Below the pieces are notes generated by a model. The model searched no databases, was not told the DNA's origin, and was given only the letters and a program-made list of their open reading frames with translations. From Acidimicrobiia bacterium (GTDB lineage: Bacteria > Actinomycetota > Acidimicrobiia > Acidimicrobiales > JANYDT01), in NCBI GenBank assembly GCA_031368215.1, contig JANLRD010000276.1, forward strand, positions 12,865 to 76,864: 64,000 bases of DNA, read 5' to 3'. Positions 1 to 64,000 of this stretch are shown in pieces. Position 1 is the first letter of the stretch. The number at the start of each line of letters is the position of its first letter. A program made the position numbers and the translations under genes.

Positions 1-1034
1 TTGTCGACGAGGACATCGACGATCGCCGTGACATCCGTCGACACCATCGCCACGGGAACGGGTTCGGCCGGAACTTCGACGACGAATGGTCGATGCTCGT
101 CCTCGGCGAGAACCAGCCAGAATGATGTGCGCATACGAACGACCGCGGCGAGGTCGGTCGAGATTCCGATGCCGTGACGCGTCGGTGTCGCCGCCTCCCT
201 GATGATGCGGTCGAGCGTGCTCGTGAGCTCTTCGAGCCCGAGCTCGATGCGAAGCAGGCCCTGCCGGTCATCGACGGTGGCGAGCTCAGCGCGAAGCGCG
301 GTCACCGGCGTGCGCAGTTGGTGCTGCAGGTCGGCGAGCGCGGCTCGTTCCGTCCCAAGAAGCTCGTCGATGCGGTCGGCCAACCGGTTCAGGGCCGTCC
401 CCACAGCCCGGACCTCGGGCGGGCCGGCCGGTTCGGCGCGAGCATCGACGTCACCGCTCCCCAGACGGTTGGCGACCTCTGCCAGCCGGTCGACGCTACG
501 GACGACGGATCGCCCGAGGCGGTCGTTGAGGAACACCGCGAGTCCGATCAGACCGACACCGAGCAGGACCAGGATCGCCCAGGAACGATGGACGCCGCGT
601 TCGAGGAGCGAGTCCGGTACGAGCACCCGGATGACAGCGATCGAGCCGTTCGAGCGCAGCACAGGCTGGTAGACGACCTTGCCCCCGGAGATGCGATGCA
701 CGAACGATTCGCCTGAACGAGCCCGCTGGAGTGACGGCGGATCAGCGATCGGATCCCGATCGAGCACCGCCCCGAGACCGAGGACCGAGCCATCGGGGAA
801 TACGACGCTGACATCGCGAGGTCGCGCCCGCTGGCCGACCGTGACGATCGCGCCGGTCACCCGCGGGTCGCCGGCCAGTGAAAGGATCGGCGAGAGTGCA
901 AGCGCGTCGGAGCGGCCCGCGGTGATGGCCCGTTCGTCAGCGGTCCGGGCGATCAGGATCGCCAGAGGTACGACGAAGACCGAGACGATGACCACACTGA
1001 CGAGCAACGAGCGGATGAACAGCGAACGGCGCAC
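1..1034 (-). CDS. sensor histidine kinase (TM-HAMP-HisKA), C-terminal part runs off the window start
   Basis: Manual minus-strand translation from GTG at 1034 gives VRRSLFIRSLLVSVVIVSVFVVPLAIL..., a second TM (WAILVLLGVGLIGLAVFL), a HAMP-like linker and the H-box ADLQHQLRTPVTAL. It starts 27 nt downstream of the response regulator. It is not in the ORF track because it is open at the window edge. Confidence 0.85.
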   Translation of the reverse strand, partial: MRRSLFIRSLLVSVVIVSVFVVPLAILIARTADERAITAGRSDALALSPILSLAGDPRVTGAIVTVGQRARPRDVSVVFPDGSVLGLGAVLDRDPIADPPSLQRARSGESFVHRISGGKVVYQPVLRSNGSIAVIRVLVPDSLLERGVHRSWAILVLLGVGLIGLAVFLNDRLGRSVVRSVDRLAEVANRLGSGDVDARAEPAGPPEVRAVGTALNRLADRIDELLGTERAALADLQHQLRTPVTALRAELATVDDRQGLLRIELGLEELTSTLDRIIREAATPTRHGIGISTDLAAVVRMRTSFWLVLAEDEHRPFVVEVPAEPVPVAMVSTDVTAIVDVLVD

Positions 1035-1060
1035 AGGAACTCAGGCGGCGCGCAAGGGCA

Positions 1061-1750
1061 TCAGCGGTCCGGGGGCGTGATGACCCGAATACCCACGCCG
1101 CGAACGGAGTGCAGGTAGCGCGGGCGATCCGCCGTTTCGCCGAGCTTGCGCCGCAACCACGAGACGTGGACATCAACGGTCTTGTCGGTCGTGAAGAACG
1201 GCTGGTGCCACACCTCGGCCAGCAGCACCTTCTTCGAGATGACCTGCCCCTCATGTCGGGCGAGGTAGTGGAGGAGGTCGAACTCCTTCCGCGCAAGTTC
1301 GAGCGGCCGGCCGTCGAGCGACGCCTCACGGGTCCGGGCATTGATCCGGAGACCACCGACCACCACGTCACGGGTTCGCTCGGCGGTACCGCCGAGGCGG
1401 CGGAGCGCCGCGCGGATGCGGGCGTCGAGCTGATCCGGGGAGAACGGCTTTGTCACGTAGTCGTCCGCTCCCGCATCGAGCGTGCGCACGATTTCCTCCT
1501 CCGACACCCGGGCGGTGGCCACGATGACCACCGCGTCAGACACCGGACGGAGCATGCGCAGCAGCTCCGTCCCGTCGAGATCAGGAAGGCCGAGATCGAG
1601 CACGATCACTTCGGGCTTGTGGGCCACCACGAGCTGCAGCCCGGCCATCGCCGAGTCGGCCTGCATGACAACATGGCCGCGTTGCTCGAGCGCCTTCGTG
1701 AGCGCGGTACGGACTCGGAGGTCATCTTCGATGATGACGAGGCTGGCCAC
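1061..1750 (-). CDS. OmpR/PhoB-family response regulator
   Basis: 229-aa ORF. The receiver domain has VIVLDLGLPDLDG and DDYVTKPF. The C-terminal winged-helix domain has VDVHVSWLRRKL. Confidence 0.95.
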   Translation of the reverse strand: MASLVIIEDDLRVRTALTKALEQRGHVVMQADSAMAGLQLVVAHKPEVIVLDLGLPDLDGTELLRMLRPVSDAVVIVATARVSEEEIVRTLDAGADDYVTKPFSPDQLDARIRAALRRLGGTAERTRDVVVGGLRINARTREASLDGRPLELARKEFDLLHYLARHEGQVISKKVLLAEVWHQPFFTTDKTVDVHVSWLRRKLGETADRPRYLHSVRGVGIRVITPPDR

Positions 1751-1822
1751 TGCGGAGTGAGCGTACCGGGCACGGCTTGTCAGCGCGCCGGCCGGCGTCC
1801 GGGGTGCTCCACCCGAGTTGCG

Positions 1823-1844
1823 CTAAGGACCGGCTAAGGACCGG
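1823..1844. promoter_or_regulatory. perfect 11-bp tandem direct repeat CTAAGGACCGG x2 in a divergent promoter region; candidate response-regulator site
   Basis: Read directly: gcg-CTAAGGACCGG-CTAAGGACCGG-acaagc. It lies between the RR start (1750, minus) and the binding-protein start (2005, plus). The 11-bp periodicity is what OmpR/PhoB-family regulators use. Confidence 0.35.
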
Positions 1845-1916
1845 ACAAGCGTGGTGCAACTTCGTCCGACCGGTCTTCACTTCCCGTTCATGTTGTGGAT
1901 GACTCGTGTCGCGCAT

Positions 1917-1935
1917 CGGTGACTGAGGTCACCCG
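1917..1935. promoter_or_regulatory. palindrome CGGTGA-CTGAGG-TCACCCG (GTGA-N6-TCAC core), CRP/FNR-family-like operator candidate
   Basis: Read directly, about 70 nt upstream of the ATG at 2005. A near-identical 19-mer occurs at 43209..43227. Confidence 0.35.
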
Positions 1936-2004
1936 TGCGCGTGGACTGCACCAACCCGCGGCACCACGTCGATCAACGGGACAACACCTCTGGAGGAAAC
2001 GCAT

Positions 2005-2964
2005 ATGCGAGCTCGCACCCTTCTCGTGTCGGTGGTCGCTCTGACCGCCATCGTGGGCACCATCGCTCCCGCCACGGCGGCGACGACCAAGAAGAAGATC
2101 GTGGTCAAGAAGACGACGGTCAAGAAGACGGCGGCGACCACCGCGGCCCCCGCCACCACCGCGGCTCCGGCAACGACGGCCGCACCCGCAGCGCCGGCCA
2201 CCGCCAGCGGCGGCGCCACGCTCGAAGCCATCAAGAAGCGCGGCAAGATCGTCATCGGCACCAAGTGGGACGTTCCGCTCATCGGTCTGAAGAACCCCGT
2301 CAGCGGCGATGTGCAGGGCTTCGACGTCGAGATCGGCAAGATCATCGCCAAGGAGATCTTCGGCACCGACAAGGGCAAGGTCGAGTGGGTCGAGGCCATC
2401 TCGGCGAACCGAATCCCATTCATCACCGACGCCAAGGTCGACATCATCCTGTCGACGTTCTCCATCACCGACGCCCGCAAGCAGCAGGTCGACTTCGCCG
2501 GTCCGTACTACATCGCCGGCCAGGACCTCCTGATCTACAAGATCGAGGCCGACAGCATCAAGACCGCCGCGGACCTCAACGGTCGCAAGGTATGCGCGCA
2601 GACGGGTTCGACGTCGATCACGAACATCAAGGCTGCGGCACCGCGCGCCTCGGTCCTCGACCTCCCGACCACGGCGAACTGCGTTGAAGCACTGAAGGAC
2701 GGCCGCGTCGATGCCGTCTCGACCGACGACACCCTCCTCGCTGGCTTCGCGGAGAAGTTCCCGGCATTCACCCTCGTCGGCAAGCAGTTCTCCGTCGAGA
2801 AGTACGGCGTCGGTCTGAAGAAGGGCGACACCGACTTCCGCACCTACCTGAACGACATCATCGAGAAGTCGTTCAAGGACGGTTCCTGGAAGAAGGCGGT
2901 CGAGTCGACTATCGGTACCGGTGGACTCAAGACCCCGGAGCCGCCGAAGGTCGAGCGGTACTGA
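2005..2964 (+). CDS. polar amino-acid (glutamate-type) ABC transporter substrate-binding protein, secreted, with a Lys-rich and Ala/Thr/Pro-rich N-terminal linker
   Basis: 319-aa ORF. It has a signal peptide (ends APATA/A), then KKKIVVKKTTVKK and TTAAPATTAAPATTAAPAAPATA. The type-2 periplasmic-binding fold follows (KKRGKIVIGTKWDVPLIG, DFAGPYY, STDD). Confidence 0.9.
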   Translation: MRARTLLVSVVALTAIVGTIAPATAATTKKKIVVKKTTVKKTAATTAAPATTAAPATTAAPAAPATASGGATLEAIKKRGKIVIGTKWDVPLIGLKNPVSGDVQGFDVEIGKIIAKEIFGTDKGKVEWVEAISANRIPFITDAKVDIILSTFSITDARKQQVDFAGPYYIAGQDLLIYKIEADSIKTAADLNGRKVCAQTGSTSITNIKAAAPRASVLDLPTTANCVEALKDGRVDAVSTDDTLLAGFAEKFPAFTLVGKQFSVEKYGVGLKKGDTDFRTYLNDIIEKSFKDGSWKKAVESTIGTGGLKTPEPPKVERY

Positions 2965-3078
2965 ACCATTGGTGCGACGAGGGCCGCGGGTGACCGCGGC
3001 CCTCGTTGTGCGAGTTGGTTGATCGTGAACGATCGACCAGAGTTGCGCTGATCCAGTTCGCTTCGGGAAGAGACCTCC

Positions 3079-3723
3079 TTGCAGATCGTCCTCGACAACC
3101 TTCCTCGGCTGCTCCGTGGGCTCGGAGTTACCCTCCAGCTGACCATCGGAGGCTTTCTCATGGGCCTCGTCATCGGCATCGTGATCGCCGTGTTCCGGGT
3201 CAGTCCGGTCAGACCGCTCCGCATCGTCGGCGCCGCCTACGTCAGCACGATGGTGAACTCACCGCTCATCTTCCTGGTCTTCCTGGCGTACTACGGCGGC
3301 CCGAAGCTCGGTGCGCTCCTCACGAACTTCCAGTGCGCGCTCGTCGCCGTCGGTCTCTACCTCGGTGGCTACATGTCCGAGGCTCTGCGCTCGGGATTCA
3401 ACTCCGTGTCAAACGGTCAAGCGGAGGCAGCGCGGGCGATCGGGCTCACGTTCAGCCAGACACTCAGGCATGTGATCCTTCCGCAGGCACTGCGTTCGAG
3501 CATCGGACCACTCGCTGTTCTCCTCAACGCGAACTACCGCAACGTTGCGGTCGCCGGAATCATCGGAGTTGCCGAAGTCGTGAAAGCCGGCTCCGATCTG
3601 TCGGACGAGACGGCGAAGCAGTACCCGTTCTTCGTGTTCTCGTTCCTGGTGTTCATGGTGCTCGGCTTCACGACCGCAGCACTCGCCGGCTGGCTCGACC
3701 AACGTGTCGCGATCAAGCGATAG
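3079..3723 (+). CDS. amino-acid ABC transporter permease (His/Glu/Gln/Arg family)
   Basis: 214-aa multi-TM ORF with the EAA loop [24 protein letters not shown]. Confidence 0.9.
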   Translation: MQIVLDNLPRLLRGLGVTLQLTIGGFLMGLVIGIVIAVFRVSPVRPLRIVGAAYVSTMVNSPLIFLVFLAYYGGPKLGALLTNFQCALVAVGLYLGGYMSEALRSGFNSVSNGQAEAARAIGLTFSQTLRHVILPQALRSSIGPLAVLLNANYRNVAVAGIIGVAEVVKAGSDLSDETAKQYPFFVFSFLVFMVLGFTTAALAGWLDQRVAIKR

Positions 3724-3732
3724 GGGTCGCTC

Positions 3733-4599
3733 ATGACGTCTCTCTCCTCATGGTTGCTCGACGTGAAACCGTCGAGACCGGGTGAACTCCAGATCACCGA
3801 AGAACTCGGCCCCCGCGGCCGACGGCGCGCGCTGATCGGAACCGCCGCCGCCTCCGCCCTCGTTGTCGCGGCGTTCGCGTGGATCATCCGCCGGTTCCAG
3901 GTGAAGGGACAGTTCGCTCCGGAGCTCTGGCGCCCATTCCGCCAATGGGCGATCTGGCGATACCTGCTTCTCGGCCTCGGCCAGACACTCAAGGCCGCCG
4001 GCGTTGCCCTCGTGTTCGCGTTGACCCTCGGCATCGTTCTCGCCATGTGGCGGGCGAGCTCGCCGAAGCGCAAGCGCATCCCGGCCACGCTGTTCAGCGA
4101 GATCTTCCGCGCCTGTGCACTTGTGCTGCTCATCAAGTTCTCGTTCTTCCAACTTCCGAAGACGCCGGGCTTTCGCGGCTGGACGCTGGGGACCTACGCC
4201 TTCGTCGCCGTCGTCAGCGGACTCACCTTCTACTACTCGACCGTCTTCGCCGAAGTGATCCGGTCGGGCATTCGAAGCCTGCCCAAGGGCCAGAGCGAGG
4301 CCGCGCTGGCCATCGGTCTTACGGAGACCCGCGCAATGCGCCTGGTGATCCTCCCGCAGGCGCTGCGCCGATCCCTTCCGAACATCTTCACGCAGTCGGC
4401 ATCACTGCTGAAAGACACCTCGCTTGGGGTCTTTGTGACCTACAGCGAGCTGCTCTCACGAGCGAAGATCGTCGGAGAGTTCGGTAGCAACTTCCTGCAG
4501 TCCTTCGTCGTCGCCGGCTTCATGTACATCACCGTCGTGGCCATCCTCACGTCATCGGCGAACCGACTGCAGAGCCGACAGGCCCGAAGCTCCCGATGA
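3733..4599 (+). CDS. amino-acid ABC transporter permease (second subunit)
   Basis: 288-aa multi-TM ORF with the EAA loop [28 protein letters not shown]. Confidence 0.9.
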
Positions 4600-4621
4600 C
4601 CACCGCCACCAAGGAAGACCG

Positions 4622-5368
4622 ATGACCGACACCGCAAGCTCACCGCTGATCGTCGTCGACAAGCTCGACAAGTGGTTCGGCGATCATCACGTGCTCAAGG
4701 ACATCAACCTCGAGGTCGCCCGCGGTGAAGTCGTCGTCGTGATCGGGCCGTCAGGATCGGGCAAGTCCACCCTGTGCCGCTGCATCAACCGCCTCGAGCG
4801 GTTCCAGAAGGGCTCGATCACCATCGACGGCGCCACCCTGCCCGAAGAGGGCAAGGAGCTCGCGGCGCTGCGTGCCGACGTCGGTATGGTGTTCCAGTCC
4901 TTCAACCTGTTCGCCCACAAGACGATCGTGGAGAACGTGATGCTCGGACCCGTGAAGGTCCGCGGCATGGACAAGGCCGCTGCACGAGTCAAGGCGATGG
5001 GCCTTCTCGAGCGAGTCGGGATCGGCGACAAGGCGAACCGTCATCCGGCGGAGCTCTCCGGCGGACAGCAGCAGCGGGCTGCCATCGCACGCGCACTCGC
5101 GATGGACCCGAAGGTCATGCTGTTCGATGAACCGACCAGCGCACTCGACCCGGAGATGGTGAACGAAGTCCTCGACGTCATGCTCGAGCTTGCGTCGCAG
5201 GGGATGACCATGGTCGTCGTCACGCACGAGATGGGCTTCGCCCGGTCCGCGGCCAAGCGCGTCGTGTTCATGGACGACGGACGCCTCGTCGAGATCGCCA
5301 CGCCGAGCGAGTTCTTCGACAACCCGAAGAGCGATCGCGCTCGCGACTTCCTCTCGAAGATCCTGTAG
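4622..5368 (+). CDS. amino-acid ABC transporter ATP-binding protein (GlnQ/GluA-like)
   Basis: 248 aa. Walker [10 protein letters not shown], signature LSGGQQQR, Walker [12 protein letters not shown]. Confidence 0.95.
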
Positions 5369-5376
5369 CGCAGCGC

Positions 5377-6318
5377 TTGCCGCCCTCGTCTCCCATGCTT
5401 CGGTCGCCTGCGGTGTTGCGTCTGCACCGTCGACGCGCAGTCCTCCTCGGAGTCGCGGTCGCTGCGGCTGCGCTCGGTTCCTGTTCGAGTTCGTCGAAAC
5501 CGTCGGCGAACACCCTCGCCCTTCCGGTACCGGCTCCAGTCGATCGGATGAGTCGCCTCGACGCGATCCGAGCGAACAAGTCGATCACCGTCGGTGTGAA
5601 GGAAGACGTCCCGCTGTTCGGACTCCTCGACCCGAAGACCGGGCTGCTGAGAGGGTTCGACATCGAGATAGCCAAGGGCATCGCCAAGCGGCTCTTTCCC
5701 GAGGAGGACCCCGCCACCCGCGTACGGTTCGTCGAGGCGCTGTCGAAGAATAGGGAAGCCATGCTCCAGAAGGGGGCCGCCGACCTCGTGATCTCCACGT
5801 ACACGATCACCGATGCCCGCAAGCAGTTGGTCGACTTCGCCGGGCCGTACTACATCGCCGGACAGGATGTCCTCACGCGACGCGAGCTGATCGACAACGG
5901 GACGATCCGGGGAATCGATGACGTCAACGGCCGTAAGGTCTGCTCGGTCAACGGCTCGACATCGCTGCTCAACCTCCAGAGCGCGGCACCGAAGGCCGAC
6001 ATCTCGATCACCCGCGACAAGTACTCCGAGTGCTTCGAGGAGCTGCGCCAGGGACGCGTCGATGCGATGACGACCGATGACGTCATCCTTCTGGGTCTGG
6101 CCCTGCAGGACAAGCGCTTCGGGCTGACCGGAAACCCGTTCCGCACCGAGCCATACGGGATCGGCGTGCCGAAGGGTGACACCGAGCTGCGCACGTTCGT
6201 CAACGATGCGCTCGAGGACATGATCCGCACGGGCGAGTGGGCCGAGGCGTTCCGGTCCACCGTCGGCACCGCCGGCGTCCTCGTCCCCGCCCCACCGGCC
6301 ATCGACCGCTACGAGTAA
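5377..6318 (+). CDS. second polar amino-acid ABC substrate-binding protein, lipoprotein
   Basis: 313-aa ORF; an alternative ATG start lies at 5395. The signal peptide carries the lipobox AALGS-C. It is paralogous to the 2005..2964 product (DFAGPYYIAGQD, TTDD). Confidence 0.9.
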   Translation: MPPSSPMLRSPAVLRLHRRRAVLLGVAVAAAALGSCSSSSKPSANTLALPVPAPVDRMSRLDAIRANKSITVGVKEDVPLFGLLDPKTGLLRGFDIEIAKGIAKRLFPEEDPATRVRFVEALSKNREAMLQKGAADLVISTYTITDARKQLVDFAGPYYIAGQDVLTRRELIDNGTIRGIDDVNGRKVCSVNGSTSLLNLQSAAPKADISITRDKYSECFEELRQGRVDAMTTDDVILLGLALQDKRFGLTGNPFRTEPYGIGVPKGDTELRTFVNDALEDMIRTGEWAEAFRSTVGTAGVLVPAPPAIDRYE

Positions 6319-6322
6319 CGCA

Positions 6323-6502
6323 CTGGGAGAGAGGTTGCCCCTCTTTCCTTCGGCGCTGCGCCGCTCGCTCCGCTCGACTGCTCGCAACCCAAACGACCCC
6401 ACGGACTGGGAGAGAGGTTGCCCCTATTCGTGGGGGTCAAACACCTCCGAGCGTCGTTAGGAGGTGTTCTGCCCCCATAGATGGGGGCAACCTCTCTCCC
6501 AG
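6323..6502. repeat. composite REP/MITE-like structured intergenic repeat
   Basis: The 19-mer CTGGGAGAGAGGTTGCCCC occurs at 6323..6341 and 6406..6424, with its exact reverse complement at 6484..6502. Nested hairpins lie between the copies. The right half recurs at 24483..24545. Confidence 0.8.
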
Positions 6503-6568
6503 CACCAACACACGTGACAGCACGGGAAGCGTTCCCTCATCGGTCCTGACGATGGAAGACTGTTCGGC

Positions 6569-9286
<2,718 letters not shown>

Positions 9287-9342
9287 GCGCCTCCTGACCA
9301 AGGTTCCGTCGTCGGGGTCGACGGATCCGCTGGAACAGTCCG

Positions 9343-9382
9343 CATCATCTCTACAGAAGCAACATCATCTCCACAGGAGCAA
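9343..9382 (+). repeat. tandem 20-bp duplication of the leader/RBS of the downstream SDR gene
   Basis: CATCATCTCTACAGAAGCAA followed by CATCATCTCCACAGGAGCAA (18/20 identical), then cgcc-ATG. Only the second copy has an intact AGGAG. Confidence 0.7.
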
Positions 9383-9386
9383 CGCC

Positions 9387-10184
9387 ATGAGTCAGCCGTT
9401 CACCTCCGAGTATCCCCGTCCGAGTGAACTCTTCTCCCTTGCCGGCGACGTAGCCGTGGTCACCGGCGGCGGACGGGGCATCGGTGAAGGCATCGCCCGT
9501 ACGCTCGCCGCGGCCGGTGCCAAGGTCGTGGTCGCGGCCCGCCGCGAAGAGGAGGTGGAGGCCGTTGCCCGCCAGATCCGCGCTGACGGGGGCGAGGCCA
9601 TTGCCATCGTCACCGACGTGACCGACGATGCGGCTGTCGATGCGCTCGCGGTCGCGGCGAAGAACGCATTCGGCGCCCTGACCATCTGGGTGAACAACGC
9701 CGGCGGTTCATCGGCTCGGCTCCCGATGACCGAGCTGAGCCGGGCCGATTGGGACCACTGCATCGCCTTGAACCTCACGGCGGTGTGGGTCGGCATCGTC
9801 GCGGCGGCGAAGCACATGGAACGCGGCTCCATCATCAACATCTCCTCCGGGGCTGGAAGTGGACCGGTGCCGGGAAGCGGCCACTACGGTGCGTCGAAGG
9901 CGGGGGTCAACTCACTCACACAAACCGCGTCCGCCGAGTTGGCACCCCGGATCAGGGTGAACGGCATCGCCCCCGGCGTGGTCCCGACCGAGATCTTCCG
10001 CAAAGCACTCAGCATCGAGAACGACGACGATCTCGCCCGGGTCGAAGCACAGTGGAACATCCCCCTCGGCCGACTCGGGACGCCGCTGGACATGGGCTCG
10101 GCGGTGTTGTTCCTCTGCTCACCCGGAGCATCGTGGATCAGCGGCGAGACCCTTCGGGTGGGCGGTGGCGCAAAGCCCCGTTGA
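9387..10184 (+). CDS. SDR-family oxidoreductase (FabG-like)
   Basis: ATG at 9387 is preceded by AGGAG. Motifs VTGGGRGIG and YGASK. The ORF-track entry 9201..10184 extends upstream through non-coding-looking sequence. Confidence 0.85.
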   Translation: MSQPFTSEYPRPSELFSLAGDVAVVTGGGRGIGEGIARTLAAAGAKVVVAARREEEVEAVARQIRADGGEAIAIVTDVTDDAAVDALAVAAKNAFGALTIWVNNAGGSSARLPMTELSRADWDHCIALNLTAVWVGIVAAAKHMERGSIINISSGAGSGPVPGSGHYGASKAGVNSLTQTASAELAPRIRVNGIAPGVVPTEIFRKALSIENDDDLARVEAQWNIPLGRLGTPLDMGSAVLFLCSPGASWISGETLRVGGGAKPR

Positions 10185-10225
10185 CACCGGCTGCGACCTT
10201 GACCGACTTGGACCGGAGTACCTCA

Positions 10226-10241
10226 GCGGTCGGCTGACCGC
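10226..10241. terminator. GC hairpin between convergent genes
   Basis: GCGGTC-ggct-GACCGC lies between the SDR stop (10184) and the minus-strand small gene stop (10253). Confidence 0.4.
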
Positions 10242-10252
10242 CGTCGACGGGC

Positions 10253-10456
10253 TCAGCGCTTGGGCTTGAACGCCTTGTAGTTCCGGTTGCGGGCCTCGGC
10301 CAACGAGTCGGGGCCGAAGGTCGCGCCCTGCCCGGTTTCGACGATGTCGTCGATCACGATCTTCGGCGTGGCCGCGTCATCGAGGTCGTAGACGATCTGG
10401 GTGCGCTTGTCGCCCAGATAGCGGAAGTGTTCGAAACGGGTGGGACGGCCGGACAT
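10253..10456 (-). CDS. small conserved-looking hypothetical protein (67 aa)
   Basis: Internal ATG start (MSGRPTRFEHFRYLGDKRTQIVYDL...) of the 91-aa track ORF. GC3-rich coding signal. I recognise no family. Confidence 0.55.
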   Translation of the reverse strand: MSGRPTRFEHFRYLGDKRTQIVYDLDDAATPKIVIDDIVETGQGATFGPDSLAEARNRNYKAFKPKR

Positions 10457-10518
10457 GGGTCCAGTCTCGCACGGGGCACCGGGCCGATCTCGAATCGGCA
10501 GTGGGGCGAACGCGAACC

Positions 10519-10770
10519 GGGAGCACACCCGAAGGCGCGCTCCCGATCCAAGTACTGCACTGGTAATGACTCACGCGTGAGCCAACGGCATCGGAGGGGA
10601 CCAGCATCCGAACAGCGAGCGTGAGGGTGGCCGGCGTTGGATTCGCCAGCGGGTCCAGCTGTGCCGACTAGCGGCCAGCCACCTCCAGGGTCCCAAACAG
10701 TTGACTAGCGGAAATTTGGACCACCTCCTTTCTCTGGTGTCGCCATACTGCCACCAGAGATGGGTGGATG
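10519..10770 (-). ncRNA. candidate structured RNA or long structured leader (unassigned family)
   Basis: Roughly 320-nt gene-free gap. Minus-sense folds contain G-U pairs that become C-A mismatches on the plus strand. Elements: nested hairpin 10721..10767, a 13-14-bp helix 10623..10635 / 10673..10686, and an 11-bp stem capped by a cUUCGg tetraloop at 10519..10544. Confidence 0.3.
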
Positions 10771-10779
10771 CCAGGAATT

Positions 10780-11205
10780 TTACGTCGTTGAGTCCGCCGA
10801 CGGCCCGATCGCTCCGATGGCCACGAGATAGTTCAGCTCGCCGTCGAGCACCGCCTTCACGTGGGCGGGGTCGATGTCACGGCCGAGGGCCAGCATCCGC
10901 ATCACCAGCGCGTCGACGGAGTCCTCGTCGCCGACGACGACTGGTTTTCCGTCGGGTCCGAGCGAGGTGGCGACGCCACGCATGCCGAGATCGCTGAGAT
11001 GCCAGTCGACGATGTCGCGGACGTCTCCATAGGTGATCTGCGCGCGTACTTCATCGGGAAGGCGTGCTTCGATCCAAACAACGGCCTCGGTCAGGTCGAA
11101 GACCGGCTCGGGGGTGAGGTTGTCAAGTCGACGGGTTTCCCGTCCGATCATCACCGCCGCGGTGATGAAGACGAGGACGGCAGCGAGAACGGCATAGGGA
11201 ATCAT
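10780..11205 (-). CDS. hypothetical membrane-anchored protein
   Basis: 141-aa ORF with an N-terminal TM (IPYAVLAAVLVFITAAVMIG). It lies immediately downstream of ftsY on the same strand. Confidence 0.6.
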   Translation of the reverse strand: MIPYAVLAAVLVFITAAVMIGRETRRLDNLTPEPVFDLTEAVVWIEARLPDEVRAQITYGDVRDIVDWHLSDLGMRGVATSLGPDGKPVVVGDEDSVDALVMRMLALGRDIDPAHVKAVLDGELNYLVAIGAIGPSADSTT

Positions 11206-11222
11206 CGCAGGGCACAGATCGA

Positions 11223-12374
11223 TCAGGGCGTGAAGAGCGCATCGACGTAGTCGTCCGGGTCGAACGGCACGAGATCGTTGACGCCTTCACCGAGACCGAC
11301 GAGCTTGATCGGAATACCGAGCTCGGTCTGGATGGCGAAGGCGATGCCGCCCTTCGCCGTGCCGTCGAGCTTCGTCAACACCACACCGGTGATGTCGGCC
11401 ACATCGGCGAACTGCTTGGCCTGCACGAGGCCGTTCTGCCCGGTTGTGGCGTCGAGCACGAGAAGGACCTCGGTGACCTTCCCCGGTTCGCGATCGGCGA
11501 CGCGTCGGATCTTGCGGAGTTCCTCCATCAGGTTCGTCTTCGTCTGCAGACGTCCTGCGGTGTCGCCGAGGACGAGGTCGAAGCTGCGAGACGCGGCCTT
11601 CTCGACGGCGTCGAAGATGACCGAGCCGGGATCGCCGCCCTCCGCCCCGCGCACGAGGGTGGCGCCGGTGCGCTCGGCCCACATACCGAGCTGTTCGGCT
11701 GCCGCGGCGCGGAAGGTGTCACCGGCGGCGACGACGACGGATCGGCCCGCTTCGATCTGCTGCTTGGCGACCTTGCCGATGGTCGTGGTCTTGCCGACAC
11801 CGTTCACCCCGACAAAGAGCCACACGTTGGGCCGACCCGGCTCGAACCGCAAGCTGCGATCGGCCGACACGAGCTGTTTCTTCAGATCCGACTTGAGCGC
11901 CTCGATCAGCTGCTCCGACGTCGAGATCGACTCCGACTTCACCCGCCGCCGCAGATCGTCGAGCAGGGCCGTCGTGGTGCCGACACCGACGTCGGCGAGC
12001 AGCAGTGCTTCCTCGAGGTCGTCGAACGACGCCGCGTCGATCTTCGACCGTCCGAGAACGGAGCCGACCGCTCCCCCGAATGCCGACCGGGCCCGACTGA
12101 GCCGGTCACGGAAGCTCGGCTTCTCCGCGGGCTCCGGGGTGGCAGAGGCCGGCTCCTCCGGCGTGTCGATGACGTCGACAGGGAGCAGGTCGGCTACGGC
12201 ATCGACCGCGGCGTCGGGCCGGATCTCCGGCGGCACCGACCGGGGTCGGGGCGGCTCGACCGGACGGGGCGGCTCCGCTCGGAGCGCACCAGCGCGACGG
12301 GACCGCACGACGGCGACACCGACGACCGCGACCACCAGCACCGCGACAAAAAGACCGATCAGGAGCACTTCCAC
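11223..12374 (-). CDS. ftsY: signal recognition particle receptor FtsY
   Basis: SRP-GTPase motifs GVNGVGKTTTIGK, DTAGR and TKLDGTAKGG. An N-terminal TM and a Pro/Glu-rich region are present. The start is placed at GTG 12374 (VEVLLIGLFV...); the track ORF runs to 12530. Confidence 0.9.
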   Translation of the reverse strand: MEVLLIGLFVAVLVVAVVGVAVVRSRRAGALRAEPPRPVEPPRPRSVPPEIRPDAAVDAVADLLPVDVIDTPEEPASATPEPAEKPSFRDRLSRARSAFGGAVGSVLGRSKIDAASFDDLEEALLLADVGVGTTTALLDDLRRRVKSESISTSEQLIEALKSDLKKQLVSADRSLRFEPGRPNVWLFVGVNGVGKTTTIGKVAKQQIEAGRSVVVAAGDTFRAAAAEQLGMWAERTGATLVRGAEGGDPGSVIFDAVEKAASRSFDLVLGDTAGRLQTKTNLMEELRKIRRVADREPGKVTEVLLVLDATTGQNGLVQAKQFADVADITGVVLTKLDGTAKGGIAFAIQTELGIPIKLVGLGEGVNDLVPFDPDDYVDALFTP

Positions 12375-12540
12375 GGCCGACGAGCCTACGGGTCCTCTGG
12401 GAGCTTCCCCGCCGCCGCCCACACAACGAGGGGCTGGTTGGCGCCACGTTGTCCGCTTACGCGTATGGCGGGAACCCGACACTGCGGCGCCAACCGCCCA
12501 CACAAGCGGGGTTGCACCCATCCCCGGCACGCGCCGATAG

Positions 12541-13273
12541 CGTGGCCGATGTGAGCATCCCCACCCCCCACCTCGAAGCTTCCGCGGGCGAGATCGCCGA
12601 GATCGTCCTCTTGCCGGGCGATCCGCTGCGTGCCCAGTTCATCGCCGAGAACTTCCTCGACGGCGCCACCTGCTACAACCGGGTCCGCAACATGCTCGGC
12701 TTCACCGGCATGTACCAAGGGGTCCGGGTCAGTGTGCAGGGAACCGGCATCGGCATGCCTTCGATCTCCATCTACACGACCGAACTCATGCGGTTCTACG
12801 GCGTGAAGACGGCCATCCGCATCGGGTCATGCGGAGCAATTCTCCCGTCGGTGAAGTTGGGTGACGTGATCATTGCCCTAAGTGCGCATACGACGTCGAA
12901 CATGAACCGGCGCTACTTCCACGACATCGACTACGCCGCGACCGCGTCCTACGACCTCGTCCGTGCGGCGGCTGACACGGCAGCCGCTTCGGGGATTGCC
13001 CACCACGTCGGACCGATCCTCACCGGCGACGCGTTCTACGACGACGACATCACCACATTCGAGCTCCTCGGCAAGCACGGCACGCTCGCCGTGGAGATGG
13101 AGTGCGCGGCGCTCTACACGATCGCCGCACGCGAAGGGGCGCGGGCCCTCTGCATGGCGACAGTCAGCGATCATCTGCTCAACCACCAGGTCATGTCGAG
13201 CGAGGAACGTCAGACCGGACTGGTGTCGATGGTCCGCCTCGCGCTCGACACGGCAATCGCTCCCGCTCGCTGA
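12541..13273 (+). CDS. deoD: purine-nucleoside phosphorylase, DeoD type
   Basis: Collinear with E. coli DeoD (LPGDPLRAQFIAENFL, MLGFTGMYQG, GIGMPSISIY, RIGSCGA). The start is GTG 12541 or GTG 12550. Confidence 0.88.
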
Positions 13274-13292
13274 GCAGAGCAACCGGCCGGAC

Positions 13293-16200
13293 TCAGGCGC
13301 GCGCGCCCATCTTTTCGCTGACCACCTTCGACGAGCCGCCCGGCTGCATGGTGACCCCGTAGAGGCAGTCGGCGGCCTCCATGGTGCGCTTCTGGTGCGA
13401 CACCACGAGGAGCTGCGCTTCACCCCGGAACTCGTCGAGCAGCGCGATGAAGCGGTGGAGGTTGACGTCGTCGAGTGCCGCCTCGACTTCGTCGAGGAGG
13501 TAGAACGGCGACGGTCGTGACCGGAAGACTGCGAACAGGAATGCCATCGCCGTGAGCGAGCGCTCGCCGCCCGAGAGCAGCGAGAGTTTGCGGACGTTCT
13601 TCCCGCTCGGACGCGCTTCCACTTCGATGCCCGTCTCCAGAGGATTGTCGGGGTCAGTGAGCCGCAGCCGACCGTGGCCGCCGGGGAAGAGCGTTGCGAA
13701 CAGCTGCTCGAAGTTCGATTCGACATCGGCGTATGCCGCCGTGAACACCGTGACGATCTCGTCGTCGATCGCCTTGATCACCTTGACGAGATCGCGCCGG
13801 GTGGCCTTCACGTCGTCGAGCTGGCTCTCGATCAACGCATGGCGCTCCTGCAAAGCGTTGAACTCTTCGAGCGCAAGCGGGTTTATCGGGCCGAGGAGGC
13901 GAAGATCACGTTCGAGGTCGCGGACACGAGTCGTCGGGGACGTGGCGGTATCGGGCATAGGCGGGCACGGTGCCGCGACAGCGACATCGGGCTCGACATC
14001 GAACTCGCGGCGGATGGACGCGAGCAGCGTCTCGAGGCGCAGGCGGGTCTCTGCGTCGTCGATCTCGGAGCGCTGGATGCGCTCGCGCAGCTGTCCCAGC
14101 TCCTGCTCGGCGGCATGGCGTTCCTTGCGAAGAATGTCGAGTCTGCCCGAAGCGGCGCGAGCCGCTTCGTTCTGACGACGACGCGATTCGCGCAGGACCA
14201 CGATTCCGACCTCGAGTTGCTCGGCACGCTCCATCACAATGGCGTGCAACGACTCGGTGTGCTCGGCGAGGTGATCGAGCTCGCGGCGGCGGACTTCGGC
14301 CTTCTCACGCTCTTCGACGAGATGGGAAAGACGGGTCTCGATCTCGTCGAGCCGCGAGCCGAGCAGCCGGCGACGCTCTTCGATACCGGCTGCCTGCACC
14401 TCGAGTTCGCGGCGAAGCGCGGTGACCGCGGCAGTCCGCGCGTCGAGGCGCTGGGCAGCTTCCCGGCGCGCCGCCTGACGCGCGGCGATCTCGGCTTCGA
14501 CCGCGACGAGTGCAGGAAGCGAGGCTTCGAGGCGCGTCATGCGATCTTCGTCTGCCGCCAACCGCTCGGTGAGTTCGAGATGTTGCGACTCGAGGCTCTC
14601 CAGTTCGGCCGCGGCTTCGGCTCGATCGGCGATCAGTCGGGGCTCGGCGGTGCGCAGCGAGGCGAGCGTGGAAACGAGCCGCTGGTGTTCACCGAGACGC
14701 TCCTGCTCGACGCTCCGGGCCTCCGTGACCGCTTGACGCGCAGCCGCAAGCGCGGCGCGGGCCGCATCGAGCGCGGCCGCGGCCGCGGCCGCGTCGGCTG
14801 CCGCCGAAGCCGCTCTCGCCGACGCCTCCTCGCGTGCCGCTCCGGTCGCCCCGGAGGAGCCCGTTCCGGCGCGCCATCCGGCCACGCTGAAGCGATCGCC
14901 GGTGCGGGTCACGACCACGGCAGTCGGGTTGGCCAGCGCCACGTCGAGTGCTTCGGTCCAGGCACCGTCGACGACCACGGCCGACCGCAGCAATGCGTCG
15001 AGGAGCGGGCCGACGGCCGGATGCGAGGAACGCACGTGGGCTCGGACAGCAGAGCCACCGATGACCGAGGCCGGGCCGACCTCGGTTGTGTCGAGGACCG
15101 CACCGAGGGCGAGCACGGCCCCGGTCGTCTTGCCACCGTGGAGCCGGGCCAGCGCTGCACGGGCCGCGTCGGCATCGGCCACGACCACCGACGACACCGC
15201 TTCGCCGATGGCCGCCTCGAACGCCGACTCCCAGCCGGGATCGATCTCGACGAGATCGAGCAGGGTCCCGACGATCCCGTCGAGACCGGCGAGCCGTTTC
15301 GCGCCGGCTCGCGCACGGGCTTCGTCGAGCGCGGCGGTGAGGGCGTCGAGTCGGGCCTGCCACGCCCGCCGCTCGCCCTCGGCCTGACGCAGTGACTCCT
15401 CCGCTGCCATCGCCGAGACCTCGATGTCGGTCATCGCCGCTTCAGCCCCGACGCGGGCCGACGTGGCCGCGGCGACTGCAGGAGCGTCCCCGGGGGACTC
15501 TCCCCCGGCTTCGCCGACAGCGGCAACCAACGCCACCAGATCGGCCTGGAGCTTGGTGGTCTGCTCGTCGAGTCGGCCCACCCGGTCGCTCAGTACAACG
15601 TAACGGCCGTCAATTCGAGAACGTTCAGCGCGCGTACGATCTGCCGCTGACCGCGCACCGTTCAACTCGCCACGGACCTGCGCAGCAGTCGGACCTTCCC
15701 GGTCTCCGTCGTCGGTGTCGGCGCCCCACTGCTCCAGAAAGTCACTGCGTGCAGTCGAGAGCGCGACTTCCTGATCGTCGAGCTCGTCGAAGCGGGGAGG
15801 GAGGTCCGACGCAACGCGTTCGACCTCCTCGAGCTCAACAGTGACACGCGCCGCTTCCGACGACAACGTTTCCACCACGCCCTGGTCGAGGAAGGCGTTC
15901 CGGTCGCGCTCGATCGAACGACGGCGCTCCCCGAGGAAGGCCAGTTGGCCACGGGCCTTCTGGTAGAACGATTCGGCGCGAGTGAGCGCGTCGTTGATGT
16001 CCTCTCCTGCGAACGGGTCGTCGACGCCCTCGGTCCTAGCTCCCCCGCCTTGACCGAACACCGACAGTTCAGCCTCTGCCAAGGCAACGTCGGTGTCGAG
16101 CCGAGACAACGCCGCTCGCAAGGCCGCTTCCCTCGTGGCGAATTCGGACTTCTCCCGCGCCCCGGTCTCGGCGCGGACACGGAGCCCTGCGAACTCGCGT

Positions 16201-16892
16201 CCGGCGACGTGCAAACGGATCGCCGCGAGCTCATGGCCCATCTGCTCGTGACGACGCGCCGACTCCGCCTGACGCTCGAGCGGCCGAAGCGTGCGTCGGA
16301 TCTCACGCAGAACGTCGTTCAGACGTACGACGCTCGCCTCGGTCGCCTCGAGGCGACGCTGCGCCCGTTCGCGCCGTTTGCGGTACTTGAGGATGCCGGC
16401 CGCCTCCTCGATGACGGATCGACGATCCTCAGGCCGCGAATCGAGGATCGCGGCGAGCTGACCCTGGCTGACGATGACGTGCTGCTGGCGACCCACACCG
16501 GAATCGGAGAGCAGCTCCTGGATGTCGAGCAGCCGACACGGAACGTTGTTCAGGGCGTAGTCGCTCTCCCCGGTGCGGAACAGCGTGCGGGTGATCGTGA
16601 CCTCGGGGAGATCAACCGGGATCCGGCCGGAGTGGTTGTCGATGGTCAGCGTGACCTCGGCGCGGCCGAGCGCCGCCTTCTTCGAGGTGCCGGCGAAGAT
16701 GACGTCTTCCATCTTGTTCGACCGGATCGTGCGGGCGCCCTGAGCCCCGAGCACCCAGGCGACAGCGTCGACGATGTTCGATTTCCCGGACCCGTTCGGG
16801 CCGACGACGACCGTGAGCCCGGGTTCGAGCTCGATCTGCGTCGTTTCCGCGAAGGACTTGAAGCCCTTCAGAGTCAGGGATTTGAGGAACAT
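13293..16892 (-). CDS. smc: chromosome segregation protein SMC
   Basis: 1199 aa. N-terminal Walker A GPNGSGKSN, long coiled coils flanking a hinge, and C-terminal LSGGERSL plus LLDEVEAALD. Confidence 0.97.
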   Translation of the reverse strand: MFLKSLTLKGFKSFAETTQIELEPGLTVVVGPNGSGKSNIVDAVAWVLGAQGARTIRSNKMEDVIFAGTSKKAALGRAEVTLTIDNHSGRIPVDLPEVTITRTLFRTGESDYALNNVPCRLLDIQELLSDSGVGRQQHVIVSQGQLAAILDSRPEDRRSVIEEAAGILKYRKRRERAQRRLEATEASVVRLNDVLREIRRTLRPLERQAESARRHEQMGHELAAIRLHVAGREFAGLRVRAETGAREKSEFATREAALRAALSRLDTDVALAEAELSVFGQGGGARTEGVDDPFAGEDINDALTRAESFYQKARGQLAFLGERRRSIERDRNAFLDQGVVETLSSEAARVTVELEEVERVASDLPPRFDELDDQEVALSTARSDFLEQWGADTDDGDREGPTAAQVRGELNGARSAADRTRAERSRIDGRYVVLSDRVGRLDEQTTKLQADLVALVAAVGEAGGESPGDAPAVAAATSARVGAEAAMTDIEVSAMAAEESLRQAEGERRAWQARLDALTAALDEARARAGAKRLAGLDGIVGTLLDLVEIDPGWESAFEAAIGEAVSSVVVADADAARAALARLHGGKTTGAVLALGAVLDTTEVGPASVIGGSAVRAHVRSSHPAVGPLLDALLRSAVVVDGAWTEALDVALANPTAVVVTRTGDRFSVAGWRAGTGSSGATGAAREEASARAASAAADAAAAAAALDAARAALAAARQAVTEARSVEQERLGEHQRLVSTLASLRTAEPRLIADRAEAAAELESLESQHLELTERLAADEDRMTRLEASLPALVAVEAEIAARQAARREAAQRLDARTAAVTALRRELEVQAAGIEERRRLLGSRLDEIETRLSHLVEEREKAEVRRRELDHLAEHTESLHAIVMERAEQLEVGIVVLRESRRRQNEAARAASGRLDILRKERHAAEQELGQLRERIQRSEIDDAETRLRLETLLASIRREFDVEPDVAVAAPCPPMPDTATSPTTRVRDLERDLRLLGPINPLALEEFNALQERHALIESQLDDVKATRRDLVKVIKAIDDEIVTVFTAAYADVESNFEQLFATLFPGGHGRLRLTDPDNPLETGIEVEARPSGKNVRKLSLLSGGERSLTAMAFLFAVFRSRPSPFYLLDEVEAALDDVNLHRFIALLDEFRGEAQLLVVSHQKRTMEAADCLYGVTMQPGGSSKVVSEKMGARA

Positions 16893-16971
16893 TCAGCGGG
16901 AGAGCCTTCCACAGCCCAACATGTTGACCATCCTGGGGATGACGGCGATGGACCTGTGGAAAACAGTCCGT

Positions 16972-17086
16972 CGCACATCGACCCTCCCCTGCCGCACATC
17001 AACCGAAAACCCCAGTTGGAGAGCTGTTTCTGGCTGATCTGCGGCGGGAAAGGCCTGATGTGCGGAGTATTGGGCCCGATGTGCGG
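16972..17086. promoter_or_regulatory. four CGCACATC boxes (two direct, two inverted, 21-bp spacing within each pair) upstream of smc
   Basis: CGCACATCG at 16972, CCGCACATC at 16992, GATGTGCGG at 17057 and GATGTGCGG at 17078. All lie in the mutM-smc intergenic region. Confidence 0.4.
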
Positions 17087-17103
17087 CAGAAGGTCACGCT
17101 TCC

Positions 17104-17928
17104 TCAGCGCTGGCACTTCGGGCAGAACACCGCCGAGCGCCCGGCAACGATCACCCGACGCAAAACGGCGCCGCAGCGGGGACAACCCTGCCCGGCGCGG
17201 GCGTGCACGCGGTGGCCGGCCCCGTAGGCGCCCGGCTGTCCCCAGAGGTCGACGTACTGCCCGTCGCCCAGCGTCGATCCCCGGGCTTCGATGCCCTCGT
17301 GGAGCACTTCGAGCAGCGCGACCCGAAGGCGTTCGACGGCCGGGCGGGTAAGGGTCGTCGCGGATGTCGTCGGCCGCACACCGGCAAGAAAGCACGCCTC
17401 GTCGGCATAGATGCTCCCGACCCCGGCGAGCGTTGCCTGGTCGAGGAGCACACCCTTCACGGCGGACCGTCGGTGACGCAACGACTCGCGGAAACCCGGC
17501 GCATCTTCGAGGGCGACAAGGGCGTCGGGACCGAGGTGACCGAGCTCCGGGACATCGTCGGAGGTCACCCACATCTCGCCGAACGTCCGCGGGTCGATGA
17601 AGCGAAGCTCGCGTCCGTCGCCCAGGGAGAAGCGGATGTGCGTGTGCGCGGCGAGAGGAGCGTCAACGGATTCGACGAGGCGCATCTGTCCGCTCATCCG
17701 TAGGTGAACGACGAGGGTCTCACCCGACGATAGGTGCGCATACAGATACTTCCCGTGCCGGCCGAAGGCCGAGAACGAAACACCTTCGGTCTCATCGACG
17801 AACCGTTGCGGGTCGTCGTACCGACGGACCGACCGCAAGCGCCCGAGCGTGGTCGTCACGATGGTGGCGCCACGAACCGACCGTTCGAGATCACGTCGAA
17901 GCGTTTCGACTTCGGGAAGCTCAGGCAT
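17104..17928 (-). CDS. mutM: formamidopyrimidine-DNA glycosylase
   Basis: N-terminal MPELPEVE (catalytic Pro2/Glu3) and a C-terminal zinc finger CPRCG...CPKC. Confidence 0.95.
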   Translation of the reverse strand: MPELPEVETLRRDLERSVRGATIVTTTLGRLRSVRRYDDPQRFVDETEGVSFSAFGRHGKYLYAHLSSGETLVVHLRMSGQMRLVESVDAPLAAHTHIRFSLGDGRELRFIDPRTFGEMWVTSDDVPELGHLGPDALVALEDAPGFRESLRHRRSAVKGVLLDQATLAGVGSIYADEACFLAGVRPTTSATTLTRPAVERLRVALLEVLHEGIEARGSTLGDGQYVDLWGQPGAYGAGHRVHARAGQGCPRCGAVLRRVIVAGRSAVFCPKCQR

Positions 17929-17964
17929 CACATGCGGGGTTCGACGGCGGCGAGCGCCGAAGCC

Positions 17965-18672
17965 TCAGACCGTGGCCTCGCCGGACTCGAAGGCATGCCA
18001 GGCGACGCGTGCCGCGGCCTGCTCAGCCTGCTTCTTCGAGCGCCCCTCCCCGGTGCCCCGGAGAACACTGGCGACAAACACTTCGGCCACGAACGACTTG
18101 GCGTGATCCGGCCCATCACCCCGGACGCGATAGCTCGGCAACTGTTCGAAGCGTCGGGCGACGAGTTCCTGAAGCCGGGTCTTGTAGTCGCCTCCCCCCG
18201 GTCCCGAGGAATCATCGTGAATGCGATCGCCGAGGAGTCGAAGCACCAATTGCTCTGCCGGTTCCCAGCCGCCGTCGAGGTAGACCGCGCCCATCACCGC
18301 TTCGAGCGCGTCGGAGAGGATCGACGGCTTCGTCCGGCCACCAGTCGCATCCTCACCCTTCCCGAGCAGCAACCGGTCCCCCAGCCCCAGGTCATCCGCG
18401 ACTTCGGCGAGGCTTTGCGCGTTGACCACGGCCGCCCGCAGCTTGGCCAGGTCACCTTCAGGAAGGCCGGGATACCTACGGTAGATGTGGTTGGTGACCG
18501 CCAGCCCGAGCACAGCGTCGCCGAGGAACTCCAGACGCTCGTTGCTCTCCTCGCCGTTCTCCGCGCACCAGGAACGATGCGCCAGCGCCCGGCGCAGAAG
18601 AGTCTGGTCGGCGAAGTCATATCCCAGGTTGGCGGCGAACTCCTGTGGTGACGTCGGGCGGGTCTGGGTCAC
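17965..18672 (-). CDS. rnc: ribonuclease III
   Basis: Signature ERLEFLGDAVLG with a C-terminal dsRBD. The start is placed at GTG 18672, which leaves a 19-nt gap after the acpP stop. Confidence 0.92.
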   Translation of the reverse strand: MTQTRPTSPQEFAANLGYDFADQTLLRRALAHRSWCAENGEESNERLEFLGDAVLGLAVTNHIYRRYPGLPEGDLAKLRAAVVNAQSLAEVADDLGLGDRLLLGKGEDATGGRTKPSILSDALEAVMGAVYLDGGWEPAEQLVLRLLGDRIHDDSSGPGGGDYKTRLQELVARRFEQLPSYRVRGDGPDHAKSFVAEVFVASVLRGTGEGRSKKQAEQAAARVAWHAFESGEATV

Positions 18673-18691
18673 GAGGAGGGGCTGTCGTTTC

Positions 18692-18955
18692 TCAGAGCTT
18701 GGCGACGACGTAGTCCACTGCGTCGCGAACCGTCTTGAGGTCCTGGAGGTCCTCATCGTCGATGTGGAAGCCCGGCTTCGTGCGGCCGATTTCCTCTTCG
18801 AGCGCTTCGACCAACTCGATCAACGCCAGCGAGTCGGCGTCGAGGTCGTCGACGAACGACGCGCCTTCTGCAATCGCCGTGGGCTCGATTTCGAGGATGT
18901 CGGCGAGGCGATCACGGACGATGGTCAACACAGCAGGACGGTCGAGGGTACTCAC
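18692..18955 (-). CDS. acpP: acyl carrier protein
   Basis: 87 aa from GTG 18955 (VSTLDRPAVL...). The phosphopantetheine-site motif is DLDADSLALIELV. Confidence 0.9.
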   Translation of the reverse strand: MSTLDRPAVLTIVRDRLADILEIEPTAIAEGASFVDDLDADSLALIELVEALEEEIGRTKPGFHIDDEDLQDLKTVRDAVDYVVAKL

Positions 18956-19019
18956 GGCCGCACACGTTAGTTCGTGACGCGGATTCTCTCCGGACCTGAC
19001 GCCCGTTCGGGCGAGCGCT

Positions 19020-19187
19020 CTATGCCGGGCGGACCGCCGTGCGCAGCGCCTCGACCAACCCGCCATCGACTCTGCCTAGGCCGGCCGGACCGCCGTGCGC
19101 AGCGCCTCGACCAACCCGCCGTTGACTCTGCCTAGGCCGGGCGGACCGCCGTGCGCAGCGCCTCGACCAACCCGCCGTTGACCATGT
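19020..19187. repeat. three tandem 56-bp copies of the plsX 3' end including the stop codon
   Basis: Copies lie at 19132..19187 (the native gene end), 19076..19131 and 19020..19075. Each reads on the minus strand ..GGLVEALRTAVRPA-TAG. They differ from one another at only a few positions. Confidence 0.9.
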
Positions 19188-20124
19188 CGCGGGCCACCTT
19201 GCACGCATTGAGAACCGCCAGCGCGTTCGAGGAGCCGTGGCTGATGATGGCCACTCCGTCGACGCCGAGGAGCATGGCCCCGCCGTAGGTGTTGGGATCG
19301 AGCGCTTCGGTGAGCGGAAGCAGCGCTGGCAGGAGCACCTTGGCCGCCGCCTTGGTCTCGTCGTTGGCAAGGAAGGCCTCGAAGATCTTGCCGGCGAAGA
19401 ACTTCATTCCGCCTTCGAGGGTCTTCAGCACGACGTTGCCGGTGAATCCGTCGGTGACGACGACATCGACCTCGGTCGACATCACGTCTCGGCCTTCGAC
19501 ATTGCCGATGAAATTGACCGAGTCGCCCGCGGCCCCGGCGCGCAGCATGGCATTGGCTTCCTTGGCCAAGGGATTGCCCTTGCCATCTTCCTCGCCAATG
19601 GAAAGAAGACCGACCCGGGGACGCTCGATGCCATAGCGCTGGCGGGCATAGACCGACCCCATCTGGGCGAACTGCACCAGGAACTCCGCGGTGCACTCCG
19701 CGTTGGCACCGGCGTCGAGCAACACCGTGGGGGTCGAACCGATCACCGGGATCGGCGTCGCTATGGCCGGCCTTGCCACACCCTTGATGCGGCCCATGCG
19801 TAACAGGGCGCTGGCCATCGTGGCGCCGGTGTTACCGGCCGAGAGGAATGCGCTTGCCTTGCCGTCTCGGACGAGTTCGGCTGCACGTACGAGCGACGAG
19901 TCCTTCATTGTGCGTACGGACTTCGCCGGATCGTCGTCCATGGCGATCACCTGGGACGCCTCGAAAAGCGGGATGCCGTACGTGTCGCCGACCTCTGCCG
20001 AACGCCCGACAAGGATCACCGGGATGCCGGCCGCAACGGCTTGACGCGCCCCCTCGAGGATCATCGAAGGCGCGTTGTCACCGCCCATCACATCGAGGGC
20101 GACGGGGAGTTGGAGATCAGCCAT
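19132..20124 (-). CDS. plsX: phosphate acyltransferase PlsX
   Basis: 330 aa. N-terminal ALDVMGGDNAP and family-typical length. Confidence 0.95.
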   Translation of the reverse strand: MADLQLPVALDVMGGDNAPSMILEGARQAVAAGIPVILVGRSAEVGDTYGIPLFEASQVIAMDDDPAKSVRTMKDSSLVRAAELVRDGKASAFLSAGNTGATMASALLRMGRIKGVARPAIATPIPVIGSTPTVLLDAGANAECTAEFLVQFAQMGSVYARQRYGIERPRVGLLSIGEEDGKGNPLAKEANAMLRAGAAGDSVNFIGNVEGRDVMSTEVDVVVTDGFTGNVVLKTLEGGMKFFAGKIFEAFLANDETKAAAKVLLPALLPLTEALDPNTYGGAMLLGVDGVAIISHGSSNALAVLNACKVARDMVNGGLVEALRTAVRPA

Positions 20125-20166
20125 GGGTGCGCTCTGGAGACGAACGGACCTGAGGGGCGACAGAAA

Positions 20167-20346
20167 TCAGGCGACGTCGATGGCCTGGCGGCCCTTGTAC
20201 CAGCCGCAGTCCTTGCAGACCACATGCGGCAGCTTGGCCACTCCGCAGTTGGGGCAGTTGCTCCGGGCCGGGGCGGCGAGCTTCCAGTTCGCCGCGCGAC
20301 GCATGCGAACCTTGGATTGCGATTTGCGCTTCTTGGGGACGGCCAT
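20167..20346 (-). CDS. rpmF: 50S ribosomal protein L32
   Basis: Manual translation gives MAVPKKRKSQSKVRMRRAANWKLAAPARSNCPNCGVAKLPHVVCKDCGWYKGRQAIDVA (59 aa). This is below the ORF-track cutoff. AAGGAA lies 6 nt upstream of the ATG. It follows yceD, the usual synteny. Confidence 0.93.
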   Translation of the reverse strand: MAVPKKRKSQSKVRMRRAANWKLAAPARSNCPNCGVAKLPHVVCKDCGWYKGRQAIDVA

Positions 20347-20352
20347 GACGGG

Positions 20353-20460
20353 TTTCCTTGTCTAGTGCTGTTTGTGTCGGAAAGGCTGTGTTGCGAGCAG
20401 TCGGAGCGAAGCGCAGAAGCGCAGCGCCAAGAAGCAGAGCCTTCCTTGTCTGTTGCTGTT
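20353..20460. repeat. roughly 68-nt repeat core flanked by 20-bp direct repeats in the yceD-rpmF spacer
   Basis: 20353..20372 and 20441..20460 are 17/20 identical. The core 20373..20440 shares GGCGCTGCGC, TCGCTCCG and ACTGCTCGCAAC blocks (minus sense) with 6352..6388. Confidence 0.65.
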
Positions 20461-20984
20461 CACTCAGCCGACGACGCGTCGGTGAGTGTGGTGTTCAACC
20501 CGTCGAGGGCTGACCACCGCTGATCCGCAGCGGGCGGCGTGCAGTCACACGACGTTTCGTTGCGGTCCACCCCACAGGTGGGGCAGAGCCCGAGGCACTC
20601 ATCTCCACAGAGCGGTGCCAAAGGCAGGTCGAGCAGAATAGCCTCCCGAGCGACGAGTTCGAGATCGACGCTTTCGTGGCGGAGCGGATAGGTCTCCCCT
20701 TCGACCGGATGCGCGCTGTACATCTCCCGGAAGGACGAGCTGGTCAGGCCGGTGATCGGCGTGAGGCACCGCCGGCAATTGGCCTCCCACTCCACGTGGG
20801 TCTCGCCCGTGGCGAGCACACCGTCGGAGACCGCCTCGAGAACGGCATCGATCTTGAGGGTTGCGCCGTCGGGAACCGTGGTCTCCGTGACCAGCATGGC
20901 GGCCGTGGGACCGCTCAGGTGTTCGGTCCGCCGGGAGGCAGGGCGATGCACCAGATCGGCGACGTTGACGACAAACGGCGGCAT
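20460..20984 (-). CDS. yceD: DUF177 / YceD-family protein
   Basis: 174 aa with a C-terminal Cys cluster CGDECLGLCPTCG. It sits immediately upstream of rpmF. Confidence 0.85.
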   Translation of the reverse strand: MPPFVVNVADLVHRPASRRTEHLSGPTAAMLVTETTVPDGATLKIDAVLEAVSDGVLATGETHVEWEANCRRCLTPITGLTSSSFREMYSAHPVEGETYPLRHESVDLELVAREAILLDLPLAPLCGDECLGLCPTCGVDRNETSCDCTPPAADQRWSALDGLNTTLTDASSAE

Positions 20985-21033
20985 AGAGGGGACGACATCC
21001 TACTGCGCCGCGGATTCAGCCGAGGCAAGGCTC

Positions 21034-21897
21034 TCAGGTGTACAGCGGCGACGAAGCCTTCACGAAACGGCTGAGGACACGGGCCGTTGCCACGAGAGTG
21101 CCCGCATCGTGCGCGGCGGCGTCGTACCAGAGGATCTCGGTCTTGGGACTGTCGCCGACCGCAGCCACGGTGACCGTGATCTCGTACGGGCAATCGACGA
21201 AGAGCGGGCCGTTGTGGTGACGGACTTCCATTGCCCCCCACATGCCCACCGCCGCACCCAGTCTCGGTAGCAGCGCGGCGCTGGCGACGTTGGCAAACAG
21301 GTCGATGAGCGCGCTCGGAGGCGCGACTGCCCCACCGAAGGGAGACGGCCCCCGATACCACTCGAGCACTTCGGTGATGCGACGTTCGCAGCCGCGGGCG
21401 AGACGCGCGCCGTCCACCGACGCGCTGACGGGGCCGAGCACCTCCCCCAGCGCGACGTCGCGCAGAATACGCGCCGCACTCGGGTCATGGCGCAGATCAC
21501 GCGCGTCCAGCGCCGTCGGTTCCGTCGGCGAGCCGACCGCCGCGGTTCCTTCGCCGACAAGCGTGCCGTCGCTCATCTCGACCACGGCGCGGACCAGCGC
21601 ATCCCGCAGCGGGATCGTCGCATTGTCGGGCACCTCGAGGAGCGTGTGCGTCGGCTCGCCATCGGTCGTGGCGTGGCGGAAGTACATCGACAGTGAACCC
21701 GAGCGAAACCACTCGTCACCGAATGCGTCGAGGAGCACGGGGACGAACGTGTCAAGGTGCGAGGACCCGGCGATCGTTCCGCCACGGAAGCCAAGGCCCT
21801 GAGCGGTGGCGTCGTCGTGGATGCCGCCCGGATCGTTGTAGTCGGCGTTCGTCGGCCGAACCGTACGTCCACGGATGATCCTGGTCATGTCAGCCAC
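21034..21897 (-). CDS. hypothetical protein, possibly hot-dog-fold
   Basis: 287-aa GC3-rich ORF. It overlaps the upstream acyl-CoA dehydrogenase stop by 8 nt, consistent with translational coupling. The fold assignment is a guess. Confidence 0.55.
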   Translation of the reverse strand: MADMTRIIRGRTVRPTNADYNDPGGIHDDATAQGLGFRGGTIAGSSHLDTFVPVLLDAFGDEWFRSGSLSMYFRHATTDGEPTHTLLEVPDNATIPLRDALVRAVVEMSDGTLVGEGTAAVGSPTEPTALDARDLRHDPSAARILRDVALGEVLGPVSASVDGARLARGCERRITEVLEWYRGPSPFGGAVAPPSALIDLFANVASAALLPRLGAAVGMWGAMEVRHHNGPLFVDCPYEITVTVAAVGDSPKTEILWYDAAAHDAGTLVATARVLSRFVKASSPLYT

Positions 21898-23116
21898 TCT
21901 TCCTCACGTCGCGGAACGCCACATCGGTGTCGACCGAGATGTCCTTCGGGAGTCCGAGGACCTTCTCGGCGATGATGTTGCGCTGGATCTCGTCGCTGCC
22001 CCCGGCAATCGAAGCACTCGGCACGGAGAGCGAGAACTGCACGAATCGCCCTCCGGCCGTCGACTCGCCTTCGCGCAGCATCGCTTCCGGGCCGAGTAGT
22101 TCGAGCCCGAGCTGGCTCGATCGTCGAAGCCCGTTCGTCCACTGGAGCTTGGCCAGCGCGCCCGTCGGCGCGGCGAGGCGGGCCCGTAGCGCCGACCAGC
22201 CGGCAATTCGCTCGTGTCCGTAGGCGGCGGCGAGATCCTGGCGGATCGCATGATCGCCGTCGCGCCCGGAGCGGCGCGCGAGTCCGAGCAGGGAGTCGAA
22301 CTGCCCGGGAGCCGCTTCGTCCTCGCCTTCGCCTCGGGCGTCGGCCTCGGCCACGATCTCGCTGACGGGACGATCCAGCTGTCCGGTCGCCTCACCCGGA
22401 TGCGCCCGATACAGACCCGGCACCTTCGAAGACGCCAAACCGGTGCGTTCATACCCCAGCGTCGCGACGGTCACCGCCCAGCCGCCGTTTACATCGCCGA
22501 TTCGGTCCTCATCGCTGACCCGCACTTCCGTCAGGAACACCTCGCTGAAATGTGACCGGCCGTTCATCTGCTTGAGAGGACGGATCTCCACTCCGGGTTG
22601 GTGGAGGTCGACGATGAAGTACGTGAGACCCCGGTGCTTCGGGGCGTCCCAGTTCGACCGCGTCACGAGCATGCCGCGCCGGGAGTGATCGGCTCCGCTC
22701 GTCCACACCTTCTGGCCATGAACGATCCACTCACCGCCATCACGGTCAGCGCGCGTACGAAGTCCGGCGAGATCGGAACCGGCGCCCGGCTCGGAGAAGA
22801 GCTGACACCAGCCCTCCGTTCCGTCCGCGAGCGGGCGCAACAACCGACGCTGTTGGTCGTCGGTGCCGAACTCGCGCACGACCGGCCCTCCCATCAACGA
22901 GCCGAGCCCGGGCGGCGGACCGACGACGCCTGCCGCACCCATGACGCGGGCGACCGCGATCGCGTCGCCGACCGTGCCCTCTCGTCCACCCATGCCGACC
23001 GGCCAATCGGGGAACGCCAGCCCGGCATCGGCGCAGGCCGCCCACCATCCGCGCAGCGTCTGGCTGTCGAACCAGTGCTCGGCGATCAGGGCCTCGGTGT
23101 CGGCGATCAGGCTCAT
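21890..23116 (-). CDS. acyl-CoA dehydrogenase family protein
   Basis: Start at ATG 23116 (MSLIADTEAL...). Motifs are typical of ACADs: CQLFSEPGAGSDLAGL, GQKVWTSGA, GGWAVTVATLGYER. Confidence 0.88.
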   Translation of the reverse strand: MSLIADTEALIAEHWFDSQTLRGWWAACADAGLAFPDWPVGMGGREGTVGDAIAVARVMGAAGVVGPPPGLGSLMGGPVVREFGTDDQQRRLLRPLADGTEGWCQLFSEPGAGSDLAGLRTRADRDGGEWIVHGQKVWTSGADHSRRGMLVTRSNWDAPKHRGLTYFIVDLHQPGVEIRPLKQMNGRSHFSEVFLTEVRVSDEDRIGDVNGGWAVTVATLGYERTGLASSKVPGLYRAHPGEATGQLDRPVSEIVAEADARGEGEDEAAPGQFDSLLGLARRSGRDGDHAIRQDLAAAYGHERIAGWSALRARLAAPTGALAKLQWTNGLRRSSQLGLELLGPEAMLREGESTAGGRFVQFSLSVPSASIAGGSDEIQRNIIAEKVLGLPKDISVDTDVAFRDVRKSG

Positions 23117-23241
23117 GATCGGACCGTAGCCCCGGACCGGCGTGCGGACCAGCCCAGGCCGCACCTGCCGGCGCGCACGGGGCAGCGGCCGGCGCGGAAA
23201 TCCCGCTTCGTCCCGGGTCCGGATCAGTAGGGTGACCGCCC

Positions 23242-24456
23242 GTGTCCGGCACCGGTTTTCGCTCGTTCAGCCCGGCCCTGCAGCGATTCATGTTCGCCAC
23301 CGTCATCAACATGACCGGTTCCGGGATGATCTTCGCCTTCCTGTTCATCTACCTCGACGAGGTCCGCGGCTTTTCGGGGACGGCAAGCGGTCTCATCGCC
23401 GCCGCGACTCCGTTGGCAACCGTGGTGATGACGCCCTACGCCGGCTATCTCAGCGACCGCTTCGGCCCCCGGCGCATCCTCGCCATCGGGTGCGTGGTGT
23501 CCATCCTGGCCAGCAGCACGTTCGCCTTCGTCGACTCGGTCCTTCTCGCATTGGCGGCGTCCGCCGCAATGGGTATCGCGAACGGGCTCTGGTTTCCCTC
23601 GCAAGCCGCGCTGCTGTCGGTGATCGTGCCGAGCGAGATGCGCTCGACCGTCATGGCGTTCCAGCGAACGGCCCTGAACCTCGGCGCCGGGTTCGGCGGC
23701 GTGCTCGGCGGCCTGATCGCCGACAAGAACCGGCTCGGCTCGTTCCAGCTGATGTTCTTCCTCAACATGGCCACCTACATCGTGTTCCTTGCCTGCCTCC
23801 CGGCGCTTCCGTCTGGCCGGTTCAAGCGGGAGGAGGGCGACGCACCCTCGGGTGGCTTCGCCGAGGTGTTACGCGACCGCTTCTTCCTGTTGCTGATCGT
23901 CTCCGATCTCGGTATCTCCTTCTCGTTCGGTTTTGCGTGGGGCATCATGCCGGCCTACGCGTCGCGCATCGGCGTCAACGAGTCCACCGTGGGGCTCGTG
24001 TTCCTCGTCGGGGCGATCTCGGCGGTGATCTTCCAGATCCCGATGTTGCGGTGGGTCCGTGGACGCGATCGTATGAACTGCCTCGCGTTCATGAACTTCA
24101 TGTTCCTGCTGGCGTTCGTGATGACGGCATTCACGATCGACACATCGATCGGCGTCGCTATCGCCATCATGGCCCTCGCGCAGGGCGTTGGCGGCTTCGG
24201 TGAAACGGTGCTCGCCGCGGTCCGTCAACCCTTGACCGCCGAACTGGCGCCCCGCGAACTCGTCGGGCGGTACTTCGGTCTCGCCGCCATGGTGTTCCAG
24301 GGATCGATGGGCGCCGCGACGGCGATGGGCGGCGTCCTCATGGACGAATCCCTCCGCAGTGTCTGGGTCGTCGCCGGCGCGTTCGCCACCTTCGGTGTGC
24401 TCGCCAGCCTCGCCTTACGTCGATGCATTCCATCCGGCATCCGGGTGGCGATCTAG
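23242..24456 (+). CDS. MFS transporter
   Basis: 404-aa ORF with about 12 predicted hydrophobic segments. The loop 2-3 motif region is GYLSDRFGPRR. Confidence 0.85.
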   Translation: MSGTGFRSFSPALQRFMFATVINMTGSGMIFAFLFIYLDEVRGFSGTASGLIAAATPLATVVMTPYAGYLSDRFGPRRILAIGCVVSILASSTFAFVDSVLLALAASAAMGIANGLWFPSQAALLSVIVPSEMRSTVMAFQRTALNLGAGFGGVLGGLIADKNRLGSFQLMFFLNMATYIVFLACLPALPSGRFKREEGDAPSGGFAEVLRDRFFLLLIVSDLGISFSFGFAWGIMPAYASRIGVNESTVGLVFLVGAISAVIFQIPMLRWVRGRDRMNCLAFMNFMFLLAFVMTAFTIDTSIGVAIAIMALAQGVGGFGETVLAAVRQPLTAELAPRELVGRYFGLAAMVFQGSMGAATAMGGVLMDESLRSVWVVAGAFATFGVLASLALRRCIPSGIRVAI

Positions 24457-24482
24457 GCCTCGGGTTGGCGCAGCTGCGGCAA

Positions 24483-24545
24483 AACACCTCCCAGCGCAGT
24501 TGGGAGGTGTTCTGCCCCCATATACGGGGGCAACCTCTCTCCCAG
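24483..24545. repeat. second copy of the REP-like double hairpin
   Basis: AACACCTCCcagcgcagttGGGAGGTGTTCTGCCCCCatatacGGGGGCAACCTCTCTCCCAG. Compare 6440..6502. It lies between convergent genes. Confidence 0.8.
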
Positions 24546-24556
24546 CCGCGCGCCGG

Positions 24557-25396
24557 TCAGCGGGAGGACTGGCGGATCAGTTCGTCGAAGAGGGATTGGT
24601 GGGCGGGGTCGGTGGCGGCGGTGCGCTCCGGGTGCCACTGGATCGCCAGCATCCACCCGCGTTCGCCGGCGTCGGCGAATTCGACCGCCTCGATGACGCC
24701 GTCGCTACTACGCGCGCTTACGACAAGCCCCTCACCCACGCGTTCGACGGCCTGGTGGTGGTAGCTCCAGCAGTTCGCGATCGACGTCGCACCACCCTGC
24801 GTCTTCGCCAGCAGCGACCCCGACTCGACGGCCACTTCGTGGAGCGCCTTGCCGGCACCGGGCTGGCCGTGGTCGATGAGGCCGGGGCGACCGGTCAAGT
24901 GCTGATCGAGGGTGCCACCCAGCGCGACATTGAGCACCTGCATCCCCCGGCAGATCGCCAGGAGGGGCAACTCGGCTCGCACGGCTGCCTTCGCGAGAGC
25001 AATCTCCAAACCATCGCTCGCCGCATCGACGCCGTAGACACGCTCATGGGGCTCGGCGCCGTAGAGCGCCGGATCGACGTCGCCGCCACCGACGAGGATG
25101 AGGCCGTCGAGGCGTGACACCAGGTCGTCGGCCTCGTGGTCGGACAGCGCCCGCGGGGCGATGATCGCCTCCATCCCCCCCGCCCGCCACACGCCGTCCA
25201 AGTAGGTGTGCTGCATGACCGACGAATGGGTGTCGGGCCAGCCGGACACCTCACCGGGTTTGCGAGGACGGGCGCTCACTCCGATGAGCGGACGAGCCCC
25301 CGCGCGTTTCGTCGACACCGCAGGGCGTGGAGCGGCAACCGCGTCTGCCGCGTCGGTGGTCCGGCCACCGGGGACGGGGGAAGTCATGGCCTCCAT
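24557..25396 (-). CDS. class I glutamine amidotransferase / peptidase C26 (gamma-glutamyl-GABA hydrolase PuuD-like)
   Basis: 279 aa. The nucleophile elbow is LLAICRGMQVLN and the His motif is IQWHPE. Confidence 0.85.
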   Translation of the reverse strand: MEAMTSPVPGGRTTDAADAVAAPRPAVSTKRAGARPLIGVSARPRKPGEVSGWPDTHSSVMQHTYLDGVWRAGGMEAIIAPRALSDHEADDLVSRLDGLILVGGGDVDPALYGAEPHERVYGVDAASDGLEIALAKAAVRAELPLLAICRGMQVLNVALGGTLDQHLTGRPGLIDHGQPGAGKALHEVAVESGSLLAKTQGGATSIANCWSYHHQAVERVGEGLVVSARSSDGVIEAVEFADAGERGWMLAIQWHPERTAATDPAHQSLFDELIRQSSR

Positions 25397-25457
25397 TGTG
25401 GCCGCTTGGACACCAAGGGGTCACGTTCTCTGCGTCACACCGTGGTCAGATGGGTGG

Positions 25458-27089
25458 ATGTCCGACACCAGCGCCACGGGCCCCCGCACCGCCGTCTCCG
25501 CGTGGTCGCCATTGCGCAATCCCGTCTACCGCAGCCTCTGGCTTGCCGGCCTGCTGTCCAACGTCGGCTCCGCGATGCACGGCGTCGCCGCGGCTTGGGT
25601 CGTGACCTCGCTTTCGCGATCGCCGTCCACCGTGTCATTGCTGGCCGCGGCGACGGCGCTCCCGTCGTTCCTTCTCGCCCTTCCCGCCGGCGCACTCGCC
25701 GACGTGCTCGATCGGCGGCGCCTGCTGATCACGGCCCAAGTCCTCATGCTCGGCGTCGCCCTCGCCCTGGGTGTGTTCGAGCTCGGCGGTTCACTGACAC
25801 TGCTCCTGCTGTTCCTGCTCACGATGGGCCTCAGCGTCGGCGGCACGCTGCAGATGCCGAACTGGGTAGCGCTCGCGCCAGAGCTCCTTCCGCGAAGCGA
25901 GCTCGCCAGTGCGGGCGCTCTCAACGCGATCTCGATGAACCTGGCCGGCGCGCTCGGACCTGCGCTCGGCGGTCTGGTCATCGCATCGACTGGAGCCGGC
26001 TGGGTGTTCATCGTGAATGCCGTCAGCTTCCTTGCGGTGATCTTTGCGGTGTTCCGATGGAAGCGCAACGTCCCCGACACGACGCTGCCGGCCGAACACG
26101 TCGCCGCGGCGGTTCGGACCGGAGTTCGCTACGTGTCGAATCAGGTAGGCCTGCTCCTCCTTCTCGTTCGGGTCTCGGCCATCGCCATACCGGCAACTGC
26201 GTTGGCTGCGCTCCTTCCCCTGGTCGCGAGGAACGAGATCGGGGTCAGCGCTGGTGAGTACGGACTGATCGGCGCGGCCATGGGCGTCACGGCGGTGGGC
26301 GCCGCCACCGTCCTCCCCCGCCTTCGCGCCGTCCTCGGCGTCGACCGGTTGGTCCTTCTCGGTGCCGGCGTCCTCGGACTCGGGCTGGTCCTCGTCGGCA
26401 CGGCGACGAACCTCGCGATGCTCATGGTCGGCGCGGCGCTGAGCGGTGCCGGGCAGATCACCGCGTTCTCCACGGTCTTCTCCGTCATCCAGAGCGTGCT
26501 CCCGGGGTGGGTGCGCGGGCGCGGATTGGCCACGGCGATGCTCGTCTTCCAGGGCACCTCGATGGCCGCTGCTCTCGGCTGGGGCGCGATCGCGTCCGGC
26601 GTCGGCTCCGGAACCGCCATCGTCAGTGCCGGAATCACTGCGGCCGCACTCGGGGTAGCAACCCTGCCGATCCGGCTCGCCTCCCGGGCCGAACTCGACC
26701 TCACCCCCATGCCACTCGGCGCGCTCCACCACGTCATCCCGATCGACCCCGACGAAGGGCCCGTGCTCGTTTCGTTGCAGTGGCGCATCGACCCGGAGCG
26801 CCGCAACGAGTTCATCGCGGCGATGCGCCCGATCCGACGCCTGCGCCGACGCGACGGTGCGATGCAGTGGGGACTCTTCGAAGACGTCGAGGAACCCGGC
26901 ACGTTCATCGAGCAGTTCACCGTCTCGACCTGGTCCGAGCACGAGCGTCAGCACGAACGCCCCACCGCCGCTGACGCCGAGATCACGACCACTGCAGTGC
27001 AGTTCCTGGTGCCGGGAGCGTCTCTGCAGGCGTCGCATCGCATCGCCGCCCATCTCAAACGTCGGAGCCGCGCGGCCAATCACTCGTAG
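25458..27089 (+). CDS. MFS transporter with a roughly 130-aa soluble C-terminal extension
   Basis: Start at ATG 25458 (MSDTSATGPR...). The MFS core is followed by PVLVSLQWRIDPERRNEFIAAMRPIRR...FIEQFTVSTWSEHERQH, which looks ABM/ferredoxin-like by eye. Confidence 0.8.
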   Translation: MSDTSATGPRTAVSAWSPLRNPVYRSLWLAGLLSNVGSAMHGVAAAWVVTSLSRSPSTVSLLAAATALPSFLLALPAGALADVLDRRRLLITAQVLMLGVALALGVFELGGSLTLLLLFLLTMGLSVGGTLQMPNWVALAPELLPRSELASAGALNAISMNLAGALGPALGGLVIASTGAGWVFIVNAVSFLAVIFAVFRWKRNVPDTTLPAEHVAAAVRTGVRYVSNQVGLLLLLVRVSAIAIPATALAALLPLVARNEIGVSAGEYGLIGAAMGVTAVGAATVLPRLRAVLGVDRLVLLGAGVLGLGLVLVGTATNLAMLMVGAALSGAGQITAFSTVFSVIQSVLPGWVRGRGLATAMLVFQGTSMAAALGWGAIASGVGSGTAIVSAGITAAALGVATLPIRLASRAELDLTPMPLGALHHVIPIDPDEGPVLVSLQWRIDPERRNEFIAAMRPIRRLRRRDGAMQWGLFEDVEEPGTFIEQFTVSTWSEHERQHERPTAADAEITTTAVQFLVPGASLQASHRIAAHLKRRSRAANHS

Positions 27090-27122
27090 CCACCAGCAAG
27101 TGGGCGTTAGTGCTAGGCGCGC

Positions 27123-28505
27123 TTACCAACGTTCGAAGTTGCGTCGCAGCTCCCAGTCGGTGACGGCCTTGTTGAACTGCGACCATTCGTGGCGCGCCGT
27201 GGTGAGCATGTGGTGGTGCACCTCCTCGCCGAACGCCGACTTGGCCACCGCGGAGCCCTCGAAAAGCTCGATGGCCTGCACGATGTTCCACGGAATCCGG
27301 GCGACGTCCTTCGACTCGTAGGCATTGCCGACGAACGGGTCGGCCAAGGACAGCTTGTGCTCGATTCCGTGCAGACCCCCGGCAATCACCGCGGCGAAGG
27401 CCAGATACGGGTTGGCGTCGGCTCCCGGAATACGGGACTCGACGCGGGTACCGGCGCCGTGGCCGACAAGGCGAAGACCGCAGGTCCGGTTGTCCCTTCC
27501 CCACGCCACCGCAGTGGGCGCCCACGAGCCGAGCTGGTAGCGCTTGTACGAGTTCACCGTCGGTGCGAACATCCACGACAGCTCGCGTGCCGTTGCCACC
27601 ATGCCAGCGAGGTAGCTGGCGAAGGTGTCGGAGAGATGGTGCGGGCCGTGCCCCGGAGCGGCCGGCTCATCGGTTTCGGCGCTCCACAGCGACGTGTGGA
27701 TGTGACACGACGACCCGACGTCGGCCATGGAGTACTTCGCCATGAACGTGATCGCCCGCCCGCTGAGCGCAGCGATCTCCTTGGCCCCGTTCTTGTAGAT
27801 CGCGAGGCGGTCGGCCATCTCGAGTGCCTCGGTGTAGCGGAGGTTGATCTCGTGCTGGGCAAAGCCGGCCTCACCTTTCGAGCACTCGATCGGGACCCCC
27901 GCCCCTTCCATGCCGTTGCGGATGGCCCGGATGATGTGCTCATCCTTGGTCGTCTGGAGGATGTGGTAGTCCTGGATCGTGTTGGAGTCCGGCGTGAGGT
28001 TGGCGTAGCCCTTCGCCGCGGCCGACTCGAAGCTCTCCTTGAATAGGAAGAACTCGAGCTCGGCTCCCATCTTCACAGTGAACCCCATCGCCGCCGCCCG
28101 GGCGAGCTGGCGCTTGAGGATCTGGCGTGGTGACACCTCGATGGGGCCGTTGTCGTCGGCCAGATCGCAGATCACCAGTGCGGTCTTCTCCAACCACGGG
28201 ATGAGCCGAAGCGTGGCGAAGTCGGGCACGCAGCGCATGTCGCCGTACCCCGCGTCCCAGTTGGCGAACCGGTAATTGGGCAGCACATTCATCTCGACAT
28301 CCGTGGCGATCAGGTAGTTGCACGCCTCGATGCCGTGGAGAACGGTGTCGTCGAGGAAGAACCGGCCGGTCATGCGCTTGCCCTTCCACGATCCGGCGAG
28401 ATCGGGGAACACGACGAGCACGGTGTCGATCTCGTTGCGTTCCACTCCCTCACGCAGTTCGTGGATGGCGAGGTGCGGGCGGGTCGAGTGGGCAGGGCTG
28501 TCCAT
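27123..28505 (-). CDS. glutamine synthetase family protein (GlnA3/PuuA-like gamma-glutamyl ligase)
   Basis: 460 aa from ATG 28505 (MDSPAHSTRP...). Motifs: ELEFFLF, KGEAGFAQHEIN, GSSCHIHTSLW. Confidence 0.88.
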   Translation of the reverse strand: MDSPAHSTRPHLAIHELREGVERNEIDTVLVVFPDLAGSWKGKRMTGRFFLDDTVLHGIEACNYLIATDVEMNVLPNYRFANWDAGYGDMRCVPDFATLRLIPWLEKTALVICDLADDNGPIEVSPRQILKRQLARAAAMGFTVKMGAELEFFLFKESFESAAAKGYANLTPDSNTIQDYHILQTTKDEHIIRAIRNGMEGAGVPIECSKGEAGFAQHEINLRYTEALEMADRLAIYKNGAKEIAALSGRAITFMAKYSMADVGSSCHIHTSLWSAETDEPAAPGHGPHHLSDTFASYLAGMVATARELSWMFAPTVNSYKRYQLGSWAPTAVAWGRDNRTCGLRLVGHGAGTRVESRIPGADANPYLAFAAVIAGGLHGIEHKLSLADPFVGNAYESKDVARIPWNIVQAIELFEGSAVAKSAFGEEVHHHMLTTARHEWSQFNKAVTDWELRRNFERW

Positions 28506-28571
28506 GACGGAAGTTCTAGTCCCGCCGGGGAACGTCGCGCCGAACCGGTCCAGCTCGGCTAAACACGAGGG

Positions 28572-29183
28572 GTGGAATTGGACTTCTGGATCGACCCTGT
28601 CTGACCGTGGTGTTGGCTGACGGCCAGGTGGGTCGTCGACGTCGCACCGCATCGCAAGCTCATCATCCGCTGGCGGCCGATCAGCCTGTACTTCAAGAAC
28701 AACGTGCAGCCGGACTCGCCCTGGCACGAGCGCAGCTTCCACAATCACCAGCTCCTGCGGGTGCTCGAGTCCGTCAGAGCCGAACACGGCGAGGGTGCCG
28801 TGGCCAAGCTCTACTTCTCGTTCGGCGAGAGGATCCACGACAAGGGCGAGGGCTTGATCGATCCGGCGCCGTCGCTCGAGGCCTGCGATCTCCCGGCCCA
28901 CCACGCCGCGGCGATGACCGACGATTCGTTCGACACCACGATCCGGTCATCGATGGACGAAGGGCTCGCTCTCACCGGCGACAATGTCGGCACACCGATC
29001 CTCGGTTTCGAGAACGACATCGGCAAGAAGGTCGGCTTCTTCGGGCCCGTCATCAGCCGACGGCTCAAGCACTACGACGCGCTCCAGATGTGGGACGGGA
29101 TCATCGCCATGGCGGGGATCGACGCCTTTTGGGAACTCAAGCGCACGAGGACCGAAGCACCGAACTTCACTCCGGTCGAGTAG
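28572..29183 (+). CDS. DsbA-like mycothiol-dependent reductase (Rv2466c/Mrx-2 family) interrupted by, or recoding, an in-frame TGA at 28602..28604
   Basis: The frame reads VELDFWIDPV-TGA-PWCWLTARWVVDV...FWELKRTRTEAPNFTPVE. The TGA aligns with the first Cys of the family's CPWC active site. The ORF track shows only the downstream part, 28704..29183. Confidence 0.7.
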
Positions 29184-29202
29184 CACCTGGGGTCAGTCAG
29201 CA

Positions 29203-29246
29203 AGATGGTGCGTCCGGGCAATTCGAAGCGACCGGACGCACCATCT
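29203..29246. terminator. 15-bp perfect-stem hairpin between convergent genes (bidirectional terminator candidate)
   Basis: AGATGGTGCGTCCGG - 14 nt - CCGGACGCACCATCT. Confidence 0.65.
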
Positions 29247-29258
29247 CTGCGTTCGCAG

Positions 29259-30812
29259 TCAGCTCAGAGACGACAGCTCATGTTCGATGGCCATCAACTC
29301 TTCCCGGGTTCCCTGGACTTTCGGGCCGTGGAACCAGTTCCTTGCTGACGCGAACCACCAGATGCCAACGAGGACTCCGATGCCACCGACCACCGGAAGC
29401 GTCAGGTTTGCCGTCTCCCACTTGTTCCACGGCACGAACTGCGGCAGCACACCGATGAGGCAGATCCCGAGCACGTAGATCACCGCGAACCAGCCGACGG
29501 CCTTGCTGCGATTGCCGAGGTGCCACGGTCCCTTCTGGAAGTCGGGATTGCGCAGCCGGAGGTAGACCGGAATGATGTAGCTGATGTAGAGCCCGATCAC
29601 GCACATCAGCGTCAGGGCAAAGAACGCCACCGGGATGGCCTTTTTCGTCTGGATCAAGGTGAGCGAACCGGCGATCGCCGAGAGCACCACGCCGAACCAG
29701 ATCGAGTTTGTTGGCGTGCGGGTGCGAGGGTTGATGCGGTGCCAGAACTTCGAACCCGGCAGGCCGTCGTCGCGAGAGAACGCGTAGATCATTCGGCTGT
29801 TCGCCGTGACCGATGCCATGCCGCAGAAGAATTGGCCGACTGTCGCAATGATCACGAGCAGCTTGCCGAGGAACCCGGCGATCGACATGGTGAACACCAG
29901 CGCACCGGCGAGGATGCCGCCGGCCGCGATCTCGTCGTACTTGCCCTTCGGAATGGCGATGAGCATCGCGGCGTTCATGAGCAGAGCGGCGATCGCCGAA
30001 ATCCAGATCGACCGCACGATGGCCTTCGGAGCGCTGGTGGCGGCGCCGTGGGTTTCCTCGCTGACGTGCGCCGAAGCGTCGAAGCCGGTAATCGTGTACT
30101 GGGCGAGAAGAAGGCCGACCAGGCCAACGTAGAGGCCCGATCCGGGGAAGCTCCAGCCGGTGGTGTTCTTGAAGTCGAAGATGCCCGTGGTACCGGTCTT
30201 GTTCTTTCCCGCGAGCAGAAGAGCGCCGACGATCACCGCCACCCCGATGACGTGCCACCACACGCTGATGTCACCCAGGAGCTTCACGAGCTTCACGCCA
30301 TAGGTGTTGAGCAGACCGTGAACCGCCAGCAGGATCAGGTAGGTGACGTAGACGGTCCACTTCGTCGGCCGCAGATCGTCCCAGCCGAGCAGCTTGAAGC
30401 TGTAGAGCACGTAGTTGGCAAGCGCCCAGTCGACCGACGCGATGACGCCGATCTGGCCGACGAGGTTGAACCACCCGGTGAACCAGGACCACATCGCACC
30501 GTTCTTGCGGGCGAGCTTGGCTGACCAGTAGTAGAGACCACCTGCGGTCGGATAGGCCGAGCAGATCTCCCCCATCGACGCGCCCACGGCGAGCGCGCCG
30601 ATGCCGACGATCACCCAACCGAGGAGGATGACGCGTGGGCCGCCGGCGAACATGCCGAGCGAGAAGCTCGTGAGTGCACCCGCGAGCACCGAGATGATGG
30701 AGAAGCTGATGGCGAAGTTCGAGAACGTCCCCATGCCTCGGTGAAGTTCCTGGGCATAGCCCAGTTCGTGCAATCGGTCTCTATCGGCATTGGAAGAGCC
30801 GTCTTTGCTCAT
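29259..30812 (-). CDS. APC-superfamily amino-acid/polyamine permease
   Basis: 517 aa with about 12-13 TM segments. N-terminal motif FSNFAISFSIISVLAG...ICSAYPTAGGLYYW. Confidence 0.9.
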   Translation of the reverse strand: MSKDGSSNADRDRLHELGYAQELHRGMGTFSNFAISFSIISVLAGALTSFSLGMFAGGPRVILLGWVIVGIGALAVGASMGEICSAYPTAGGLYYWSAKLARKNGAMWSWFTGWFNLVGQIGVIASVDWALANYVLYSFKLLGWDDLRPTKWTVYVTYLILLAVHGLLNTYGVKLVKLLGDISVWWHVIGVAVIVGALLLAGKNKTGTTGIFDFKNTTGWSFPGSGLYVGLVGLLLAQYTITGFDASAHVSEETHGAATSAPKAIVRSIWISAIAALLMNAAMLIAIPKGKYDEIAAGGILAGALVFTMSIAGFLGKLLVIIATVGQFFCGMASVTANSRMIYAFSRDDGLPGSKFWHRINPRTRTPTNSIWFGVVLSAIAGSLTLIQTKKAIPVAFFALTLMCVIGLYISYIIPVYLRLRNPDFQKGPWHLGNRSKAVGWFAVIYVLGICLIGVLPQFVPWNKWETANLTLPVVGGIGVLVGIWWFASARNWFHGPKVQGTREELMAIEHELSSLS

Positions 30813-30905
30813 GAGTCCCCCTCGGACCTGTGTGCGCGGGCCTCGGCGTGGCGGTTCGACGCCCCAGCCCGTGAAGGGTCGTCGGGCCCTTGCTTATCAC
30901 TGTGA

Positions 30906-30923
30906 AGTCGACGCGCGTCGACT
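30906..30923. promoter_or_regulatory. perfect 18-bp palindrome AGTCGACGCGCGTCGACT
   Basis: Read directly. It lies about 95 nt upstream of the permease start (30812) and 47 nt after the molybdoenzyme stop (30970). It could be an operator or a terminator hairpin. Confidence 0.4.
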
Positions 30924-30969
30924 CATCCGAACGGATGCCGGTCGCCGCCGGGGTCTGCGACGGGCAGTC

Positions 30970-33060
30970 CTACAAGCGCGTCACTTCGACGAGCGTGTCG
31001 GAATACGCGACCCCGCCACCGAAGCTCGTGAGGGTGTCGTTGGTCAGCGAGTTCGCCGTTCTCCCATCGGAATGATCCGTGCTTGCCCATCCGAACGGCA
31101 CCGCCACGACACCGGGACGCACCGTCGTGCCAATACGCGCCGTGAGCGTGAGGGACGAGCGGTTGTTGAAGACGCGCACCGTGTCGCCGGCGGCGATCCC
31201 ACGGGCCGAGGCGTCGGCGTCGGAGAGTTCCACGTACGGCCCACCTTCGCGGCCGCCGTGATTCGGCAGGTGGGCATACGACGAGTTGAGGAAGCGGGTG
31301 TGGACCTTCGGAGTCATGAGCGACAGCGGGAACTCGGAAGCTCCCGCGCCGTGAGGACCTTCGATCGACGGCACATACGTGGCGACGAGACCGAGGCCGG
31401 ACCGCTCCATGGCCTCGGATGACAGCTGGGCCCGTCCGTCGGGGGTCGCGAAGCCCCCCTTCTCGAACGGTCGGTAGTCCTCGGCGATGTTGAGGCGAAC
31501 CGTCCCTTCTGCCTGCAGACGTTCGAGGGTGACGCCTTCGGCGAACTCGTGTCCGGAGGCCAACGCCAGCTCCAGCAGCTCGTCGTCGGTGGCGAAGAGT
31601 TCGAGTTCGGTGTAGCCCATCGCTCCCGCGAGACGGCGGAACAGTTCGCTGTTCGACACCGACTCGCCGAGCGGGGCGATCGCGGCTTGGTTCCAATTGA
31701 GGTGCATCGATCCCCACGACGGCGTGATGTCGTTCGCCTCGATGTGGGTTGCCGCAGGCAGGACGATGTCGGCATAACGGGCAGTGTCGGTGATGAACAC
31801 TTCGTGCACCACGGTGAAGAGGTCGTCGCGCTCGAGACCTTGACGGATGGCGTCGGCGTTCGGAAGAGTCACCGCCGGGTTGAAGTTCCACACCACCAGT
31901 GCTGAAACACGAGGCGTCAGTGTGTCATCAGTCAGCCAGCGTCCGACCTGGTTCTGCGAAAGCGATCGCGAACGCGTGGCAGCCCTGAGGCTCGGGGCGG
32001 CAATCGAGCCGATCGCATCGCTGGTATAGGTCCCAACGGAGCGCGACATGCCGCCGCCTCGATGGCGCCACGAACCGAGCAGCACCGGCAGGGCGGCGAG
32101 AAGGCGGAAGAACTGGGCGCCGTGCTCGCGGTGTTCGGCACCGATGACGGTCCGGAAATGAACCGGCGGGGCGGTCGCCACCACCCGGGCAAAGTCCTCG
32201 ATTTCGGCGACCGTAAGCCCACATACCTCTGCGGCGCGTGCCGGAGTCCAGTTCGCCGCTTCGGCAACGAGGTCGTCGTACCCCGACGCGTAACTGTCGA
32301 CGTAGGCGTGGTCGATGCGGGCGTCGCGGACGAAGATGTAGATCAGCGCGAGCATCAGGGCGACGTCGGTGCCGGGAAGAGGCTGGACGAACACGTCGCT
32401 GCTCTCGGCCGTCATCGTACGGAGGGGGTCGATACAGATGACTGACGCACCTTTAGCGCGCGCTTCTTCGATGAAGGGCCAGAGATGACGGTTGGTGAGC
32501 CTCGTGTTCGTGCCCCACAACACGATGCACTTGGCATGGCGGACCTCCACGGGATCGGCGGCACGCCCGGAACCGTACGTCGCCGCCGTACCAACGCCTG
32601 CCGCTTGTCCGCACACGGAATCGACCATCCGGGACGCGCCGAGACGGTCCATCAGTCGCTGGTGGGCGTGCATGGCCAGCACGCTCTGATTGCCGGCATC
32701 CCACAGCGGCATGATTCCCTCGCCGCCGTCACGTTCGATGATCGACGTCCACCGCTGGGCGATCTCGGCGAGCGCCTCATCCCAGGAGATCGGCTCGAAC
32801 CGACCCTCACCCTTCGCCCCGACCCGTCGCAGCGGGGTCAGCACGCGGTCAGGGCTGTAGACCCGATCGAGATACCGGTTGACCTTCGCGCACAGCTCGC
32901 CCCGGGAGAACGGATGCTCGGGGTTGCCGCGCATCTTGGTGGCGCGGTCTGGCCCGCCTTCGGGGTCGGACGCCACCGTGACGATCCAACCGCAGGAGTC
33001 GGGGCAGTCGTGATGGCAGACACCGGTGACCGTTCGCATACTCGAAACGGTAGACGTCAT
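30970..33060 (-). CDS. molybdopterin (MopB-family) oxidoreductase with an N-terminal 4Fe-4S motif
   Basis: 696 aa. CHHDCPDSCGW...C cluster, with a molybdopterin-binding domain and a C-terminal barrel region. There is no in-frame TGA. Confidence 0.88.
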   Translation of the reverse strand: MTSTVSSMRTVTGVCHHDCPDSCGWIVTVASDPEGGPDRATKMRGNPEHPFSRGELCAKVNRYLDRVYSPDRVLTPLRRVGAKGEGRFEPISWDEALAEIAQRWTSIIERDGGEGIMPLWDAGNQSVLAMHAHQRLMDRLGASRMVDSVCGQAAGVGTAATYGSGRAADPVEVRHAKCIVLWGTNTRLTNRHLWPFIEEARAKGASVICIDPLRTMTAESSDVFVQPLPGTDVALMLALIYIFVRDARIDHAYVDSYASGYDDLVAEAANWTPARAAEVCGLTVAEIEDFARVVATAPPVHFRTVIGAEHREHGAQFFRLLAALPVLLGSWRHRGGGMSRSVGTYTSDAIGSIAAPSLRAATRSRSLSQNQVGRWLTDDTLTPRVSALVVWNFNPAVTLPNADAIRQGLERDDLFTVVHEVFITDTARYADIVLPAATHIEANDITPSWGSMHLNWNQAAIAPLGESVSNSELFRRLAGAMGYTELELFATDDELLELALASGHEFAEGVTLERLQAEGTVRLNIAEDYRPFEKGGFATPDGRAQLSSEAMERSGLGLVATYVPSIEGPHGAGASEFPLSLMTPKVHTRFLNSSYAHLPNHGGREGGPYVELSDADASARGIAAGDTVRVFNNRSSLTLTARIGTTVRPGVVAVPFGWASTDHSDGRTANSLTNDTLTSFGGGVAYSDTLVEVTRL

Positions 33061-33115
33061 CAGGTCCGCTGCCCAGCGATTTGCCCGCCTCCGGGTTCGG
33101 TAGCGTCAGTCGACC

Positions 33116-34159
<1,044 letters not shown>

Positions 34160-34165
34160 GCCCGG

Positions 34166-34244
34166 CATCCCACATGCCGCGCCTCGACATCCCACATCGC
34201 CCGATTCCGCAAGTTTTCGACGTCCGAGTAGCCGATGTGGGATG
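34166..34244. repeat. three CATCCCACAT(C)G boxes, including a 12-bp perfect inverted repeat
   Basis: Box 34166..34176 sits within the palindromic GGCATCCCACATGCC. Box 34188..34199 is CATCCCACATCG, and 34233..34244 is CGATGTGGGATG. All lie between convergent genes. Confidence 0.6.
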
Positions 34245-34295
34245 CCAAACCGGGTGCCGAAGACGCTCTTAGGCGGGGCCTGGCGACCAACAAGC

Positions 34296-35135
34296 TCAGT
34301 GGTATTCCTCGCCGCCAGAGACGTTCATGGACTCGCCGGTGATGTAGTCGGCGTCGGACGAGCAGAGGAACGCACATGCCGCGGCGATGTCGGCAGGCGT
34401 GCCCGTTCGCCCGATCGGTATGCGCGCTTTCATTGCGGTGAGGTAGTCGTCAACGTCTTGGCCGCCGAGTGCCGAGAAGTGCGAGTTCTGCCAGGCTCCG
34501 AGTCCCGTGGTCACGTGGTTCGGACAGATCGCGTTCACTGTGATGCCGTGCTGCGCGAGTTCCAACGCGGCGGAGCGGGTGAACCCGACCACGCCGTGCT
34601 TCGACGACGTATACGCGCTGGCGTTGGCGAACCCGCTCTTCGACGCCTGCGAGCCGATGTTGACGATGCGTCCGCCCTGACCCTGGGCGAGCAACTGCCG
34701 GGCGACGTGTTTGGTGCACAGGAACATGCCCTTGAGGTTGACACCGAGCACCGCATCCCAGTCGTCGACCGGCGTGTCCACGATGAGCGTCATGAGGTAG
34801 CCGATGCCCGCGTTGTTGACGAGGAAGTCGACCCGACCGAAGGTCTCGACGGTGTTGGCGACCATGGCCGCGACTTGGTCTTCGAGGCGCACATCGCACG
34901 GCTGCGTGCGGACGCTCGCGCCCGTCTCCGCACGGATCGACTCGGCGACCTTCTCCATCTCTTCGCTCGTACCGATGCCGTGTGCCGGGAAGCGGTCACC
35001 GTCGAGCGTCCCCTTGTCCGTCAGGACGATCGACGCGCCTTCCGTCGCAAGCCGGCGGGCCATCGCCTCGCCGAGGCCCTTGAAGCGGCCCGCGCCGGTG
35101 ACGATCGCGACCTTCCCGTCGAAACGACCCCTCAC
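34296..35135 (-). CDS. SDR-family oxidoreductase
   Basis: GTG 35135 is preceded by GAGGAG. Motifs VTGAGRFKGLG and YTSSK. Confidence 0.85.
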   Translation of the reverse strand: MRGRFDGKVAIVTGAGRFKGLGEAMARRLATEGASIVLTDKGTLDGDRFPAHGIGTSEEMEKVAESIRAETGASVRTQPCDVRLEDQVAAMVANTVETFGRVDFLVNNAGIGYLMTLIVDTPVDDWDAVLGVNLKGMFLCTKHVARQLLAQGQGGRIVNIGSQASKSGFANASAYTSSKHGVVGFTRSAALELAQHGITVNAICPNHVTTGLGAWQNSHFSALGGQDVDDYLTAMKARIPIGRTGTPADIAAACAFLCSSDADYITGESMNVSGGEEYH

Positions 35136-35187
35136 GCGAACGCTCCTCTTCTGGTGGCGGTGAATCGGCGCGACACCCGCTGATTCA

Positions 35188-35499
35188 TTAGGCGAACGCC
35201 TCGCCGAGCATGAACACCGCGTCCGCCAGTTCACCGAACTTGGACGTGATCTCGGCCATGGCCGGAGAGCCGCCGATATCGACGCCGAGCTCGTCCATCG
35301 ACGAGAAGTCGATCACCTCGACGTAGCGGTAGGGCGCCGGGTCCTCCGTGCCCATCACGCCAGCCATGCGGAACACGCGGAAGTCGGAAACGCTCTTGAG
35401 TCCCTTCACCGTCGGCACGTCGAGAGTGGTCGCGAAGGCCTCGTAGTCGGCTTCGGAGACGCCGGGTTTGAGGTTGAACAGGACGATGAGGGCAGCCAT
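35188..35499 (-). CDS. small hypothetical protein (ferredoxin-like alpha/beta barrel by eye)
   Basis: 103-aa GC3-rich ORF, MAALIVLFNLKPGVSEADYEAF... Confidence 0.55.
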   Translation of the reverse strand: MAALIVLFNLKPGVSEADYEAFATTLDVPTVKGLKSVSDFRVFRMAGVMGTEDPAPYRYVEVIDFSSMDELGVDIGGSPAMAEITSKFGELADAVFMLGEAFA

Positions 35500-35584
35500 G
35501 GCGATGTGTCTAGCAAACGTTGGGAGTGGGGCGCCTGCTGGCCGGCCGGTTCCCTTCCTCTATCCGTTCAGCCATACTCCACCC

Positions 35585-36232
35585 ATGGAAACCGGACATC
35601 ACGAATCCTGCCAGCGCCGAGTGCGGGTCGTGCACGACGGCCTCGTTGCGGTGGACACCACCGAGGCGATCTACGTCTGGGAGCATCCGTATTACCCGTG
35701 GTGGTACGTACCCACCGCCTCGGTGAAGAGCGAGCTCCTCCCTGACGCGGCGCTCAGCGACGGCATCGGGATCGACGGATACACCCGCATCGACTGGAAA
35801 GGAGTCGATGCGTGGTTCGAGGAAGACGAGGAGGCCTTCGGACATCCCCGTGACCCGTATCACCGCGTTGATGTGCGCGACTCGAGCCGACATGTACGCG
35901 TGAGCATCGATGGCGTCGTCGTGGCCGAATCGAACCACCCCCGCCTGCTGTTCGAGACCGGCCTCCCGGCCCGCTACTACCTGCCGAAGCTCGACGTCCG
36001 CACGGACCTGCTCACGCCGACGGCGAAGTCGTCGGTATGTCCGTACAAGGGCGTGGCCGAGTACTGGTCCGTCGACGTCAACGGCACGACCCATCCCGAC
36101 GTGGTGTGGAGCTATCGCGACCCGATCCCGGAAGCGTTCAAGATCGCCGGGCTCGTCAGCTTCTACAACGAGAAGGTCGACATCGAGGTCGACGGCCACC
36201 CCGTCGGCCGCCCGGTCACGGCGTTTTCGTAG
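35585..36232 (+). CDS. DUF427 domain protein (two DUF427 repeats)
   Basis: Start at ATG 35585. Repeat halves contain VWEHPYYPWWYVP and CPYKGVAEYWSV. Confidence 0.75.
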   Translation: METGHHESCQRRVRVVHDGLVAVDTTEAIYVWEHPYYPWWYVPTASVKSELLPDAALSDGIGIDGYTRIDWKGVDAWFEEDEEAFGHPRDPYHRVDVRDSSRHVRVSIDGVVVAESNHPRLLFETGLPARYYLPKLDVRTDLLTPTAKSSVCPYKGVAEYWSVDVNGTTHPDVVWSYRDPIPEAFKIAGLVSFYNEKVDIEVDGHPVGRPVTAFS

Positions 36233-36341
36233 GCCTTACCGACGGCTCCGGCGTGGGCCGGGATCGGCGGGGAAAACCAATCCCTCCCGGCCCAAGCCAG
36301 CCAGCTGGCCCACGATCGTGGGCGCTCGAGGCTGCAACCGG

Positions 36342-37151
36342 TCAGTGGCGGTCGAGGAATGCGCCGAGGATCTTGTCGAAGCGGAGCTTGGTTTGCTTAC
36401 CGGCGATCGCGTGCGGCAGGTCCGCCCACAGCTCGCCCGTGGCCCCGGGGATCCCGTGTTCGAGCGGCAGTGTGTTCGACGGGGGTGTGATCGCGTCGGC
36501 GCCGGCGTGAACGAGATGCGTCGGGCAACGGATCTGTCCGAGACGACTGAGCACGTCGTGGTCGAGACAGGCCTGCACGAGTCGCTCGTGGGCGGGGAGG
36601 CGACCGCGCAACTCGCCCCAGGCACCCTTGGCACCAAGGAGTCGGCTGCGATTGGCGTCATAGAACGCCGGGTCGAAGGACAAGCTCGCTGCCATCGTCT
36701 GGAACGCCTCAAACCCGAGGTGACGGTGCACCTCACGGAACAGCACGAGTACGTCGGTGAGACGGGCATCGGGCCGGGCCCAGCAACCGGTCATGAACAG
36801 GCTGCGGGCCAAGTCAGGTCTGGCGATTGCCACCTCCTGAGCGATGCACGCACCCATGCCGACCATCCCGATCAGGTGCACCGACGACCAGCCCAGGTGA
36901 TCGCAAAGGGACGCGGTGATCTTGGCGTAGCGACGCATCGACGGCTGATGCGCCCCGTCGAAGCCCGAGTCACCGACCCCGGGGTAATCCCAGACCAACA
37001 CCTGGCACCGGTCGCGCACGGCCTGCGGTACCCCGGCGATTGCGCCGTGGGCGAACGTGCCCCATCCGCCCATCACGACGGCGGGGGCGAGGCCCGGGTC
37101 GCCGTGCACCTCGAACCAGATGTCGGTGCCGTCAATGGGAAGCAGGGGCAT
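36342..37151 (-). CDS. alpha/beta-hydrolase-fold protein apparently lacking the Ser nucleophile
   Basis: 269 aa from ATG 37151 (MPLLPIDGTDIWFEVHG...). The nucleophile elbow reads HLIGMVGMGA instead of G-x-S-x-G. Confidence 0.75.
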   Translation of the reverse strand: MPLLPIDGTDIWFEVHGDPGLAPAVVMGGWGTFAHGAIAGVPQAVRDRCQVLVWDYPGVGDSGFDGAHQPSMRRYAKITASLCDHLGWSSVHLIGMVGMGACIAQEVAIARPDLARSLFMTGCWARPDARLTDVLVLFREVHRHLGFEAFQTMAASLSFDPAFYDANRSRLLGAKGAWGELRGRLPAHERLVQACLDHDVLSRLGQIRCPTHLVHAGADAITPPSNTLPLEHGIPGATGELWADLPHAIAGKQTKLRFDKILGAFLDRH

Positions 37152-37280
37152 GGGGACATTCTCGTCGACATCGGCGCAATTGCTGATCTCACTGCCATGT
37201 TTGGTCCAAGCTCGATGGATGCAGAACTCGGGTCCGGAACACCGTTGCATCGCCTCGACGATCGTCGGTGGGGGGACGCC

Positions 37281-38267
37281 GTGAGCGGCACACCTCGCAT
37301 CCTCGTCACGGGACCCGTTCCCGCACCGGCGCTCGCCCTGCTCCGGGCGGGAACCGTTGACGGCGTGCCGGTCGTGGTGGATGCCTGGGACCATGACGAG
37401 CCGATGCCACGCGCCGAACTACTGGCGCGTGCCCGCGACTGCAACGGCATCGTATGCCTGCTTACGGAACGCGTCGACGAAGAAGTGCTGCGCGCCGCGG
37501 GACCGCTGCTGCGTGTTGTCGCGAACGTGGCCGTCGGCTACAACAACCTCGATGTGCCGGCGATCCACGAACACGGAGCCGTAGCGACCAACACGCCGGG
37601 CGTCCTCACCGATGCCACTGCCGACATCGCCCTCGCCCTGATCCTGATGACGACCCGACGCCTCGGCGAGGGCGAACGGATCATCCGCTCGGGCGAACCG
37701 TGGAAGTGGGCGATGTCGTTCCATCTCGGCACGGGCATCGCCGGCAAGCGACTCGGCATCGTCGGCATGGGAGCGATCGGTCAGGCACTGGCGCAACGGG
37801 CCCGGGCGTGCGGGATGACGATTGCGTACAGCAACGGTCGTCCGGTCGACCCCGACGTTGCGAGCGCGCTCAACGCGCGGTTCGTCTCACTCGACGAGCT
37901 CCTCGCCACCAGCGACGTCGTGTCGATCCATTGCCCGTACTCACCGGCCACGCATCACCTCTTCAACGCCGACCGACTGGCGCGGATGCAGCCCCACGCG
38001 TTCCTGGTCAACACCGCCCGAGGTCCGATCGTGGACGAAGCTGCGCTCGTCGATGCGCTCGAGCGGAGGATCATCGCCGGCGCCGGGCTCGACGTGTTCG
38101 AGCACGAACCTTCCGTACATCCCGGGCTCGTGAACCGCAACGACGTGGTGCTCCTCCCCCACCTCGGCTCGGCCACCGTCGAGACCCGAACCGCGATGGC
38201 GGTGCTCGCGGTCCGCAACTGCCTCGCCGTTCTCAACCACCAGCCCCCGCTCACCCCGATCCGCTAG
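37281..38267 (+). CDS. D-isomer-specific 2-hydroxyacid dehydrogenase (glyoxylate/hydroxypyruvate reductase-like)
   Basis: GTG 37281 (VSGTPRILVTG...). NAD motif GIVGMGAIGQ; catalytic region NTARG...E...PHLGSAT. The upstream part of track ORF 35910..38267 is a shadow frame. Confidence 0.88.
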   Translation: MSGTPRILVTGPVPAPALALLRAGTVDGVPVVVDAWDHDEPMPRAELLARARDCNGIVCLLTERVDEEVLRAAGPLLRVVANVAVGYNNLDVPAIHEHGAVATNTPGVLTDATADIALALILMTTRRLGEGERIIRSGEPWKWAMSFHLGTGIAGKRLGIVGMGAIGQALAQRARACGMTIAYSNGRPVDPDVASALNARFVSLDELLATSDVVSIHCPYSPATHHLFNADRLARMQPHAFLVNTARGPIVDEAALVDALERRIIAGAGLDVFEHEPSVHPGLVNRNDVVLLPHLGSATVETRTAMAVLAVRNCLAVLNHQPPLTPIR

Positions 38268-38295
38268 GCGAGCTCGCGCCGAGCCCCTCGCTGAT

Positions 38296-38820
38296 CTACG
38301 CGGCGTTGACCGTTGTGCTGACGGTGCTCGTGCTCGTCGGGCGACGTCGCAGCGAGATGTCGGAGCACTCCACGCAGGACGACTCCGGCAACACGCCGAG
38401 GCGGACCAGGTGGCCGTACATCCAGCAGCCGAGGCAGAAGCCGAGGCCGGCTTCCAGGGAGGCGGCGAACACCAGGACCGCCATGGCCACGACCGCAACG
38501 GTCGGAGCACCGGCAAACCAGCCGAGCACCGCAACCGACGAGACGGCGAGGCCGATCCCTTGGGCGAAGCGCTTCGGCGACCCGGCAACGGTCTTCGGCT
38601 CACCGAGGCGAGGCGCAATCACGTGGACGGCGACGCGGGCGAGCGGCGAGAACGTCGGGCCGGCAATCACCCGGGCGAGGAACCCGAAGGCCAGCGTGAC
38701 CAGCAAGAATGACCAGCGGAACGCCAGGAACAGAACGGCCTGGGCGACGACGCCGGAGGCGACAACCCGCGCCGCCTTCTCATTCACCGTCGCCGGAAAT
38801 CGGAGCCATGTCGGACGCAT
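38296..38820 (-). CDS. DUF4395-like membrane protein
   Basis: 174 aa. N-terminal FPATVNEKAARVVA, 3-4 TM segments, and a C-terminal Cys pair CLGCW...CVEC. Confidence 0.65.
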   Translation of the reverse strand: MRPTWLRFPATVNEKAARVVASGVVAQAVLFLAFRWSFLLVTLAFGFLARVIAGPTFSPLARVAVHVIAPRLGEPKTVAGSPKRFAQGIGLAVSSVAVLGWFAGAPTVAVVAMAVLVFAASLEAGLGFCLGCWMYGHLVRLGVLPESSCVECSDISLRRRPTSTSTVSTTVNAA

Positions 38821-38996
38821 ACCTCCACCCTATCGGCAATTCCCGACAAAAACCATCGGCTTTATCGCCAATCGCGCCGGCGCGCACGTCGACCGGCTTC
38901 ACACGCAGATCGTCGAAGACGACGAGCCTGCCGACAAATTTCAGGAAAGGTGCGCGCCAAACTGCACGACCTGCGCGCAAAGGACGGGAGACCGCT

Positions 38997-40715
38997 CTAC
39001 GCGCCGGCGAACTGCTTGGTCAGCTCGCGTTTCAGGAACTTCCCGGCGGCGTTGCGGGGTAGGGGCTCGTCGATCACGAAGACCTTCGTGGGCACCTTGA
39101 ACGACGCCAGCTTCGTCCCCACATGGGCCTGTAGCACCGCCGGTTCGAGCGTGGCCCCGGGAAGCATGTGCACCGCGACGGCGACCTCCTCGCCGAGACG
39201 GGGATGCTCGAGGCCGAACACCGCAGCTTCGTGGATGCCCGGCAGTTCGTAGATCACCGCTTCGATCTCTGCGCAATAGACATTCTCGCCGCCGCGCAGG
39301 ATCATGTCCTTCGCGCGGTCCTCGATGTACAGGAACCCGTCCTCGTCGAGCCGACCGATATCGCCGCTGATCAGCCACCCGTCGACGATCGTCTCCGCAG
39401 TTGCCTCTGGCTTGTTCCAGTAGCCCCGGATCAAGTTCGGGCCGCGGAACCAGATGTCACCCCGTTCGCCCACTGGCAGAGGCTGGCGATCCAGCCCGCG
39501 GATCTCCAGGTCCATGACGGGGACCCAGCGGCCGGTGCTCGTCGGGTGTTCGAGATAGTCCCGGCCGCGGTTGCCCGGGCCATACGCGTTCGTCTCGGTC
39601 ATGCCGTAGCCGAGCACGGGTCCGCCGCCTTTCAACGAGCCCGCCACCTTCCGCACCAGCGCGGCCGGCGCCGGCGCGCCGCCACCGCCGACATCGCGCA
39701 GCGATGAGGTGTCGAACTCGTCGAAGCGCGGATGGTTGACGAGATCCCAACTCTGCGTGGGCACACCGGTGAAGTTCGTTATCCGCTCACGCTCGATGAG
39801 TTCCAGCGCTTTTTCGGCATCCCACTTGTACATGACGACGAGCTTCAGGCCACCGCCGAAGCAGGACAGCATCACCGGCACGCAACCGGTCACGTGGAAC
39901 AGCGGCACGATCAGGATGAACGACGGCTTCGACGCTGAAGGCGGCGCGGCACCGGGACGCATCGACTCGATGACCCCGCGCATCTGGAAGGCCATCAGTG
40001 CCTGGCAGATCGCCCGGTGCGTCGACACCGCGCCCTTCGGCCGGCCCGTGGTCCCCGACGTGTAGAGGATCGTGGCATCCATGTCGGGCGTGACGTTCAC
40101 GTTCGGCGCGGGCGTTCCCGGAACCACCGCGTCGTTCCACGCGACCACGCCGGGACGCGGCGACTTCATACGTACGCCTATTATCTTGATGCCGAGCCGA
40201 TCGCAGGCAGCCATGCCCCGGTCGAGACGCTCGTCGTCGGCGATGAGCACCGAAGCGCCGGAATCCTCCAGCGCGTAGGCCAACTCGTCTTCGGTCCACC
40301 AACTGTTCATGGAAACCGAGATGCCACCGGCCGAGATGATCCCGGCAAACGCCATGATCCACTCGGGAAAGTTGCGCATGGCAACCGCGACACGGTCACC
40401 CGGCTTGATCCCGAAGTCGTTCATCATTGCGGCCGCCAACGCGTCGACGCTCGACATCACTTCGGCGAACGAGTGCGTCTCCTCCTCGTAGACGATAAAG
40501 GGATCGTCACCGTTTGCCCGACCCCGATCGAACACCTCGCACAAGGTCTTCGGTGCATCGACAAACACCTTCGTTGCCAGGCCACCGACGTCGACCGTCG
40601 CGACCTCGAAGGGCGCGCCGGGCGCCGTCAGCTGGGCGGCGACGGCATGGAAGGTCTGGGCGTAGGTCAGCTCGGACGCAGGGGCGGTGTCATTCACGGC
40701 AGACGAGTCAAGCAC
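38997..40715 (-). CDS. AMP-dependent acyl-CoA synthetase/ligase (FadD-like)
   Basis: 572 aa. Motifs YTSGTTGRPKG, GYGMTE, and a C-terminal GKFLKR. Confidence 0.9.
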   Translation of the reverse strand: MLDSSAVNDTAPASELTYAQTFHAVAAQLTAPGAPFEVATVDVGGLATKVFVDAPKTLCEVFDRGRANGDDPFIVYEEETHSFAEVMSSVDALAAAMMNDFGIKPGDRVAVAMRNFPEWIMAFAGIISAGGISVSMNSWWTEDELAYALEDSGASVLIADDERLDRGMAACDRLGIKIIGVRMKSPRPGVVAWNDAVVPGTPAPNVNVTPDMDATILYTSGTTGRPKGAVSTHRAICQALMAFQMRGVIESMRPGAAPPSASKPSFILIVPLFHVTGCVPVMLSCFGGGLKLVVMYKWDAEKALELIERERITNFTGVPTQSWDLVNHPRFDEFDTSSLRDVGGGGAPAPAALVRKVAGSLKGGGPVLGYGMTETNAYGPGNRGRDYLEHPTSTGRWVPVMDLEIRGLDRQPLPVGERGDIWFRGPNLIRGYWNKPEATAETIVDGWLISGDIGRLDEDGFLYIEDRAKDMILRGGENVYCAEIEAVIYELPGIHEAAVFGLEHPRLGEEVAVAVHMLPGATLEPAVLQAHVGTKLASFKVPTKVFVIDEPLPRNAAGKFLKRELTKQFAGA

Positions 40716-40788
40716 CGCAAAGGTGACTCCGGGCCGCTGCTACCTCGCAGCCTCCGGCCGACGGCCCTCGAGCTCGGTGCGGTGGCGG

Positions 40789-43107
40789 CTACACGCTCAC
40801 CGGAACGGGCTGGAGCACTTCAGGCTCCGCGTGGTGGCCCTCCACGTTGACCTTCGGCAGGAGCCGATCGAGCCACTTCGGCAGCCACCAGTTCCTGTCG
40901 CCGAGCAACTCCATCGTGGCGGGCACCAACAGCATGCGGACGATCGTGGCGTCGAGGAACACCGCGACAGCGAGGCCGATGCCGAACATCTTGACCGTTC
41001 GGGTGTCCTCGAACACGAACGCCCCGAACACGACGACCATGATCGCCCCCGCCGCCGTGATCACGCGCGCCGTCATCGCCAGACCGTCGGCGACCGCCGA
41101 CGCGTTGTCCTTGGTGCGGTCGAACTCCTCCTTCATCCGCGAGAGGAGGAACACCTCGTAGTCCATGGAAAGCCCGAAGACGATGGCAAAGAGCATCATC
41201 GGCAGGAACGGCTCGATCGGACCGCCCTTGCCCACACCGACGAGCGACGCGCCCCAACCCCACTGGAACACCGCGACCACCACACCGTACGCCGCGCCGA
41301 TCGACAGCAGGTTCATGATGACGGCCTTGAGCGGCACCAGCAGCGAGCGGAATACCGCCATGAGCAACAGGAACGACAGGCCGAGCACGGCACCGAAGAA
41401 CACCGGAGTGCGGCCCGCGAGGTAGCCCGAGAAGTCGATGTTCGACGGGGTCGAACCGGTCACGTAGGGCGTGAGCGTGGCATCTCCCACTGCCGCGGGG
41501 ATCACCTCGTCACGAAGCCGATGGACGAGTCCCTCCGTGGATTCGTCCTGGGCCGAACTCTTCGCCACGATGCGGACGAGTGCGGCGGTCGGCGAGGTCG
41601 GCTTGTTCGGGATCGGCGGCGAGGCGAATGCGACATTCGGATCAGCGCTGATCGCCGTGCTGACCTTGCCGAGCAGCGCCAAGTCGTCGGCACCGGAGAT
41701 CTCGGCGACCACGAGCATCGGAGACGCGAAGCCGGGGCCGAAGGATGCGGCGATCGTGTCGTACGCGACGCGGGCGTCGGTGCCCTTCGGCAGGTTGCCC
41801 TCGTCGGCGAAGCCGAGACGCAGAGACAGCACGGGGGCGGCGAGGAGTCCGAGGGCGATGAAGCCGACGATGGCCATCGGCCACGGCCGATGCTGGACCA
41901 CACGGCTCCAGCGATACCAGATCGTTTCGCGCAGCGGCTTCTCCGCCCGGTGCGGAAGCTCTCGCCGAAGAGCAGGAACGAAGAAGCTGGCGATCAACGT
42001 GCCGGCAATGCCGACGACTCCGATCAGACCGACCGCGTTGATCTTGACGCCCAGCCCGAGAAACGCAACGGCGAGGAAACCCGCCGAGATGATCCCGCGC
42101 CAACGTGTGATGGCGACCCGCGCTCCGGCAAAGCCGAGCAGCGCAGGAAGCAGGGTCATCGTGGCCGCGAGCACGGCCAGCACGGTGATCGCCGCGCCCG
42201 TTGCGAGCCCCTGGATGAACTTGAGGCCCATCAGCCACATGCCCATGACGCTGATCACCACGGTCACGCCGGCGAACACGACGGCGCGCCCGGCGGTGTC
42301 CATCGACTCCACTGTCGCATCCTCGAACGACATCCCGGCGCGCAGGTTGTCGCGGTATCGGGTGAGGATGAAGAGCGCGTAGTCAATGCCAACGCCGAGA
42401 CCGATCATGATCGCCACGAACGACGTGAAATCGGGGATCTGGATGACGCGCGACAGGAGCACGACGATCCCGGAACCCACGAAGATGCCCGAGATCGCGG
42501 TCCCGATCGGCAGACCCATGGCGAGCACCGACCCGAACGCCAGGATCAAGATCACCACCGCGAACGCGAGACCGATGAGCTCGGAGGCCGGGGGCTTGAA
42601 CTCGGCGAACGTCTGACCGCCGAGCAAGACCTCGGTACCCTCGATCTGGGGAACCGCCGCACGAATCGCCTTGCCGATCTTGTTCACGCGCTCTTGGCCG
42701 ACGCCGCGCGCCAGGTCGACGTTGGCATACGCGACCCTTCCAGCATTCGGACCCGACGTCGCGATCTGTTCCGCGCCCCGGGGCGAGAAGGGTGACGCCA
42801 CTGTCACCTGAGGGATCTTCGCGACGGTTGCGAAGAGCTTCTCCAGCGGCACGCGCACGGCCGGGTCGTCGAAGCTCCTGTCCGTCTTCACCACGATCTG
42901 CCCACCGAACCCGTTCGAGTCGATCCCGAAACCCTTGCGGAGCACGTCGAAGCCCTTGGTGCTCTCCGTCCGCTTCAGGCCGAACTCGGTTCGGTAGTTC
43001 GGGCCGACGGCACCCTGCGCTGCGCCGATGACGACAAAGGCGATCACCCAGAGCCCGAGAACGATGCGACGTCGGCGGAAGCAGAACCGAGCGAGAGAGG
43101 CAAGCAC
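40789..43107 (-). CDS. MMPL-family (RND-superfamily) transporter
   Basis: GTG 43107 is preceded by AGGAG. 772 aa with two 6-TM bundles and two large extracytoplasmic loops. Confidence 0.9.
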   Translation of the reverse strand: MLASLARFCFRRRRIVLGLWVIAFVVIGAAQGAVGPNYRTEFGLKRTESTKGFDVLRKGFGIDSNGFGGQIVVKTDRSFDDPAVRVPLEKLFATVAKIPQVTVASPFSPRGAEQIATSGPNAGRVAYANVDLARGVGQERVNKIGKAIRAAVPQIEGTEVLLGGQTFAEFKPPASELIGLAFAVVILILAFGSVLAMGLPIGTAISGIFVGSGIVVLLSRVIQIPDFTSFVAIMIGLGVGIDYALFILTRYRDNLRAGMSFEDATVESMDTAGRAVVFAGVTVVISVMGMWLMGLKFIQGLATGAAITVLAVLAATMTLLPALLGFAGARVAITRWRGIISAGFLAVAFLGLGVKINAVGLIGVVGIAGTLIASFFVPALRRELPHRAEKPLRETIWYRWSRVVQHRPWPMAIVGFIALGLLAAPVLSLRLGFADEGNLPKGTDARVAYDTIAASFGPGFASPMLVVAEISGADDLALLGKVSTAISADPNVAFASPPIPNKPTSPTAALVRIVAKSSAQDESTEGLVHRLRDEVIPAAVGDATLTPYVTGSTPSNIDFSGYLAGRTPVFFGAVLGLSFLLLMAVFRSLLVPLKAVIMNLLSIGAAYGVVVAVFQWGWGASLVGVGKGGPIEPFLPMMLFAIVFGLSMDYEVFLLSRMKEEFDRTKDNASAVADGLAMTARVITAAGAIMVVVFGAFVFEDTRTVKMFGIGLAVAVFLDATIVRMLLVPATMELLGDRNWWLPKWLDRLLPKVNVEGHHAEPEVLQPVPVSV

Positions 43108-43208
43108 AAACAACTCCTGATGAAAGGGACGGATGGGCTGCCGAAGAGGCGGCCGGGAAACGCGACTTCCGACCGTAGCCAAGCGATCGCGCGCACCATC
43201 GACGAGAC

Positions 43209-43227
43209 CGGTGACTGTCGTCACCCG
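43209..43227. promoter_or_regulatory. palindrome CGGTGA-CTGTCG-TCACCCG, twin of 1917..1935
   Basis: Read directly. It is identical to the 1917 site except for the two central bases. It lies about 100 nt upstream of the MMPL start and about 57 nt after the pbpC stop. Confidence 0.35.
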
Positions 43228-43283
43228 GACGGTCGAGCAGCGGTCAGCGGTGCAGGCCGAGCGCAGGCGCGAGGCCGTACGAA

Positions 43284-45740
43284 TCAGGTCCGGACCGTGA
43301 ACCGCTGGCACGCGCGGGTGCCAGCGGCGTCGACGACGCACGCCTCATGTCGGCCGGTGACGGGACGCCACCAGCCGCCGTCGACCCGAGCCCTGTTCAC
43401 GGTGAACGAATACGGCGGCGAACCTCCGATGGCCCGGAGGGCGAGCTCCTGCGCGAGCGCACGGGTCGGATCGAGCACGTAGATGCCGCGGCCGCTGGGT
43501 GAGAGCACGCTCAGCGGCGCCGATGGCGCCGTTCGAACCTTGTCGCCGGGTTTCGCTCCGGACGCCGCACCCGGGCGGGCCGGATCGTCGCTCGACGACG
43601 CCACCGCCACCTGGCGCGGATCGTCGGCGCGCACCCACTCCTCCACCCGCTCGGTGCACGACGAGCGGTGGCACACCGCCGCCCGGACCAGCCCACCCGG
43701 GGCTTCGGGGAGAAGGGCTCGTGTGGGGTCGTTGCGGAGGCGTTCGTCGGCCGCCAGCATGACCGCCCGGAACACCGGCCCGGCGCCGGTGACCCCGCTC
43801 GCCCGACGCAAGGGCGTCCGGTCGAAGTTGCCGACCCACACGCCGACCGTTACCCGCCCCGACGAACCGATCACCCAGTTGTCGTGGAAGTCCGACGACG
43901 TCCCCGTCTTCGCCGAAACGGGAAAGTCGAAACGCAACGCACTCGATCGACCGAAGGCCGGTGCGCGTGCCTCGTTGTCGGCGAGCACGTCGGTGACCAG
44001 GAATGCCGCCTGGCGTGACACGACACGTTCCCCTTCCTGCACCGGCGCAGGCTCACTGATCACCGGCTGCAGGGAGCGTCCGCCGCGGGCAAACGAGGCG
44101 TAGGCCGCAGTGAGATGCAGGAGATCGACCTCGGCCGCACCGAGAGCCATGGACAACCCGTAGGTGGAGTTCGGCAGCGTGATCCCGGATCTCCGCAAGA
44201 GGGCGGCGAGATCGTCCGGTCCGTGTTCGGCCAAGACCCGGACTGCGGGGACGTTGACCGACTGCGCGAGTGCCTCACGAAGCGTCAGCTCACCGCGGAA
44301 ACGCTTGTCGTAGTTCCGTGGACGGAATTCTCGCGACGCACCGGTAGCGACGAAGGGTGCGTCGTCGACCAGGTCGCCTGGTCCCGCTCCTTCGTCGAAA
44401 GCCAGGGCGTAGACGAAGGCTTTGATGATCGAGCCGGTCTGGCGAGGTTGGCGAACGCCGTCGATCATGCCGCCCCGATCGGCGGTGAGAGCGCCCGACC
44501 ACCCTCCGCTTCCCTCGTAGGCGCGAATCGCGCCGGTGGCGTTGTCGAGAACGACGACCGAGACGTTCGCCGCTCCATAGGACGCCAGCAGCTTTCGCTG
44601 GTGCGCAGCGATCCCGGCAACATCGGCCTGCAGGGCGGCGTCGATCGTGGTGACGATACGCGTGCTTTCATCCAAGCCTTTACTATCTGTACGCTTACTA
44701 TGCAGGGGCCTATTATCAGTGCGCGTAGCATCGCTGGGCCCAGCTTTACCGGAGCCTCTGTCCGGGTTCGGGCAGACGACCGAAGCGCAGATCGATCCGT
44801 CGCGGACAGCTCGGACGAAGTGCGGCGCAATCGGCGTCGGGAGGGAGGCCGAGATCCGGATCGGTTCTTTGCGCGCCGCCGTCTCCTCGCGTCGAGAGAT
44901 GGCACCCATCCCGCGCAGTCGGCTGAGAATCCATCGCTGACGGGTCAACGCGGCGGTCGGACTACGCCGGGGATCGAAGCGCGACGGCCGTTGAGGAATC
45001 GCCGCCAGGTATGCCGCCTGGGCCCACGTCAGCTGCGACGGCGAGATCTCGAAGTAGGCCTGGGCGGCGGCATCCGCCCCGACGACGGCACCGCCGTACG
45101 GTGCTTCCGCCAGGTACGACGACAGGATCTTTTGTTTGCTGAAACGGTGCTCCAACCGCACGGCGTAGAGCGCTTCGCGTACTTTCTCGGCGATCCCCCG
45201 GTTGGCCCGGCCGCCCCTCGCCGCGGTCCTGCGGACCTTGACGAGTTGCTGGGTGATCGTCGATCCCCCCTGCACCAGAGCACCGGCGCGCACGTCGGCC
45301 GCCACTGCTCGGCCTACGGCAAACGGATCGACGCCGACATGCGACGCGAATCGCTCGTCCTCGGCGGCGATCGTGGCCGCGGCCAACCGAGGTGCCAGCC
45401 GGGAAAGCGGGAATCGGCCCGACGATCCTCCGGCCGACGCGCCCGCCGACGCGAGCCCGAGGACGCGCGCCGACACTGCGTCGAGCGGGACGCCGTGGCG
45501 GTCCAGCACGGCGATGCCGACCGATGGCGCACGCACGCTGGCCGGAACCGGGCCGAGCCGAACGAGCGACCCCGTCGCGACGAGCACGGCAGCGGCCAAC
45601 GCGCTGCGGCGCGCCCACCGCCGGCGTCGCAGACGGCGAGGAGCCGCCGGACTCGGCCCGCCCTCGGGTGAGGGCGAGGGCGATACCGGTGACGCTGCCA
45701 CTGGCGATAGAGCTAGCGATGGAGATGGCGTACCGGTCAT
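43284..45740 (-). CDS. pbpC: penicillin-binding protein 1C-type bifunctional transglycosylase/transpeptidase
   Basis: 818 aa. N-terminal TM, GT51 motif GGSTITQQLVK, transpeptidase motifs SIIK / SVN / KTGTS, and a PBP1C-type C-terminal beta domain. Confidence 0.9.
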   Translation of the reverse strand: MTGTPSPSLALSPVAASPVSPSPSPEGGPSPAAPRRLRRRRWARRSALAAAVLVATGSLVRLGPVPASVRAPSVGIAVLDRHGVPLDAVSARVLGLASAGASAGGSSGRFPLSRLAPRLAAATIAAEDERFASHVGVDPFAVGRAVAADVRAGALVQGGSTITQQLVKVRRTAARGGRANRGIAEKVREALYAVRLEHRFSKQKILSSYLAEAPYGGAVVGADAAAQAYFEISPSQLTWAQAAYLAAIPQRPSRFDPRRSPTAALTRQRWILSRLRGMGAISRREETAARKEPIRISASLPTPIAPHFVRAVRDGSICASVVCPNPDRGSGKAGPSDATRTDNRPLHSKRTDSKGLDESTRIVTTIDAALQADVAGIAAHQRKLLASYGAANVSVVVLDNATGAIRAYEGSGGWSGALTADRGGMIDGVRQPRQTGSIIKAFVYALAFDEGAGPGDLVDDAPFVATGASREFRPRNYDKRFRGELTLREALAQSVNVPAVRVLAEHGPDDLAALLRRSGITLPNSTYGLSMALGAAEVDLLHLTAAYASFARGGRSLQPVISEPAPVQEGERVVSRQAAFLVTDVLADNEARAPAFGRSSALRFDFPVSAKTGTSSDFHDNWVIGSSGRVTVGVWVGNFDRTPLRRASGVTGAGPVFRAVMLAADERLRNDPTRALLPEAPGGLVRAAVCHRSSCTERVEEWVRADDPRQVAVASSSDDPARPGAASGAKPGDKVRTAPSAPLSVLSPSGRGIYVLDPTRALAQELALRAIGGSPPYSFTVNRARVDGGWWRPVTGRHEACVVDAAGTRACQRFTVRT

Positions 45741-45778
45741 GGTCCCAGTCCCGACACTGTCCGGAGCGGAGGTGCCGC

Positions 45779-48700
45779 TCAGCGCTTCGGCGCCGTCACC
45801 GTGACAACGGTTGGCGCCGAACGGCCGTAGACACTTGTCCGGTACATCTCTTCGGCATGGGTCGGCGCGGCGACGAACCGTCCCGGAGCAGTGGCCCGAG
45901 CCGTGTAGGTGTAACGGAACGTACCGGGCTCGAGCTGCGTGGCGAAGAGCAGCACGCGATCGTCTCGCACCTCGGTGTGATCGACACCTGCGGACTCCGC
46001 GGTCGAGACGCCATCGGTGGAGTCGACCGTTGGGGTGGACCCGGTGTCGCCGCTGCCCTCCGTCGATCCGGTCGCCGTGGACACCAACTTGGCGTCGAGC
46101 GCCTCGAAACCGGCGGGGAGCGCGTCGTCGACGACGACGTTGCTGCGACGGTCGGGCGTCGTGACGATCAACTCGACCGTTACCAGGTCACCGGCGGCGA
46201 ACGTCGTCGCCGGCCTTCCGAAGATCGATTTGACTCCGTTGTACGGGAAGTACGAGCGCTCGACGCTGAACCCCTGATTGCGGGCTTTGAGCGTCTCGGC
46301 AGGAAGGGCATAGCGAAGCTGCGCGGACCAGTGGAGCGTGCCCTGGCCCTTCGCCGCGGCCGCGAGCGGGAAGCTCGCCGCGCCGAGGTCACGCAAGGGG
46401 AACTGCGTCGACACGACGTCGAGCGAGGTCGGTCCGAGCTTCTCGGTGAGGGCGACTGCGCCGGCCTTGACCAGGGCATCGATCGACGGCTTCACCTTTT
46501 CGCTGAACCGGGCGATGTCGGTGAACGACCGGAGCACGGCCCCGTTGCTGTAGGTGTCGCCCCACGTGCCGTTCGTCCGCTTGTTCAACAACCAACGAGA
46601 CATCGGCGCGATGAGCGGATGGTAGGGGTCGACCTTCGTCAGCAGCGAGAGAAGGTCGGCGGTTGCCACGACGGAGCCCGAGCCCCGGTACGAGAACCAC
46701 GAGCCGTACCAGTCCTCCGGTGCCTCCACCGACGCCTCGTCGCCGTCGAGGCGCACCGAGGCGAGCAGGTCGCGGAACAGCCGTTCCGGGACCGTTCCGG
46801 TGTCACCTGCCGCGAGCATGGCATCGAGCAGCGCAACCTGCTCGGTGTAGGGCACCGAGTCGTCAGCCGCAAGCTCATTGGCGAGGGTCGTGACGAGACC
46901 ACGTTCGGGCCGACCGGCACGAGCGAGTACCGCAGCCACCGTGGCTCGCGCCGTGGTGATGTCGCCGGCGCCTTCCTGACCGTCACCGGTGGTGAGATCG
47001 CGGACCTGGCCACTGAGGTGATCACGAAGCTGGGCGATCATGCCGGGCGGCGTCCGGAACTTCGCTGCCCGGGCTTCGAGCAGAAGATCGAGCACCTTTG
47101 CGGTCAGGAACGTGTCGCTCACCGTCCCGCCAGGCCAGTACGACAGTCCTCCGTCGTCGGCCCAATACTGCGTCAGGTTGTTCAGCTCGGCCTGGACGCG
47201 CGTCTTCAGGGCAGCGGGAGCCAACCCGGGCAGCTCGTAGCGGCCCTCCAGGGACGACAGCGCCAAGATGACCTTCAATCGTGACGAGCGCTGCTCCAGG
47301 CATCCGTACGGATAGTCGACGAGCGACTCGACCGATTCCTGGAGACCGGCGAGGTTCGACGACGACACCCGGAGTGTCAGTCCACCGACGCCGGCGATGG
47401 CTCCGGCCGGCACCTTCACGGTCTCGACCGGACCCACCGCGCCTGCGGCTGTGGCCTTCACCTGTCCGGACGTGGCGACGGTATCGAAGCGCTGCGTGAG
47501 CAGCACAGGGATCGATGCGGCCGCGGCGTCCTTCGTCCCGGGCGACGAACCGTCGCCGAAGGTGCCGCGCAAGGTCAGCGCGGCATCGCCGAGTTTCGTT
47601 GCTCGCAGGGTGAAGCGGACCTCCGTCGGTGAGGACCCCAACGCCGGCAGCGTGATGCTCTTCGGTCCATCGAGCGTGAGGGGGCTGTCGGCCGGAAGGT
47701 CGAGGGTGACGGTGGCCGGCCCGGTGGTGCCGGAAAGGTTCTGGACCACGGCGCCGGCCTCAAACCGGTCGCCGATCGACACGAAGCGAGGCAGCGCCGG
47801 ACGAACCTGGAAGGGGGTCGAGATGCGAAGTTCGGAATCGTCGGAGCCGAAGCGGTCTGCGCCACTCGTGGCCACGGCGATCACGCGGTAGGCCGTGAGG
47901 GACTCTGGCAGCTTCAGCGCCACGGTGGCCTCGCCGTTGTCTCCGACCTTCACCGAAGCAGACCAGGCGGCGAGGATCCGGAAGTCGGTTCGGACGCCGT
48001 TGCCAGTGTCGTCCTCACCGCCGCCACCACCAGGCTCGGGGGAGAACGCCGGCGCGGCGTCGCCCTTGGCGGCGTCGGCGAACTCGTCGGCACCGACCTT
48101 GACCAGTCGCATGCGGCTGTCGCTGGTGCTCACGTCGAGATTGCGCTGCTCATAGAAGGCGCTCAGGAGATCGGGTGTTTGGTAGTTCGTGAGCCGGAGC
48201 ACCCCCTCGTCGACCGCCCAGAGGGTCACTTCACCGGAGGCGGGCTTGCCGTCGGCACCGACGACTTTGACGGTGGCGGTGCCCTCGGCACCGGGGAGGT
48301 ACTCCTTGCGGTCGGCCGACACCGCTACCTTGAGCTTCTGCGCGGTCGGCGGCACCGGCAGGTTCACCGAACCGGTGAGCACCGCGGGTCTCCCCCGGTC
48401 ACCGTTGGTCGACGCCATCGGTTCCGTCCGCCCCTTCGTCAGCGTGACCGACGCGTAGACGTTCGGGGTGAACTCGGCGGCGATCGGCACATCGATCACC
48501 GCGGCCGAACTCGTCACCTCGAATCGCCGGGCCTCGACCACACCATTGCGCTCGAGCGTCAGGAGACCCGATGCCTTCGTCCACGGTGACTTGATCAAGA
48601 TCTTGGCCGTGTCGCCGGCGGCGTAGGTTTGCTTGTCGGCGACCAGTTCGACGGTCGGCGAGTCGCTGTTCTCCTCCCACGCGACTTCGCCGGCACCGAT

Positions 48701-51700
48701 CACGTAGTCGATCAACCCGGATTCGAGATAGTTCTGCCGGGCGTCGGAACCGAAGACCCGGATCTCGTAGGTACCCGGCTTGTCCGGCGTGAACGCGACC
48801 GTGGTCGCCGCATCAGCCGTCGACGTGAATTCCTTCGAGCCGATCTCCTTCTCGCGCCATCCACCTTCCCTGACCCGGTCGCCGTTGGACGAAACCCGCT
48901 CCACCGAGACCCAGTCCCACCGGAACAGCTTCGCCGTGCCCTTGACCGCACCGATCACGGCACCCTTCGGCGTGGCCGCAACGATCTCTGCGGTGAGGGC
49001 CTTGCCGGCGCGGGCGAACGAACCGGTCCGACGGACGCCGAAGCTGAACTCACCGGGGTAGACGATGGTCGTGGCCCGGGCGGCGAAGGCCTGCCGGCTG
49101 ACGTCGGAGACCTCCGCCTCGAAGGTGACTTCGAGCGGACGGTGACGTCGGGTTTCGACGGGAAGTGAACCGGTGGCAGTGGTGACACCGCCGGCGCCGA
49201 TCGTCTCCGGGAGCGACGCGTTCGTCAGCTCGTTCGGCGTGTCCGGTGCGCATGTGTTGTTCACGTCGTAGAAGCACTGGTAGTCCCACGAGAACGAGTT
49301 CGGGTCGAGGCCTTTGACCTTCACCGGCGGGGACATGTAGGACGCGTAGATGCCGACGTTCCAGCGGACGGATCCGTCAGCGAGGGGCGCGCCGAAGAGG
49401 TATCGACTGGTCGCCGTGGCACTGAGGTCGTCGCCGCGGATGGCCTGCGCGCCGGCCTTCACGTCGACCACGAAGTCCGGTCGACGGAACGACGTGACGA
49501 GGAACGAGGCGTACGCGCCGGGAACGTTCACGGAGTACACGCCTTGGGATGCCCCGGAGGGAACGGCGAAGGCGAGGTCGAACGATCCCGCCGGCGAGAC
49601 CTTCACCGATCGCCGGACGATGCGTGCACCACGACCGTCCTGCACGGTCAGCGGGAGTTCCACGATCGACTTCGGAAGCGCGCTTAGCTTCTCGAGCTCC
49701 TCCATGCGGAGGACACCCTTCACATGCACGCGGTCGCCGAGGCGGTACACGCCGCGGTCGGTGAACATGGAGCCCTTGAGCGTGGCACCGGGGGTCAGCT
49801 TGGCATCGAGGGCCAGTCGCTCCTTTCGATCGGCGAGCTCTTGGGCCGAGGCCGAGCTCTCGTCGAACTCGTAGGAGTAGTCGTCGCCCCACGTCCGCCA
49901 GCGGGTCTGGGCGTATGCCGTGTCGTCGGTTCCATCGGTCTTTGCTTCGACGATGGCGACGACGTCGCACGAACCGCAGCCGCGGTCAGGATGCGGCGGA
50001 GCGGTGACGACACCGTCGGCGTTCGTCTTGCCCGACCAGTAAGAGGCCTTGCCTTCGGCGAACAGCGAGATGGACGCACCCTTGACCGGTTCGCCCGTGG
50101 ACAGCGAAGTGACCGCGACGACGACGTTCGACCGCGAGGCCTTGAGTGTCACGCCGAGGTCGGTCCGCTGCACCAGCATGACCTGCCATCCGGTGACGCC
50201 GCCGACGTCGCGGTCACGTCGCGAGCCGAGCGTCACGAACGGTGTCCCGTTGCCGTTGTAGCGCGAGCCCGGGACGATCGCTCCCGGGCGCACGGCGACG
50301 AGGAACACTCCACGTTCCTTCTTCGCAGTGGCGTCCTTGGCCGCTCCACCGAGACGAACCGACTGGATACCCGTCTGATCGGCGGCCTTGCCGATCGGAA
50401 TCGCCCGCGGCGTCTCCTTCGCCAGCGACAGTGGCTTCGCCTTCGGCAGACCGGCGTAGGACCGGGCGATCTGGACGATGTCCGCCGGAGCGACGGTGCG
50501 CGAGATCACGTCGAGCGAGGTCACGTTGCGGACCCTCGTTCGAATCGACGAAACCGTGGGCTCGACGACGAGCTCACCGCCCGGCACCTGGGTGAACGTG
50601 GACAGCCGACCGAAGGTGACGAGCCGAACGGCGTCGTAGCCGAGGGTGCCGTCGAGCGTCGGCGTGTCCTTGCCCACCGTGATCTCATACGACCGACCAG
50701 GCTCGAACGTGGCCCAGTTGAGCTGCAACACGTCGCTGCTCGAGAGGTCGTCCGACGCGTCCGCCGGGGTCACATACGTCGTGACCGCATTTGTCTTTGT
50801 GTTACGTACACGTATCATTCCGTCGAGCGCCCGACCGAGCGGACTCACGCCGAGGATGTCCAAGGGCTTGAGCGACTCGGGGTCGCAACCCTTTCGACAG
50901 CCACGGGTCACCAGGAATGGGGTTCGGAGCGTGGCCGGACCGGCGACCGCGCGAGGGAGCGCGGCAAGAGGTCCGGCGTCGGACACGATCCCGGAACCGA
51001 GCACCGCCCAGATGCGGGCATCTGCCGGCGGATTCTTCTCGAGCGAGACCACCGTGCAGACCCCGGACTGCGGGTCATCGACGTTGCACCGCTCGTCGCG
51101 CAGGAACGACACCTTCGACGCCACCGTTGTGCGCGTGGCGGTGGCGGCGAGGCGGTCCTCGAACGCCTGCGTGCCGGCAGGGTCCTTGGCCCGCATCACC
51201 GCGAGTTCGTCGACGGTGGGACGGTACCGATCCATGCTCACCTTGACGGGCCGGAACTCCATCGTCGTGTTTGCTGCCAGCACCTCGCCTCGGACGTTCG
51301 GAACGCACGTCAGCCGGAGCGTGCGCAGTCCAACGTCGGCTGTCTGAACGCCTTCCGCACCGGAGAAGGAACACTGTGGACGCGGCGTCTCGAATGTGGT
51401 GGTCGAGGGAGTCGCCAGCGTCGTGCCGTCGAGGGCCTTCAATCCGCTCACGGTGACGGTGAAGGCCGTGGCGAGTGGGAGCGCGCGTTTCGGCTCGAAC
51501 AGCAGCGTGCGGGTGGACGCCCATCGAAAGGCCCCGACGACCGGCGGGGTGATCTTCACGAATGGCGATGGATCGAGCTGTCCGCCGATGTCGCCGAGCG
51601 CCGCCACGGGCCGGTCGAACAGCCAGCGCAGGACCGTCCGATCGGCTGTGCGCAGACGGCCGGTCGGGGTCGCCAGCGCCACGCGAAGCGCTGCATCAGC

Positions 51701-51913
51701 CTTCGGTACCTGCAGTTTGGCGTACGACCCACCGATCGTTCCGGCCGCGGACGAGCCGGTGGAGCTCGCCGCATGGGCGACCGGCGGAAGGGCGCCGGCC
51801 GCCAGGAACACGGCAAGCACGGCCATGGCAGCTGGCCCGCGGCGGCGCTTCCCGGATTTTTCGGCGGTCGAGCCGAGTACGCGGGTGGTCTGGTCACTGC
51901 GATCCTGCGTCAT
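45779..51913 (-). CDS. bacterial alpha-2-macroglobulin family protein with an intact thioester motif
   Basis: 2044 aa from ATG 51913 (AAGGA SD). The signal peptide ends PPVAHA. The thioester motif YPYGCLEQ has its CLEQ codons at 47291..47302. It lies directly upstream of pbpC, as in yfhM-pbpC operons. Confidence 0.9.
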   Translation of the reverse strand: MTQDRSDQTTRVLGSTAEKSGKRRRGPAAMAVLAVFLAAGALPPVAHAASSTGSSAAGTIGGSYAKLQVPKADAALRVALATPTGRLRTADRTVLRWLFDRPVAALGDIGGQLDPSPFVKITPPVVGAFRWASTRTLLFEPKRALPLATAFTVTVSGLKALDGTTLATPSTTTFETPRPQCSFSGAEGVQTADVGLRTLRLTCVPNVRGEVLAANTTMEFRPVKVSMDRYRPTVDELAVMRAKDPAGTQAFEDRLAATATRTTVASKVSFLRDERCNVDDPQSGVCTVVSLEKNPPADARIWAVLGSGIVSDAGPLAALPRAVAGPATLRTPFLVTRGCRKGCDPESLKPLDILGVSPLGRALDGMIRVRNTKTNAVTTYVTPADASDDLSSSDVLQLNWATFEPGRSYEITVGKDTPTLDGTLGYDAVRLVTFGRLSTFTQVPGGELVVEPTVSSIRTRVRNVTSLDVISRTVAPADIVQIARSYAGLPKAKPLSLAKETPRAIPIGKAADQTGIQSVRLGGAAKDATAKKERGVFLVAVRPGAIVPGSRYNGNGTPFVTLGSRRDRDVGGVTGWQVMLVQRTDLGVTLKASRSNVVVAVTSLSTGEPVKGASISLFAEGKASYWSGKTNADGVVTAPPHPDRGCGSCDVVAIVEAKTDGTDDTAYAQTRWRTWGDDYSYEFDESSASAQELADRKERLALDAKLTPGATLKGSMFTDRGVYRLGDRVHVKGVLRMEELEKLSALPKSIVELPLTVQDGRGARIVRRSVKVSPAGSFDLAFAVPSGASQGVYSVNVPGAYASFLVTSFRRPDFVVDVKAGAQAIRGDDLSATATSRYLFGAPLADGSVRWNVGIYASYMSPPVKVKGLDPNSFSWDYQCFYDVNNTCAPDTPNELTNASLPETIGAGGVTTATGSLPVETRRHRPLEVTFEAEVSDVSRQAFAARATTIVYPGEFSFGVRRTGSFARAGKALTAEIVAATPKGAVIGAVKGTAKLFRWDWVSVERVSSNGDRVREGGWREKEIGSKEFTSTADAATTVAFTPDKPGTYEIRVFGSDARQNYLESGLIDYVIGAGEVAWEENSDSPTVELVADKQTYAAGDTAKILIKSPWTKASGLLTLERNGVVEARRFEVTSSAAVIDVPIAAEFTPNVYASVTLTKGRTEPMASTNGDRGRPAVLTGSVNLPVPPTAQKLKVAVSADRKEYLPGAEGTATVKVVGADGKPASGEVTLWAVDEGVLRLTNYQTPDLLSAFYEQRNLDVSTSDSRMRLVKVGADEFADAAKGDAAPAFSPEPGGGGGEDDTGNGVRTDFRILAAWSASVKVGDNGEATVALKLPESLTAYRVIAVATSGADRFGSDDSELRISTPFQVRPALPRFVSIGDRFEAGAVVQNLSGTTGPATVTLDLPADSPLTLDGPKSITLPALGSSPTEVRFTLRATKLGDAALTLRGTFGDGSSPGTKDAAAASIPVLLTQRFDTVATSGQVKATAAGAVGPVETVKVPAGAIAGVGGLTLRVSSSNLAGLQESVESLVDYPYGCLEQRSSRLKVILALSSLEGRYELPGLAPAALKTRVQAELNNLTQYWADDGGLSYWPGGTVSDTFLTAKVLDLLLEARAAKFRTPPGMIAQLRDHLSGQVRDLTTGDGQEGAGDITTARATVAAVLARAGRPERGLVTTLANELAADDSVPYTEQVALLDAMLAAGDTGTVPERLFRDLLASVRLDGDEASVEAPEDWYGSWFSYRGSGSVVATADLLSLLTKVDPYHPLIAPMSRWLLNKRTNGTWGDTYSNGAVLRSFTDIARFSEKVKPSIDALVKAGAVALTEKLGPTSLDVVSTQFPLRDLGAASFPLAAAAKGQGTLHWSAQLRYALPAETLKARNQGFSVERSYFPYNGVKSIFGRPATTFAAGDLVTVELIVTTPDRRSNVVVDDALPAGFEALDAKLVSTATGSTEGSGDTGSTPTVDSTDGVSTAESAGVDHTEVRDDRVLLFATQLEPGTFRYTYTARATAPGRFVAAPTHAEEMYRTSVYGRSAPTVVTVTAPKR

Positions 51914-52147
51914 AGCCGTCCTTGTCGTGGCCCGTTCGTCGACGGGACCGGGTCCCACGTTCACGTGTGGTTTCCGGTCCCCTACGCCCACGGGGTGTGT
52001 TCTAGCCGTTCAACCGGCTCGGTTGTAGGACGCCGCCCGGCGGGAATCCGGTTCCCGGTTCTTCGACTCGGCTTCCCTCGGCGTTCGGTCGCCACACTGA
52101 GCGAGAAAGTCCTTAGGTGTTCTTCCCCGGATGCCGATACTTCGTCC

Positions 52148-54544
52148 GTGTCATCTCCCGACGGCCGCTTCCGACTGGTCACCGAACGGCTGCAGGCCCG
52201 GAGCCGGCGGAACCTGACATCGCTGGTCGGCATCGTGATGCTGGTGGGCGGCATCGCCAACGGAGCACTTCTCGAACGTCCGAAGGCCATCGACAACCTC
52301 GATCGGGTCCTCGCCGCCGAGGTCGACACCGCAGCGCAGCAGCTCGATTCGTTCTACACCGGAATCTCGATTGCTCTGCGCGCCACCGCCCGGCAGGCGG
52401 ACCTCGCCGGGGCGCTGCGCCCCTCGACCGGCGCAGCCCTCACGGCGGCGCAGTCGGCCGCTCGACTGCGCCGGGTCGAAGAGAGCCTGGACTATCTGCA
52501 GAGCATCTCATCGTTGCGCCTCGTCTCGCTCACGGTGTTCGCCCCTGACGGAACGGCGATGATGACGACGGGCAACTCCTCGGTCACCGGTGCGGCCATC
52601 ACGGCACCCTCCGCAGCAGCGGACGTCGCAGGTGCACCGGGAACCCCCCTCCACATCAGCGCGGCGTTCTGGGGAGCGCCCGGCACGATCACGATCTCCA
52701 AGCCGCTCGGCATCGGGACGGCCGAACCGGTGATCGCCGTCGCCACTCCCGTGATTGCCGAGGGCGGCCGCAAGGTCGGCGTCCTCGAAGCCCGCACCCG
52801 CCTGGACGGACTGCGTCGGAGCCTCGGCGGACGTGTGTATCCCACACTGCTGATCAACGCCGCGACGGGAGCCACCGAGATCGACTCGAGGTCCGCGGCG
52901 AACGAGACCATGCGACGTGAGCCCGCTCCTGACGCCGACTCCTTCGTCCTGCGTGTTCCCGCAGCAGCGGTGCGCGGCTCGCTCGACGTCGACGCGCGCC
53001 GCACCTCCTGGATCCGGGCGAACACCATCGGCAACGAGAACGACTGGGTCGTCGCGGTCAAGAATCGCAACGAGAACTCCCTCCTCGACGGACTCGGACC
53101 GTCGACCTTCGGCCCGCTGTTCACTGGGTTGTTCCTCCTCGTCATGGCGCGGTCCTCGGCGCGCAGCGAACGCGGCCGCCTTGAACAGGCGCTGACCGAC
53201 GAGCTCACCGGCCTCCCCAGCCGCCGACTCCTCAAGGACCGCCTCGAGCAGGCCGTGCTCCACGCCAAGCGAAGCGCCCCGGGCGCTGAGGTGGCCCTCA
53301 TGGTGCTCGACCTCGATCGTTTCAAGGAAGTGAACGACGCCCTGGGCCACTCGAACGGCGACCGGCTCCTCGTGGAGATCGCTCGGCGGCTGCGTGGCGT
53401 GCTTCGGGAGAACGACACCATCGCCCGACTCGGCGGTGATGAGTTCGCCGTCGTGATCAGCACGTCGAGTCCGTCCGGCGATGTCGAGGTGGCCGAGAAG
53501 CTGCTCGCCGCGTTCAGTCAACCGGTCTCGATCGACGGACTCCTCATCACCGTCGGAGCGAGCATCGGCATCGCCCGCTTCCCCGCCGACGGAGAAGATC
53601 CCGAGCGGCTGCTGCGCAGCGCCGACGTGGCCATGTACAACTCGAAGCGAAACCGGTTGCCGTGGGTTCGCTACGCCGTCGAGAACGACCCCAGCGACCC
53701 TGCCCGTCTCGAGCTGCTCTCCGATCTGCGGTTGGCCATCGGGACGCCGCAGCTCGAACTTCACTACCAGCCCAAGGTGAACCTAGCGACCGACGAGGTC
53801 ATGGGTGTCGAAGCGCTGCTGCGGTGGACCCATCCGACGAAGGGCCCCATCCGACCGGACACTTTCATCAGCATCGCTGAGCAGACCGGAGTCATCGCGC
53901 CTCTCACCGACGACGTGCTGCGCAAGGCGGCGCGTCAGCTCCGCATCTGGATGCAGGAGGGCCGGCAGCTGTCCGTCTCGGTCAACATCTCGGCCGCGAA
54001 CCTCACCGAGGGCGAGTTCGTCGAGCGGGTCCGACGCATCGTCACCGAAGAAGACGCGCCAGCCGAGTACATCACACTCGAACTCACCGAGAGTGCGGTC
54101 ATGAGCGATCATCGACGCGGCTTGGAGGTGCTCAACGAACTCGCTTCGATCGGCTTCCGCCTGTCGATCGACGACTTCGGCACCGGCTACTCGTCGCTGT
54201 CGTACCTCCAGCGCCTGCCGGTGGACGAGCTCAAGATCGACCGCTCCTTCGTCAAGACGCTCACCGATGACCAGGTCAACCGGTCGATCGTGCGATCGAC
54301 GGTGGACCTCGGCCACAACCTCGGCCTCTCGGTGGTCGCCGAAGGTGTCGAGGACGGCGAGACGCTCAGCGCGCTCGCCGAGCTCGGCTGCGATGCTGCA
54401 CAGGGCTACTTCATCGCCCGACCGATGTCGGCATCGGCCTTCCTCGACTGGCTCGAGGCCCGGCCCTCCGAGGCCGTCCCGGTCGGCGACATCTTGCCGG
54501 CCACTCCCGCGGCCATGCTGACCATCGAGCTTCCCCCCAACTGA
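52148..54544 (+). CDS. membrane sensor GGDEF-EAL protein (diguanylate cyclase/phosphodiesterase)
   Basis: GTG 52148 was chosen because GC3 rises sharply there. The protein has a TM, an extracytoplasmic domain and a second TM. GGDEF motif RLGGDEF; EAL motifs EALLRW, DDFGTGYSS, KIDRSF. Confidence 0.88.
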   Translation: MSSPDGRFRLVTERLQARSRRNLTSLVGIVMLVGGIANGALLERPKAIDNLDRVLAAEVDTAAQQLDSFYTGISIALRATARQADLAGALRPSTGAALTAAQSAARLRRVEESLDYLQSISSLRLVSLTVFAPDGTAMMTTGNSSVTGAAITAPSAAADVAGAPGTPLHISAAFWGAPGTITISKPLGIGTAEPVIAVATPVIAEGGRKVGVLEARTRLDGLRRSLGGRVYPTLLINAATGATEIDSRSAANETMRREPAPDADSFVLRVPAAAVRGSLDVDARRTSWIRANTIGNENDWVVAVKNRNENSLLDGLGPSTFGPLFTGLFLLVMARSSARSERGRLEQALTDELTGLPSRRLLKDRLEQAVLHAKRSAPGAEVALMVLDLDRFKEVNDALGHSNGDRLLVEIARRLRGVLRENDTIARLGGDEFAVVISTSSPSGDVEVAEKLLAAFSQPVSIDGLLITVGASIGIARFPADGEDPERLLRSADVAMYNSKRNRLPWVRYAVENDPSDPARLELLSDLRLAIGTPQLELHYQPKVNLATDEVMGVEALLRWTHPTKGPIRPDTFISIAEQTGVIAPLTDDVLRKAARQLRIWMQEGRQLSVSVNISAANLTEGEFVERVRRIVTEEDAPAEYITLELTESAVMSDHRRGLEVLNELASIGFRLSIDDFGTGYSSLSYLQRLPVDELKIDRSFVKTLTDDQVNRSIVRSTVDLGHNLGLSVVAEGVEDGETLSALAELGCDAAQGYFIARPMSASAFLDWLEARPSEAVPVGDILPATPAAMLTIELPPN

Positions 54545-54580
54545 GCAGACAGTTGACGGCGCCAGATTCGCCCCTCGGCG

Positions 54581-55153
54581 CTACACGGCATCGTTGGAGC
54601 GCCTCGCCTGTTCGACGGCCCTGATGATCTGAGCGACAACCACCTGCGTCGGACGGTCATCCACATCCACGATGATGCCGGCGGCATCGGCATAGAGCGG
54701 GAAACGTTCGGTGATCAGACGCCGGAGCACTCCTTCGGGATCGCCCGCCAGCACCGGCCGTCCGGCTCCCGTCCCGACGCGGGTGACCAGGGTTTCCAGC
54801 GACGCACGGAGCCACACCACGTCCGACCACGAGCGGAGCAGCAACCGGTTGTGCTCGGCGATCACCGCCCCGCCGCCGAGCGACAGGACAGCCGGAGTCT
54901 GCGTGGCCAGGCAGTCGGAGATCACCTCGGACTCCTTCGCCCGGAACCACGCCTCGCCGTGGGTCGAGAAGATCTGCGCGATCGGCATGCCGACGGAAGC
55001 GACGATCTCGGCGTCGGTGTCGAGCAACGGGCGGCGGATTCGCCGCGCCAGCGCGTGACCGACCGTTGACTTCCCCGATCCCATCATGCCGACGAGCGAG
55101 ATGTGGCGAGGCGAGGCCGGCTGAACGGGCCTTCGTCGTGAGGCGGACCGCAA
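54581..55153 (-). CDS. aroK: shikimate kinase
   Basis: 190 aa. Walker A GMMGSGKSTVG and DTD. Confidence 0.92.
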   Translation of the reverse strand: MRSASRRRPVQPASPRHISLVGMMGSGKSTVGHALARRIRRPLLDTDAEIVASVGMPIAQIFSTHGEAWFRAKESEVISDCLATQTPAVLSLGGGAVIAEHNRLLLRSWSDVVWLRASLETLVTRVGTGAGRPVLAGDPEGVLRRLITERFPLYADAAGIIVDVDDRPTQVVVAQIIRAVEQARRSNDAV

Positions 55154-55165
55154 TGTCGTGGGCGC

Positions 55166-56329
55166 TTACTGCTTCGCCGCGAGGTACTCGACGTAGGACC
55201 GGTGGTTCCGGACGAACTCCGCCACGGTGTCGCCACCGAACTTCCGTTGGGCCTCGGAGGCCAGGACCAATGCGACCATCGTTTCGCCAACGACACCGAG
55301 TGCAGGGACCGCGGTCACGTCGGTGCGCTCCTTGAAGCTCACCGTGGCCTCTTTGGTCGCCGTGTCGACCGTCGCCAGGGTCGGCCTGTTCAAGGTGGCG
55401 AGCGGCTTCATCGCTGCACGCGCGACGAGCAACTCGCCGGTGGTCATGCCGCCTTCGGTGCCCCCGGCGAACGTGGACTCGCGCCGGTAGGTCGACGTGG
55501 TCGCGTCCCACACGATCGGGTCATGCGCTGCGCTTCCGCGGCGACCGGCCACCTCGAAGCCATCGCCGATCTCGACGCCCTTGACCGCCTGGATCGAGGC
55601 CAGCGCCTGGGCGAGGAGACCATCGATCTTGCGGTCCCAGTGCACATGACTCCCGAGCCCGACGGGCACGTTGTACGCCAGCACCTCGATGATGCCGCCG
55701 AGTGAGTCGCCATCCTTTGCGCACGCCTTGATCTCTTCGATCATCAACGCCTCGGCGGCTGCATCGAAGCACCGAACGGGCGACTCGTCGACCCGGGAGA
55801 GATCCGACGGACTCGGACGTCGCTCCGACGTGCTCCGCGCCTGACCCATCTGGATCACGTGGGAGAGCACGTCGACCCCGATCGACGCGAGAAGGGCCTT
55901 CGCCAACGAACCGGCAGCACACCGGGCCGCTGTCTCCCGTGCGCTCGCTCGTTCGAGCACGTTGCGGGCGTCGTCGAAGTCGTACTTCTGCATGCCCGTG
56001 AGGTCGGCATGACCGGGACGGGGCTGGGTGAGCGGTTTCGTGGTGGCCCCCGGTCCGGCACTCATCTCCTCCTGCCACTTCGGCCATTCCGTGTTCGCGA
56101 TCATCACGCTCACCGGCGATCCGAGCGTCCGCCCATGGCGGACACCGCCCAAAAGCGTGACCTCGTCCTGCTCGAAGCGCATCCGCGGCCCACGGCCGTA
56201 GCCGAGTCGACGTCGGCCGAGCTCGGCCGCGATCTCCTCGGTGGTGATGGCAAGACCAGCCGGCAGGCCCTCCACGATCACGGTCAGGGCCTGCCCGTGG
56301 GACTCACCGGCGGTCAGATAACGAAGCAC
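55166..56329 (-). CDS. aroC: chorismate synthase
   Basis: 387 aa. N-terminal LRYLTAGESHG, then GRSSARETA-like RASARETAAR. Confidence 0.96.
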   Translation of the reverse strand: MLRYLTAGESHGQALTVIVEGLPAGLAITTEEIAAELGRRRLGYGRGPRMRFEQDEVTLLGGVRHGRTLGSPVSVMIANTEWPKWQEEMSAGPGATTKPLTQPRPGHADLTGMQKYDFDDARNVLERASARETAARCAAGSLAKALLASIGVDVLSHVIQMGQARSTSERRPSPSDLSRVDESPVRCFDAAAEALMIEEIKACAKDGDSLGGIIEVLAYNVPVGLGSHVHWDRKIDGLLAQALASIQAVKGVEIGDGFEVAGRRGSAAHDPIVWDATTSTYRRESTFAGGTEGGMTTGELLVARAAMKPLATLNRPTLATVDTATKEATVSFKERTDVTAVPALGVVGETMVALVLASEAQRKFGGDTVAEFVRNHRSYVEYLAAKQ

Positions 56330-56375
56330 CCCGAGAGTCTACGAGCCCCCGGTCGCGCGCTGGGAGAGGCGCCGA

Positions 56376-57164
56376 TCAGCCGACCAGGCCCGGCCACAGC
56401 GACAACAACAGGGCCCCGGCACACAGGTAGGGCCCGAACGCGATTTGGATCTTCAAGCCGTCGCGCACCTTCGTCCGAGTCGACAGTCGCTTGGCGATGA
56501 CCAGCGCGATGCCGAAGACCGATCCGAACATGAATCCGGCAAGGAGGCCGACGTAGATCTGCGGCCAGCCGTGCCAGCCGAGGAGGAGGCCAACGAGCAA
56601 GCTCAAACGGGCGTCGCCCTGGCCCATTCCCGCCGGGACGAACAGCACGAGCATCCAGAGGAACCCGCTCGCCAGCAGCCCACCGAGCCCGGCACGAACG
56701 AACGACGACATCGTGTCGTCGGCGACCGCGGCGACAAGAAGCGCGGCGGCGGCGACAGCGGCCGCCGGGTACACGAGCTTCGTCGGGATCTTGTGCAGCC
56801 GGTAGTCGATGATCACGACACAGACGGCGACGAAGCCCAGCACCAGGTGGGCGGCAAGGGGCCAGGTCCAACCGACCCGCCAACCGATCAACGCCGACAG
56901 GGCGATCGTGAGCGCTTCGCTCACCGGCTGGTGCAGGGGAATCGAGGCCCCGCACGAACGGCACCTGCCGCGACGCGTCAGGAACGACACCACCGGGACG
57001 GTGTCGGCAATGCGCAGCCGCACGGCGCACGCGTCGCACCGGAAAGGAAGCGTGAGTCGCTCGGTGGCGTCGAGCAGCGGCGGGCGGGCGACGATCATCG
57101 ACGCGAACGGGGCCAAGAGGACGCCCGCGAGAACACCCGCACCAATTCCCCACACCGCGGACAC
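56376..57164 (-). CDS. prepilin peptidase (A24 family)
   Basis: Cys pairs FRCDAC...CRSCG followed by a multi-TM A24 core. The start is tentatively GTG 57164, because the aroE stop is at 57232. Confidence 0.8.
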   Translation of the reverse strand: MSAVWGIGAGVLAGVLLAPFASMIVARPPLLDATERLTLPFRCDACAVRLRIADTVPVVSFLTRRGRCRSCGASIPLHQPVSEALTIALSALIGWRVGWTWPLAAHLVLGFVAVCVVIIDYRLHKIPTKLVYPAAAVAAAALLVAAVADDTMSSFVRAGLGGLLASGFLWMLVLFVPAGMGQGDARLSLLVGLLLGWHGWPQIYVGLLAGFMFGSVFGIALVIAKRLSTRTKVRDGLKIQIAFGPYLCAGALLLSLWPGLVG

Positions 57165-57231
57165 GGGTTCCGAGGCTACCCGTTGGCGGCGGCGAGCCCG
57201 CGGTGGCGGACCCTCACAACGCAGCGGGCCA

Positions 57232-58107
57232 TCACCGTGCTGAACGCCGGGCCAATTCGGCTCGTACCGCGTCGCTGATCTCGTCGATCGGTGCCGACTC
57301 GCCGGTCCACAACGTGAACTGGCGCGCCCCCTGGTGGAGCAGCATGCCGAGTCCATCGACCGTCAGCAGGCCACGGGCACGCGCCGCCGACAGCAGCGCA
57401 GTCTCGAGCGGGTGGTAGACGAGGTCGTTGACGACCTGGCCGGCGGACAGCCTTTCGGGGTCCAGCGGCAGAGCATCGATTGCGTCCCCCATGCCCTGAG
57501 GGGTTGCGTTGATGATGATCTCCGCATCGGTGACGGCGTCGACCGATCGCCGGACCCCGAGCGGACCGGCGAGCGAAAGCGCCGCAGCAGCCCTGCCGTC
57601 ATCACGGTTCACGACCGCGATCTCGGTGGCTCCGCGGCGAGCGAGCGCGAGCACGACGGAACGGCCGGCACCACCCGCGCCGATGACCATGCACCGCCTG
57701 CCGGCCGGGTCGCAGCCCGCGGCAACGAGCGCGTCGACACAGCCCGGACCGTCGGTCGACTCCGCCCGGAGCCGTCCACCATGCACGCGAAGCACGGTGT
57801 TCGCGGCGTCGAGCGCGATGACGTCGTCGCTCGCCTCGTCCACGGCGTGAGCGACGGCGGTCTTGTGCGGCATCGTGACCGAGAGGCCGCCGATGTTCAT
57901 CGCCCGCATCGCCCGGAGGGCCTCGGGCGCACTCCCCGCGGCGACCGCGAACGCAACATAGACAGCATCGATCCCACTCGCCGCGAACGCCGCATTGTGC
58001 AGGGTCGGGGACAACGAATGCCGCACGGGATCGCCGATCACGCCGTAGACCGATGTGGTGCCCTGAGGCGAGGAACGAAGCGTCGACATCATCACCGACG
58101 CGTCCAC
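57232..58107 (-). CDS. aroE: shikimate dehydrogenase
   Basis: Motifs GVIGDPVRHSLSPTLHNAAF and GAGGAGRS. Confidence 0.92.
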   Translation of the reverse strand: MDASVMMSTLRSSPQGTTSVYGVIGDPVRHSLSPTLHNAAFAASGIDAVYVAFAVAAGSAPEALRAMRAMNIGGLSVTMPHKTAVAHAVDEASDDVIALDAANTVLRVHGGRLRAESTDGPGCVDALVAAGCDPAGRRCMVIGAGGAGRSVVLALARRGATEIAVVNRDDGRAAAALSLAGPLGVRRSVDAVTDAEIIINATPQGMGDAIDALPLDPERLSAGQVVNDLVYHPLETALLSAARARGLLTVDGLGMLLHQGARQFTLWTGESAPIDEISDAVRAELARRSAR

Positions 58108-58132
58108 CGCGCAGCCGGGACAACCCGACGGC

Positions 58133-59419
58133 TCATCGGACGCCGTTCTGTTCCGCGATCTTGATGTTCTTCTTGTGCTCTTTGAACGTCGAGGCGAACG
58201 CGTGATGGCCCTGCGCGTCGATCACGACGTAATAGAGCCAGTCCCCGGGTGTCGGGTTGAGCGCCGCCCGGATGGATTCGCGTCCCGGCGAAGCGATCGG
58301 GGTGGGGGGCAGACCTTTGCGGGTGTAGGTGTTGTACGGCCCGTCCTTCTGGAGATCCTCGAAGAGCACCCGGTCGACGTTGCCTCCCATTCCGTAGATC
58401 AGCGTCGCGTCGATCTGCAATGCCTGGTCCGCCGCCAGCCGGTTGTAGATCACCCGCGCCACCTTGCCGCGGTCCTCGTCGATCTTCGCTTCGCGTTCGA
58501 TCAGCGATGCGACGATCAGCGCTTCGTAGGGCGATCGTCCGACCTTGGCGTTCGCGTTGGTGAGTCCCTCGGCGTCGGCGGCCACGTCGAACGCATCGAC
58601 GAGACGGGCGACCACAGCTTCCTCGTCGTCGTCGAGGGAGAACTGATACGTGCTCGGGAACAGGAAGCCCTCGAGGTTCTCCGATGCCGTCGGCAGCAGC
58701 GAAGACCGGATCGTGCCGTTGGTCGCCACCTGCATGAAGCGAGCAGCGGTGCGACCGGGAAGGCGCGCACCCACACGGTCAGCGAATTGGGACAGCCGGA
58801 ACCCTTCGGGGAAGGTGATCTTCTGCTCGTTGGGGACCTGCGGTCCGCGCGTAAGGGTCTCGAGAGCGGAGTCGAAGGTGTCGTTCTTGCGGAAGGTATA
58901 GCGGCCCGCATCGAACCCTCCCCGTCCCTTCCACTGCGCGTAGTACCGGAAGACACGCGGGTCGCCGATGATCCCCTCGTCGTGGAGGATCTCGCCGATC
59001 CGCTTCGTCGGCGTGTTCTTCGGAATGGTGATCTGGACAGCTTCGCCAACCGGCCCCGGGGGGTCGATCTGCTTTTGCAGCCACCGGACGCCATAGAGCG
59101 CTCCCGCGATCGCAATAGCACAGAACACCAGAAAGACGAGGAGTCCACGCCCGCGCCCGGGCGGTGCGGGGAAATCCTCGATGTCGATGTCGTCTCCGTC
59201 GAGATCGTCATCGAGAACGCCACGGCGCTTCGAGCGCCGGCCTTTCGGCTCCGCTACGGATGGTGTCGGCGTCGACACCGGCGTCGGTCGCGGCGCGGCG
59301 ACCACGAGCTTCGGGAGCGGTGCTGGGTCGTCGGAGGGCGGCGGCGGGGCTGGACGGTCGGCTGGGCGGATGGGCGGCGAGTCCCACGCGCTCTCGCTTT
59401 CCCACGGATCGTTGGTCAT
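58133..59419 (-). CDS. mltG: endolytic murein transglycosylase MltG (YceG-like)
   Basis: 428 aa. A Pro-rich N-terminus, one TM, and a YceG domain (ASLIEREA, YNTYTRKGLPPTPI). Confidence 0.9.
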   Translation of the reverse strand: MTNDPWESESAWDSPPIRPADRPAPPPPSDDPAPLPKLVVAAPRPTPVSTPTPSVAEPKGRRSKRRGVLDDDLDGDDIDIEDFPAPPGRGRGLLVFLVFCAIAIAGALYGVRWLQKQIDPPGPVGEAVQITIPKNTPTKRIGEILHDEGIIGDPRVFRYYAQWKGRGGFDAGRYTFRKNDTFDSALETLTRGPQVPNEQKITFPEGFRLSQFADRVGARLPGRTAARFMQVATNGTIRSSLLPTASENLEGFLFPSTYQFSLDDDEEAVVARLVDAFDVAADAEGLTNANAKVGRSPYEALIVASLIEREAKIDEDRGKVARVIYNRLAADQALQIDATLIYGMGGNVDRVLFEDLQKDGPYNTYTRKGLPPTPIASPGRESIRAALNPTPGDWLYYVVIDAQGHHAFASTFKEHKKNIKIAEQNGVR

Positions 59420-59946
59420 CGTCCTGCCCTTCGTCCCGACCGACCGGAGAAGTCTGGCGCGGGTCCCGGTGCATGCTCGTACGTTTCACCGGAATTCCTC
59501 ACGGCAGTAACGGGCCCCGAGTCGCGGGTGTCCGTCTGCCCGTCGAGCCAGCTCTGCAGGAGGACCGCGGCGGCGACCTTGTCCACCACGTGGCGACGGT
59601 CGCGAGCCTTCACGTTGCGCTCCTGGAGCGCACGGTGCGCTGTTGCCGTGGTGAACCGTTCGTCGTGGAGGACGACGGGAACGGCGAAGCGCAGAGCCAA
59701 CTCGGCAACCTCGGTTCGGATGAGCGCTGCTGCGTGCCCTTCCCTGCCGTCGAGGCCGACCGGAAGTCCGACGACGATGGCATCGGGTTCGTACTCGTCA
59801 ACGATCTTGGCGATCGCATCGTGATCATCTCGATGCGACCGGCCGCGGAGCACCACGGTGACCGGTGAGGCAAGTGTTCTTGTGAGGTCCGACGACGCGA
59901 CGCCGATGCGCTTGGACCCCAGATCGAGGGACAGCACACGTGCCAT
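59416..59946 (-). CDS. ruvX: Holliday junction resolvase-like RuvX (YqgF)
   Basis: 176 aa. N-terminal LSLDLGSKRIGVA. It overlaps mltG by 4 nt. Confidence 0.9.
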   Translation of the reverse strand: MARVLSLDLGSKRIGVASSDLTRTLASPVTVVLRGRSHRDDHDAIAKIVDEYEPDAIVVGLPVGLDGREGHAAALIRTEVAELALRFAVPVVLHDERFTTATAHRALQERNVKARDRRHVVDKVAAAVLLQSWLDGQTDTRDSGPVTAVRNSGETYEHAPGPAPDFSGRSGRRAGR

Positions 59947-59962
59947 CGTCGGTCACGCCCGC

Positions 59963-62602
59963 TTACGCGATTCCGGCGGCAGCTCGTGCCTGGGCAAGGG
60001 CGTCGTCGAGACCGTCCGGGTTGCGTCCGCCCGCGAGGGCAACGTCGGCCGCCTTGCCTCCGCCACCGCCGATCGACTTCACGGCCTCGGCAATGAGCTC
60101 CGATGCGTGGAATCCCGAGTCCTTCCGGACGGCCGAGATGAGCGCGACCCCTCCCGCCGACGGTGCCGACCCGAGGATTACAGCGTTCACGCCGGGCACG
60201 TCGCGCACCGCGATGGCAAGGTCCTTGAGGTCTTCGCGGGCAACGTCGTCGACCCGAGCGACAACGACACCGCGGACGGCGGCAGCCGCAAGGGTCTGAG
60301 CACGACCACCCGCCAGTTGGCGACGGAGCTGCTCGACTTCCTTCTCGAGGCCCTTGCGCTCGTCGAGCAGTCGGCCGACGCGGTCATGGAGATCTTCGGG
60401 CTTGACCCGCAGCAGCGACGACACGCCGTACAGAACGCGTTCGTCAGCACGCAGACGTTCGATCGTTCGCAGACCGGTGGTGGCCTCGATGCGACGGATG
60501 TTCGAGCCGATGGAGCTCTCGCTGGTGACCGTGACGGCGCCGATCTGACCCACGTTGCGGACGTGGGTGCCGCCGCAGAACTCGAGCGACGGACCGGCCT
60601 GCAGGACCCGGACCCGTTCGCCGTACTTGTCTCCGAAGAACGCGATGGCACCCATCTCCTCGGCTTCGGACTTGGTGACCTCGGGATTGTTTGTGTCGGC
60701 CGCCGTGAGCACGACCTCGTTCACGAGATTCTCGATGCGGTGAATCTGCTCGCTGCTCACTCCCTCGTAGTGCGAGAAGTCGAAACGAAGACGGTCAGGG
60801 CCCACCAGGGAGCCGGCCTGCTTCACGTGGTCGCCCAAGACCTGCCGCAGGGCCCAGTGGAGGAGATGGGTGGCCGTGTGATTGCGGCGGGTGGCATCGC
60901 GCTTCGCCGCATCGATATGTGCACTTGCCTTCTCTCCAACCTCGATCGAACCGGAGCGGACGACCGCCCGGTGCCGGACGAGCCCGGGGATCGCGTACGT
61001 CGTATCGATGACGGAGGCCACGCCGGTGGCGGTGCGGATCTCCCCGGTGTCGCCGACCTGGCCGCCGGACTCGGCGTAGAAGGGGGTGCGATCGAGAAAC
61101 ACCTCCACCGCCGATGCGTCTTCCGGATCGACGGTGACAACTCCGACCACGGTGGCGTCGCTCACCTCGGTGGAGCCGTAGCCCACGAAGGTCGTGATGC
61201 CGTGGAACTCCATGATGTCGCGGTACTGCCTGGCCTGCTCCTCAGGCGTCGATGCATCCTTTCGGGCCGATCGGGCCCGGTTGCGCTGCTCGTCCATGAG
61301 CACCGTGAAGCGCTCCTCGTCGACGGCCACGCTCCGCTCGCCGACGATCTCCCGGGTCAGTTCGAGTTGGAACCCGAAGGTGTCGTGGAGCTCGAACGCA
61401 GTGTCGCCGTCGAGCGGCGCACCGGTAGGAAGCGCGCGTAGCTTGTCGTCGAGCATCACGCTCCCCCGCTCGAGGGTGCGTCGGAACTGCTCCTCCTCGC
61501 GCGTGATCACGTTGAGGATGTGGTCGCGGCGCTCACGCACTGCGGGATACGCGTCGCCCATCACGTCGATCGCCACATCGACGAGCTCAGGCATGACGTT
61601 GCGCTTCGCACCGAGACGGTACGCATGCCGAACGGCGCGCCGCACGATGCGGCGCAGCACGTAGCCACGATCGTTGTTCGACGGGAAGACCTCGTCGCCG
61701 ATCAGCATCGCGCTCGATCGGGCATGTTCGGCCAGCACTCGCAAGGAGAACGAATCGGCATCGTCGTAGTCGCCGACGATGTACGTGGCACCGGTGATGC
61801 TCCGGGCGCGATCGATCAGCGGAGCCATGAGATCGGTCTCCCACACCGCCTCCACACCCTGGAGAAGGCACAGGATCCGCTCGAGGCCGGCACCGGTGTC
61901 GATCGACGGCTTCGGCAGCGGTGTTCGAGTGCCGTCCTCCGCCTGGTCGAACTGCATGAACACGAGGTTCCAGAACTCGAGGAATCGAGCCTCAGCGGCC
62001 GGATTGAGCGGACCGCCTTCAGGTCCGTACTTTGCGCCGCGGTCGATATAGATCTCGCTGCATGGGCCACACGGACCGGTCGGACCCATCTGCCAGAAGT
62101 TGTCCTTGTCACCGAGCCGCTGGATCCGCGACTTGGGCATCTCGGTCAGGTCGAGCCACAGCGCTTCGGCCTCGTCGTCGGACTCGTGGACCGTGACCCA
62201 CAGCTGCTCGGGATCGAAACCGAGGGTGCTCGTGGTGAAGTCCCACGCATAGGTGATCGCCTGCGACTTGAAGTAGTCACCGAAGCTGAAGTTGCCCAGC
62301 ATCTCGAAGAACACCAGGTGACGGGCGGTGCGGCCGACGTCGTCGAGGTCGTTGTGCTTGCCCCCGGCCCGAGCGCATTTCTGGCTGGTCGTGGCCCGCT
62401 TGAACGGTGCGGTCTCGTCGCCGGTGAAGTACGGCTTGAACGGGACCATGCCGGCCACGGTGAACAGCAGGGACGGGTCGTGCGGGATCAGGCTCCCGGA
62501 CGCAACCTCCTGGTGGCCGCGGGCAACGAAGTGGTCCAGGAAACTCCGGCGGAGCTCGTCGGAGGTTTTCGGCGGAGATGACGGACGCGGCGAGTTCGAC
62601 AT
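59963..62602 (-). CDS. alaS: alanine--tRNA ligase
   Basis: 879 aa. It has a class II core, the editing-domain motif HTATHLLH, and a C-terminal DHHA1-like region. Confidence 0.97.
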   Translation of the reverse strand: MSNSPRPSSPPKTSDELRRSFLDHFVARGHQEVASGSLIPHDPSLLFTVAGMVPFKPYFTGDETAPFKRATTSQKCARAGGKHNDLDDVGRTARHLVFFEMLGNFSFGDYFKSQAITYAWDFTTSTLGFDPEQLWVTVHESDDEAEALWLDLTEMPKSRIQRLGDKDNFWQMGPTGPCGPCSEIYIDRGAKYGPEGGPLNPAAEARFLEFWNLVFMQFDQAEDGTRTPLPKPSIDTGAGLERILCLLQGVEAVWETDLMAPLIDRARSITGATYIVGDYDDADSFSLRVLAEHARSSAMLIGDEVFPSNNDRGYVLRRIVRRAVRHAYRLGAKRNVMPELVDVAIDVMGDAYPAVRERRDHILNVITREEEQFRRTLERGSVMLDDKLRALPTGAPLDGDTAFELHDTFGFQLELTREIVGERSVAVDEERFTVLMDEQRNRARSARKDASTPEEQARQYRDIMEFHGITTFVGYGSTEVSDATVVGVVTVDPEDASAVEVFLDRTPFYAESGGQVGDTGEIRTATGVASVIDTTYAIPGLVRHRAVVRSGSIEVGEKASAHIDAAKRDATRRNHTATHLLHWALRQVLGDHVKQAGSLVGPDRLRFDFSHYEGVSSEQIHRIENLVNEVVLTAADTNNPEVTKSEAEEMGAIAFFGDKYGERVRVLQAGPSLEFCGGTHVRNVGQIGAVTVTSESSIGSNIRRIEATTGLRTIERLRADERVLYGVSSLLRVKPEDLHDRVGRLLDERKGLEKEVEQLRRQLAGGRAQTLAAAAVRGVVVARVDDVAREDLKDLAIAVRDVPGVNAVILGSAPSAGGVALISAVRKDSGFHASELIAEAVKSIGGGGGKAADVALAGGRNPDGLDDALAQARAAAGIA

Positions 62603-62654
62603 GGCCGGACGATCCTACCGGCCACCTGTTTCCCGCCTTCCCCGCTTTCGGCGT

Positions 62655-62921
62655 CTATTTCCTGCGCAGACCTTCGCGCAGTTCGGTCTCGCGGGTGCTG
62701 GCGGCGGAACGGCCTTCAGCGATCGCCGACCGGATCTTCTCGCGGGTCGCCGCGTTGCGGGACCGCGCGGCACCCCGGACACGGCGGGCGATCGCGCCGG
62801 GCGCGGCGGCCGCCACCTTTTCCGCGACGACGCGCTTGGCCTTGCGTTCGAGCCACCGCGATCCGACCGTTCCGGCGACGGCGCCCGTCGCCCACCAGAT
62901 GACGCGCTTGAACATGGACAT
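62655..62921 (-). CDS. small hypothetical membrane protein
   Basis: 88 aa with an N-terminal TM (VIWWATGAVAGTV) and a basic tail. Confidence 0.55.
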   Translation of the reverse strand: MSMFKRVIWWATGAVAGTVGSRWLERKAKRVVAEKVAAAAPGAIARRVRGAARSRNAATREKIRSAIAEGRSAASTRETELREGLRRK

Positions 62922-63161
62922 GATCGTAGGGCGGCGCGATGACCGGGACGCAACAGACGATCGGGAGGAACCTCGTCACCACCGCCGGAGCTTCAACCGG
63001 TCACGCGCCGCCCGAACCCGACGATCGCCCGACGCCGTGCGACCGTAGCGGCGAACTTGTTGTTGGCGCGGCCGACCGGGTCGGCGGGCCCAACGGGGTC
63101 AACCGCCACGACCTCACCCACCTCGTTCGCGCCTCGGCATTGCGCGGCATGCGCCAGCGCG

Positions 63162-63422
63162 TCAACTCTCGACCAAGACCACCACGGTCTCGGGCCGTAC
63201 GCCGTCGTACTTCATTGCCGCGGCGCCCGCCTCGCTGTCCATCACCGCCTGGAACGCATCCATATCGGCAACCTCCATGAGGAGGCCGACGCGGTTCGGA
63301 TTCTGCGGGTCGACAAACGTGCGGATGTTGAGGGCCACCGAGCCGAACACTTCCCTTCGTTTGGGCGATGCCAGCCAGTGCGCGACGTCCTCGACTTCAT
63401 GGAATGCAATCAATGTTGGCAT
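63162..63422 (-). CDS. small hypothetical protein (86 aa)
   Basis: ATG 63422 is preceded by AGGAG. The sequence begins MPTLIAFHEVEDVAHWL... The track ORF 63162..63626 is over-extended. Confidence 0.6.
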   Translation of the reverse strand: MPTLIAFHEVEDVAHWLASPKRREVFGSVALNIRTFVDPQNPNRVGLLMEVADMDAFQAVMDSEAGAAAMKYDGVRPETVVVLVES

Positions 63423-63727
63423 CGGATGTTCTCCTGAGTTCGGACCGGAACGCTCTGGTCTCGTCGGGAACGTACCACGGTCCACGCGTGCGGCGCTCGC
63501 CTGGTGATTCGCCGTCGTTCGATCGTATGACGCAGGCCGGCGGCATACGAGGAGATGGGCTCGATTGCTGACCGACGGTCGTACACGCAGCGTCCGGAGT
63601 GAGTTCCGAATTCGAACGTCAGCCACGCGAGTTCACCCCGTCGGCGGATCGGCCGCGCAATCCACACGGGTCGGTCGAGAACTCCGCCGAGAACTTGCCG
63701 GCACCTCTTGCGCCTACGCGACCCGGA

Positions 63728-64000
63728 CTACTTCTTCGGTGTCTTCGCCGGCTCCGTGGCCTTGGCGAGACGGGCGAGCGCCCGACGACCGCCGGTCAAC
63801 CACGCCAGCAGTTTGACGAACGGGTTGGTCACGGCGTTGTAGGCCAGCTTCGACGCCGCATCGGCAGTGCCCGTCAGGGACGCCGCGGTCTCGAGCAGCA
63901 CGTCGGCCTTGCGATTGGCGCCCTCCGCTTTGCGGAGCGCGGAGCGGGTGTCGGCCAGGAGCGGGAGCGTCTGGGTGCGGAGCTCGGCGAGCCCGGACGC
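63728..64000 (-). CDS. DUF948-like protein, N-terminus beyond the window end
   Basis: Manual minus-strand translation gives ...LRKAEGANRKADVLLETAASLTGTADAASKLAYNAVTNPFVKLLAWLTG...KTPKK-stop. The stop codon is at 63728..63730. Confidence 0.6.
   Translation of the reverse strand, partial: ASGLAELRTQTLPLLADTRSALRKAEGANRKADVLLETAASLTGTADAASKLAYNAVTNPFVKLLAWLTGGRRALARLAKATEPAKTPKK

Follow-up and report, generated by a model that had tools for sequence, protein, structure and literature searches.

An Acidimicrobiia gene of the Rv2466c/mycoredoxin-2 family with a conserved in-frame TGA in its redox motif very probably encodes a selenoprotein

The window, i.e. the whole 64-kb stretch of Acidimicrobiia DNA that was analysed, carries at 28572–29183 a gene that is very probably an intact selenoprotein gene, in which UGA would be decoded as selenocysteine (Sec) by means of a bacterial SECIS hairpin. 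The selenoprotein reading is strongly supported by comparison with orthologues, which indicates that the TGA is a genuine conserved Sec codon. The features of the gene are as follows.

28572–29183, + strand: putative selenoprotein gene, 203 codons followed by TAG, for an Rv2466c/Mrx-2-like product of the DsbA fold with Sec as residue 11 (translation, PF22234, PDB matches, dN/dS)
28572–28574, + strand: GTG start codon; the aligned codon is ATG in the five closest relatives (L001–L005)
28602–28604, + strand: UGA presumably read as U11, opposite the nucleophilic first Cys of CPWC (Rv2466c structure alignment, 70 orthologous loci)
28602–28613, + strand: U-P-W-C redox motif, TGA CCG TGG TGT (translation and orthologue alignment)
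28989–28997, + strand: G-T-P in the cis-Pro loop (DVGTP) of the thioredoxin fold; V128, G129, T130 and P131 are invariant in alignment A1, and the loop aligns with 4zil
29127–29156, + strand: FWELKRTRTE, the C-terminal family signature, invariant or nearly so in A1 and opposite FFELKRTRTE of Rv2466c

The 203-codon frame from GTG 28572 has the TGA at 28602–28604 as its sole interruption; it begins VELDFWIDPV*PWCWLTARWVVDVAPHRKLIIRW... and ends ...FWELKRTRTEAPNFTPVE, followed by the TAG at 29181–29183. As described in an earlier reading made from the sequence only, the frame is preceded by a TAA (28560–28562), GTG 28572 and TTG 28578 are the only starts ahead of the TGA, and a GAGG is found close by, at 28567–28570, with a single nt between it and the GTG. 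The five closest relatives, which are assemblies from different samples, have ATG at 28572 and CTG at the position of TTG 28578, and 28572 is therefore taken as the start. The 159-aa open reading frame noted earlier lies in the same frame at 28704–29183, and the GC3-rich coding character reported on both sides of the TGA amounts to 0.80 in the 10 upstream codons and 0.91 downstream. TGA is the terminator of 16 of the 33 likely genes in the window.

The proposed identity as an Rv2466c/Mrx-2-like protein, with the TGA placed on the nucleophilic Cys of the CPWC motif, was borne out by both profile and structure comparisons. With U replaced by C, the protein matches PF22234 (Rv2466c-like) over profile positions 1–180 of 180 with 128.7 bits against a cut-off of 27 (E 3.6e-37), and it gives full-length matches to PDB entries 4zil, 4nxi and 5xur with E about 1e-38, residues 4–200 lying opposite structure residues 12–207. 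U-P-W-C (residues 11–14), with its UGA-encoded first position, aligns with the CPWC of 4zil and 4nxi, the family's N-terminal redox motif at the start of helix 1, and at the sequence level the DsbA-like fold with helical insertion and cis-Pro loop is recognizable, DVGTP being kept. No NCBIfam model covers the family of the window protein. Members of the Rv2466c family act as mycothiol-dependent reductases and nitroreductases, by mono- and dithiol mechanisms (PMC6178380).

Orthologous loci were collected from 70 genomes, each of a different GTDB species and almost all of them Acidimicrobiia, with products 43% to 97% identical to the window protein. The TGA is present at the identical codon in 50 loci, and TGC or TGT in the remaining 20. 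The peptide upstream of the codon, M-x-[LI]-[DE]-F-W-x-D-P-x, is kept in frame across the loci, and the TGA form is also found in many metagenome contigs, a recurrence at the same codon far beyond chance. Carriers of the TGA form include L022 (OZ243889.1, a complete chromosome of 3.3 Mb), L154 (ERZ25039524 contig_346, 4.69 Mb) and, closest to the window, the metagenome-assembled genomes JANOJN01, JANPFX01 and JANMYF01; JAXLRF01 (L009) and JACJWG01 (L012) have the Cys form. The sequence-only reading had asked if relatives carry TGA or TGC/TGT here and if a structure downstream is kept; the answer is a TGA shared by 50 species-level genomes together with a conserved hairpin, which has the following parts.

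28618–28638, + strand: presumptive bacterial SECIS-type hairpin with an 8-bp stem (energy, pairing conservation, frozen four-fold sites, contrast between Sec and Cys forms)
28618–28625, + strand: 5' arm, UGACGGCC (fold)
28626–28630, + strand: apical loop AGGUG, spaced 21 nt from the UGA
28631–28638, + strand: 3' arm, GGUCGUCG (fold)
28607–28650, + strand: optional lower-stem extension, GUGGUGU (28607–28613) with GCACCGC (28644–28650), in the MFE fold of 28602–28650 at -24 kcal/mol

The hairpin has an energy of -11.9 kcal/mol (z -2.9). In the published bSECIS model (PMC13188914) the apical loop is small and contains GG or GU, the spacing is 16–37 nt and the energy lies below -7.5 kcal/mol; the window hairpin agrees with it on all four points, with a 5-nt loop, G at loop position 2 followed by G/U, an 8-bp stem and a 21-nt spacing. 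In other loci the loop is CGUUG or CGGUG. All TGA forms have the hairpin. In the Cys forms it is weak or missing; its columns pair there in only 30–60% of the sequences, and the mean energy is -4.4 kcal/mol, against -12.6 kcal/mol in the Sec forms. Over 44 distinct TGA-form sequences 97.4% of the cells are paired, compared to 16–71% for slid controls. Pair 18–36 is G-C in 41 of 41 sequences with third-codon positions on both sides, and pair 21–33 shows compensatory changes, being G-C 38 times and C-G, U-A and G-U once each. There is little true covariation, limited to one pair that shows two double changes and a single G-U, in a hairpin that hardly varies. The case for the RNA element is therefore built mainly on synonymous sites that are frozen and on the difference between the Sec and the Cys forms. 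The four four-fold sites in the hairpin have entropies of 0, 0.28, 0.44 and 0.53 bits and rank 1, 2, 3 and 5 of 44, the remaining four-fold sites of the gene mostly having 1–2 bits, and the chance probability of such a placement is about 4e-5; the conserved peptide T-A-R-W-V-V-D also fixes part of the hairpin sequence. Comparing frozen synonymous sites between Sec and Cys orthologues in this way can validate a bSECIS when classical covariation is scarce.

A different stem-loop had been suggested earlier, formed by GGTG at 28627–28630 and CACC at 28645–28648. Both tetranucleotides are present, but their pairing as a conserved hairpin was rejected, with 71.6% paired, the same as the slid control. 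The GGUG sits in the apical loop of the conserved hairpin, and in the MFE fold the CACC pairs with GGUG 28609–28612, i.e. as part of the lower-stem extension. The complete extension is found in the window's own clade only and a partial version in L008, L010, L061 and L064; outside these the 3' partner is not conserved in the alignment. No Rfam family matches at gathering scores, and near the site there were only chance snoRNA matches on the opposite strand.

Among the 240 best protein matches there is no full-length record with U, and two protein searches gave thousands of family members each. N-truncated calls of 140–195 aa lacking the active site make up about 25 of the best 120 matches to the window protein and 79 of the best 120 matches to an Ilumatobacter-type query. 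Public annotations wrongly shorten the gene, and a great many records would be put right by a family model that makes an exception for Sec. The truncated products would be real if the TGA were a conserved genuine stop closing a 10-residue leader peptide, with the hairpin as a regulatory or re-initiation element for the downstream protein, and in a few loci an ATG or GTG does follow soon after the motif. This is very unlikely, since the first in-frame start past the TGA in the window is 34 codons downstream, at 28704, and a product from there would be without the whole active-site strand and helix, C14 included. Moreover, the position of the following start differs from clade to clade (residues 16, 24, 30, 40, 45 and 64), F-W-x-D-P-x is exactly the beta-1/active-site lead-in that is conserved in the Cys homologues, with which it is collinear, and the TGA is precisely opposite the catalytic Cys.

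No gene for SelA, SelB, SelD or tRNA-Sec is found within the 64-kb window, which would fit with a UGA that is read through by other means than Sec, for example by a hairpin-stimulated insertion of near-cognate Trp or Cys, the Sec machinery being lacking or lost. Hairpins downstream of a stop codon can stimulate read-through in general. In the other loci selA, selB and tRNA-Sec are likewise absent within +/-10 kb of the gene, selD being present in two only, and ARAGORN detected no tRNA-Sec in the window and 72 loci (1.19 Mb). With the E. coli SelA, SelB and SelD proteins serving only as tblastn probes, the only hits were selD in L028 and L042, where it adjoins the gene divergently and scores 268 bits against a cut-off of 125 with TIGR00476 (NCBIfam). 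Read-through without Sec is nevertheless highly improbable, as the loop sequence of the hairpin, the length of its stem and its spacing agree with the SelB-type bSECIS model, a UGA/Cys pair at a redox-active position is the standard mark of Sec (PMC1088965, PMC13188914), selD is adjacent to the gene in these two loci, and related genera are documented as having the machinery. Ca. Microthrix parvicella, Ilumatobacter coccineus and I. nonamiensis are SelD+/SelA+/SelB+ with 7, 15 and 10 selenoproteins respectively (Peng et al. 2016, Tables S1 and S2), and in Actinomarina, of the class Acidimicrobiia, selC, selA and selD are present in 84 of 84 genomes (bioRxiv 10.64898/2026.04.03.716425). The TGA form itself is carried by metagenome-assembled genomes of the Ilumatobacter and Microthrix genera (L029, L044 and L070).

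A metagenome scan with a SelD-fusion protein gave 80 loci with 34–54% identity, none of which contains the UPWC gene. One of them, L115, has selA, selB, tRNA-Sec and selD together; its SelA is 44% identical to that of E. coli, and for this reason the locus is probably not from Acidimicrobiia and is uninformative on the lineage. A search of the window and the loci for a second selenoprotein gene (in-frame TGA with two-sided coding signal, redox motif and hairpin) yielded nothing but junk frames and terminators. The molybdopterin oxidoreductase at 30973–33060 was considered as a selenoprotein and rejected; it contains no TGA, and its identity to FdhF is only 23%.

The whole 203-codon frame is under purifying selection, with dN/dS of 0.048–0.125 against the five closest relatives, from which the 10 codons ahead of the TGA differ by synonymous changes only; one of these relatives, L003, shares a syntenic region of 17.4 kb with the window, at 88% nucleotide identity. 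A recent nonsense mutation or a sequencing or assembly error, giving a fresh pseudogene or a gene that really encodes Cys, had been called as possible as Sec, and would need only one base change in a family where 20 of 70 loci have Cys forms, but because of the low dN/dS on the full frame and the exclusively synonymous upstream changes in separately sampled assemblies, together with the identical TGA in 50 independent species-level genomes and many metagenome contigs, this half of the earlier claim is refuted and its probability is negligible, while the selenoprotein half stands with the conserved TGA and hairpin.

For a selenoprotein gene of this kind, translation should begin at GTG 28572 and the ribosome would pass the UGA at 28602–28604 without terminating. 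The hairpin at 28618–28638, acting as a bacterial SECIS, would recruit SelB-GTP-Sec-tRNA(Sec), selenocysteine would enter as residue 11, and translation would run on to the TAG at 29181–29183. The expected product is a 203-residue cytoplasmic oxidoreductase of the DsbA fold, belonging to the Rv2466c/mycoredoxin-2 family, with U-P-W-C replacing C-P-W-C. We infer Sec insertion, the reductant and the substrates from the features above and from the family: by analogy with Rv2466c, the U11 selenolate probably attacks a mixed disulfide (an S-thiolated protein or a small oxidised substrate), and C14 or else a low-molecular-weight thiol (perhaps mycothiol) might resolve the selenenylsulfide so formed.

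We regard it as an even proposition that the Sec form of Rv2466c/mycoredoxin-2 is a distinct, uncatalogued selenoprotein family, being the predominant and probably ancestral state across soil, freshwater, marine and wastewater Acidimicrobiia, with several reversions to Cys and N-truncated mis-annotation in essentially every public record. If so, a large and mostly aerobic class of actinobacteria would have a selenium-dependent low-molecular-weight-thiol reductase among its core features, and there would be a natural Sec/Cys pair for the enzyme family that activates prodrugs in tuberculosis. Selenoproteins are usually held to be rare in aerobes (PMC13188914), and in the Acidimicrobiia, which are abundant and for the most part aerobic, selenium use would extend to a widespread redox enzyme. 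As a naturally occurring pair with 51–60% identity, the Sec and Cys forms could be compared to learn what a mixed-disulfide or nitro reductase of the Mrx-2 type gains from selenium. The Mrx-2-type family activates antitubercular prodrugs.

DsbA-like selenoproteins with UxxC have been known since 2005, the year in which Zhang et al. (PMC1088965) first reported "form 1" (PF01323/COG2761) from the Sargasso Sea; an inventory is given in PMC13188914. Like form 1, the window protein belongs to the DsbA-like thioredoxin-fold superfamily, with Sec at the N-terminal position of CxxC and a predicted bacterial SECIS just downstream, and the U-P-W-C tetrapeptide is also found in six published Sargasso sequences. 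Six near-full-length Sargasso sequences that were compared match PF01323 over their whole length with 50–105 bits and none matches PF22234, whereas the window protein, with 23.9 bits, stays under the PF01323 cut-off of 25.6 and aligns over residues 3–49 only. It thus has the UxxC motif and thioredoxin fold of form 1 but not the full-length PF01323 match or the similarity to published members, as the BLASTP similarity to the Sargasso proteins is limited to 16 residues around the motif. The two are different families with one common active-site solution. The PF22234 subfamily is absent from the 2026 selenoprotein inventory (PMC13188914), no paper found in the literature combines Rv2466c with selenocysteine, and papers that bring together mycoredoxin and selenoproteins, going by title and abstract, do not concern a Sec form of the Rv2466c family.

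As for the RNA element, the E. coli fdhF-type SECIS and the bSECISearch consensus are likewise stem-loops in the coding sequence directly 3' of the UGA, and the window hairpin lies within their limits for loop, spacing and energy (G then G/U, 16–37 nt, below -7.5 kcal/mol). Its sequence is unrelated to that of the fdhF SECIS, and no bulged U was found in the window hairpin.

The Cys orthologues in Acidimicrobiia (e.g. P0008, P0010 and P0019, loci L009, L011 and L012) show the 51–60% identity over the full length, are equally long and have CPWC in the same place, with TGC or TGT where the window has TGA. They are without the stable hairpin, their third-codon positions in this region vary freely, and T-S-R-W-x is commoner in them than T-A-R-W-V-V. 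Rv2466c/Mrx-2 of M. tuberculosis (PF22234; PDB 4nxi, 4zil and 5xur) is collinear with the window protein over the full length, though the identity is only moderate, and both have the F-W-x-D-P-x-[C/U]-P-W-C-W lead-in, the DVGTP loop and the ELKRTRTE tail, so that a DsbA-like fold and a role as cytoplasmic reductase are expected here too. Unlike Rv2466c, which is found in Mycobacteriales, the window gene belongs to Acidimicrobiia, has a UGA-encoded residue in place of the nucleophilic Cys and carries a putative SECIS hairpin within its coding sequence.

28572–29183, forward strand: UPWC gene, GTG 28572 to TAG 29181–29183, 203 codons with TGA 28602–28604 as the sole interruption

The frame of the UPWC gene reads VELDFWIDPV, the TGA, then PWCWLTARWVVDVAPHRKLIIRW, and ends in FWELKRTRTEAPNFTPVE. 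As the sequence-only reading had described, GTG 28572 and TTG 28578 are the only start codons between the upstream TAA (28560–28562) and the TGA, and the frame is open to its end. In the closest relatives, orthologous loci L001–L005 with 72–92% nucleotide identity over aligned segments, the GTG position is ATG and the TTG position is CTG, and GTG 28572 is therefore the start. GC3 is 0.80 before the TGA and 0.91 after it, and the only part of the gene in a mechanical ORF list is a 159-aa piece from GTG 28704. With the stop codon replaced by Cys, a Pfam search gave a match to the entire PF22234 profile (Rv2466c-like; 128.7 bits, E 3.6e-37) and a weak one to PF01323 (DSBA; 23.9 bits, under the cut-off, residues 3–49 only), and no NCBIfam model matched. 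Experimental structures of Rv2466c and its relatives (4zil, 4nxi, 5xur, 4wkw) align over the full length (E 1e-32 to 1e-38) with the first Cys of CPWC opposite the TGA, and all signature motifs of the Rv2466c family are present, confirming the earlier assignment to an Rv2466c/Mrx-2-like family with the TGA on that Cys.

TGA 28602–28604 is very probably a selenocysteine codon, and the earlier reading of a U-P-W-C selenoprotein is strongly supported by the conserved UGA, the constrained SECIS-type hairpin, purifying selection over the full frame and the homology to the Rv2466c family. Among the matches listed from a collection of 5.8 billion proteins, those with 80–90% identity to the window protein are all N-truncated calls of 140–174 aa, a second group with 55–62% identity mostly begin MTSRW..., directly after the redox motif, and full-length matches at about 59% identity contain CPWC. 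The orthologue set, from GTDB representatives with one genome per species, comprises 72 loci, nearly all from Acidimicrobiia or Acidimicrobiales MAGs, and the N-terminus is covered in 70. In these relatives, where the sequence-only reading had looked for a decision, the codon preceding PWC(W) is TGA in 50 of 70 loci and TGC or TGT in 20, and a downstream hairpin is conserved in the TGA forms. The latter are 43–97% identical to the window protein in amino acids, and every one keeps the peptide M-x-[LI]-[DE]-F-W-x-D-P-x before the TGA open and in frame. Three TGA-form loci (L013, L054, L056) read U-P-F-C, not U-P-W-C, so that the motif tolerates variation at its second variable residue.

TGA also serves as an ordinary stop, ending 16 of the 33 likely genes of the window. 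The alternative raised earlier, a fresh nonsense mutation giving a recent pseudogene, or a sequencing error, is excluded by the TGA in 50 of the loci together with purifying selection: between the window and L001–L005, dN/dS is 0.048–0.125 over the whole 203-codon frame, and the ten codons before the TGA have synonymous changes only. Elsewhere in the window two ORFs lie in one frame with a single TAG between them; recoding at this TAG was rejected, as both are BPD_transp_1 and ordinary adjacent genes.

3052–3723, forward strand: ABC-transporter permease domain (BPD_transp_1)
3724–4599, forward strand: ABC-transporter permease domain (BPD_transp_1)

One hairpin is common to all TGA forms, with nt 17–24 paired to nt 30–37 and a loop at nt 25–29, the T of the TGA being nt 1.

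28618–28638, forward strand: SECIS-type hairpin, 5' arm UGACGGCC at 28618–28625, loop AGGUG at 28626–28630, 3' arm GGUCGUCG at 28631–28638

The consensus bacterial SECIS model (PMC13188914) has four criteria, namely, beside the loop, a stem of 4–16 bp, 16–37 nt between UGA and loop, and an MFE of -7.5 kcal/mol or lower; the window hairpin agrees with all four, having a 5-nt loop of the model's pattern, 8 bp, 21 nt and -11.9 kcal/mol (z -2.9). An Rfam search of the hairpin region matched nothing. Over 44 distinct TGA-form sequences 97.4% of the cells are paired, against 16–71% with the 3' arm slid. Only nt 21–33, the wobble positions of one Thr and one Val codon, varies on both sides (G-C 41, C-G 1, U-A 1, G-U 1), and the covariation is therefore thin and not leaned on. 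Among 50 TGA-form genes the entropy is 0, 0.28, 0.44 and 0.53 bits at the four four-fold sites in the hairpin and mostly 1–2 bits at the remaining 40, so that the hairpin sites rank 1, 2, 3 and 5 among 44 (chance probability about 4e-5). Among the 20 Cys forms the hairpin columns pair in just 30–60% of sequences, entropy at the third position of the Thr codon is 1.19 bits, and the mean folding energy is -4.4 kcal/mol versus -12.6 in TGA forms. The apical loop of TGA forms is invariably [C/A]-G-[U/G]-U-G, and the Arg codon giving it is never CGC, the most frequent choice in Cys forms. In one sub-clade (L006, L007, L008, L010, L013, L014, L018, L061, L064) the third position past PWCW holds Ser in place of Ala, which gives a U-U or U-C mismatch at nt 22/32, a 1x1 internal loop in mid-stem, with all other pairs kept.

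A stem-loop after the TGA had been proposed from the sequence alone, and one exists; as drawn, GGUG 28627–28630 with CACC 28645–28648, it is rejected, pairing no better in the alignment than a slid control (71.6% versus 71.0%), and what it takes as 5' arm forms the apical loop of the conserved hairpin. In the MFE fold CACC 28645–28648 pairs with GGUG 28609–28612, forming a lower stem that is complete in the window's clade only, with a partial version in a few other loci.

In a neighbour-joining tree, made without support values, TGA forms occupy a large clade of Acidimicrobiia, and the outgroups, which come from other Actinomycetota, have Cys (CPFA/CPFS and CPWC). Cys forms are nested in the TGA clade at at least three places (L009/L011/L012/L015/L019/L021; L055/L057; L023), suggesting repeated Sec-to-Cys conversions, each coming with hairpin loss and relaxed synonymous sites. 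This would fit an old Sec form that may have been replaced by Cys repeatedly. Across Acidimicrobiia, the usual form of this Rv2466c-like enzyme is the one with Sec.

The UPWC gene has a glutamine-synthetase-like gene on one side and an amino-acid permease on the other, and a peptidase C26 gene is near. Together they are reminiscent of a gamma-glutamyl-amine (Puu-like) catabolic cluster. L003 keeps this arrangement with 88% nucleotide identity, in a synteny spanning 17.4 kb.

24560–25420, reverse strand: peptidase C26 (gamma-glutamyl hydrolase-type)
27126–28507, reverse strand: glutamine-synthetase-like
29262–30812, reverse strand: amino-acid permease
30973–33060, reverse strand: molybdopterin oxidoreductase, 696 aa, N-terminal Fe4S4 domain
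45782–52009, reverse strand: bacterial alpha-2-macroglobulin-like, 2076 aa, MG2, bMG3, bait-region, A2M and bMG10 domains

The molybdopterin oxidoreductase was rejected as a selenocysteine formate dehydrogenase, having just 23% identity to FdhF and no in-frame TGA. Beside this enzyme and the Puu-like set, the window holds housekeeping genes, including PDH E1, FtsY, SMC, PlsX, AlaRS and chorismate synthase, and there is no tRNA-Sec, selA, selB or selD within its 64 kb. Within 10 kb on either side of the UPWC gene in other loci these are also absent, except selD in two Acidimicrobiales MAGs (L028, L042), where a SelD fusion lies divergently about 140 nt from it.

L028 7618–9870, reverse strand: SelD fusion, 750 aa, pyridine-nucleotide-disulfide oxidoreductase (TIGR03169 'Nterm_to_SelD') and SelD (TIGR00476)
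L042 7629–9896, reverse strand: the same fusion

The fusion scores 268 bits on the selD equivalog model (cut-off 125), with Cys, not Sec, in its active site, and the adjacency may mean that selenophosphate synthesis and the UPWC selenoprotein are functionally linked. A metagenome scan with the fusion as query gave no further linkage to the UPWC gene. A 509 kb metagenome contig (L115, ERZ1740070.2) has selA, selB, tRNA-Sec and a SelD fusion of the same type in one cluster at 4278–12073; it is probably not from Acidimicrobiia, since its SelA shares 44% identity with that of E. coli.

Sec decoding is documented for the class and predicted for the window's genome. SelD, SelA and SelB are listed for Ca. 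Microthrix parvicella, Ilumatobacter coccineus and I. nonamiensis, with 7, 15 and 10 known selenoproteins respectively, and Acidimicrobium ferrooxidans is negative (Peng et al. 2016, PMC5029168, Tables S1, S2); selC, selA, selD and a divergent selB are reported in a 2026 preprint for 84 of 84 complete genomes of Actinomarina, a member of the same class (bioRxiv 10.64898/2026.04.03.716425). The TGA form occurs in MAGs classified as Microthrix (L029, L044) and Ilumatobacter (L070).

SelB-mediated insertion of selenocysteine at the UGA would give a 203-residue product, presumably a DsbA-fold reductase of the cytoplasm whose redox centre is U11-P-W-C14. Rv2466c depends on mycothiol, acts both as mycoredoxin-2 and as a nitroreductase, and has monothiol and dithiol mechanisms (PMC6178380). 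If the window protein works like Rv2466c, its selenolate should attack a mixed disulfide or a small molecule in oxidised form, and the selenenylsulfide might be resolved by C14 or a low-molecular-weight thiol, possibly mycothiol. Together, the Sec and Cys forms make up a naturally occurring pair of Mrx-2-type enzymes.

Sec is annotated in none of the 240 best database matches. With an Ilumatobacter-type query, 79 of 120 top matches are truncated and bear the name 'disulfide bond formation protein DsbA' or 'Mycothiol-dependent nitroreductase Rv2466c'. One of these, L154, was confirmed to have the TGA; such gene calls are open to annotation repair. Our literature search found no paper pairing Rv2466c with selenocysteine, and PF22234 is absent from the 2026 inventory of 119 selenoprotein families, where the UxxC DsbA-like entry is 'form 1, PF01323' (PMC13188914). 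'DsbA-like' UxxC selenoproteins were first described in 2005 from the Sargasso Sea (PMC1088965) and later reported in 41 organisms (Peng et al. 2016), and the UPWC gene may have been silently counted under this name, for example among the 15 selenoproteins of Ilumatobacter. Six of the published Sargasso sequences share U-P-W-C with the window protein, which should work like them; however, the six near-full-length Sargasso sequences that were tested match PF01323 over their full length and not PF22234, and resemble the window protein in only 16 residues around the motif, placing it in a different family of the same superfamily. The UPWC protein forms a new subfamily of its own among selenoproteins of a known kind, and its lineage was already known to use Sec.
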